Of a stretch of 64,000 nt of DNA, positions 1-64,000 are shown piece by piece. This DNA is from Bugula neritina (lineage: Eukaryota > Animalia > Bryozoa). The DNA is taken from NCBI GenBank assembly GCA_964035545.1, contig OZ037766.1:25966339-26030338 (forward strand). The letters run 5' to 3'. Below the pieces are notes generated by a model. It ran no database searches. It was not told the DNA's origin and worked only from the letters and a program-made list of their open reading frames with translations. Made by a program: the position numbers and the translations under genes. Position 1 is the first letter of the stretch. Each line of letters begins with the position of its first letter.

Positions 1-459
1 TTGTCATGAAACACCTCAGGTAACCTGTGGCAAGCACCTTGTTGACATTATGAAACTGCAACTGGCTAGAAATGTTTCAGTTCAAACAGTTAAAATGATT
101 CCCTCTTCGCATAGACTGCATTATAGTAAATAATGGGTCAATCACAGCATTAGCCATTTCTTTTCAAAGACTGTTTCTATAGAGAGATATAAATAGAGCG
201 ATACTACTGTAGCACTAGCATTACTACCCAGTCAGCATCTAGTACTCTACCACGTGTTAACAGCAGGCTACTCAGTATAGTAGCCATCTCTAATTTCCTC
301 TACTGTCTACTGCCACCAGTTTCTTGACTCTACAAAATATAGGTTTGTAACTTGTCAACATAGAGAGAAGACAAAGTGTAGGAATTGCTGCCGAGAATAG
401 CAGCTAGTCTGTGACTTTAGCTGCTGTTCTGTGTCACAGACTTATTGCTAATTACAAGT

Positions 460-3400
460 ATGGGGTCAGGATCGAGCATCAACAAAGTTTCTGTGGTAAG
501 TCAGCATTTACAGTCAGCATTTATACTGTATATTATAAGTGTGTTTAACTCTACATTTATACTGTATATTATAAGTATGTTTAACTCTACATTTATACTG
601 TATATTATAAGTATGTTTAATAATACATTTATACCATATGTAAGCATGTTTAACCCTACATTTATACCATATTATATAAGCATATTTAACATAACTTTTA
701 CATCATATATAAGTAAGCTTAAAGTCGGGATCATTGGTTTTTGGGACTTGGGTTATATTTTATTTCTGGTTTATTTAGAATTTTCTTTGTATTATAATCT
801 ATAATGTGATTTATTAATAATTATATCTTCATGCCAGGAATTATGCAGATTACCGATTTTCATTCTCTTGTTAGTGACAATAACTTATGTAATAATGTAA
901 TATGTATTATGTAATAATGTAATAGCATGTAATATGTAATAATGTAATAATGTAATAATGTAATAAAGTTAGTTGTATGCTGCATTTGTATTGCCGATGA
1001 CTTGCTTTGTGGGCATTGAAATATGAAAGCTATGTTGAGCCAAATGGCGGAAATAGAATAGTTGAAGGTCTGTAGATGTTTCCAAACTGAAGATTCTCAT
1101 ACATGCAGACATTTTATGTGTTTCATGATAATTTATTTCAAGTTAATGAAACAGGAATTTTGTTCGTTCTGTTACTTAACAAAATATTATCATAAAATTT
1201 ATTTGAAAAAAAACTTGTAAGGCTAAAGAATGCAAATGTTGAAAATACAAATGATAAATTGTATAGTAAGGTGCTTTGATTTTCATTCTTTCAAATGTAC
1301 TAAAATTATGCAGCGTTGACACAGCGTCCTCATTAGCCAGTTTAGATCTCAGTCTAAAAGTTCGTCTGCTTACCTATATTTAGAAGATCAGAGTTTCCCA
1401 TTGCTTCTTTCTGTCCTCTGTGGTTAAAAGCTCCCGGATGAAACATGGTTTAACAGTTTAGCATGGCTTAATGAACTGCCCTTCTCTTGTTTTAGAGCCC
1501 AGAATCAACAGGAAGCAGTAGGTCGCTGTCTCGAATAGCCTCTGATCCCTGCTACACGGATGCGATGAAGTTATTGCATGACAGCGTTATTGGGGATGGG
1601 TTGGTGTTTCAGTCACCACATGGGGAAAAGAGAGGTGAGCTTTTCTATGCTGTAAATGTAAATGTAGTGAGTGTGTTATGTAGTCAATACTGTATGTAGT
1701 TGGTATATACTGTAGTTAGTACTGTAGTCAGCACAATAGTGAGTACTGTAGTGAATGTTTATTGTAGCAATAAACTTGTATATACTGTAGTTAGTATAGT
1801 GTACTTTAAATAGATATACTGCAGTTCTATGTATTGTAGTTGTTATGTATGGTAGTATTTGTATATAGTATGTATGTATTGTATAGGCAGTATAAAAATT
1901 ATAGTTCATATAAAGCTTAATTTCCCACATAAAAAATTAGTAAAGCCATTGAAATATGTAGATAACCAAGAATATCTATTGCGGCAAAAGAAAGATATAA
2001 TGTACTGTAAGCTGAATTTAATTTGATCTTCTACTAAACTTCAGTCTGTTTCACTCATCCTTAGATATCATATGTTCTTGGTTTAATGTTTTTGCTGGAA
2101 ATTTTAGATACAGGCAAATTTACAAAGCAGTCATACTCCCTAATAGCAAGTGCTTTGCAATGAGGTTTTACTTATAAGTCTTCTATTAAACATGACTGAA
2201 CTTTGCAATTGCTCTACACAAAAAGTTATAACTCTACCAGAGTAAATTCATAATAATTACTGAAAACTATATTGTTACAATCAGAATACTATGTAAATAT
2301 TCATACAGCATACTTTACACTAATTAACTTCAGAGTATTACTATAGGCTGTCTGGAAACACTTTGAGTAAATAAAACAACTTTTCTTTCAAGTAAATAAA
2401 AATCCTCAAAAGCAACTAAAAACTGCAGTTCATACTTACACTGTACCTTACTTACTTATATTATACCTTACTTACTTATAGTATACCTTACTTACTTATA
2501 CTATACCTTACTTACTTATATTATACCTTACTTACTTATACTATACCTTACTTACTTATATGATACTTTATTTACTTACACTATACTTTACTTACTTATA
2601 TTTACACCATTGCTACCCTCCCATGCTTTGCATTATACAACTGATTGATGGTCTAAAATCTTCAAAGCTCAACATTCGTTTTGGTGTAACAAGACATAAA
2701 GTACAAGCTCAACTAGTAACTTTCAAGAAAAGTTAATGAAAATTTTATAAGAAAGGCTCATAACACAATTATGTAACGTATTTTAGTATTTATTTTCTCT
2801 AAATATGATAATAATGATCGATCTTTTGAGTTTTGCAAATTCTCATTTACTTGATTATTTGATTTAATGAAATTTTGCCAACTGTGAAACATTGCTATCA
2901 AACAGCAGAAATACATTTACCACTCCCAATAAGAAAAGAGTCTTTAGATTACAGTTTTAGCTAAAACTGTTTTAGTTTTATAGTTCTGTTGAATTATCTC
3001 TAGTTCTCGCATTGTAGCCACTCTTCATTGTCTTGATAACTAGCATAGCAACCTATTTATTGTTGTTTTGTAGTTTTATACCTGGACTACACAGCATCAG
3101 GAAGGTGAGTATGTAACCATCAGAAACTATTATTTCTACCTGCATGCTTCTAAATAATCATCACTTTTAAGTTGGAAAACTTAGGTAGTAAAATTGTTAA
3201 TAACATGAATGCTGAATAACTAAGTTAACTAGGTATTGGTGATTTGTGATGATTATTAAAAAAGTATGATAGCTATTATAACCAGCGCTACCCAGTTATT
3301 TATCTTCTTGTTAACTGCAAATGTCATTGGAAATGGCTATTTTATTCTACTTCCAAGTAATGAGGCAGTTTATTATCTAACTTTGAATATCGGCTTCCAG

Positions 3401-6400
3401 CATGGAACTTGTCTCTTTGAAATGGAAATTTTAATACTTACAATTAATATTAAAATGCAGAGTTTGAAATTTGCACAAAATTTTACCTTTCAGTAAAATA
3501 TTAGGCTGTGTACAAATAAAAATAGCATTATTACATTTTACTATACTATATTAAATTATTTTATATTATGTAACTTGGTAATTGTATTTATGTATAGGTC
3601 TTATGTAACTTTGTAATTGTAGTATATTTCATCAAATTATGCAACTTTATAATTATATTATATTATGTCATTTTACACATAACTATAATATATTATATTA
3701 TGTAACTTTATAATTATATTATTTTATATTACATTATGTAACTTTATAGTGGCATTATGTTATTATATATTATCTAGTATTATAGGTTATATTACATTAT
3801 ATCATATTAATTTGCTTATAATGAATCAATATGATTTAAAGTATAATTCAGCTTAAGTTTAAGAAATAAAATGGATATGGTGAGAAATGGTGAGAACTAA
3901 ATGTGATGGTAATTTCTAAAAATTGAATTCTTTGTGACGTCAAAGCCAGGATAACAAAAATTAGTTTGTAGGTAAAGCAGGTGTCTATTATTTCATGCAA
4001 ACTCTCATCCAATATATGATTTTCTTACTATATAAAATAATGATTATTAATATAGCTTGTAATTGTAAAACACTTTCCAAGCCAATTTCCTTAGTTGTCA
4101 ACTATGATTATTTATGTACAAACTATTGATGGCTGCTATAGTATTCATACTATTTTGCTTAACAACAATTTGTTTACTAGTGTATAATATGATACACACT
4201 AAATTGGCCCACTGCAATGGCCTGAAACTTGAGAAATTAGTTCTAGTCTGTAAAATTAAACTTTGTGGGTATTTATTACACGGAGTTAGAAGTGTTCGTG
4301 TGGGCTGTGATGTAGTAGCAGTAGCTATGTGCAGTAAACATTGTCATATATATACTTTTACACACCATGTTGATATATTTGGGTATTTACCAAACCACCT
4401 GCTGTTTGCATAAAATGTCTCATGAATGCAAGAATTGTAACTCTATCAGACACCAGAGCTAACAACACACCTTGTTTATACAAGAAGTTTGTGTCAGCAT
4501 TGTAACACATAATAAACAAATATAGCAGCAACAGCTGTACAATAAACAAAAAAGTTATGTTTAAAGATGTCAGGTTGCTGCCTGAGAGAACCTCTTAGTT
4601 AGCAATGTCACATCCACTAGGGTAACTGAAGTTATAAGTTTAGTAAACACGTGGTTATATAATTTAGTAAAGCGTGTCAACACTCGTGTGAAGTAATAAC
4701 TCCTTGAGGTCACACCTGCGTAGTGTAATTATTACGCTCTCATGGCTGATGCAATGTGCTTGACCTCAGCTATTTGGTTTCCCTGAGTATCTCTGAACTC
4801 CCCTCTTCTCCCATCATGTATAGAATACTTTGTAAGGTTACCATATAGTTTAGGCTGTTAATAATTTATAGTATTAAAAAAAGGTTAATGAACTTTAAGG
4901 TGAAAATTCCTGAAGTTTTCAAAGCTGCAGTTCAATATTCTATTTTTATTGCACAACGTTCAGTTATAATTTATACACTTCACACGCAAATATGTACTCA
5001 TCTATTGGGAAATACGTCAAACATGATTTTGATACTGTATAGCTTTGTTATTACTTTTCAACTACGCAATGATATGAAACCATAAGTCCTGAAAATTATG
5101 CCAATTTATATGATATAAATAAAAAACAAATAATTACAATTGAATATTTATACAGAATATAATATAAAATTTCAAACTTTAGCACTGGCCAATATATTCG
5201 TTACGCATTTTAATTAAGATTTACAAAATTCTTAGCAGTAACTGTTTTATTTGCTTAATCAACTTATCTGGTTTACATTATAACTTGTATCAGATTTAGG
5301 ATGACTAATCTTAAACACTTACAAAATTTCTGATGTCAAATAGCTACAGCATGTATAACCATACCACTAATCCAATTAGCTGTTTGGGTTATAAAAACGG
5401 CGTAGAAATCAAAAAACAGTTGAATTTGATAGTTTCTACTTTTGACACAAATTTACTGATCTGCCAGTATCTTTACATTGTTTACATTTTTCACAAATAA
5501 TGTGGTCAGAATCTGTTGATTTCTTAAACTTTTATTCTCATAGCTCAGCAATAAAATTTTCTATTTTGTAGAAATAATTTTGAATGTAAGTTAGTTAAAC
5601 GTATTATTTACTCATCTTTAGAGAACACTACTATGTGCAACTGATATAGAGAGTATGGCACTTATAGGGTGGTGATTGTATAATATGTGTGTATGGCTAG
5701 GAGGTAGCACATGTAATATAATGTGTACTGTGCAGGATAAAATAGTCGGTTGTTTTAGTCAGCTGTGTACAGTAATTAAAAGCATTTTGATTGATTTCAG
5801 TAAAGACAGAATAAGTCAATTTTAAATAATTTGAAGCAAATATGTTTTGGAAGCCTTACTAAGTTAATCATTATAAAAACTCACGAAAGTTTATAGTCAC
5901 CATCTCCGGTTGTTGCACGACTTCAGAGCTATTAAGCTTCAACAGCCGCATGTATTATATCAATGTGATTAGTAAGTTTTCATACATGGTAAAAATATTT
6001 TCTTTTTCATTATATTTATTGGAAATTATTTACCAATATGTTTCACACTTTATTTCACATTTTAAATTACTTTTAAACCAGTTGTTAGATGTATATATAG
6101 TGATCACCACTTTAAATGGCCAATTGCTTTATTATCTCCTAGCCAGAGTGTTCAGGTCTTAAACTTAAACTCCATGTTTAATGCCCCAGATTTAAGTATT
6201 TCAGCCATCATTCAACCTAAGTATAAACAACTCCATGTTATGCAATTGTATTTCAGTAATTTATTCTTTTATTTTATAACTCAATATACATTATATAATA
6301 TTTAATTTTCAGACCTGTCAAATACATTGAAGACTTTCTCAGAAGTGAAGTTTATCATAAATATGCCAACACACACACTTCAACTTGCGTAACAGCTCGC

Positions 6401-9400
6401 CAAACCAGCATATCTAGGGAGGGAGCACGGTAAGTGTATCAGCTCACTAAACCAGTCTGTCTAGGGAGAGAGCATGGTAAGTGTAACAGCTCGCCAAACC
6501 AGTGTGTCTAGGGAGAGAGCGAGTGTTACAGAACAATATATATCTAGGAACGATAAACATAAAAAAATGAGACATTTTCTCTTTATTTATGAAACACCAA
6601 TTAAAAACTCTTAAAAGTGGATGCATGGTAAGAATTTGAGTTTTAATTATCAAGAAATATTTCCCATCCACAAATCTCACGTAACTAATTGTAAATAAAA
6701 GCACTGATTATTGATGCTGAAAAATCAATATGCAAATCAATTGGAATTTTGTTGTATCATTTCACGGTAAATGCATTCTTCATTTATAATACAAAACAAG
6801 AAGTAATTTCTCAGCAGGGTGGTGAAGGCATTTGGTATAATCTTATTCAGTGTATTTGCACCTTTAGATCATTTATAAAGAAGTGTGTGAATGCAAACGA
6901 GGATGATGTCCTGTTGTTTACTGGTTCGGGTGTAACTGGAGCCATACACAAACTGGTTTCTGCTCTAAATATCAACCCCAAAGAAACTGTAAGCATAATA
7001 ACTCTGTATCCAGATTTTTTTAAGATAAAAGTCTGTTGTAAGTAATAGTTATTAGCCCAAAGTTGCTTCTTCTGTTATGAAAGTAATAAAATGAGTGCCA
7101 AATATTTGTGTTAGTTTTGCTAACAATAGCAAAAGTCAAAAAGCACATACCGTAAATTTTATAGTAGATTATTTTTAATCTATACAGATTGACGCAGTAA
7201 TATCATGTAATAACATTAGGTTTTATGTTTTGCAAGCCTTACTAGGTTAATCATTATAAAAACTCACGCAAGTTTATAGTCACCATCTCTGTAAGAAAAC
7301 CCCTGATAGAAGGGGTTTTTGTTAAATCCAGCTAAGGACTTATTCAGATGGAGCACAGAAGCAATTAAATCTGGATGCTCTTCCCAAAATCACTAATGGA
7401 ATTTCTCGAGCGCTTACTCTAACCCTGAAACCACAACTGCTCCCTGGTTAATCATTAAATTCAAATAATATTATTATTTTAAATTCTATTTAAAACTGCA
7501 TATTTGCACTCTGGGTGGCTATGCATAAATAAATGACAGAAATTTGTTTCAGTAATACCATGGTGTAAGCGAATAAGCTAAAAATTATTCAATGATTTAA
7601 ATATATTAAAATATAAGCTTACCTCTGATCTGTTGTAAAGGGGTAGTTTCTATTGTATAATAAACAATTGGCATGGTGCACGCTGTTTTGGTGCCCCAGA
7701 GCTCCTGAATTTAGAGCATAAATATTTCAGTTTGTTATTTCTGTAATCTTATACTGAAGCCCAAATATCAATATGATCCTACTAAAGGGGTAGGGGGTCT
7801 TTTCATCTTACCCTGTTCTTGTACAATCTACTCATTTCCATAATCATGTTATGGCATTGACAGCTATTCTAAGATTACAAGCTTCTAGTTTCTTGTAACT
7901 TACATGTAGAACAGCTTTTTCTGTTAGCAATTTTTCACACAAGGTAAATTTTTCCTTAACTATAATATTTTTGTCAACACAAAAATATACAGATTATGGA
8001 ATTAGTTGGAATAGCTGTTGACACACACACATTAATTCGAATTCTGTAAAAGTTTATAAATAGATTTATTCTAAAATAAATTATAGTGAACAGTTTTATA
8101 ATTTTTCTGCACAAATCTTTCAAAATTTGCTAATATTTTATTTTTAATGTATGCGAATCAAAAATACATCTCAAATTATAATATTCAATTCTGGCTACAT
8201 AGTATAATGGGTTGGATAATGAAAATAGTTTCAGTAACTGGTTTGCTGATGAAATCACTGTAATGGGACAGGTTTAGAATGCAGTTCTGTAGAACAACAT
8301 TTATAATCACCTAAAGAATTATATAATAGGGTTTAAATGTTTTATTACTTAATATTCTACTTTATGGTTGGCTAGTAATTTTATTAGTTTATAACAAACC
8401 ATTTTTCGCCTTGTCAACAAAAGATATTAACTTAATAGTCTTTGACAAAATCAAATTCTCAGCTTCATCTACATTTCCATAAGACTATATTCTCCACACA
8501 TCCCTCATAACTAAAAGTTCTATAAATCTTCATTGATTTTCTCAATTTTCTTTGCATCATTTATGTACAAGTATACTAAACCTTACTGAACATAAGTATT
8601 CAATCTACTGGTTTGCTGTTAGAATTGGGGACACAATCAATGATTTGGTTAGTTAGCCATTATGGTAATTTCTGCACACTAATACACTTGTTTAACAACC
8701 TACTTTCCCTAAAAACACATCATTTTCTCTAAAACATATTTTTTGCTCCTCTCTCAGCTTTATCTAACTCAAAAAAAAATGATTAATTAAATTTTGATTT
8801 TTGCGGCCTGTATTGGGGGTAAGAGAAAACAAGATTTAGGAATCTTTAGCATTAGCTAATAAGCTCACTGCCTAAGTGTCTATATTAAATACTTTCTGAT
8901 CTTTGAGTTACAGTTAATAAGATAATGATCTGTAGTATGTGCTAATCTTCACACAAAAGTTATTGGTTGTTTCAGGTGGTTTTGATAGGGCCGTATGAGC
9001 ACCACTCCAATATCCTACCATGGAAGGAATCAGGAGCCAAGGTACACACAATTTCACAAACCAAGTCTGGGCAGATAGACATGCAGGATCTGGAGACCCA
9101 AGTTATGGTAGGATACTAGACTCCTTACACATAGTTTTAGAGTCAATTCATAGGGTTGATATAATTGCGTTTCAAAATAGAATGACCTTCACTTGATTGG
9201 AGCATTATCCAAACTCTAACAAAAGAGTCATTAAGTTGTTCTAAACACAAAAGACTTTAGGAAGAACATTATTGGCACAGTTTTGCCCAATTTACTGTAG
9301 CTTGGTAACTATAAGATGCGCTAGTTTTTTATTTCAGCGGTCAGCCATAACTTTGATAAGCTACAAAAACAAGTTAGAAAACATCTATGCAGAAGATACA

Positions 9401-12400
9401 GCAATGGCTTTCCTTCAAAATACTCAAATGTCAAGTTACGTGCCCTAAGTGTATCATCTACAAGTTTCATCTTGTCACTGATTACAGAATGCTGCTGGTA
9501 AGACTGTGATTGGCTCATTCAGTGCTGCCAGCAATGTCACAGGAATTATTTCAGACGTAAAGAGAGTTACTAGATTGCTGAAAAGGTATGGAGCTTTAGT
9601 CTTTTGGGACTACGCCACCGCTGCTCCATACGTAGATATCAACATGAATGCAGCCCAGCAGGGGTAAGTTAAATGCACTTCTTGCAAAGCAAGTCTTGAT
9701 TGCTTCTCTCTATTCATATATTACTAGTATTATGCTAACTCAGCTTATTTTCTCCTCCACATTAAAATACTGGAAAATAATTTCATTGAAGCCTATGTAA
9801 TTGACTATTATTGCCACTATAGGAAGCAAACTGGGTTATATTTGTTAGCTATGCATGAAGGGTCACAGTATATTCCAGCAACTATTCATATTATTTTGTT
9901 CACACAACTTTAATAACTATTGATATTTATAAGGGCAATGAATGTTAGTTACTTGTTTACATAAGTGAGCTCAACTATGTATTGGAGTTGTCATATCTAG
10001 AAGGTGAAATGGTAACATCACTGTGAGCTATTGTTATCTTAGCTACCGTAAACTCAAATTTGGGCTTAGCTTCTTAAACATCAATTGCAGATAAAACACA
10101 ATATGGTAAAAGGTATGTCATCGTTTTTAAACCTAAAAACTTATGGATAGATACATGTTGTGGTAATTCACTTTTTGTCTCAAACCCTGCAACTGTACCT
10201 TTTAAGTAGTACTTTAGAATTTGCTGTTTATATTTCAGGAGTATTGATGCTGTATTCATCTCCCCTCACAAGTTTCTTGGTGGTCCCCAGTCTCCTGGTA
10301 TACTAGTGGCGAAGAAACACTTGTTTCGAAATAAAATACCAGTTGTCCCAGGTGGAGGCACAGTAGCATACGTGAGTTTTCTTCCCAAATGTCTGGCAGT
10401 AAGGGAACTTGTTTTAGTCTCTGCATTGCGGGAAGATTGCAAAAGTGAATGAGCAAACACCAAAATTAACTAATTATAATTTATATGTTCAATCAAAAAG
10501 TTTAACAATTTGTTTTAAATAACTGGATTTCTAAAATTAATCAATAAAAATTAAAACTAGCACTAGACCACAATAAGCTTCAATCAACAAGACCACATTC
10601 AACTTGGAGGAAGCTGATGACAGTATAAGAACACAATGAAGGTTGTAAGTGCCAAGCATTAAAACTTGCCAAATAACTAACAATTTCTTGATTGGCTAAT
10701 TTCAAAAACTTGTGATAAAAACACTCTCTGAGCCAAAATTAGAACTATATAGTCTGTAATCTATGCATTGTGGAAAAATGTGACACATGCAATAAATTTT
10801 AAATCCTAATAATAATTTCTTATCTAAAAACATGCAGTTAACATTCATGCATCTAACAACCCACCACATCAACTTTAGAGTATGGAGAGTAGGAGTGACT
10901 CAAATAACAATTTATAACTAAAATAATATTATAGTTATTAACAAATTATAGTAGAGGTAACGGGGGCACAACGGTCATAGGGGTACAAAAAGCCGGCCAA
11001 ATTGTCAGAGAACGTATTGACTTGGAGTTGTGATTTTTTTTCATATAAAGATGTTGACATAATTATTCAGCCTTTGTAGTTTCAACACTTGCCGAACATA
11101 CGTGTTGAAAAGGCGAGTAAAAAACTGTTTTTACCTGCTTTTTGTAAATTTTTTAGGATGTCGTTGAAGCCTTATAACTTTTTACACTCAAAGGCAAGAA
11201 GCCTAGATTTTACTAATATTGTTGCCATTGCTTGTCTCTACAATGCTTAACTAGTATAACAGCAAACACTGAAATAAATTTTCCTTGAGGCACATTTATT
11301 TTCAATTTCGCCACACGGGGCACAATGGGCCACGCTGACCGGGGCACAATGGGCCACCTGATTATTGCACCCTGATCACTGTAATTAGTTTGTTTGCCCA
11401 AAAAGGTGGTTGAAATGTTACTAAAATCTATAAATATAGCCATTTCTGACCTTTTTGTAAAATATCAAAGACATCATGGTAAGACTACAAAACTACAAGT
11501 TGAAGCTCCCCTAATACATACATCTGGTAAGGTTAAAGCTTTGCCATTTTATACATAATACAAAACACTCTGCTGTTGCTACTAGTAGATAGTCATGATA
11601 ATCATTATACATTACACCATTGAGGGAATATTATACATGCATTTGACTGAAATAAATTGCGATTTGCTAACTTGCTCCCCCCTCTCCCTTCCGTACTCCA
11701 GTCACAAACCTCAGCCATGTATGCACCTTAGCTACAGTTCATTGAAAAAAGTTCACTCAGAATTTTGTAGTACATTTTAGTAAAGTTTTTTTTAATAAAC
11801 GTTGCTCTGAAGTGAAAATAACAAAACATTTTTAGTTTTAAACAGTAATGATAATGGCACTGCAGAACTGAGTGACGTGCGTTTGACTTTGCCTTCCTCT
11901 GCTATCAGTAGTGGCACAAACTGTACAGCTAAAACATGAATTTTGCTGTAAATCTGAAAGAGTATCTTTATTTATTTGTAATATTAAATGAATAAAGATC
12001 AGATGTAACAAAATACGCAAAATTTCAATATATTTGTTGTGTCCCACCCAGTGGCCCATTGTACCCCGGTACCGGGGCACAATGGGCCAATTTTTTCGTT
12101 ATGAAAATTTCATTATTCTGAAAGTTGTGAAAGAGATAAAAACAACAAACTGGTACCTGTAATAGACAACAGATGCAGCATTAAGACTAGAGATTATTGA
12201 ACTATAGTAACTTGAAAAACAGACGAATGAGAGCAACAAATGCAAAATTCGGCCCGTTGTGCCCCCCCCCCCCCCGTTACCTCTATTATATTTTCCTTTA
12301 TGATCAACAGTATGCATCATGATTTAACTAAAAACTACGTAGCAAGTCAGCTGAGAGAATTTCATGGCTATTTAAATTAAGATTTCAATTAATAGCAGAT

Positions 12401-15400
12401 TGAGGCAACAAGGAGATTTCTTTTGCCATTGTTACGTATTTTATAAAGAAATATTATACTAATCAGCAAATAGTTCACAGCATGATAGCATGTACTGGTG
12501 GATGCATACTATACAATATTGCCCACCACAAGTGGCACCTATTTGATTCCTCTTTTTGAATGCACTTTAAAACATGTTACATTTGTGGTCATAAATAGAA
12601 TTCTTTGGAAAAAAAATGAAAACAATAAAACTATGATATGTAATATTTAGGTTTAGAATAAATATTTTCACTAATAAAGTTATTCACTGTGCATGTGGTG
12701 CTCCAAATATGTTCCGTGAGTATTATGCTTGCTAATTGCTCATTTGGATTCGTTTTGATGAACTTTTTGTATATTTAAACAATAGTAGTAAGTGACATGG
12801 CAAGCAGTTGTGCTAAACATGTAAACTGTAAAATTTCAGTAAACTTTCTGTAAAATTCTCTCCATATGTATCTTCTACAAATGTGATTTTCAATTTAGCT
12901 GAACTAGTTCATGTTGATGATGCATTGTTGTGAACACACAGGTATATTCGGAGGGTCATGAGTACTTATCAGACATAGAAGCGAGGGAGGAGGGTGGTAC
13001 GCCCCCTATCATAGAATCAATCAGAGCAGCTCTAGCTTTCAAACTAAAACATGTGAGTATTACTACTTATAACTTTATTTTGATTGAGACTTGCCTATGA
13101 CTGTACTCTAAGGGCATGCCATTCTGTTTGTATTACAGTCGATTGGGCTGAGACAACTCCAAAGTAGAGAGGAATATCTATACAACATTGGTAAAGAATT
13201 CTGGACTCAGAACTGTCTCAACATGACAATACTCGGTTGCGGGTCGGTTCACAGACTTCCCATCTTCTCCTTCATAGTCACTCACCCTACAGTTTCCAAA
13301 CTTGTGCATCATAATTTTATCTCTACGTTGCTCAACGACCTCTACGGCATTCAGACAAGAGGAGGATGCGCATGTGCAGGTCCTTATGGAGAGGTTCGTG
13401 TTTATGCAACTTCTATAGACATAAAATTTTAGTCATGTACAGTTTTAGTAAGTTGCATTATAAAGAATATATTTTTGATTTGGGAGTTATGTACACTTGC
13501 ATAATACTTGCAACTATCTCACAGCAGCCAATGGCATTCAATAAACGTTCTTTACAGTGTTCTATTTAAATTTTATTTATGCTTCTAATATTTTTCGTAA
13601 ATATACTGTGGAAAATGTACATAGTACCAGTTCTAATACAACTAAACTTGTGCATTTGAGTGCTTATATAACAGTTCAAACTCATGCTTTCATTTGTAGA
13701 GCTTACTGGGCATAAATGCACAACATTTCATCAAATTTTTCCGAAAGACTGATTCCTCGTAAGTAATGACCTCAGGCAAAGCAGAGAACCATTAGCAGTT
13801 TAAAACAACTTTTAATATCAACTTATAGGAATTCATATTTCAGTTTAATCTTTTTTTATATTTCTCTAACAAACCCGACTATTGTTTTACTTGGGTTAGA
13901 CACCTTTGACACTTACACTTGCTTGAGAAATTTGTGTTTAGTTCAAAAGTTCTTTTTCTGGACATTATCAGTATTTGTTACATTAAAGCATAATATAATA
14001 TAATATAGTATAGTATAGTACAATATAATATAACATAATATGATATGATACAATGTAATATAATATAATATAATAAAGCCTAGTATAATATGATATAATA
14101 TAATATATTCTAATATAATATCGTATAATACAATTTGATATAATAGAAGATAATATAGTATATTGTAGTACAATATAATTTATTGCGATATAATATAGTA
14201 TAATAATATAATATATAGATAATGCAATATAATATTATTATAGAATTATGTTAGAATTATACAAAGAAGTATTATTGGCTGAATTGTAGAAAGACAGCGG
14301 ACTGTTTCTGTGAAGGAGATAAGACATGTGATCACACAATACAGGAAATTCTAAAGTAGGTGACATTTCTGACAGTCAGTGATTAGCATTATCAACACTC
14401 TAGCTAATTACTGTACTTAGTGCATGCTTCTATTACTATACTGTACTAATACTAATAAAACTTTTCCGATTTATTGAATTAAATTCATCTATCAGAGTTG
14501 GTCATAAAAGTTAGTGCTGCATCTTATTAAGACTATGAACTAACTTTGCCCCACTGGGATTTGAACCCAAGACCTCCAGCTTGCAAGCAGGCGAGCTAAC
14601 CATTACACTACAGGGGCAATTGGGTAAACTCAACACTACAAAGACTCCCATTTTTTGCAGCAGTGACAGTGTAAATTAATATCTGCATTTCACTTTTGAC
14701 TCTCCCATACAGCGAGCTCAAACAATGCCAAAGATATGTCATGATGAAAAAACTTGATGAGTTTTATATAGCGAGTTTTATAAAACTCAAATGACATGTT
14801 TCAGACCAGGTTTCTGCAGACTCAATCTTCCTTATACAATGAATGAAGACGAATTAGACTTTGTTCTTCACGCTGTTAAAGAAATCACAGACAACGGGTG
14901 GAAGCTATTGCCTCTCGTAAGTTCTTCTATAGTGGTGCAGTAGCACAGCTTACCTTTGCTGCCCCTAATAAGAGCAGCTTTATGCGTTTCCGTTAAACTA
15001 TAAGTATAAGATATGTTGCTGGGATGAAAGCGAACGATTGTAGATTACTTGATACTATGGTAACCTGCTATCACGTAAGAAATAAATGTTTATTATAAAC
15101 CTTGTAGTTAAATAAAGCGGCTATATACATATTCAACCAATTATAAAAAAAACTGCACATTGTAATAGTGTGTGGCTTTCAAACAGTGTCATTTATTTAT
15201 AGTACACATTTGATGTGCGCTCAGGCTCCTGGTATTCTAAGAAAAGGCCTGTTGAGAACCTGAACCACTTTGAAGACATCATGCTATCTAATAAAGGCCT
15301 GAGATACAGAAACACTCCTGTGGCAGATCCTGTAGTCAAACCTCTGACTAAAGAATACCTGCAGGTATATTTACTACTATAGCAACATGAGTACTACTTC

Positions 15401-16182
15401 AGCAGTATTGCTACTATATTTTGGACTCACCAGTAGCACTGCCGTGTGACTATTAGTACTGTAGTTATTACTATCATCATACTTGCTACCGGCAGTATCA
15501 CACTATATTGGCATCATTTCATCATTCACTGCAGTGCTACTATGAGTAGCGATAATTTTTGATTGGCTATATTAATGATGACATCATCAAATGTACTTTT
15601 AAATCCAAAGGCTTCGTATAATGATTAGCCATGTGAGTTTTACCGTAATTAGTTATTTTTCACCATGATTACAGGAAACACTGTCTCAAGTAAAGCAGCT
15701 GATAAACTCTGTATCAACATTCTTACTGGAGGACTCTGACTCAGACTACTGTAGTCTGAGTGACGACGCGCTCCCCTCTGAGAGCGATTCAATTTGGTTT
15801 GTCACTCCTGAAGAAGCGGACAACTTACTGCATGGGCAGACAACTCCATTGTACCAAGCATTTATATCAAGGTTTGCTTCATCTCAATTACTTTAGCCAC
15901 AAATATATTAACCATAATATAATAACTATATAAGTAAGACAGCATTGCAAGTAAGTTATCAATTTTTAATTTTTTAGAAATTCCCCTTCCCAGGGTCCAG
16001 ATAGTGACTCTCCAAAGCCGAATCCCATAACAGAAGGTCCACTTGATTCGCCTGACGGCAGCTCACAGCAAACAGCTGATGGCTCTTCACCGAAGAAGCC
16101 GTTCAACCCTAGAGCTATGACTGCCAGAGTTCAAAGGAGACGAGTACGCAATGTTAGTGAGACTACCGACTCATCTGGCTAA
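460..16182 (+). CDS. PLP-dependent aminotransferase class V / cysteine desulfurase-like protein (SufS-related), ~683 aa, 16 coding exons
   Basis: Phase-consistent GT-AG exons: 460-495, 1496-1634, 3074-3104, 6313-6429, 6868-6988, 8976-9107, 9488-9663, 10239-10371, 12942-13052, 13139-13393, 13700-13758, 14290-14355, 14805-14916, 15203-15364, 15675-15871, 15978-16182 (2052 nt, ends TAA). The translation contains class-V motifs YLDYTASGR, YANTHT, FTGSGVTGAI, EHHSN, SNVTG, WDYA, SPHK (PLP lysine), EEGGTP, GIQTRGGCACAGPYG (catalytic Cys loop) and KPGFCRLN. Confidence 0.92.
515..715. repeat. 36-bp minisatellite (~5-6 degenerate copies) just downstream of the exon 1 donor
   Basis: Unit CTACATTTATACTGTATATTATAAGTATGTTTAACT; it explains the spurious repetitive ORF 445-804. 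Confidence 0.85.
886..965. repeat. (TAATGTAA)n 8-bp tandem repeat
   Basis: Seen directly in the sequence. Confidence 0.8.
2432..2600. repeat. 20-bp tandem repeat (~8 copies)
   Basis: Unit YTATACCTTACTTACTTATA repeated. Confidence 0.9.
5851..5906 (-). mobile_element. 5'-truncated 3' fragment of the same SINE family
   Basis: AAGCCTTACTAAGTTAATCATTATAAAAACTCACGAAAGTTTATAGTCACCATCTC is nearly identical to 7234-7289. A shorter fragment also occurs at ~26896-26925 (+). Confidence 0.7.
6389..6520 (+). repeat. 47-bp tandem triplication covering the exon 4 3' end and splice donor of gene 1
   Basis: Copies at 6389-6435, 6436-6482 and 6483-6520 of GTAACAGCTCGCCAAACCAG...CTAGGGAG.GAGCA.GGTAAGT. Confidence 0.85.
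7231..7444 (-). mobile_element. Second copy of the same SINE family, with an internal deletion in the tRNA head
   Basis: The reverse complement aligns to 18719-18936 (AAAAACTCACGCAAGTTTATAGTCAC, CTAAGGACTTATTCAGATG, GGATGCTCTTCC, CTGCTCC). Confidence 0.75.
10949..12288. mobile_element. Non-autonomous Tc1/mariner (pogo-like) DNA transposon / MITE, ~1.34 kb, in an intron of gene 1
   Basis: The left end TAGTAGAGGTAACGGGGGCACAACGG and the right end CCGTTGTG(C)14GTTACCTCTATTA are inverted repeats, flanked by TA on both sides. Internal GGGCACAATGGGCCA repeats occur near 11318, 11343 and 12052-12089. No transposase ORF. Confidence 0.8.
13990..14240. repeat. Degenerate (ATAAT)n pentamer satellite
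   Basis: Seen directly; it explains the spurious ORF 13943-14173. Confidence 0.85.
14547..14617 (-). mobile_element. tRNA-derived repeat / tRNA pseudogene (second family)
   Basis: The minus strand reads GCCCCTGTAGTGTAATGGTTAGCTCGCCTGCTTGCAAGCTGGAGGTCTTGGGTTCAAATCCCAGTGGGGCA: A box, B box and acceptor stem are present, the anticodon arm is imperfect. Homologous to 19044-19114. Confidence 0.6.
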
Positions 16183-16520
16183 CATTACTAACTCCTCGTA
16201 CGTCATTCTTTGTCTGCACACTATTTTATACAAATAGGTTGAGAAGACAATTTCGACCTCTTCCCCTTGTCTTCTGCTGAAGTATTGCTCAATACTAAAC
16301 TGCTTCAGCCTGTACAAATAGCTAATAAAATATTATCTCAGGATGTCTCAAGAGTTGAGGGTGACAAGTTTAAAGGGTTACTCCATGTTGTCATTCATAA
16401 GAAATACTGCTCCGTCCTTGTATACTATTAATTTACTATTTATAATGATTGATGGCCCTTTCACTGGCAGCAATATACAATATTAAAAGATTAATCATCT
16501 ATTAATAGTACATATATAAT

Positions 16521-16551
<31 letters not shown>

Positions 16552-16621
16552 TTATATATATTGCTAGGTTGAGGAAACCAATGATTTCTCCCCTTTATAT
16601 TTTTAAATTATAACATTAAAC

Positions 16622-16634
16622 TTTATTAAATAAA
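16622..16634. terminator. Back-to-back polyadenylation signals between convergent gene 1 and CPLANE2
   Basis: TTTATT (AATAAA on -) at 16622-16627 and AATAAA (+) at 16629-16634. Another + strand AATAAA lies at 16324. Confidence 0.35.
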
Positions 16635-16954
16635 TATGAAATATACCATACAAATTCGAGATACAAAAATTATTTTTTCAAGAGAAATGTTTGAATGTAT
16701 GATGGCAACATTGTTCTACATATTATATACATGACCTCAGTTTTACTGCAATAATAAATATGCAAATAAATGTTTATATTCCACAAAATATTTACATTGC
16801 TATATACGTAAGAGTAATTAGTTGTGAGTTATAATTAAAAGTCATAGCTCCTGGTATAAGGGTTATTATCTAAATGAATTTGATAATTGACATGCGATGG
16901 GATAGGGTCGTAAGATGCCCCCTTATCTAATTCAATGTGTGACAGAGATAACAA

Positions 16955-19835
<2,881 letters not shown>

Positions 19836-21134
19836 TGTGTCTAATTCAACTAAAAAACTTACAGAATGAACAAAATTGTCAACTGTCTAATGCCAAACAC
19901 GAGTTATTAACTTATAATTATTTCAAAAGTATATGTAGCAGTTCATAATGCTTCTTTATATCATCATGGTCGTAGATTTTTTAATAACATTGCAGATTAA
20001 GATACTGATACTAGTGCTGATAGATCATGTTGAGAGTTGTTAAATCACTGATACATAGTCCCAACAAACAGTGTTGACCCAACATCATTATCATTCATAA
20101 TTATCAATATCACTATGAATATGATTATTTGCTATGTAGCATATCCACTACTATCGTAACAAATAAATATTTAATTTTAGTTATTAGTCATTTAGTGAGA
20201 GTAAAATAGAATCCAATACTTCAACTTTAAGTGAATCAATTGATGAATTACAATACTATTAGTATTAGTATTACTAATAGAGCTTTTAATCTAATTCTTA
20301 TAGTTATAGTTAGTACTACTACTACTATTACTACATCTACTCTTAGTCATAGTATTAGTACTTTTACAACTACAAATAGAAACTTGAAGAGTTGAACTAG
20401 ACTAAAATTATATTATTGCTTTTTTTTTTAACAAGGTCACAATCATAATGATAATTGTTTACTGTCCTCTATAAATATTAACTGTCCTAACATATATAGT
20501 ATATAGAATTGCAAAATCATAATTAATTTTGATGAATTAGTGAAACTGAATGTGTAGACTTTCAATATAGTGAGTTTCAGCTTTGCTCCATAGGCATATG
20601 CATATGCTTGGAGCAATAAAACAATTACTTTTTATAGCCGCTGCTTTAGAAACCAGTATACAATTGTGAAAAAAATAATAAATTGATCGGTCAAAAGAAA
20701 CTTCATTACGTTACGAGAAGACAACTGCTGTAATTGTAAACTTCAGGAAGTTGAACTGTGCAATAACCAAGAAAGCAATGTTCATAAATCATATTATTAT
20801 TTTAAATAAATGAAAATAGAATAAATGACATTAAGTATCATACAAGAATTTTTATTGACAAAAAATAAAAATATCTTGGGGCAAATAACCATAAATTGGT
20901 TTTGAACACTACTACACAATATCACAGTCAACTTTACACAAGCCTAATTACTAACAGTGGTGACAATAAAATGGCTATAGTAAAAAATATGACACACAAA
21001 AAGAAGTTGCAATTTATAACTGCAGGAATTAAATAAAACAGATAAATAGTACAATATAGCAACACATCAAACGCACTGATTTACACATTACAATAACTAT
21101 CTTATTGCAATACTAGTACACGCAGTAACTCGAG

Positions 21135-24100
21135 TTATTTTTTCGTTCTGTTCTGAAGTTGGCTACTATATTCTTTACGCCTGACTTGTACATCTGCTCT
21201 ACGCTGTTCTCGCTCTTTAAACAACTTTTTTTGCTTCACCTCTGCCAACTGGTTGTATAAACTAGAAAAACAATACATGCAATCAGCCCCAGATGGCACA
21301 TAACACTGTCATCCACCTATACTGTGTTTAAATTGCTTATTGGCTATTGCACGCACCACTTCTAGAGTGTTTATTACATAGAGCATTTAATTTTAAGCAT
21401 TTCACACTTGAAGCATTATATTCTATAAATGTGGCTCCATAATATGTATGAGCTCTTTCTGTTCAGTGCTCACAGCAAAGCCTATGGAAATCTGTCCCTT
21501 TTTATTCTTTACTTTACTACATCAACACCCTATTAATCAACCCATGGGCATAATTCTCTCAAAGCTATCATTATTGGGACGTAAGGTGTTTATAGAATGA
21601 AAATCTAGACTTTGCTACAGAAACAATTTGCATTACGCTGGCATGCAGTAAATAGGAATGTTTGTGTAGCAGTGTTCCAATAACTTTTAAAACAAAAAGA
21701 AGATAACTTTTGCATTGTATCACCGAGGTGATTATCATGACGCAACTTTCCAGCAAATGCTCAATGCTGTTCATAATAAATCATAAAAATAAAACAAATT
21801 GAAATAAATTTAAAAAATATCATTTTTACCATGTTTGAGAAAAATTCGATTATTTTAAATTTTTTTGCACAATGTTTATGTGGTGTGAAAAGATTTAAGT
21901 TGTAGCAATGATAATGAAATATTTGAAGATAAAACTGATATGATCACCTTTGAGGGTAGATCACCTTCAAAAGTCCTTAAATTTAAATTGGAGCAAAGCG
22001 CATACGAGTAGAGATACTATTGACGTAATTACACAACCAATCAGATACACAGGCTAATTGCTAAGACAGAATGTATGCACACCGCTGGCAGGAAGTGAAC
22101 TATTATATTTATCTACCGCTGAGTTCGTTCTGCAGATTCTCTTTGTTGTCGTCTCCTAGCAACAATATCAACATCAACTGTCTTTCGCCTCACAGCTGGC
22201 AATTCTAAATAACAAATACAACTATATACCTAAAGTTACAAGTCTGTAGAAGATGATTTCCAACTAAGCCTGTGCTCTACTATTTATAGTACATTAAAAT
22301 TGTAGTAATTATCAATTAACTAATCAATTATAAATTTTTAGTGATAATGCGCTTAGTGCTATTTCAATTTGCATGGTTCCATTACATACATTAGCATTTT
22401 AATTGATTGAACAATTAATGACAGTTATACTTATGACTTTCTAATATATTACTGCGTCGTTCAATTGTAATTACCACTTCACTACCGACATGTGTGTGAA
22501 GTGTACTTTACGCAATTTTCAAACAGGTAAAACTATATTATATATAAATTTTATTATGACTGTTTCTTTTCAACTATTAAACTTGATTTATTTTTACCAA
22601 CATACTAGAAACGTACATATAACTACATTTTTTATCCACTAACATGCATTGCCGTAATAGCAGATACTAAAATCTTACAAATATATTTACTTTGTAATAT
22701 ATATTATAATTGGCTTCCGAATGGGTGATTTTTGAATGCTTCTACTAAGATACAAAAACATGAAAATGTAGAGCTAAACTCACCCCTGCCTCAAACTGAT
22801 ACAGTCTACAATTAGAACCAGTTCGGATAATCACACTAAAAGCTTTATGTGAATGTGAAATCACCTCTTGCGCTGTCTTCCGATACCCATTCCACTTGAC
22901 TAGATAGTCTAGAAGGTTCAGGAAGCTGAGAAGGTCCAGCAGAAAATTCGGGCTGCTCAGGTAAGCCTCCCGCCACATCACCAACTGTCATCTCAGGATC
23001 CAAGGCAATACTCCGATCACCAACTGTACTGGCAAATGTTATTTCTGGCTCATCGAGCACACCAAGCTCCTCCTACATGAACACACATTAGAACCTTCAA
23101 AGCAAGTGAGCTTCACACGAACAAAAGTAAACAGGATGGAGGTAGCAGTGAAATTACAACTGTACAGAAATCAAAACTGAATAATGCACCAGCCATGATA
23201 TTTGTATTGCTAGTGATTAGCAATCTGGCCATTGCGTTCCTCTATCACTAGAGTTATTTTCTCATGTATTACACTCTTCTGTCACTAGAGTTATCTTCTC
23301 ATGTATTACAATTCTAGAGTTATGTAAGGTAGGTTTCGGTGCAAGTGGTACAAGTTTCCCTGCTTAAGGAAAGTATATATTGTGTACATGCATAGCAATA
23401 TATTTATGGTTCTATAAGCATGTAGTTGTAATGAAACGAGATGCAAAACAATTTACCTGTTTACTTGGAAGCTGTGAGTCAGGGTTTCCTTTTACAGGAG
23501 TTGAATTATAGTTCACAGACCCTGCATTTAAACCATTTATTATAGAACAAGCAGTAATATAATGTTATCATATTATAGTCTAAACAAGATTATAATATTA
23601 TTATATTACTGTTTAGTCAACTCAGGTTTAGACTAGTAAACACTTTATTCAACATGACTTCAAACCAGCTCTAGTGTTTCCTATAGAAGTCAAGTCCTAA
23701 TAGGAGTTTGAATTGTAATTTTCCATTAAAAGAACTTAATTTAGCTAAAAGTTTACCAAAATTTTTTTACATCAAGTATATTAACCTCTCTTTCACAAAT
23801 AGATTGTTATCCAGTAAGTGAAATCCATAAAATCAGATAAACTCAGAGAGTATTTTATCCTACAAGAGTTAGCACACTATTACCTTCATCAATGGTCTGG
23901 TGAAGATTGAGATGCAGTGACTTCATGGGAGAGTCCAGAGATGCTGAAATGGGACCAAAATAAATTTGAAATTTGTTCATTTCTGAATGAATAACAAAAG
24001 AGGAGAAAATATCAAAATGAAGTCATTTTACAATTAATCCAATAATTTAAATACAATCAAATTTGAAACATGTTGCTATTATGAATAGGAAGTTTTATGC

Positions 24101-27100
24101 CTAATAAGATACCACATCTAAACCAGTACTAACCAATTGAAGAGTTGGTACTGAGCTGAAGTGTTTTCATAGTAACTAAGCTTTCCTCTGATTGGATGAT
24201 ACTAATAGCTGTGTTATTATCAGCCGTCTGCGTAAGCTCACTCCTGTCCTTGCTGACAGAAGATGTGTCGGATTCCTGAGACATACTGGCCAGGTCATCG
24301 CTGCCGCTGACCTCTTTATTGATCTTATCAGCTTCTCTACTCCCTGCAGCTGTTCTATGCTCTCTACTGCCTACACTGAGTTCTCTAGCAGCTCTACTAT
24401 GCTCTCTACTGCCTACACTGACTTCTCTAGCAGCTGTACTATGTTCTCTACTGCCTAAACTGATTTCTCCAGTAGCTCCACTACGCTCTCTATCACCACT
24501 ACTGACGCTTGTACCTACAGCACCATCTCCACCAACTTTACCACTCTCTATCCTACCAGCTCCCTCAATAATACAACTCTTTATAGAATCCTCAGCCAGA
24601 TTACTAGACACCTTGTCATCTTTCACATCATGCGGTACATCCTCTGACGCTCCGTCACTACTAGTACGGGAGGTGGGGGACTTACTGACACGTTCGACAT
24701 CACGACCTTCTGAACTTGTTTCGCTGACGCTACTCACTCCTTGCAGCAGCTCCTCTAAGTTATATAACCTTGGCGAACTGCCAACTATGGAGTTAGACTC
24801 GGTGCCTAAATACAGGCAGAAAGAGAGAGTTAAGGCAGCAATAAGACGTAACAGCATTCAGCTCCAGAATCAGATAAGTAGAGGTTATTATATAGCAATA
24901 CTATTGACTAACAGTAGCATTACAGAAGTTTAATATCAGGACTATTGTAAACTGATGAACAACCCAATGCTTATTCATATGCATTATCACCTTAAATAAT
25001 CTAAATATAACAAATTGAAGGTAAAGCCATTTGCATTTAAATAAATCTATGAGTAAAAGTAGGAAGTACTCAAACAAGGTAAAATATGAACAACTCCACA
25101 CAAATCTATGAAAAGATGAGGATGCAGTAAGAGCATATTCAGGCAAGATTTGAGTAGAAAAAACGACAAACAGAATTTGGCTGTTAGCTGCCACATGAGT
25201 TACAACTTGCGTTGTGAGTGACTTCAATACCTGCATTAGCTATGTCAGCGTACAGCTGCCGCAGTTTATCAGAAGAGCTGTCGGATGACGAGAATTGCTG
25301 CGAGAGGGGTACAGGTTTGGGTCGTTGGATCCACTCCTGGTTACTCTGGTGAATGTTCTTAGTTAGTGTATCACCACTAGGAGTGGATTCACGACTTTCA
25401 TTAGACGACAGGGGGGCAGATATGAGTATATCCCCTGCAAAACAACAGTTATATAACTACTTACAGGGTATGGTGCAATAGTATGGCATACGTATTTACG
25501 GTGTACTTACAACACACCATATAGTCAATGTACACTATATAATATAGTAATACCTACACATAGTTATACCTACAGAGTAGCTATCCATTACATTATATAT
25601 TAGAGTACATAGTTTCATACGTTTACAGATAGTCTCATGTTGAGAATACAAAGTGACATACAAGGTTAAAGGATTGCTCTATCTTGTCTAATAAATGGCC
25701 ATTTAGGTCAAACACACATAATATTGTGTTTTTCTAAGCATGCATTGACAAAAAGCATTTGACCAAAGGTAGAAAAAGTTAGTTGAAGTTGAGGGTGTAG
25801 ATTGGTAACAGCCAAAACGCCGATTTTGAAATGAGCTGGGAAATGTGACGTAACAGCGCCAGCATTCCTGCTGGTCACGTGACTATACAAATGAATAACT
25901 ATAGAAATATGACTGTGAGATGTAATCTTTTAGCTTGTAATTTGTATATTTATAGAAGTGCAAATGTGAATTATCTCAACCTATAGTTTTTTGACATTTT
26001 AAATAACATGTATGTGATAGCATTAGGCTATATTTTGCTTGTAAACATTAGAAAAAGCCTTGCAAAAACATGCATTCTTTAGGATGAATGCCTGCGATCG
26101 ATCTAAACTAGGTCAGATTGTGCAATATTACGGGCACACCAAAGCTGACCTATATAGCGCACTGTAACTGCTTGAGCGTTATTGGTTGATGTTGCGCTCA
26201 GCAACCTTGAATACTAGCGTTATAGTTAGCACGTGCAGCATAGTTACTGGCGTTCACACGTCACGTTTTAGGCTCTTCTTTTTCATGGCTGAAAATTTTA
26301 CCTCCCTCAGAATTGGAACTTTGAAAAGCTGTTTTCTAGGCACATATCCCTTTGCAAAGCCACAATTGTTTGCATACACATTAGATTATAGTTCATAATT
26401 ATAATGTGATTGTAATAAACTAAGATTGAGCAATCCTTTAATAATAAATTAGAGTATCTTCTTGCAATACACAATAAATATAATATAAAGAAAGCCATGA
26501 TGCATGTTCCTTGAACAGTACAACTTCACCTTCTACATGTGATTAGAAAATACAGGTATAACAGAGAGATTTACCTGCCGAATCGGATGAGTACAGGTCT
26601 AATACGGGAATACTTCTGTCAGCGTTACGTGCTGCCTTATCTTCAGTCTCATCTAGCAGCGTAGTCAACTTCTCCTTGTCCAGGAAGCTGCAGTTGTTAA
26701 TAGAAATAGTCCAGTACAATCAACATCTAGGAGGTATGTGGTGTGTGACAGAGTATGCAAGCTCTATGTAACGTAACTGTGCACTATTGTTACTCTCTAA
26801 GTGACCACTGATCAGAGTGTAAAATATTCCACATAAAACATGTTAAGAAAAATACATATTTGTTTGATATAAAAATATTCAGAATAATAATAGTTATAGT
26901 GACTATAAACTTGAGTTTTTATTTTATAAGAGCATTTTCAGTATCCATTATTTTAAACAAGTTATACAAACACTACACAGTATGCTTTAGAAACTGACCT
27001 TTGTCTTTGCACTCTCCTTTCTTCCAACTGAGTGAGAAGTTGGTTCAACACCTTCAATCGCTCCTGGTCAGGGGGTGGGGCAGAGAGTGTTGGGGTGCCT

Positions 27101-30100
27101 GTCTGCACGTCCCGTACCGGAGGCATTTGAGTAGAAAGAATATCTTCCTCAGCATCAACCTGTGAAATCAACAATTCAGACCTCAAGTTTATACAATATA
27201 TCACACACCCTACATCAACTCTATCCAGAATCCTAACATCAGAGTTTAAAGGCTTTTGATTTGCTGTAAATACTCACTCAGGTTTTTGCACACAAAAATT
27301 ACAGTTCAAATTAAAATATTTTTTCTATAACTGCGTTGAAAACTGTGTCAATTATTTTCTGTATATAAAATCTACCTGACTATATAGAATAAGCGAGTAA
27401 AGAGTTAATTTATATGATATGTCAAAAACATTTTGGAGATAGTGGGGCTTGGGCTCTAAAGAACTTAGAGTAAACTTTGAACCCTTAAGAGAAAATAGCA
27501 AACTATTCAACAACAATCTCACCCTATGAGTGACAAGCTTCTACATAAAGGTGTGACTAAAGCAGGTCGCAGGCGAATATCTTTACTCATCACTCTAGTC
27601 CACCCTATAGTTGTGATTACTCATGTTTTATCTGCACATTATCTTACCTGCGCATTCTGGTTGGTGTTTGTTGGCTCGGTAGTTGTCTTTTCTTTCACAC
27701 CTGAACGCTCAGAGGTAATCATACTCGGTGTGACCGAATCCAGCTCAACAATAGACCTGTTAAAACAGAAGTGAAGACATACAAGCAACACGCAAAGGGC
27801 ATGCTAGAATTGGCAAATGCTAAGAAAATGCTAGAATTGTCAACTGCTATGAAAATTAACTTTGTCACTTGCCAATTGTCACAGATAACAAAAACAGCAT
27901 CAGGCAATGACAAGTACCGTGTCATTGCTCAGTACTATTAGAGCGATATGAGAGTATACATATAAGTGGAGGTACGACAACTCCAACTCACCTGGACACA
28001 CTGCCTCTTGGGTTGCTAAGGTTAGCTAGAGATTGCATCAATGAGCTCTCCTCATGGGTATTCAGATGGGTGGGCGTGTCCACTTCCTGTATTATACTCA
28101 ACTCATGTAGGTCAAGGTCAACTAGACCAGGTTGGAAGGTTACGGGAGGTCTTGTGCTTCCTACAGAGCAATCAAAGATCTTCAAAAGTAAAGCAGCAGC
28201 ACACTGGCAACGTTGGAGTTAAACATGGCTGACTCTATGTAACAAAACTGGCTTAAAGTACAGTCAATATAATATTTACATAGAAATAACATGTGTATAC
28301 AAACTAATTGCATAGCAGTAGCTACTGATATTCAGGATTTATAAACTTTGCTAGTCATTGAATATAAGATTTGCGTCCTCTTCTTGAGAAAACAACTCCT
28401 ACATACTTGACCAGTGACTATACTACTTCACACATTTATGTTACTGTAGTGGATATGCAACCAAATAAATCAAGACTGTGGAGCTGGTAATCATCAAAAC
28501 CAGATTTACAAAATATGGAGGCAAGTAACTAAGAAAGTAACTAGATCTATGCTGCTGGTAGCCATAGAAACCGGTAACCATAGAAAATGGTAAGCATAGA
28601 GACTGTAACTGTGGAAACCGGTAAGTATAGAGACATACTGTTGGGAGTAAAATAATCTCCATCTAGTTCACCAACTGCATCTCCCAAGACTCTACCCAAA
28701 CCATCTTGAGTAGCATTTAAATTTTCGAGTCTAGAGGGAGCTAGCAGCTTTCGTTTCTGCTCTTGAATTTCAGCTAACTGCTTGCGCAATTCTTCCTGTC
28801 TCCTGCAATGAGGTCATGATTATTAAAACATTGTGAGAATTCTAACTGAATTACAAATAATTGGTTGGTGGTAAAATTTAAGACTGTGATTGCTTTGTTC
28901 CAGCTTTCATTAATTAACCTAAAACTAACATTTATGTTCTAACAACGAGGTTGATTATTAAAACTCCAACATAACTTTACCTATTGAACTCTTGCTGCCT
29001 AGCCAGCATTTGCTGATGCACCACCGACCAGCCAATAGGATCTGGTTGCGAATTTAGAGCAGACCTTCCAGAAGGTTCTACTTGTGAAGGAGCAGACGAT
29101 CTCCCAGAAAGCTCCACTAGAGGAGATACTGAAGGTCTTGCCAAAGTATTCACTACTGAAGTAGGTGTGGATGGGAAATACTGAGATGTCAAGGTACCAA
29201 TAGATGATGGAGGTTGAGTCCGAGGTCCAGGAGGAAGCAGTGAGTATGTGGAAGACAGGTTACCAGAGAGGGAGGAGCTGACACCACCCTCACTAGTATA
29301 TGGAACTAAGTCTTTGTGCCTTTCAGCAGATATTCTCTGAGAACTCAAAACATCTCCCCACGTTGGTTTCTGAGATCCCGGCCTAAGCAAAAAACTAATC
29401 TCTGAACATTGCGTAATCAGCCATTTTAGAATAATAACTTATTCTACATCACCATGAGGAGGCTACGTATATATTCAACTACAGTACCTCATTATGCATA
29501 AACTAGATACTGGTGTTTTCAAGGATTTGTGGGCAAGTTTGCAGAAATAAAAAATACCTGTCACTGCTTTGAGTAGAAGATTGCGGAATATCCATTAGCA
29601 AACTTTCTCTTTCGACCACCGGCATGTACGAGGGCTGTGGATGCACAGATATTTTAGACTGTGATTGGGCGAGTGGTTGTGAATGTAATTGTGATTGGAC
29701 AATTGGCTGCATCTGAGATGAAGCTGTATCTTGAATAAAATGTTCATCTCTCGTTGATGACATCATTTCCTGAAGCCTCTGTAAGGTTCTGGAATGTTCT
29801 GCTAGATCATCACGGAGCTTCTCTGCATTTCTCAGTTCTAGATAAAATGTACATTACACAGTAACAATTTTAGGCAAGTGACAGTGGCTGCAAGTGGCAG
29901 AAGGTGATTGCAGTTCTGATGTTTGGAAAAATCACTTGACAGCAACTGTACAAAATGTCAACTCATATTTAAATTTGATAGTTTTTAAAAATAGAACAAG
30001 TATATTAGACAAATTCCAACATTACCTGGTATTTCACTACTGACTGAATCAACTAAGGGGGCTCTCATTAAACGTTCCCTCTCTGACACTGAAACAAATC

Positions 30101-33100
30101 CAGGTACATTGCTATCCTGCCATGCCTGCTTTTTAGGAGACGTGTCTAAAGGATCACGAGACACACCTAGAAATGAAAAATGTCCACCATAGTCGTATAT
30201 AAGTTACATATATCAGTGATCAACTGTTACAGGGCAGGTGGAATGAGTTTATACGGAGAAGGAAAAATGAAGTATATAACAAATATCTGAGTTAAATTTA
30301 TCATATTGGGCTGTATCTATCGGCAGCTCATACTCGGGCAGTGACTGCTCATAAACTTGTAATGATGTCAAACAGCAAAAATAGATATTTAAACTGCTTT
30401 TCAGATTTGAAACCAGATTTTTGGGCGGCTTTGTCTACCTACACCACACAATATATATTTTACCGTGAATAAAGTACTATACTGGTAAAGGGAAGAAACC
30501 CCTTAAGCTTTTGAAACTTTTTAGCACAGTTGCCAGAGGTAAAACTTTACCTTGAAAGTTGCGTGGCAAACCACTGGCCTGACTACCTGCTACAGGCCCT
30601 CTATGATCAGGCCTAGGTAGACTGAGAGGGGCAATACCGCCATAAGCCAAGTCATCTGGTACTGCAACCTTATGAGTAGAAATATCGGATACTTGGCTGA
30701 AATGGTGCACCAGTTCTGGAGCATCAGACACTTGAGGAGCAAGAGGTGGAACATCTGTCACTGTATTGCCATGAGCTCTAGGTATTATGTTATTATGAGT
30801 TACTACATTATATGTTCTCTCAGGTATGCCTCCCCTAGCCAGCACACCTCTTTCAGTAACAGACATGTAACCAGGTGGGTGTGGTACTCCCCCAACATCT
30901 TCATTAGTAAACCTCTCATTTTTTCTAAATCTATCCAGCTGAAGTTGTAGAGATTCTGAAGAAGTTCCCAGACTTGACTCTAGTGTGTCCTTATGCAAAG
31001 TGTAACCAGTTCTTGGCGCACCACCAGGCGTATCCGTGTTAGACTCAGTTCTGTCTAAGAGCAACTGAGGGGAGTCTAATGAGAAACCCCCATTACTGCG
31101 GGTTTGAGTTGAAGAAATATTGCTAGGGGCTGTGGAGGTCATCTGAGAAATCTTGCGTCTGATACTCTCGCCTAGTTTAGCTTTCTGTCGCAGATACCAC
31201 TCCCAGGTAGATTCTCCGGGTAGCCTATTGGTGGTGTCCAGATGAGTCACGTCACTGCAGAACAATGGCAGAATAGACGTCTGCTGAATTGGCAAGTGAG
31301 AGTTGATTAATTAAACTCGAGAGGTTGATAGAGGTCTATACAGTGCACTTGTCTACTTTAACCTATTCAAGGAGCAGTTAACTTGACTTCAGCTTAGCAC
31401 ATGTTCCATACACACTACTCACCTGTGAGGGCGTACTTCAGTACCCCCAGCAAGATGGGGAGACTCATTAATATCCGCAGCATTGCTGGTATCATCATCA
31501 GGGAACTGTTCCATTTCTTGAGATGTAGACGAGGTGCTCACAGTATGTGGCTCTTGCCCACCCTACCCGCACACGTAATATGATATGAGGCTATTCTAAT
31601 GTGTGTGTGTGTAATTCCAATTAAACTTTATTTCTAAACTCGTAACTAACATTTTCAGTTCAGTACATAATCTAATTCAAATCACAAGTAAATATTAACA
31701 GCAAATTACAGAGAATCAGCTGATATTTGAGCATCACAACTGCTATGGCAAGTAACACATTTTTTGTTGACTATCTATTCAAAAATGTAGTTATATCATT
31801 TTAGATAATCCTCACGGCCTGAAAACTGTTTCACAGCATATTGTAATATATAGTAACATCTGTGTATACTCTTAGCAATGAGTCGGAGTACTTCTATTTG
31901 ATGAAGTAGGATTTGCTTATGTAAGTTACAGTTGATTCTTACCATTAGATGAACATCTTTCATTGGTGAGTGGTGTACAAGGGGTGTAGTAGGTAGCTGG
32001 GATGTTGTGGGTACAGGGGGTGTAGAAGGTACAGGGGGTGTAGTGGGTGCAGGGGGTTCAGGAGACGCAGGTGGAAGTATATGGTGAGTGTCTTCTGGTG
32101 CTCTATGAGTGGAAGTGTCTAAATCATCATCTTCTTTACACTCATTCTCCCACTGCTCTTTCTGATTATCTATTTTCCTTAATATCTTTTTCAGCACCTG
32201 TTATAAAATATGATGTAATACAGTAGATTATAATTATGCAAAGCTCGCAACTCCCACAGTAGTTTGAGAACTAAAGCTTGAATATAAAAATATACTTTGA
32301 TAGAAACATTAGTTGGTGAAGGTGGGAGTCATGGTACCCAGTTCTGTGTTGATGAGGAGACAAATCCCAAAATAGTTACTGCTGTAAAAAAATGTTAAAA
32401 AAGTTTACAAAGGAAGCTTTGAAGTTCACGCATTAATTGGTTGTTTAGAAGAGAACAGATCTAGCGATAGTTTCAGCTATGTCTAGAGGTCTTGCTAGAC
32501 ACAGAAGTAAACTGCTTTCAGTGTAACCAATAAAGTCCCACCTTCTTTCTCTTCTTCTCACTATCACCATCCGTGTCCGTGTTGTCAGACGTGGGCGCCG
32601 TGTTAGTAACATTCTTGAGTGGGGTGCGCTCTCTATTTAGGTCCCCGTCCCTCACTCGAGTGATTGGGGGCTTTGGTTCTATCTCAGAGGAAGACAAGCC
32701 TGTGGTCTCAGTAACAGATGGTGTTAAGTCACTATTTAGAGCTGGAGCACAGTCTAAAGGTATGAAATATAAGAATAAATAGTTACCATTTTGAAAACCC
32801 ACTAATCAGACTTGTAAGCATGCACAGCATTTCACAGTACACAAACTAACGAGTATTATATAAGATAATCAAGTATTGAATGTGCACATATTTAGCAGCT
32901 GCTGAATGTGGTATATTGTATCCTAAAAATTTATATATATATATGTTCCATTCTGCCTCACAAACAACACGCATTTTGCTTATATAACAGTTTTCACAAA
33001 TAAATTTACATTTACATAGTGGCTGTTGTACCATATGAACTTCTAGTAGACCTGCTATAACATATTCACACACACCCATTAGCAGTGACTGACGTTACCT

Positions 33101-35863
33101 CTAAGGTCAAACTGATCGTACTCATTAGCAAAGACGTCCTCCACTTTACGCTCCATCTGTGTCTGTCTGTCCGTCTCTCTCTCCATCACCACGTGTGCAG
33201 GAAGAAACAGGGATTGTGGGATGTGCTCGAGATTCTGCTGCCTGAATAACAGAATACGACTCATCATATTATGTAACACCGCCATTAGTCATTACAGTAA
33301 CAGAAGTTCTACGGAGTATAACACTTCGCTGTCAGCTTAATCACCTGTGCTTTCTGTCAGCTTTCTCTAGCAGGTCCAGCTCAGTCATCATGTGATCATA
33401 GCTCTGTCTCATCCTTTCACGTTTAAGGGCGTGTGCCCCGCGTACCCGAGCTTTCTCTAGCCTGAAAAATAACAAACAACATAGCAGAAAAGTCATCTGT
33501 TGACAGTTACGATACATATATTAGGAAAATGTATTAATTTCATATTGAGATATCATTAAGTGAATACAATCTAACAGATAGAAATTGTCGCAAGTGACAA
33601 ATTAGAGTTCATGTCAACCTTTCACTGGCTGAACTTTGTGTCTGTAGCTGATATTTCTTCTCTTTAGCTCTTTCCTGCTCGGCTCCAACGATTCCATCAT
33701 TCACAGATTCATCGTTCCTCTCCACTAAACACTCGTAGCTGGGTATTTGGTAGGGATATGTGTAAGTGTCCGCATCTGTCATCTGAAACATATCCTAAGG
33801 CTACATTACAGCTAGGGGACACCTAGTAACCCCTACCACATATTGCATATGATAGGAGAGTCATTGTAAGGTCACAACGGCTATTATATTTGTCATCAAC
33901 GCTAGATTAGCATCGACATCTTTAAGAGTCCCGGACACGTTACATTTATGCAGTATTAAATTAGTCCCATATACCTTGGCTATGAGCGGAATACAAATTT
34001 AGCATAGTATGGCCAATATAGGATTTTTAAAGCAAACTATTTCAAAATGGGTTTAATAAAAAGACATAATTTTTAATATCATAGAATTCGTCTTATTTGG
34101 AACATCAGGAGTTAGCTATCAGTTATGAAAAGCATTGCTTTTCTATAAAATCTAAGAAAAAAAGATAAAAATTCAATGCGGTATACCTGAGCATATGCTG
34201 CTTTAGCCTTGTGTAGTAACTTGTTTAGATCTGGTTTAATAGGTGGTGGTAGGCTGGCTATCTCCCTAGCCCGTATTTTCTCCTTAGCTACAGCCAGTTC
34301 TCGAGCTTGAGTTACCTTAGCATCTTCAGCTGTTTGCAGCACTCTGTCTTCTTTTAACTACCCAAACAGTAATGTATATTGTAACTACCCAAACAGTAAT
34401 GTATATTGTAACTACTCAAACAGTAATGCATATTGTAACTACTCAAACAGTAATGTATATTGTAACTACCCAAACAGTAATGTATATTAAAATAGGGACA
34501 GCAAGTGTGATTTTTCAAACAGATTTACGAACATTAAATGAAAATAAAAGCTGCATTTATTAAATTTAAACTTTGTGAAATTAAAACTAAATACAGATAT
34601 AAATAATAAAAAAAATGTCAAACTTGAAAACCTCAAGTTTTAACTTGTAGAAAAGAACAGGCTAAAAAGAAACTTTTTAAATTTAAACATACATGAATAT
34701 TTATGCTACTTTACCTGAAATCGATTATAAATCAATTAATACATGCAATTATTATCTTTAGAAGTAGCAAAGACAATCTATAAATTTATAAAAATAGCTT
34801 AATACTGATTGCTTAATAGTACTATCAGATATTATGTTACAAACCTTTGCAATAGCAGATGCATATCTCTCTTCCGCTCTCCTTTGATTTTCTTGCATAG
34901 CCATAGCCTTACGTTCCAGCCCTAAGTCCACCTCGTCTGCCTGGGTGTGGGCCTCCCCAATACACTTTAGAGAGTCTGCATACTCTTGCTCAAGCTGCTC
35001 TATCTGTCAACATGCATGTCCACAATAGACATATATGAGTAGAAACAATAAGGGTAACAGTATACAATAGATACAACAGTAATACAATAGATACAACAGT
35101 AATACAGTGAATACACTACTGAAACAACATGCAGGTCTTCTTGTTCAAACAAATACCGCGTAAAGATTGTCTGAAACCATGTTATAACTGTTGTCATGTA
35201 ATAGAATAAAACGGAGATTTTCTCACCATTCAAAAAACATCACTGAAAGCAACTATAAACTTCATATGTTAAATTTGATCATAAAATAAAAATTAAACAA
35301 AAAACTAAACTAGACATGTTATGATTATAAAACTGAAATAAAAAAGAACATGTATTTACTCTATTCTGTCTCTCAACTTCCCATTCTTCTTCAATTTGCT
35401 CAGCTAAAATTTCAAGTTGACGCACTTTCTCCTTTTTTACAGCTTCTAGCTTAGATTTTGCAAACGTTTTTGCTTTTTCTCGAACCTAAAAACAAATTAG
35501 TCCATGCGCAATTTGACACAGGAAAACTATTATAGTTGAAAACCATTTTATTGTTATTACATGGATAAAAAAATGTAAGCTACAAGTAAACCTTTATTAG
35601 ATGCATAAACTTCTTTTAAGCATGTAAATCGTATAATATCAAACATAAAAGTAATGATAGCAGCTATAAACTATAAACCACTTGAGATTCCTTTAAAGTA
35701 GTACCCAAAAAGCAAAGGCATATTAATTATTAATATTAGGAGGTAAAGTATGCCCGACCTGCGTTATTCTAAGTTTACGTCTGCGCTCTCTTTCATCTCG
35801 AAGCAATCGCTCCACTTCTCCAGGACTAAGCCGCAGCCTTGCAACACCTGTCAGCTGAGGCAT
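21135..35863 (-). CDS. CEP295: Centrosomal protein CEP295 (Ana1/KIAA1731) orthologue, ~1756 aa, 26 exons
   Basis: Phase-consistent exons: 35863-35759, 35485-35360, 35003-34845, 34357-34187, 33794-33619, 33461-33345, 33241-33099, 32753-32542, 32197-31943, 31562-31423, 31254-30551, 30166-30026, 29837-29558, 29382-28981, 28802-28639, 28160-27992, 27756-27648, 27159-26999, 26687-26575, 25434-25231, 24805-24134, 23943-23884, 23521-23457, 23072-22865, 22204-22117, 21261-21135. N-terminal motifs RLRLSPGE...ERERRRKLRITQVRE, IASLPPP and LEKARVRG; internal HELSIIQEVDTP and GVLDEPEITF (PICA-like); C-terminal ALMS motif ERTQRLYNQLAEVKQKK. Confidence 0.9.
24330..24470 (-). repeat. 42-bp coding tandem repeat within a CEP295 exon (14-aa unit, ~3.5 copies)
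   Basis: Encodes EISLGSREHSTAAR / EVSVGSREHSRAAR / ELSVGSREHRTAA. Confidence 0.85.
25670..26437. mobile_element. Non-autonomous TTAA-flanked DNA transposon (Kolobok-like), 768 bp, in a CEP295 intron
   Basis: TTAA|AGGATTGCTCTATCTT at 25666-25685 and AAGATTGAGCAATCCT|TTAA at 26422-26441 give a 16-bp TIR with 1 mismatch and a TTAA target-site duplication. AG-starting termini fit Kolobok rather than piggyBac (CC-starting). Confidence 0.72.
28557..28634. repeat. Degenerate ~16-bp tandem repeat (5 units) immediately after a CEP295 splice donor
   Basis: GGTAGCCATAGAAACC GGTAACCATAGAAAAT GGTAAGCATAGAGACT GTAACTGTGGAAACC GGTAAGTATAGAGAC. Confidence 0.65.
34355..34488 (-). repeat. 27-bp tandem repeat (5 copies) containing the CEP295 exon 4 splice acceptor
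   Basis: Unit TAACTACYCAAACAGTAATGYATATTG; on the minus strand each copy carries TTTG(G/A)GTAG|TTA. Confidence 0.92.
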
Positions 35864-38655
35864 ACTTCTTCTTGCTTTCAAATAGTAATAATATTTAGAT
35901 TGAAGCAAGGAGCTTTCCAACTTTAATAGCAAAATAAAACATCTGTTAAGCAATTATCTTTTTAGTTTACTTTTCAATTCTAAAATCAAAATAGCAACAG
36001 GCTTAAATCATAAAATTATAAATAATACAATTAAAATAAGAACAAACATACCTAATACTCTAATAATTTTAATTTATTAATAACTTTGACCATTTAAGGT
36101 TAATATTTAATATTCACAGAACTTATAGTAATAAGAATGATTTATAATCAAAATGACTATAAATATACCCAATATTACTACACCATAAATCCCAACGTTA
36201 TTAAATAAAATATTAATCAATTGAAATTTAGAGATTAGAACATATGCATCAAGTAATAGGAAATGACGCTACGAGTATGACTATCAGTATCACCACAAAA
36301 CTGAATTTAAGTTAGGCTTAAATTCTCATTATGATATTGAACTTGATTATATATTTAAGCTAAAACTGGAAAAATAAGTTTGACAACAAAAACAAATAAT
36401 TATAGAATTTCAATTTATAATCATTTACTTTTAGTTTTATAATTTACATAATTCATAATTGATATTGTAAACTTAAAGATGAAAGTTAATACAACTACAT
36501 ATTGATATAATAATAATATAAAACTTACAATCTGAATATCATTATTATTATAATTATTATAACACATTAATTATTATTTATATTTACATCATTATCAATC
36601 AATTATCATCAGATTTATCATTACGAATATAATAGTCATTAATTTTAAATTCAAATTTAATGGCTAATATAATAATAATTATTATGATCCTCATCATGAT
36701 CATGATGATCATCATCATGATTAAATTTAATTAACTTCAAAATTATCATTATGCAATACTTACAGTTACTATGAAATTAGGTTGTTATAGATGTTATGAT
36801 GAAATATTAAAAGAGGCTCTTTTACATTTAAAACCGATTATATTAATTTTGCATTGCATTGCATTGGTCTTGGGTGCAATAGTGAATAAACATAGTTATA
36901 TTTATAGTTATGGTATCGAATATTCAGTCTGTAGCACAATTTTAATTATTATTGAATCGGAAATGCTTCTGTTTACAAACGTTTTCAAACTATCCGCTTG
37001 TTGGTATACTAATAGACTGCTATGTAAACAATAATTTGTCGAAAGTAGTTGATTTTACACCGATTTCAGAACCTAATCAACGGCACTATTTTTATTTCTA
37101 CAAAGAAAAGATAACTCTCAATAAAAAGCGTCTAGTATTTTGTAGGGTGTTTATTGTGTCAATAATTATTTTCACTACATAATTTTTGTAGCAGTGGTAA
37201 GTAAAGAAAATCCTGTTTTATAGTTTTTTGAAAAAAAATTGTAAAAAGCATAATTGGCTAAAAGATATATACTTTGAAGACAAAGAAAATAAGCTTTCAT
37301 ATATTATTTAATTGCCATATAATACTTTTAAATGTTTAAAACTTAGAAATTAATTTTAAGCTATATTCATAAACTTCTGTATTATAGCATAGCCTGATGT
37401 TTAATAAATCTGTTTACTAAGCAAGTTGTAGGCATTGGGAATATAAGTTCTTGGTTAAAGGAAGAGCAAAAACATGCTTGCTATAAATGTAGTGGGCGAG
37501 GTTGAATAATTTCTCAATAAAATAATATTTTGTAAAAATTTATGCCATAGTAATTTTAAAGTATGCTTTTTTAATGCAAAAATAACTGCTGTATCTCAAA
37601 TTTTAAGTTTAATAATATATAAAATAGAACTGGATGAAAAAACGACTTTTGAATTTTTCACTTTAAAGTTGTGATTTCACTCCCATCTAAAGTAAATTCT
37701 AAAAAACTTATAACTCAAAATATATTAATTAAATTCTTACTTCAGATAAAATAGTTAGAAAAACATATAAAGAAATTTTGAAAAATTGTAACAGTTTTGA
37801 ACTTTAGAAAAAAAGCAAGTTTAGAGATAAATTTTTTTATATAGATCTGTGAGTTAGGTTTAAATACATAAAACAAACGCTATTTCAAGTTTTTAATTCG
37901 GAGATGAATTTGGCAGTGTAACCCATTATAATGCTTGTGAGGTATTCAGGTGCACACTGGCATAAATTACTGGATATATTGTATTTTTGCTATTGTGTAC
38001 AACTACAATACAGTTGAAATAATTGGTTGTTTATGTTTGGATGCAAGTACGCTACATCACAATGCCAGATACTTATAACATAGCCTTAATCGTTAAGGAC
38101 ATATCATATGAAAAATATATTATATTTATGTTTTGGCTGAGTGCAGTTGTTTCCAGTATGTCTAGAACATTGGCAGCTGGTTCACCTCTGATAAGGACTT
38201 TTAGCTTTGCGTACATTTATTGTTACAGGAGATCATCATACTCTAGTAAGTTAACCTTTAGTAATAATAATAGTTTTTGTTGATCTAGATTCTAGATTGT
38301 ATAACATTCATTTAATATACACTGTATTTCACTTTATATTATCTTTACATAATTTATTACAAATTAGCTGTTTATTTAGCAAAGTTTTGTATGTTGTTGT
38401 CAGAGTGATAAATATAGTGTAAATATACTGCATGACCTCTAAAAAGCCTCTATATACAGTTGGCATGTGGAATGCTTTCTATTTAGCTAGGTGTATATTG
38501 GTCCAGAATTACACTACATGTTTATATATATATTTAAAATTAATATGATACACAAGCTACAGCACAGTTTGTGTTTAGCTGTTTGTTCAGCATGTCTTTT
38601 CATGAATTCATATTTTCTGCGTAGGCTTATCATCTACAACTTTTGGCGAAGAGAA

Positions 38656-40264
38656 ATGAGGCACTGGAGAACAGAGGTCATTGTTTTGATTGGGGTTGTC
38701 CTTCCAGGTTGCTCTTTCACTGCTCCTGTTTATGACGGTAATTTGTAGAACTGCTAGAATATTTTTAGATAAAATTATTGTAGCATAGTCTGTGCTACAA
38801 CTAGATATAATAAATTCATAAATTCATGTCATAGTTCAATATATACATATATATATAGCCTACTGGTTGTGAACAAACTTACAACTATATGTTACATATA
38901 ATCCTTATATATAATATTTAGCTCAATATTTTTGTTTCTAATTTTTGTTGCATGTTGTTACTAGCTAGTATAAAGTAGAGCTAAACAAAGAAGTACGCAT
39001 AAATTGCAAAAAAGGATTTATCTTTATTATAATTTTAGCTAGCTTATGCTTTTTGGCACTGAGTTTAAAAGTTTTAAACACTTTTTATACTTACAACTCA
39101 GTTAAATCTCAATAGTTGCTAGGCGATGCTTGCCATAAGTGCTATAAATTTTAACTATACAACACGCCTTTTTGAAATTATTTTTGAATCACTTTTAGTT
39201 GTGCTGTATTTACTTCAGACGTTTCATTAAACAATTTCTTCATTTTATGTGACTCCACTTGTAAAGAATTATAGTATTGCTTAATATCAGAAATAATTTT
39301 GTGTTGATTTTTCAGGTTCAGAAAGCAACACGGCAGATCTAGAAACTCTACTCCAAATCTGCCAGAAGAATCCAGACTTCTGCAATGACCAGCCATTTTA
39401 CAAAATGGTTCACAGTGCAATCAGACATTCTGGTATCCAGAAGAGAACAGCCACCTATATGACGGATGCCTTATTTCTATTGTGTATCAGGAAAGGTAAG
39501 GGCAGCTGCTTGAATACCATAATGGCACCCTAACATCTGTCTAAAACATGCTTTCTACAGTTTAAAACCTTCAAAGTTTGCCAAAATTGACAAACCAATT
39601 TTCCATATATAAGTTGTATTGTAATATCTACTAAAATGTACCATATTTGCAACATTTTTAGTCGTAATATTTGTGAAATACAAATATTTAATCGGTTGTG
39701 AACAAAAATGCTACAGTACCTGTCAGATACTGGGTGTTTATTTGTTTAACCCAACTGTAAATACCGGAAATTGTGTAATTCAGGCTATTCAATAATAATA
39801 ATGTTATGCTTTTACAATTTGACAGGCATCGCCATGTAAGAGTATATTGACTGTCATTAGCAATTAATATTGAATGATCAATGCTACAATGTTTAGCCAA
39901 GACGATATATTGTATTAATTAATGTCTGTATTTTTTGTGCAAACTATATAGTTGAGGAGATTTTTTGGCAACTATTTGTCCATTGTATAAAAATGTTATT
40001 ATAGTGTATCTAACATCAAAAAGTCATCAAGCTGCTGTGGAAATTACGCAGTACTGTATTGACATACTTCCTTGTTTGTAATTGCCAACAATATTAAGTG
40101 AAGCCTACTGTATCATTGGCTAGAAAAAAACATGTTATAGGAAATAAGTACAAGGTTTACATTTTATTCAATGTTTTTAACATTATTGATAGCTTTTGTT
40201 ACAGTTATGCTAATCAGTATAAGAGTTGGAATGACTTGCAGATTCATTAAATATTCAAGTCACG

Positions 40265-40356
<92 letters not shown>

Positions 40357-40737
40357 TTATTCAATACTATGGTAAGGTTGCTTTCACTATGCTTTAATAT
40401 TTAAAAGTTAACTCATCTTTTGTTATTATTACTTTTAGGATCTGAAGGCTGTGATAGAAAGGATACGTTGAAGATGTTGAATGCATTATCAACAGAAGTA
40501 AAATACATTAATACTAAATCAAAATGGAACAGCCATGATGCAACGAACTTTAGACATAACAAATTTTCATTGAAGCTAATGCCTAGTGACGCATTCGTAG
40601 ATCACTATAGAACTAAAAGGACGTTAGGAAATAGCATACTGAGAATTATAGCACGGCACATATGTAATAAGCAACCGAGTATGTGTAGTGATGTGCCGAA
40701 CAGTTCTATTGGCCGATCCGAACTCGGTGCTATCTAA
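38656..40737 (+). CDS. Uncharacterised secreted prepropeptide (candidate neuropeptide/hormone/defence-peptide precursor), ~186 aa, 3 exons
   Basis: Exons 38656-38737, 39316-39495, 40439-40737 join in frame (phase 1/1) with canonical junctions. There is a hydrophobic signal peptide MRHWRTEVIVLIGVVLPGCSFT|AP, KR at 39441-39446, RTKR at 40609-40620, three Cys pairs, and AATAAA at 40809-40814. Confidence 0.75.
40267..40354. repeat. (AT)44 microsatellite
   Basis: Perfect dinucleotide run in intron 2 of the prepropeptide gene. Confidence 0.97.
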
Positions 40738-40808
40738 CAGTAGACGATCTTAACACTGGTATATTATCACATATAACATTAAACAAGTCAATACTGAGAC
40801 GAGAGAAT

Positions 40809-40814
40809 AATAAA
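40809..40814 (+). terminator. Probable polyadenylation signal of the prepropeptide gene
   Basis: AATAAA about 70 nt after the stop codon. Confidence 0.5.
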
Positions 40815-41855
40815 CGCAGTAGTTCAGATTAGTAACCACATCATATGTAACCTAGCTATTTAGAAACAACAGATGGTTATTTTCAAATGTGCCATAAAAA
40901 CTATAAGTGCAGAAATACAGTTACCATGTTTTACATATGTATAAATTGGACTCGGGATAATTTAGTATGTACATTGCATCACCTAGAAACAGTCACTTTG
41001 TTTATGCATGATATAGTCTTTGATATTTGAATCTAAGGAATCGGGTTAATTTCCATTATAGTCTACATTCTAAGTCTTTTCATAAGCATATGAATGAAAA
41101 TATTCTATTAAAACTGTTCACGCATCCTATTCCTGATTTCTGGACTCAATAGCGTTTGCACTAATCACTTTTCAATAAACCATTATTGTGTTGCATTTTC
41201 TTTATTACACTTTTTGTCATTCTGTTTCATTGACTGTAGTTTCCCAATAGAGCAAATGTTTTACTTTTTAAAGTCTACTTATCTACAAGCAAATCATGTT
41301 TATTTTATTTAAAGAAATTCATAAAGTTAAAAACAATCCTTGTTAATACAAATTATGTATACCGACGACTGAAACTCGAGTCAAAATTTATTACTTTTAT
41401 TATAACTTATTATATACTGTTATTTTTACACATTATATATCTTGTATTTACATTGACAAATATATTGTATAATATTTAATAAACAAGAACAGCACTTAAC
41501 CAAATACTTTTGTCAACAGTTTTACAGCCTGCACACTAAACAGTACTGTTAGTCAAAATACAATATATTACAATCATGTTAACACAAAGTTTTACAGAAT
41601 AAAATAGAGTATAGATGAAACGCTATTAAAAGATAGCCATGAACACCTCAAGGATATGATATAGAATTAAGTAATATCAAAGTAATGATTTATATCTGTA
41701 AATGAAATATAGAACTCAAACAAAATATATGTTATTGTCAAAGGACAATGTGCTGTTACTAATCACCAAACAACTATTCATACCGATTCATCGGTTTCAC
41801 AGGAAGTGTTAGTAATAAACCTTTTGCTGAAGAGAACAATAAACAATAATCATTA

Positions 41856-44800
41856 TTAGACGGCATCCCCTTGGAATGTGGATAAAGATCTCTTTATATT
41901 GACTTCATTGAGTTGATTAGCTGTGACTACTTTAGCGGCAGGTTTTGAATTGATTACTATGACATCAGCTGGCTGATCATTAAAGTTAGTTGCAGAGTGA
42001 GGTTGAGTCAGTGACTCATTGTCAGTCTCACTGTGAGTTGGCGAGTTTGCTGCAGACGATGTTTCAACTTTCGGTTGAACATCTGACTGTAAATTTGATG
42101 CATTGTGGTTATCCATGTCCTCGTTCATCAATTTGCAATGCACTTCGGATGACACTGTATTGCTTCCATAGTCTGATGTAACAGAACCTGCGTAGTCTGA
42201 GTAAGTGGACCCAGACACGCTGGCACGTCTATTCATGTTTGGCGAGCGAAATGCAGGGGGAGGCAATGCCTGTACCAAGTAACTATTGTCTACGTCTCTG
42301 CCTCCAGTACTGTGCTGTCTTGCCTGCTCCTGCAAGTACTTGTGAGTATTGCCGTGTCTCAGAGCAGCAGACGTGCTGTTTATCAATCTGCTGCCGCATT
42401 CTGAGTGACTATGCTGATGGGTACAGGATGACCTGCCGGAGTCGCTGCCCGCATGAGGAGTGCGTGGAGAGGTCAGCGTATGCACCCCTGTCATCCCACT
42501 CCGTGTACTGTGCACCTCAGACGCCCACATTAGTCTGTAGTTCTCGTCATCGTTCAGGTCTAGCATGTCAGTGTAGGTGTTCCCTTGCCTTTGAAATATA
42601 TTAACAATACTATTATATAACTTAACTTACATTATGTTACCTGATGAGGAAGATAATGTGTTGATAGTGGAGCCTTAACTTTGACAGCATTTATACTAGT
42701 AGTATTAGATTAGGTATCAATAGACTAAATAGTTTTAAGCTTATAATTTGAACAAAATTATTATTACAAACACAATAACATCATATAAAAATTTACATGC
42801 ATTAAACAGAACCCTCTTCAAAGAATTTTTCAAGTTCTTTTAAATCAACTTCAACTAAAATGGCTAAAATATAAATTATTTTTATTTTAAATATAATTAT
42901 ATAAGCAACTTCATGGTTTAACTCCACTGCTTGCAAAATTACTACGGTAAGCAATAACCTAATGTAGCTGTTTCTTTTTCGATTGGCCACTTTGATCAAT
43001 CATCCTAATATTTCAACATATTGTCAACAAGTAACTGTACCAACCTGCTGTGTAATGTGTTGGAATGGTGATCAACACAAAGAGGAATAAATGCTTGCCC
43101 ATCTATTTGCTTTTTGTTATTTTCTTCAGCTTGCCTTCGCCTTTTCTTGTGTTGGGAAACTTTTCTAAAATAAAACCATGATTGCATATTAGCCAACCAT
43201 CATTTCTTTGCAAAAGAGGCTTGCGGTGCATTAATCTTACTATAAATTTAAAAGTTTGTTAGACGTATGTTGAAAGTCAAAGCTGTTGAGAAAAAACTTT
43301 AAAGATATGTAGAATAACTCTCAAAAATATCAGTTTTATCATCATGTCTACAAAATCATTATATGATGCTACAGAATCTTATAATTAATTAGAGTTGTCA
43401 CCTGTGATAAACAAAGCACACAACTCCGATGACAACTATTAAGACCACAACCACAGCTGATCCAATTATTCCATAGGTGAGTGGAGAGCTTAAGGATTCT
43501 GCTGAGGACTTGACAGAAGCTGCCTGTACTTCCACAGCTGTCAAATAAAATGATTTTAAATCTTGGTGACACCAGACAAATGTGTAATATGTATATATAA
43601 GATTATTGATGCATGCATGCGATACGTAGTGCAATGAACTAGAAACCTCATATGAAAAATGAACTTATTGTGTAGAATTTGTGTTAGATAGCTAGGTGTG
43701 TTTTATCATTCATCAAGTATTTAATATTATGCATCATCGCTAGGGTTAAAGTCTTGGGGAATTCTTATCAATAAAAACGCTGATAGTTTCAAACGCAATG
43801 ATACAAAAGTATTTTGTAATTTCTAAAAGTATCACACAACAATCCGAAATATCGATTAATATAAGTAATATTTTATCACCAACCCTATCGAAAACATAGC
43901 TTTTAGTAAAATGTTGTAATGAGAAAATTATTATATTCCAAATTTTGTGTTAATATTGAACAAATACAACGGTATTATATGCTTTTGGAGTTATCATTCT
44001 ACACATGATGATGCAAACTATATTGTGATAGTGAGATGGTACTTGCATTACACCCTCACAAACTTACACAGTTGAATGTTTATAGTGACGACCACGTTTG
44101 CAGTTCTGGGAGGTAGTCCAGAATCTACAGCTTCTATTATTAGTGTATACGAGTCTCGAGTGTATAGCCTCTTTTGACCAGCTAATGAAATTATCCCATC
44201 TTTGTTTATCACAAACAACTCGCTATAAAAAGAAAACACATGAATAGATGAACACAAACAGAAATTATTTCATAACCTAAATAAAATTATTTTTTATATT
44301 TTGTATTTCATGTATTCAGTCATCGTGAATACCAACAGAGAAATCAAGCCCAACAATTTTAACCAATAAAATATGAGTAAAAAGATGTATTTGTTTATTT
44401 ATTGAAACTATGTTGCTTCAGTTTATACATGCTCGTATCTATTATTTATTTGAATGCGTCTTATCAAACACCCGATGACTTACCTTACATCCGAATGAAG
44501 TATTTTATATAGAACATCTTCATTCACATCATCTGGGTCTCTAGCGGATACACTACCCACAATTCCTTGCTCCACGTAGAATGTGTTGAAAGTGTAAGAG
44601 TTTTTATCAAAGAGTGGGTTATTATCATTCTCATTTAGTACGTTGATGGTGACCTCCACAGCATCTGACTGTTGAACAACATTATTTTAAATATTATAGT
44701 TTGTATTATTCTACATTGTAAGAACTACATTTTAAACTTTAGTAAGATTTGTCTTTTCAAATTATTTGGAATATCATAGTTTGTATTATTTTACAATGCA

Positions 44801-47800
44801 AAAAGCGTTTTTTAATTTTACTGAAAGTTGTCTTTTCCAACTTGAAAAATGAAATCTAAATAAAAAAATTATTAATATGCAGGAGAAATTTGAACTTTTG
44901 AGCATATTAAAAACTAAGCTTATTCAATATAGGCGTAGTTACTTTTTACAAAGAACTCAATCCCAAATGCTAATAAGAATTACCCAATAAAGTTATTACT
45001 ATTTCTGGTACATGAGAGAAAAAGATGAAAAAAAATTGTGCTTGCCAAACATTACCAATCCTTTTATCTACAAGAATGTGCTAGTCATGTACAAGGAAGG
45101 CAACTTTCCATATACTGTATACAAAGGAGAGATAATTTTATCTGAATTTTGCTTTACAAGTGTAATCAGCTACATAGTTACATATCAACCAAATGTCAAT
45201 GTTGATTTTCTTGACCATTTCAAGGTTTAATTTGTGATCTCTCTCCAACAGTCACATGATGTTAAACAACTAGACATACACAGTACTAGCTAAAGTAATA
45301 GAGTTACTTACATGCTTGCCATTTGAAGCCACGACTGTCACTCGATGAACAGTTTTATGTTCGTAGTCCAAACGTTTTACAAGTCTGAGGTCAACGTTAT
45401 TACTATCAAAAAAATAAAAGTCACGTGAATAAATAGGGTAAATAAATTGCATTATTATGTCAAAGATAATATTTGAAATGTTGAATAAATAACTTCAGAT
45501 AGAAATTTGTCAAGCAGTTGTTGCACACACAACCTTTAAGATACAGTCTAGACTATTCTACTGCTATGACATATCGTATAGCCTACCCACGATGTGTTGT
45601 CGCAAAATATGAGCTCCCACCATCGTCACTAGCTGAATCCACCACTTTCACAACCACCGGGTCACTCTACAAACATACAAACCAGATGTAAACATGTGTT
45701 TATTATTCATTCCAGTATCAAGCTTATAATATAGTCTAACATTAGACATTTGTTGTAGTGTATATACGGTAAAAATGTTGACATAAGTCACTAAATTCTA
45801 TCTTAAAGCATTAAATAACCTTCTAACTTCACCTTTTTAGTAGCTTGTTTTAATGTTATCATTTTTATATTCTAATTTTTACACTGAATCAAATAAATAG
45901 AGTAAATGAATAAAGCTAAATAAAACTTCAAATAATATATACTAAACAGTATCTTTAAATCCTTGCAGAGTTCATTACAAGTTAAACAACTCAACAACTT
46001 AAGAGAAGACAACTTTGAAATGACTTTATCATAACACACAGCAATCAACAAGATGTTAGAGAATCTCAACACTGCAAAGCATTATATAGCACACCAATGT
46101 TAATAAATAGTCTAGAGTTTTAATAAGCAAATGGCATCACTCTTTATTTGGCAACAAACAAACTATAATATGCAAACAACAAACAACAGATGCAGCTAAA
46201 CGGCAAACAATAAGTAAACCTATTAGTTATCATAGTGAGGATAACTCTAAAGTAGAAGGCAGGTTTGTATGCTCATGGTGACAATAAGGGGTGAAGGTCA
46301 ATCACATAGCAACATTAAAACACTACACTTTAGGTTATAATCGAGCAGCTAGGGCAAGCCAATTAGGCTTCTATAGTGGATCAATTAGAGAGGCCTTAGG
46401 CCCTTATAATAGATCAGGTCGGGTAGCTGGGTGTTACCTGTTTAGTTTTTGAGGAGACATAAACTAGCGAAGCTAATCTCTGTAACAGGGAGGTGAATAT
46501 TTTTTCAATATCTTATCTCTAGCACAAAGAATAAATTAAATGTAAATTTAAAACATAGGCATTTCTCTATAGTTGCATAGACTTTATTTCTTTGCTACAT
46601 TTACGGGCGTGTCAATTCTATTTTACCCAGTTGTGAACTGTGCCGAAGCTGTGGTATATGATATGTGTAGTTTTAGAAATTATTTGATAGAGCATATAAC
46701 TCCCAAATATGTCACAATAGTTTGTTTCATTAAATCAAATTACTAGTTTTTGTCAGAAAAGTTACTCCAACCAAAGCTCAAACAAGAAAATGGGCACGTA
46801 CTGTCACTAAATTGAATAATAATTTTAAGTAAAGTCTATAGATATTTTTAAAATTAAAACAAACAAGCAGAAAATAAATTCAAATCTAAAGCAAACCTAG
46901 CATTTTTATCTGAGCTGGCCAAGCACAACATCAAATAAGCAGCGAGAACAACGTCTATATAAACTGTTGAGGAGTAAATTCCTAACTATGATGTTCAAAA
47001 GTATACCTGTGAGTTGTAGTTGATTGCCATACTCAGTATAGTAGAGTTCAGTTTAGTATATTCAGATACCGAGGTAGCATAACTCCTTTTAGTGAACTCA
47101 GGTTTGTCCCACTCAGTTGATACTATAGTTACTATCAGAGTTGTCACGTCTTTCATACCAGGGTCGGACAACTGCTGTGCCTAGACAAATCACAAGATGT
47201 ACATTAGGATTACACATAGATGCAAAAGATTGGGTCAGTATGCAGTACTTCTTAAAAGAAAACTTCAGTTATTTTTCAGCTTCATAGCAAGTTAGAGTTG
47301 TCAATGAAAACATATTTAATAAAATAAGATATAGAAAACACAATAAGCCACTCCTACTGCTATCTCATTGATCTGTGTAAATCTCATGATATAACAACCG
47401 TTCTATCACAAAGAGTCATCCTTCAAGAATCTTTGACCATTTTGCCTTATTTTGAGAGCAAAATATTTTACAATAAGTTGTAAGCACGTCTCTTATTGGC
47501 CTATCAGCACTCACTGTATTGTAGGCAGTATACATGGCCTCATACGATAGAACTATATCGTTATAATTTTTAGACATTCCTAACAGAGAAAATAATATTG
47601 TCACCTGAAACCTACCTGAACTTGAAATAAGAACGTTGTTCCTAAGTCCAACTTGGATGTGTCTAACACCGTGACTTTACCCGTAGTTCTGTCAATGTGG
47701 AAATACTCGCTACCGTCTCCAAACAGGAAGTACTCAATTGGCTCATCGAAGTCGTCTTGATCGTATGCAGTGACTTGAACAACCAGATCTCCCTTTAAAA

Positions 47801-50800
47801 CATCAATAGAATACTGATAGTGAGGCGGCTTTATTGAAGAAGCTATAGAAAAAATGATACTATTGATTTTTTCTGCGGATAAATGTTAGTTAAAAATTCA
47901 GACATTCCAATGGCCTTGATAAAATTATAAAGATCGTGTGTAGCACAGTAGACATAATCATATTATTACTTATACTTGTATACTAAAAATTTCACACTTC
48001 AAATGCATTTAGAATTTTATAATATAGCTCTATATAGGGTATAGATGTAGATGCACAATTCCTTTATCTCTTTTGACTCTTTTCAGAGTCAAGTTTTACA
48101 TATAATTAACTTTTTATAAAAACATTTCAACATCTTGACTTATCTAATTCAATGAACTGGTAACAAAAGAGAAAGTAACTAAAGCCTGCCTCATATAAAA
48201 TAAGTCATAACGAGTAAGTATAGAAACACACAAACTAAAAGCAGAGTTGAGTGCATATATCTTCTAAACTCATAACTTAATTACTTCTTCTGCTTTACAT
48301 ATTACTGGGTAATACTAAAGTATGCTTTAAGATAAATTTAGCAAATGAGCACTCATTGCAAGCAAAACGAGAAAGATGTTGGTTTGGATAAAACCAACAC
48401 ACAGGTTACTGTATTAGCATTAATCAGAAGCAATGCACTGTTTCTGTGATGTGGTTAACAGGACTTGTGAGGACTGGGATAATGTAATTTTGCGCACAAT
48501 TATCCAAAACATCCACTGATTCACATATAATCTGATTTTCATATTCTATGCAGCCTTTAGATACAAAACATGCAGAGCACCAGTGCTTGTTGCACCTGTG
48601 TGAGAATATAGTAAACCTTAAAACTACTTTTAAAAAATCCAATTAAGGACAAAACAGCAGAAATACTACAAAAAGTCGTACATTTCTTGCTAGCAATGTA
48701 TTTTCAGAGCATAATTTATGTTATTGCATTCGGTAGCCGGAGAGAAAGTGAGCTAATTCACCAATGAGCCCCACTAGGCTACGAGTAGAGAATCCGAAAA
48801 CGCCCTTATAAAGCCTTTTTTGAAGTATTTTTGAGAGCACACAACTCAAACTTCACTACACAAAAGCTTCATGCTGCGAATTGTGACTAAAACAATCTAT
48901 GTTATGTATATAAGTGCTTTTAAAATATAAATGAATACTTTCCATTACACGCTTCTTAAATATGCATGAGCAGAATATTCAAATTAATATCATTAATTAC
49001 AAGCGACCAGTTCTGTTATCTAAGGGTGCTACTAAAACAGTTCTCATCAGCAAACCAATCAAATATACAAAGAACTGTATATTATCACTAAATCCTACAG
49101 CTTTGGCAACCTCTACATACCATTTTTACTTCCTGTGAGAGTGACACTCTGTAGTTGTACTGATTAAACTTTGGCCTCAAATCATCTTCATTCTTTATAT
49201 TTATAGTAACTGAGGCTACGCTCGTCTGCTGCTTGTTCCCACAGTTCCGCCTTGTCTGACAGTCCTTCAGAATGCACCAAGTAGTTATATAGTAAAGAGG
49301 GGCACGGAAATGTGCTTACTGTATTACATGCAATTTGATTTTCAAAAAGTAAATAATTGTCTGGAATTTGAATAAATATGCTAGGAAAAGCGAAAAAGAC
49401 CATTGGTAAAAAGTAATTAGCCTAAGATTCTCAATTTTTTAATGCTCAACTTACAAATATATTTGCCTAATCACATACTATAGGTCCTACTTGTATGTAG
49501 TTACAACTTTCCAACCCTCAAGTTTATTGAATTCATTGCAATCTGTGAATAAAAGCTGCAGAGACTCTTTTTAACTGAGCTTTTAATTATTTATATTATA
49601 TAACAAAACTCTAGAGACTAAATCAATTCAGCATAAAAGAACTAAAATAAGAATAAATTTCTATGTGTTCGTAACAATTAGTCTGTATCTTGCTAGCTTG
49701 TTCATTAGAATTGTGTTTAAATAATTCACTAAGTTAGTTGAATCAGGAGTGAGTTATTTCTACCTTAGCTAGTACAGTGAAAGTATATTTCTTTTTAGTT
49801 TCGTAGTCCAGGGGGGAAAGAGTGTAAATAGCTGACTTGCCACCAGTCATGCTACGTAGTTCAAAAGTTTCCTGTAACAGATCAGTACTAATACTTATAG
49901 ACGTAATTCAAGCATTACCATAACAATATGATCAGCTTTACAAAGTGGTACAGCTTAGACAGATATAAACATAATCACTTTGATCTTTTAGGTTGAATTA
50001 AAATTAAGAATTATCCATTAAGTTATGTTTTTTATATGTAAATCACTTATTACTGTAAGACACCAAGTGGCTCCAAATGAAGAGCTCAGAGTTTAAGAAA
50101 CAATGAGTTAAAATTCTTTATTATGTCAAGTACTTAACAGTGCATTCATGCAGTAGAAGTATGCAAGTATGTGTGGAGGCTCAATGAATAAAAACTGCAG
50201 AGACTCTTTTTAACTGAGCTTTTAATTATTTATATTATATAACAAAACTCTAGAGACTAAATCAATTCAGCATAAAAGAACTGAAATGAGAATAAATTCC
50301 TATGTGTTAGTAACAATTAGTCTGTATCTTGCAGAATTAGTTCAACAGTTGAACAACATTTCAAAAATCCATAAAACATATTTATCAACAAAGGTTTTAA
50401 AAATATCAATACACCAGAAAAGCAACTGGGGGAGAGTTAGTTTTGGTGTTGGGTGACATTGAATGGAGAGGAATATTATGGACTTAATATAAGGGATCTA
50501 TTAAATTAGACAGTAGTCAGGTTCTATCAATGGGACAAACATCAAACCTGTACACTTCCCTCCAGTACATTGCTCAGCAAAAAGCTTATAAACTTAAAGA
50601 TAAATTCCTATACTGACAATAGATCTATTACATATGACCTCACTAGCATTAAAAACACAAGCTTTTATGCACCACACACTTCTTATCCATCAAAATACTG
50701 CCTGTAAAATTGGGTCGACTAAATACACCTCCCAATATACATAGATAACTTAGATCTAAGAAGCTCAGGTTATTATATTTTGATAGCTATAATGCAAGAA

Positions 50801-53800
50801 ATAGAGATGGACTGGAAGATAGCCCTGTTGTTCTTGTTCCACTGATCATAGATAAGAAGATAACACTTACAATGATATGAATAGGACTGAGGAATAACAT
50901 CAACAATGAGATGAAAAGCTTTCAAAGAAATCTTGTATCCGAAAGTGTGACAGGATGAAGCCACACTCCTTAATTTTGAATAAACTAGAAGTTGAACTTG
51001 GAATTTAAATATTTGCAGATACCTTAATTAGCTATATTAGTGAAGTGTAATTATACAACTCCATTGCATTTACTAACAGACCAATTTAATGCCTGCCAGT
51101 CTGAGCAACCAATCCTTGTCTCTCTCTAATGTCTGGTCAAAGTTTGCAGAAATTCTTTTTTTCTGTTGACAAATTTTATGTTGTGCAAGACAACATGTTG
51201 GTATTAACTTCACTTGTCTGGCATTTTGCCATACATGTTTTCAAAAGCTTCCCAGCAACGCATGTCTCTATATTATGCAGATGATGGCTGGATGTGTTTT
51301 ATTTGCTATTATTTAGCAATAATTTTTTGCCATACAATAATTCCAATATAATCAACTATCTGAACACAGTTTTTTCAATAACCAGATCCTCATTCAGACA
51401 TATTTATTTTTGTCGTTAGCTGTAAGCAACATATCAAATCTATTACCTTACTGGATGTCATCACATGATCAACATTGTTAGAATGGTTTAACCAAACTAT
51501 CCTTATAGTTTTTGCTAATTTGGTAGACTAATGAAATGTTTTTATTTAGGAAAGTTGGTCAATGGTTGTAAATAAAAACATAGCAGATGGGCAATGGCAG
51601 CTACTTCATGAAATTTTAAACCACACTTGATTTACAATCATCCAAACTAATATTTAGCTACACAAGTGTAAAACTTCCTCTTGAATTGATACAACTTTTT
51701 CAAAGTGCTACTCTACCTCTAACACGCCTTACTAATGCATAGCTGGAACTCACGACTGTAGTTTCTAAACCCCAGGTGTTCTAGCTAGATAAAGGTTAGT
51801 TATGAAGTAATGATATTTAATAAACTAAAAGTAAAATTAGAATGCCTTGTACGAGCTTGACTAAGTCATTTGGCTGACTTACATGAACAAGTGGGTCAGC
51901 GGCGAGCTCATAGCTGACGTGAGAATTCTTAATGTCACCATCTTTGGCCGTCACAGCACCAACGTAGGTTCCAGGTGCTGCTCTCTATAACAGATAACAC
52001 CATCAGTAATGTATTAGTATTAGCTCCAGCAGTATTGTATTGAATTATTTTTAGAAGTTGTATACAGCTATAAGCTCATGTTCATCACAGTGTGAAGTTT
52101 ATTGTAAATGTCTGACAATATGTTTTGATATGAAAAGCAAAGGGGGTGTTGTTATAATATGTGATTTATCTGCCCTTGATGAGCAAAGTATACTAAGAAA
52201 TTTCATGCTAGGTGTCCAGTAAACTTTAGTCAAAGAAGAGCATAAAAAAGTTAAGAATACAATCTAAAAATAAATTACTACAGCTGTGTTACAGAAAGCT
52301 GTGTTACATTTCTTACATACACTTAGTGCTGGTAGTAATCAGTGCATGTTGCTATTCATGTAGACGACTACTGATTTTTTTTACAGATCTATAAATGTTC
52401 AAAGGATTGGTTATGCCAATTTGCATACCAGCGACAAAATGCTACTTTTACAACCTTTGCTGTAGTTGGCGCCTTCAAGTGCAACATGAATGTGAGTTTT
52501 TTGTGGCTCTAAACTATCTCAAACCATTGAAGTGCTTACTGCTTTGAATAACTATAGGCATTTAGAGATGTGAAGCTATGATGGGAGAATATTAAGATGT
52601 GACAAAGATAAATAGTGCTTATTTCACACCCCAATTGATTTAATTAGTGTTTAAGTAGTTGTCAAATAAACATTTATAGCCTGTGATGGGATCACCAAAG
52701 AAAAAGCATTTTCATGCCCCCCACCCCTTAAGCTAAAACAAATATTTAATAAATTTATGTCTAGATTGGAGATAAAAGCAGATAAAACAAGAATTACATT
52801 GGCACACTTTGACAGATAGTCTCAAAAGCAAAGCCTAAGGCTAGCCACACATGTCTCATGTTAGCTTCCCTTTTAGGGTGATTCCGTCACTCAAATCTGT
52901 ACTAGCTGAGAGGGAATGAAGAATGCCTGATTGTGATGTGACAGAGTAATCCTGCAAGTTCTTTTACAATTTTAAGATAATATGTACTTGACACTTAATA
53001 CTATAATTCTATTAAACTATTCACATTATTTATTAAAGGGTTTTGTTGGTAAGAAACTGTTTTGTACTTTATGATAAATAAATATGAAGAATTTTATGCT
53101 TAAATCACATCGACTTAGTTAGAAAGTTATTTGCTTGCTCAAAGTCAGCTGGTGTTCTCACCATTTGCTCAATTATTTAGGATTTTATAGCCATTTAACT
53201 GTTGTAGGATAAAATTATAAGGCCAGACAATTTCTTATGTTCTAAGCAGCCTTTTTGTATTATTTCTGCTTTAGAAGTAGTAGCTGTTCCTGCTGTGTAA
53301 ATGCTTACCTCTGATATGGTAAAGTTGTACCCTGAGGAAAGGGTGAAAACTGGGGAATGATCATTTACATCTTCTATCTCAAACTCTATTTCAATCTAAA
53401 AGATGTGTACAACAGATTTACTTGGGTCATCAACTATGTATTTAATCAAACCTGGTTAATGAAAAATGCTAGAACTGTCAGTGTTGGTTTTGTTAAAATT
53501 CAAGGCAACTATGCAAGAATAATTGCCTAGACGAAAAGTATGTGGCATTATACTGAAATTCTTCTTGTAGTAAAACAATTTATAAGTGTGGAGATATATT
53601 ATGACAGGTACTTCGAATGATTCCATAACAACCAAAAGCTCAATACTACAAAAACTTATTATGAATAATGCACATTTAGGGCCATCAAACAACTTGTTGT
53701 CATATGCCAACCTTCAAACTCTTGGTTACTAGACTCAAGACACTTGAAATATAATAAAGCTTGCATACAATTAGAATATTTACATGTTGCCTAACTAAAC

Positions 53801-56800
53801 ACACTTCTATCAGCTAGTGTACCTCCAGCTTGAGTCTTTGCTGCGTAGTACATTCTATATACATAGTCTGCAGTCTGGTCAGACCGGTGTCAACGTCTAT
53901 TCTCTCGGAGATTACAAAGTCAGCAGAAATTGATCCGTTGCTGTCTCTCGTAACCAAGTCTATGTAAGGGTTAAACTGGCTGACTTCTAACTTGGAGACA
54001 TCAGCTGGCTTGTCCAGATGTAAGGATCCTATGACTGTACCTAAATTAGGTAGAAACCCCACACCAACATCAAAAGGCTTTCACTTTCAGAGTGGTTTGT
54101 CAAATATTTGGCATCCATAAGTAAATTATGAGTTATGAGTGCATTTAACAAAGCATATTCATGCGTTATGGTAATAATAAAGTACAATAATTTAGGCAAA
54201 ATAGGAAATTTGTGACATGCTCCCCTGTAAATATTCTTCTGAACTTCTATAAATTGAGTGATAGTTAGCTAGAATAAGCCCCATTTCGGTTTCAAATTGA
54301 GCAAAAACATAAATTAGCTTTTTTAGAACTCAAAGGTTGAAGCCAATGCTGCTGTATTGAACTTGCCCGAAGCAAAAATGCACTTGCACGGTAAAGTGCA
54401 AAATATTTTTGTTATTTTTAAATACAAATATTTTGTTTTATAATAAACTTTTTTTTAACTGATTTAGGTGCAGATATACGCTGCAGGGCAAATGGACAGA
54501 TTAGCATTAGGAGAATAAAGAACACCCACAAAGTGACAACAATCCCCAACAATGAAAAGAGAATAATGATGAGTAACTGTGTGTGGTCAGGGAATCTTCA
54601 ACAAGTAGCTAGTAGCACCCATTCAATCTTGTTATTTCTTTATTTTAGACCATTTGATTGATTCTTGTTGTCTTTGAAGCCACACACAATGTCATTTATG
54701 CACAATACTGTTGTAAATGAAACAAAAATAAAACAAAGCTAGACACCAGCTAGAGTCTATCAACAATTGGATGTTAAATTGATTGAAACACATTTAATTA
54801 TTTTCATGCTAGTAGGTATATATTGTTTTGTTGTTAAGGATTCGTGAGGCCATTTTATACTAAAACTAACGAAACACTAAAATATGCATAGGGCATATTG
54901 CACAACAATTAAACTTTGCATGTAGCATAAACAAAAACAAAGCTAGTAACCTCCATAGATAGAATAAATTAGGCCTTTTTCAAGTAAATAATGAAATTGG
55001 TACAATTAAATACATTACTTTCTATAACAAAATGTTCTGAGAAAATTCTTACAATTGATGCAAGCATACAGACTAGGCCTGGTGCTGTTTTACAGAGTTT
55101 TCAAAATGTGGCTTATTTTCCAGTAATTATTGGCATAAAGTATTTTCTCATTTGAAATACAGCTCATACCATCATCATTATTAGTTAAATATAAGATCGC
55201 ATGCACCAGTTGCTAATATTACCTACTGTTATTAATTCCCTCATTTGAATTGTGGAAATAAATTATTCTATAAGCTAAAAAATAACACCAAGTTATTATT
55301 CTTATTATATTGACAATGATTTTTGTTATTGCTGAAATTAAATTGGAATAGCAGTCAAGTTTTCAATTGTCTAAAATATTGACAGGTGCCATGGTTACAT
55401 GCTATAATTTTATAGCCCAAGTTTTAGTAGTTGTAAGCAAAGGGTGGTAGCCTACAGTACCTATAGTTAGCTCTTCCTCTAGTTGTATGACTTGTACAAA
55501 ATTTCCATCTTCTACGGTGCATGCCTGTCCAAGAGGCAGGATCGCAAGGCAAGCTACAAGAATAAAATATTCAGAGTCGGGATACAAATATGTTAGCTTG
55601 CATATGTCATACTTTTTATACTTCAACATTCCTAGCATCTTAAATAATTTATGCTGATTAGTTTTCATGGCTTAGAAATTGATTTCAAGATTTTTTATAA
55701 AGTTGGCTAAAAGCTTGAAGTCACTGTCCATTACTCTCAACCTTTACTACTACCCTTGTTTCCCATGTCAAAATAGTTATAGTTTTTCTGCCAGTTGGAA
55801 CATTAAACACTGAACTAATTCAAATAGCATAGTTTTAATGTACAGCCCTGGTTATTACTTTACTTGACTAAAAAGTGCCTGTAGAATTGATATAGCAGTT
55901 GTTTGATTTTTATCATTTTTTCGCAATAACAATGCAATATTAAACAAGGATAATTTAGGCTTCAGCGAGTTTGACTTATTTATCAATTCACCACAGAATT
56001 ATACAAGTTTTTTTTCTAGCTTTTGGGTAGATGTTTCAGCTTTTACCTTTATGTAACACTTGGCTACATAAAAACACCTGTCCAGCTGATGATATATGCA
56101 CATGGTTAACCTGAAAACAGCTTTCCCAGATCATTTATTTAGCTTACAAACAACGACACATGCTTTTAGATTACCAGGGACACTTCTACTGCACTTAAAA
56201 TACAAGTGCCTTTAGATCTCTACATAAAAAATCTAAAAATACCAAGCAAAACTAATTTGACAAAATTCCAAATTAAAATACTCTTGAAAACTTAAAAAGT
56301 TAGACAATTGAAGCGGTACTCAGTCAAAAATAATTTATGCTAATAAAAGAAGTGATGGCATTTATTTTAACATAATTAATGTCGATGATAGCTAAATACA
56401 TTTACGCAGCTTCCAATGGTATATGAGCATAAGATGAGAACGAAATGCAAAGCCGGTAGCTTTCGTTGTATACAGTAACCCAACACAAGATAAATAAAAC
56501 AGGTAGATCTATCCCACATTCACGGCTTTGTCATGTATGTTTACAATACCGCAACAAAACTAGAAACTATGTCAATATTTTCAGACTGAGATATGATTTT
56601 ATTTTCACACTCAAAATAAATGAAGGATTTGCTAAGCAAATAGTAATGAGAACCAACAAATAAACTTCTAAATTAGCCAATCTATTGACCACCAAACCAT
56701 ATAACTATTACAGGATTTGCAATCGAAAATAGCTCCACTTTTTTAAGAAGCGTATTGATTTGTCTAGCAAGCCACTTTGGTTAGATACCAGAGCAGTATT

Positions 56801-58289
56801 ATCAGGTAAGGTATAGTTTGATGTTCTCATATGCAATGACAGCTTCAATTAATATTACCTGTTAATTTTTTGATAAATCATCAATTTATTCATTAACAAT
56901 ACAATCATAATTTATTACCTACAGTCAAAGATCCAAGCCAATAGTAAAATAAAACTAACCTAGAATCTAGTTAGAATTAATTGAATCTATTGCTTTCTAT
57001 CAATACAGAAAGTTCAGAATAGCTTAAAGTCAATAAAATATATACCATTGAAAGCTATAAAAAGACTTTCTAAAGAAAACAATATGAATTCATGTTTTTG
57101 TTTTGCCACGTGTTGAATAATCTTGTCTTAATGGGGAGGTCTTCACCAAAGATCACAAAGTCACTTAGTTTGGTTCGTATAAATCAGAGTCAGATTTAGC
57201 TGTTTGTTAAATAAACAAGCAGCAGTTGCCGACTTCAAAACCAGCTACTAATTGCAAAGTGAATTACTCTGCTCAGAGCAAATATTTGTGTACATTTAGT
57301 TTATTAATTTTAGGGCACATAACAAACAGTCAAAGCTTTTCTGCTAACAATAAAAATGCTTTCAAAATAGAAAAGTAGGGATCAAGCTGCAGCCATTAAA
57401 TTTAAATATAAAGTTTTTATACCTGACTCTAGTGGTGTTGAAATAGAAGGTAGCTATATACAGCTTTGTGTTGGTTTATAATACACCTTCATAATTATGC
57501 TATTGTGTTTTAGAAACACCCAAAGCTTTGGACAGTGCAAGACTATGGTGACAAAATTACTTCAGTTTGAATAAAATGAAAATTGCAACATCAATTATAT
57601 AACTGTTTTATTTGATAATTTTATAGACGTGGGAAAAATGTTGAAATTCAATTTCAACATTTAATTCAGCGGTTTAAAGATGTAGAGCTCTGAAAGACTT
57701 ATTTAGTGTCTTAATATAACAACTTATAAAATAGTAGTCTAACATCTTTCAATGTATATATGAACTTAAGCTTGGAGCACCAGCGCTAATTATTAAAGGC
57801 AACCTAATGTATGCTTTAAGATTAAGTCTTTCCCAGGTCAATGATATGAAAATATTTTAATATGTATTGAGAATAAGTTTGTCTTCATTAGAATTTGAAC
57901 ACACTTATGTTATGACAACAGTACAGAGTAAATATTCATCTGCTATATAACATATTATATATAACTGGTAGTTAGGTGTCTCTATATATCAGATTGGTGT
58001 ACTTTGGTTTCAAGTACAGACCTACAATAATGTTGATTTAAAAACTTACCTGAACACTAAAAAAAACTTTCTGGACAAAAGTTTAGGGCATACCAGGTTG
58101 ATCTTTGAAAAATAGATGGCTGGGCAAGAAAGTATTGCAATATATTATCTGTAATTCATAGAAAAAACTACTTCTTAAAAGTGCATTATGTAGCCAATAA
58201 ATTGGAATAGAACTCTTACCTGATATCAACAAAGTTAAACGCAGAAGTGACTCTTTTCTACTCCCAAGGCAACTCATAGTCCAAATCAT
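41856..58289 (-). CDS. Non-classical cadherin (cadherin-related, CDHR5/PCDH15-like architecture): signal peptide, 5 EC repeats, TM, cytoplasmic tail; ~890 aa, 16 exons
   Basis: Exons 58289-58220, 55553-55461, 54040-53823, 53395-53309, 51984-51883, 49871-49764, 49264-49121, 47792-47616, 47180-47007, 45666-45587, 45402-45312, 44668-44484, 44222-44068, 43537-43402, 43164-43045, 42588-41856 (2673 nt, all phases match). Motifs DVNDHSPVF, AKDGD, LDYE (x2), AYDQD, NENDNNPLF, ARDPD and AVDSGLPP; TM segment GIIGSAVVVVLIVVIGVVCFVY. The first exon is the least certain. Confidence 0.88.
49546..50332. repeat. 148-bp near-identical direct repeat pair (49546-49693 and 50185-50332) flanking a cadherin exon
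   Basis: TGAATAAAA.CTGCAGAGACTCTTTTTAACTGAGC...TTAGTCTGTATCTTGC occurs twice with only a handful of substitutions. Confidence 0.9.
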
Positions 58290-61200
58290 GGCTGTACGAT
58301 ATTCCTTCAACAAAACACAATTTACACATTATCTATGCACCTACTACAGCAAATCCTAAAATAAAGATGTATATAAGCAAGGCGGGTCTGCTAATGTTTT
58401 TGACATATGGAAATTACTGCATAGCAAATAGAAAGTCCTAAATAAAGTTTCGGAAACTGTAAAACATTTGTCTAAATTTTGCAAAAATTACCAGCTATGT
58501 TGAACAGATTGTGTTACTTTAACAGTGGAATGGGGGAACTATAGATGCTTACCACTTTGCATAGATCTACTAGAAAGGTGCCCAGAACAAACACTAAGCT
58601 GTGAAACGCGTATAAAAGATAGCACCTACCACTTTTGCATGCTTCTATACAAGCCTTGCATGTATATATAATAGCTATAGTTTATGCAGTTTATAGAAAT
58701 CTTTTCATCTCAATATCTTAAGATTTAGATAATTAAATATCTGTGCACAATACACACCTATTATGCCTTATTCTACCATCCAAAATACACCGAGATTAGT
58801 TTTAGATAAGCTCGGGTTTATATTCACATGTTGGGCTACAGCAACTAGCCCCAAAGCAATGTAAAGCACTTTACATAGTACAGCACGCAACTACAATCCT
58901 ATAACTCGATCACATTTCTCAACTGATGAAAAGTAGAAATATTTGCATGAATAATAGGCTAGACTTTCTACTGTCACAAATAAAGATAAACTCATCTTCT
59001 TAAGTTACAAGTACTTATTAACTTGACATCTATGATGAAATTATATAATTCTGATTTGGAATCAAAATTACTTACTTACTTACCCTCCTCCCCCTCCCCA
59101 AGAGAAAGTATCCCTGTTTAAAGATTGCAGAGCCAGTTTCAAGAGGAGCATTTACGTACTAACAGTCAGCACACAGGAAGTCTATTCTATCACAACATGA
59201 CCACCTAGCTTTTACATTTTGGGGTTGTGGTTGAAAGTTCAACTTGTTAGAAATGTGAAAATAATTCTGAACCGAAAGTTCAGATTAGATCTGTGTTTAT
59301 TTTTATCATGAGTCAAGTTTTCTACACAACTTCCGCGCTAAGGTGGTCGCTAATTTTATGAATGTATTCGACTGAATGGTGGAATAAGTACCTTTTTCAA
59401 CATCAGAGAATGTTTTTCTGATTTCAAAAGCTACTAGCTAAAAATACTGCGATGAGAGCATATAATTGAAATGAACTGCTGATTAAAGACTCACTGTTGA
59501 TGAGACAAGAGAATTTTCAGTAGCAAGGCTACGCATTCCTTTAAGATTTAAATATAGAAATGTTTTACAAGTATTTTTAAAAAACACAAGTGGTATGTAC
59601 TAAAACAAAAGGAACTACTCCAAGCTATTACAAGTACACCATAAGATTAGAGTGAGTTATAGGTCACTGCCTATTTACCTTTGGTTTGGTTACATCTATA
59701 CCAACAAAAATATTCGTCATAGTTTCCGCAATTTAATTATTTTTTATACAAATTATAAATACTATAATTATAGATGATAAACTTAGGCTAACTCAATATT
59801 GCAGCTGATATGTGATGAAGTTAGCCAAGTTCTATGCTGTGCTTAGGTTATTATAGACAAAAGCTTATGGCTAATTGTTAAATATAATCAAATAACCTGC
59901 GTTTTCAATACTTCTACTTATGAATATTGATTGGAGTAAAGCTTGTAAAAGGATCAATCTGACAAAATTCTAATTTAGCAAACAGGCTTTAATCTCGGCT
60001 GACTGGTCACGGAACCCCCTCCCCAAGAGAGAATACTTTGAGTGTAGTATTAATACATGATTACACTAGCTCACCAACACTTCATATGTGTGTATGCGTG
60101 TAACTTCGATTTTTATAGAAAATTAATTAAAATTGCTAGACAATTTGCAAATTGTGAACTGCAATAATAAGGTTTCTCATCAATTTTCTTTAAAATCAAG
60201 AAGTAAATGAACCAATAAACGTTTTTGGTTTATATCAAATAGTATTACTTGAAATAGTTGTATCATAATTTATAGTTATTATGTAATAATTATCATATTC
60301 AAATCTGTAATAGCTATAAAATATTTTCAACATTTTCAGTTCAACAGATAGTTATTTACAATATCTTGTAACATCATTATAAAACTTTGGAATAATGCAG
60401 AAATTGATTTTCTAATTCATTATTAAAAATAATAACTTAGGTTTTAAATTACAGTAAAATTGGTTATATACTGATATGACACTAATTTCTCAGATATCAA
60501 GCTACAACATGCATCTATCATACTGATCAACACTTAAGTAATTCTTGCAGCAAATTTTGTTGATTAAATTGGCTAATTATCCGCTTTCAATACTTTTATT
60601 TTAATTTAAGTAGTATCAAATCCAGCTAATTGTAAAGCCCGGCCACGCATATTTTCAAACATAACTAAAGATTTTATTTACTTACAAAGTTTTAATTTCA
60701 ATAAATGTTGAACTAAAATTTCAATCATAACATTTTATTTATTCCTACAGAGATTCAAGTGGTTATTGTCTAGTTATGCTTAAATACTTTCTATGCAAAT
60801 GATCTAGTAAACTGTAACCTTTCACTGTAGCCTTTCACTGACGCAATGTCTCTAGTAGTTTGACACATGTCTTATGAATATTATGAGGTTTGATTAACTC
60901 TTAGACTATTAATATGTTTACTACTGCATATCGCAGTACAACAAAACCTATCTCATACATTTGAATGCAATAATTATGTTGATATATATTAAGTTCAAAA
61001 TTATAATATACCAAAGATTCCATATGGATTTGCATTTCACATTCAACTACACAATTTTATTTACGTGTCATGTGCCAACTTGAGCTCTTGACAATTTATT
61101 ACACGACAAACAATTACTGGACCAAACTACCCTGCGGCTTCCAAAGTTGCAGCATGCTTGTACACCACGCCAATAATCATTATGGTACAAACATAGTTCA

Positions 61201-62982
61201 TGTATTGTATATTGCATTGTAGTATACCTACGTTGTATTGTGATATACAAATTGTTTTATGCTAGACACTGCACTGTAATACATATACTGTACTATAGTA
61301 CATATACTGCACTGTGGTACATTGCATTGTCATACTCAATAATACTGTGCAACACAAAAACGTAAAACTTTCCTTAATTTCTCTAATATTTTATATAGCG
61401 ATCTATAGTCAGTCACAGAAAATTTGTGCAACAGTTCTCAACAACATTGCCAGTAAATAATACGCTGAATATAAATTTCTTGTTTAGGAGAAACATAAAA
61501 GCTTTATCCCACGGAATGTACAGGTTGAGCAAACATCACTTGAGATGTGAATTTACTGACAAGCCACGTGATTGGCCAATAGAGTAAGCTCACCTGCCCC
61601 CCATATTTGATGGTATAATCTATCACATAATCACCTCTTAATGTGTCACAATTTGGCAAATATCAGTCAGATTTCATCTTAGATGTTGTTTATATTAAGT
61701 ATAATGTCAGCTGCCTTTCGAGGGCTTAGCCCATGTCTGACTGTGTATACCTAACCAAGCTTTCTTGCCAAGGAGAGGGGAGTCGTTGTTGAGTGAAATT
61801 TATAATTTGCTAGTATATTACAGTGTATTGCTAATAAACTATTTGTTTATGATTTACTACATAATATAATATACAATATTATGCCTTAATATAATAATAT
61901 GTATCAATTTGTATAGTGTATTAAAGCATAGCATTATATTTGATATGATGTAGGGTGTAATATGCAGCATAAAATGCACTGTTATGATATAAAATACAAT
62001 ACTATGCCGCAGTCATATAAAGTAAAAAAGTAACTTAGGCTAATTATGGTATATATGCAACATATACTACATATAGCATATATATATATACTAGATAATA
62101 CACCAGTGGTATACAAGTATAATAGCCCTTGTTTAAACTAGTTCAGATAAAAATCATTCCATCACTAACAAAAAGTGTCAACAGTTAACTATGGCCTGTA
62201 TATAAAGCTAGATGAGCAAATAAAATCAAAGATGCAAATAAAATCTCAATATCTGGTGAGATTAAGTGTGGTTAGAGATGACAGGAGTCATATAGACTCA
62301 ATAATAAAATGTGTCTTTTATCTTTTAAATTGCAACAAACTATGGTGAGTAGTGTGAGGTTTCGTGAGCATGCTTAGAAAGAAGGAGATAAAATTGAGAT
62401 AACAGATGTGGATACACAGCTAAAAACCCAACATTATGTATGCTTAGATGACAAACAACTGGTTAAGTGACTACAGAATGTCTGGCTTTAAATAAAAAGT
62501 GACCTATACAAGTTATTAGACTCAAAATAATCCATTAATTTGACAAAACCAAGCTATTAATTACTGGTGTTTATCTTTGAAAGCATTAAATGGTATTTAT
62601 AATAAGTAATAACAAGCAATTTTGATATTACTCTCATTATCATGATATATAGGTGTTTGAAACAGAGCTAAAACTTGTTAGTGGTGTATTAATATTAGCA
62701 TGCAGTATATATAGCTATTAGTATAATCTATCCTACAGATCAAGAATGTCCAAACATTACATTTTCAAAGTCTGTGTTAGATTAACAGCTTTTTTTACAA
62801 GTTGCAGAAGATGAAAAAACCTCTTTTTCAAGATGTTGACTAATTTATTTTATAGGTATTCTGCAATTTTATGTAATGTTGTCTAACATCTGACATCTAA
62901 CATTGTGTTTATCTGACTGAGAAATCACATCACAAATCAATACCCTTGCAGCATTCTGTGAGAAGTTATTACTCAAGAATTG

Positions 62983-63737
62983 CTAGAAGCAACACTGAGT
63001 TGAGGGTGACTGAGTATAGAGTCTCCGAACCAACCCGACACTCAAGGAACCCCCAGAACCACTGCATTCAGTGACCACCAACTCGGTGCTGCTACAAGCC
63101 ATTCCTTTATTGCAAAAGATACAATTCAAAACTTTTAGAGGAACTTGTGGTGCTTTCAGTAAACCACCCCTAAGAAAAATTGGCAGTTAGCTTGATGAAA
63201 GCCATTGTGGGTTTCAAAAGAAATATGAATATAGTACAATAAAAACTGTAATGTTATAAAGTGTTAGGGTATATTATAATAATAATATTGTATTACTATT
63301 ACTATGGAGGTAGACTTAAACTTACAAAATACCATTTCTAAAATTATTCTTAGTATATTAAAGGTCCAAAAGTGCATTATATCAGGTTTTGGAATGTTCA
63401 CTATGACTATTATACTTTCACTTTCACTTTGTGCATAGGTTTGTAAATTTGAGAAATAATTACATTATTTGAGTTACTGTTAATTTAATACAAGTGCCTC
63501 AGAAAGTTTTGTCAAAATTTTGACGATAGGAGGTTTTTGCTCAAATTGAATTTGATAAAAGTCAAAGGTGGTGTCAATGTGACACTATTAGTGTTTAAAA
63601 ATTTAGAATAAAGCATCAAATGACCTTCACTTACCTAGAGTCCAGATGACTTTTGTACACCTTGTAAGTGACAGTTTTAGTGTCAATTTGATTTTGAATA
63701 GTGGCTCCTGAAATCACGTAGTTGCTATCCCTATCTG
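62983..63737 (-). CDS. Possible last two coding exons of a gene that starts beyond the window end (product unknown)
   Basis: Candidate exons 63737-63635 (DRDSNYVISGATIQNQIDTKTVTYKVYKSHLDS, strong AG|gtaagt donor) and 63091-62983 (STELVVTECSGSGGSLSVGLVRRLYTQSPSTQCCF-stop) join in phase 2. Both are GC-richer than their flanks. Confidence 0.4.
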
Positions 63738-64000
63738 CTGTAACCCAGTGGAAAGATAAGCTACAAACGATGACACTAGTATAACATGTGCTCGGAGGGC
63801 CCGCCGATGCTACTTGAGCTGCTATGTTCCGATAACAATAATATAAAGCAAAACTCAGTTTGCGCAGTGGGCGGAGCATAGCTTCTCGTGGGCGTGCCTT
63901 GTTGGCAGAGTTGATAATGCTACTACAGCGACCATGGAACAAAGATATTTGCACAAAACTTGGCAGTAGTCGCAGCTATACAAACCAATTAGCATGGAGC

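Follow-up and report, generated by a model that had tools for sequence, protein, structure and literature searches.

A mis-annotated single-copy gene of Bugula neritina encodes a predicted secreted precursor with three putative disulfide-ring modules

Our analysis shows that the forward strand of the window (the whole 64,000-nucleotide stretch of Bugula neritina DNA, to which coordinates refer unless stated otherwise) carries a real, spliced, single-copy gene for a 186-residue predicted secreted precursor. Judging from its sequence, the protein looks set to yield as many as three peptides with a disulfide ring, none of a known family, and hormones or neuropeptides are the most likely predicted products. 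We regard the gene as a genuine orphan that had been mis-annotated: its peptide precursor has an unusual layout of three rings, fits no tested family, and is most plausibly of the neuropeptide or hormone type. Peptide signalling in bryozoans is almost uncharted.

The 186-codon frame is formed by joining three coding exons, and its translation equals the sequence predicted in an earlier note on this DNA; both the splice ends and the alignment breaks of a transcript contig confirm that the exons splice in frame. The first coding exon (38625..38737, +) holds a short 5' UTR, the ATG at 38656, the signal peptide, and the start of module 1, its coding part spanning 38656-38737 (82 nt). The second (39316..39495, +; 180 nt) encodes most of module 1, a Lys-Arg site, and the first half of module 2, while the third (40439..40737, +; 299 nt) supplies the end of module 2, a variable spacer, a furin site, module 3, the tail, and the stop codon. 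GT/AG ends and pyrimidine tracts are present at all three, both coding introns are in phase 1, and the GC content is 38-48% in exons versus 26-29% in introns and flanks. A (TA)44 run occupies 40267-40354 within intron 2. In addition, transcript contigs contain a non-coding first exon (38129..38245, +; 5' end approximate; donor GT at 38246), which contigs of runs X1 and X3 join to about 38625, and an in-frame stop lies upstream of the precursor ATG in the transcript. The 3' UTR (40738..41179, +) has transcript coverage to 41168 and AATAAA signals at 40809 and 41174. The gene has no paralogues in the genome, where the three other matches to its motif equal the control count and all fall in closed frames.

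Splicing is directly visible in RNA data. A 1122-nt Logan contig from run SRR4020085 (L004) encodes a 186-aa orthologue (P0003), which was reached through a protein search with exon 3, as the cluster of the matched fragment contains it. Aligned to the window, this contig falls into four blocks of 79-95% identity, whose edges lie exactly at the predicted junctions. In read mapping over 37400-40250, two runs span junction 38737/39316 (a GT..AG skip of 578 nt), and a third has a loose end that agrees with it. Loose ends at 39496 that continue into exon 3 occur in three runs, each from a different study; no joints were seen in a DNA run mapped to the same region. Junction 39495/40439 was seen through these loose ends and the L004 alignment rather than as a listed joint, because the mapped stretch stopped before the (TA)44 run. 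A contig of run X1 matches L004 in both length and coordinates and is therefore not independent of it. Accordingly, both coding junctions for which RNA-seq support had been sought are present in transcript contigs, with evidence from three studies, all of it from a sibling Bugula type that is about 8% divergent in DNA rather than from the window's own type. In that sibling type, a spliced and expressed transcript with an intact short frame thus exists, as expected of a convertase precursor.

The public genome annotates the locus as 'hypothetical protein EB796_023712 [Bugula neritina]', a 77-aa protein beginning at Met58 and continuing into intron 2. This call is a wrong read-through, and the gene is mis-annotated. 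The window and the public assembly differ by about 10-19% in aligned non-coding DNA, in line with the described sibling types of B. neritina, for which COI identities of 88.5-91.8% have been reported (PMC4183541). In a JGI assembly of the other Bugula type, about 59 nt are missing at the end of exon 3 (L003:3821-3822), and the protein derived from it (P0001) has a different C-terminus that lacks the Gly-Arg site; since three further copies (L005, L006, and L008) are intact, the gap would be an assembly error or a deletion allele. The DNA run (X4) contains two intron 2 haplotypes in the interval 39407-40250; differences at as many as 9 of 130 bases separate them and point to high heterozygosity, and three silent-looking differences lie in exon 2.

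The gene sits between a CEP295-like gene (27500-35863, -), to which it is oriented head to head, and a single-pass cadherin gene (41856-55600, -) with a long Ser/Thr-rich cytoplasmic last exon, to which it is oriented tail to tail. These neighbours give no clue to its family. About 2.3 kb separate the CEP295 start codon from the first exon of the precursor gene, which makes a shared promoter region possible; the cadherin stop codon lies about 690 nt from the end of the precursor's 3' UTR. Elsewhere in the window, a multi-exon gene at about 1500-16200 (+) resembles a class V aminotransferase or cysteine desulfurase by eye (the one exon tested has no Pfam match). The stretch 17000-27300 (-), including 19186-19386 and 24129-24857, carries exons of a gene with a P-loop, small-GTPase-like exon, as well as a Ser-rich frame of 242 aa that contains a 42-nt tandem repeat; the start of this frame resembles a signal peptide but may be an internal exon.

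The precursor begins with a predicted signal peptide (aa 1-22; 38656..38721, +) that has a basic start, a 9-residue hydrophobic core, and small residues at -3/-1; its hydropathy peaks at 3.67, and both hydropathy and the -3/-1 pattern fit by eye, although the core is short. Besides Cys19 in the signal peptide, there are six mature cysteines at positions 43/50, 84/92, and 163/170, which agrees with the C-x6-C, C-x7-C, and C-x6-C pairs originally described. Their overall spacing is x6-33-x7-70-x6, with neither a CC doublet nor a C-x2-C motif. Basic sites are found at aa 70-71 (KR), 94-95 (RK), 145-148 (RTKR), and 179-180 (GR).

These sites would divide the protein into three products. Ring 1 (Cys43-x6-Cys50, C-x-K-x-P-x-F-C; 39360..39383, +) lies inside the 47-aa acidic module 1 (aa 23-69; computed net charge -3), which is followed by the putative Lys-Arg convertase site (aa 70-71; 39441..39446, +), kept in the orthologue. 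Ring 2 (Cys84-x7-Cys92; 39483..40452, +), which is split by intron 2, stands at the start of the middle segment of 73 aa (aa 72-144). Beyond this ring, module 2 offers no good site for cleavage: the RK found there is KK in the orthologue, and both are poor convertase sites. The whole 73-aa piece, rather than a short ring peptide, is therefore the probable middle product. The Arg-Thr-Lys-Arg motif (aa 145-148; 40609..40620, +), a predicted furin/convertase site, is kept in all copies and precedes module 3 (aa 149-178; 40621..40710, +), a predicted 30-aa amidated peptide of about 3.27 kDa. Module 3 would consist of an amphipathic helix, a ring (Cys163-x6-Cys170), and an 8-residue tail, with a computed net charge of +2 and a hydrophobic moment of 0.80. 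The conserved Gly-Arg (aa 179-180; 40711..40716, +) that follows could act as a signal for monobasic cleavage and amidation; it may, however, have no role in processing, since it contains a single basic residue and lines up with the second helix of module 1. A 6-aa tail after it differs at two of six positions between types.

Comparison of the window protein with P0003 (186 aa each, 90% identical) revealed 19 amino-acid changes, no indels, and an overall pN/pS of 0.32; as this selection test involves two sibling types only, substitutions are few. None of the changes touches the six mature cysteines or the KR, RTKR, and GR sites. The modules carry changes at 5 of 99 residues versus 13 of 57 in the spacer and tail (P=0.0014; pN/pS 0.19 versus 0.51), a contrast that is weaker when cores are defined by rule (3/64 versus 15/100 changes, P=0.043); for comparison, pN/pS is 0.08 in an exon of the neighbouring cadherin gene. 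Residues 22-53 are identical between the two types. Module 3 is likewise unchanged in P0003, with a single Val/Met polymorphism at aa 174 in L005/L006, and ring 2 contains two conservative or charge changes. The substitution pattern thus indicates that the modules are under purifying selection, and it bears out the suggestion that constraint is concentrated on the Cys pairs, basic sites, and modules. Between the two sibling types, conserved basic sites therefore flank conserved segments and alternate with variable spacers; constrained modules separated by variable spacers are the usual pattern in peptide precursors.

Considering these features together, we think it an even call that the gene encodes a lineage-restricted prohormone whose main product is the amidated 30-residue helix-plus-ring peptide. 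The signal peptide would direct the precursor into the ER, where each neighbouring Cys pair would close a ring. A prohormone convertase or furin would then cut at KR 70-71 and RTKR 145-148, a carboxypeptidase would trim the ends, and cleavage at GR 179-180 would allow the glycine to be converted to an amide. The expected products are the 47-aa acidic peptide, the 73-aa middle piece, and the 30-aa amidated peptide, the last being the most likely ligand, which neurosecretory or endocrine cells might release to act on a cell-surface receptor. From its size and layout (about 30 aa, a helix, one ring, an amide), a secretin-class GPCR would be the first guess for this receptor, and module 1 could serve as a second ligand or as a folding partner. 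Our data show transcription, splicing, frame conservation, and constraint, whereas the processing steps are deduced from established rules of the secretory pathway; the choice of a hormone or neuropeptide over a defence peptide is likewise an inference.

On a bolder and more tentative reading, which we hold to be possible, the precursor would be the first known representative of a hormone family not yet described, bryozoan or more widely lophotrochozoan, with a triplicated helix-ring-helix unit, providing two or three distinct cyclic ligands for orphan GPCRs or for signalling to the bryostatin-producing symbiont. The term 'new family' would here have as its basis a single gene copy, known from two sibling types within one species complex. 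Should the amidated 30-residue ring peptide exist, it would offer a new, easily synthesised scaffold for orphan-receptor matching, and also a candidate for tests of defence or symbiont control in B. neritina, which is a fouling organism and produces bryostatins. For the present, the narrow known range, the frequency of orphan precursors in related phyla, and the predicted nature of the function limit the impact.

The internal repeat proposed in the earlier note holds for modules 1 and 3 and is weak for module 2. With tests chosen after the pattern had been seen, modules 1 and 3 align ungapped over 22 residues (score 48, P=5e-5; P=2.5e-4 with Cys fixed), and local alignment gives no significance for module 2 against the others. 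A Cys-anchored test with the cysteines left out finds module 1 similar to both module 2 (P about 0.003) and module 3 (P 0.006-0.01), with no resemblance between modules 2 and 3. An old internal triplication of a unit of about 40 aa is hence plausible from sequence, and the modules probably arose by duplication of such a helix-ring-helix unit. Exon duplication was considered as their origin and rejected, because intron 2 falls inside ring 2 and module borders do not coincide with exon borders. The predicted structure of module 1 comprises a helix, a short ring helix, and another helix (mean pLDDT 69); fold searches with it returned generic helical hairpins only (best E 3.5, best Z 4.2).

Since the similarity between modules continues beyond the ring into the second helix, the modules might instead form one secreted helical-hairpin protein that stays uncut, or whose chains are linked by cross-module disulfides in the manner of insulin, acting as a pheromone, an adhesive, a matrix component, or a multi-chain hormone. 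The middle segment could be read in the same way: module 2 has no clear end, and its helix 94-107 is better kept than residues 108-144 (2 versus 9 changes between types). We consider this unlikely, as the Cys spacing is paired and local, with three successive x6-x7 pairs arising in only 4 of 20,000 shuffles, and every predicted cleavage product has an even number of cysteines. Moreover, a single-sequence model of the whole precursor does not fold with confidence (pLDDT 35), and evolution in the spacer is fast.

We also regard as unlikely a host-defence or symbiont-control precursor, in which module 3 would be membrane-active and module 1 would keep it inactive until cleavage. The amphipathic, net positive, and possibly amidated module 3 and the net negative module 1 would suit such an arrangement, as would the comparable helix plus disulfide loop of nicomicin (PMC6265681) and the bacterial symbionts carried by B. 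neritina (PMC4183541). Speaking against it, the charge of module 3 is low, the precursor has no BRICHOS or other defence domain, and the same ring motif occurs in the acidic module 1. In addition, defence peptides usually expand and diversify, whereas this gene is single-copy and its mature peptide nearly invariant.

A prohormone of restricted lineage agrees with the outcome of homology searches, in which single exons, or P0003 and its parts, served as queries (exons were joined only for the frame check and the comparison with L004). As the earlier note had anticipated, homologues came from Bugula only in every collection searched, and no known family was recovered among Pfam, PDB sequences, or folds. 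Exon 3 retrieved only a Bugula fragment from 5.8 billion proteins, and from 1.84 billion representatives the same fragment plus three weak matches to long proteins outside the ring region. Whole P0003 had no match at E 10, and its first two modules found only the mis-called Bugula protein. A protein search of JGI metagenomes gave no match; a motif scan of them gave 35 stretches, of which the 33 examined are chance frames that resemble the precursor nowhere outside the motif. Pfam returned sub-threshold matches only (DUF2989, acyl-CoA oxidase N-terminus), with no hormone family even at E 10, and PDB sequences gave no match. Restriction to Bugula is not proven by these results, because such searches are weak for short, diverged peptides and the bryozoan coverage of the collections is uncertain. 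In a language-model search, the neighbours were nearly all neuropeptide precursors (0.79-0.82); shuffled proteins reach such scores a third of the time, and we treat these neighbours as a lead only. The Atlas recognition score of 1594 falls short of what known families typically reach.

Within the spiralian precursor lists (PMC8557429, PMC8398477), QSGamide/PXXXamide (iPTH) was the sole family with a similar layout when compared by eye, and some of its precursors carry two tandem peptides. These protostome peptides share with the predicted module 3 peptide a furin-type site, a helical peptide with one ring near its C-terminus, an 8-residue tail, and an amide, and brachiopod and oyster QSamide peptides additionally share a [RK]-x-P-x-x-C stretch by eye (PMC8557429, PMC8398477). 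Such likeness could suggest that the gene is a paralogue that has diverged strongly from a known family, this one being the most plausible and calcitonin/DH31, CCHamide/EP, or allatostatin C the other options. We judge this distinctly unlikely: the QSGamide/iPTH ring is x4 in a peptide of 36-42 aa located near the precursor start, whereas module 3 has an x6 ring in 30 aa at the precursor end, and the N-terminal Asp motif and Cys-Gly-x-x-Asp of that family are absent from the Bugula precursor, which has no Pfam match to a hormone family. Furthermore, a canonical QSGamide/iPTH exon with a C-x4-C-G ring lies elsewhere on the same contig (G000:C2, about 12,488,020-12,488,235; L023:3521-3736, +), with its amidation site on the next exon near L023:4169, and it shows no similarity to any module (shuffle P 0.27-0.40). 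The three-ring gene is therefore not the iPTH orthologue, a candidate that we rejected, which leaves a remote paralogy as a slight possibility. Scans with the iPTH motifs were uninformative, the N-terminal motif matching an MCM-like exon and a non-coding frame and the second having no match. A chance frame or non-functional transcript, which the lack of homologues outside Bugula and of a gene model in the public annotation might suggest, is most improbable and already contradicted by exact splicing in three studies, the absence of indels, and the pN/pS of 0.32.

The gene is not among the 11 precursors, all identified by homology, of the B. neritina neuropeptide survey (PMC4990251). Another orphan precursor exon, with a C-x6-C ring between KR and RKR, lies at L024:1992-2228 (-; G000:C2 about 29,538,000). 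It has no similarity to the modules, and the same holds for a neighbouring orphan ring peptide (s1-475779). Lophotrochozoan calcitonin/DH31 precursors can hold more than one ring peptide, and these peptides resemble the predicted module 3 peptide in being about 30 aa long and amidated, with one ring and a helix. In calcitonin/DH31, however, the x5 ring comes first and the peptide ends in Pro-amide, whereas in module 3 the helix precedes an x6 ring, without Pro-amide or a Pfam match. Allatostatin C and CCHamide/excitatory peptide have a C-x6-C ring of the same size, but the ring sequence is unrelated, the terminal Cys-Phe/Tyr or His-amide is missing, and the precursor's products are much longer. 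Compared by eye, the ring motifs and terminal residues of allatostatin C, CCHamide/EP, elevenin, CCAP, and vasotocin, and the neurophysin that accompanies vasotocin, are absent, with no Pfam match, and the ring words have no matching context in the spiralian precursor lists. The precursor's Cys spacing also differs from the six-Cys spacing of insulin/relaxin, eclosion hormone, and clionin.

Nicomicin combines an N-terminal amphipathic helix with a six-residue disulfide loop, and the nicomicin/Rana-box type shares with the Bugula precursor this order of elements, a cationic peptide of about 30 aa, and an acidic pro-region (PMC6265681). The Bugula precursor differs in its larger ring, lower charge, three rings, and single conserved copy, and Pfam finds no BRICHOS domain in its pro-region. 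Orphan precursors are common in lophotrochozoans. Among them, GGRWamide has no sequence match to the precursor. Like the predicted Bugula precursor, both the oyster GSWN and the nemertean GGRWamide orphans are secreted proteins of no family with dibasic sites and several Cys-containing products (PMC8398477, PMC8557429).
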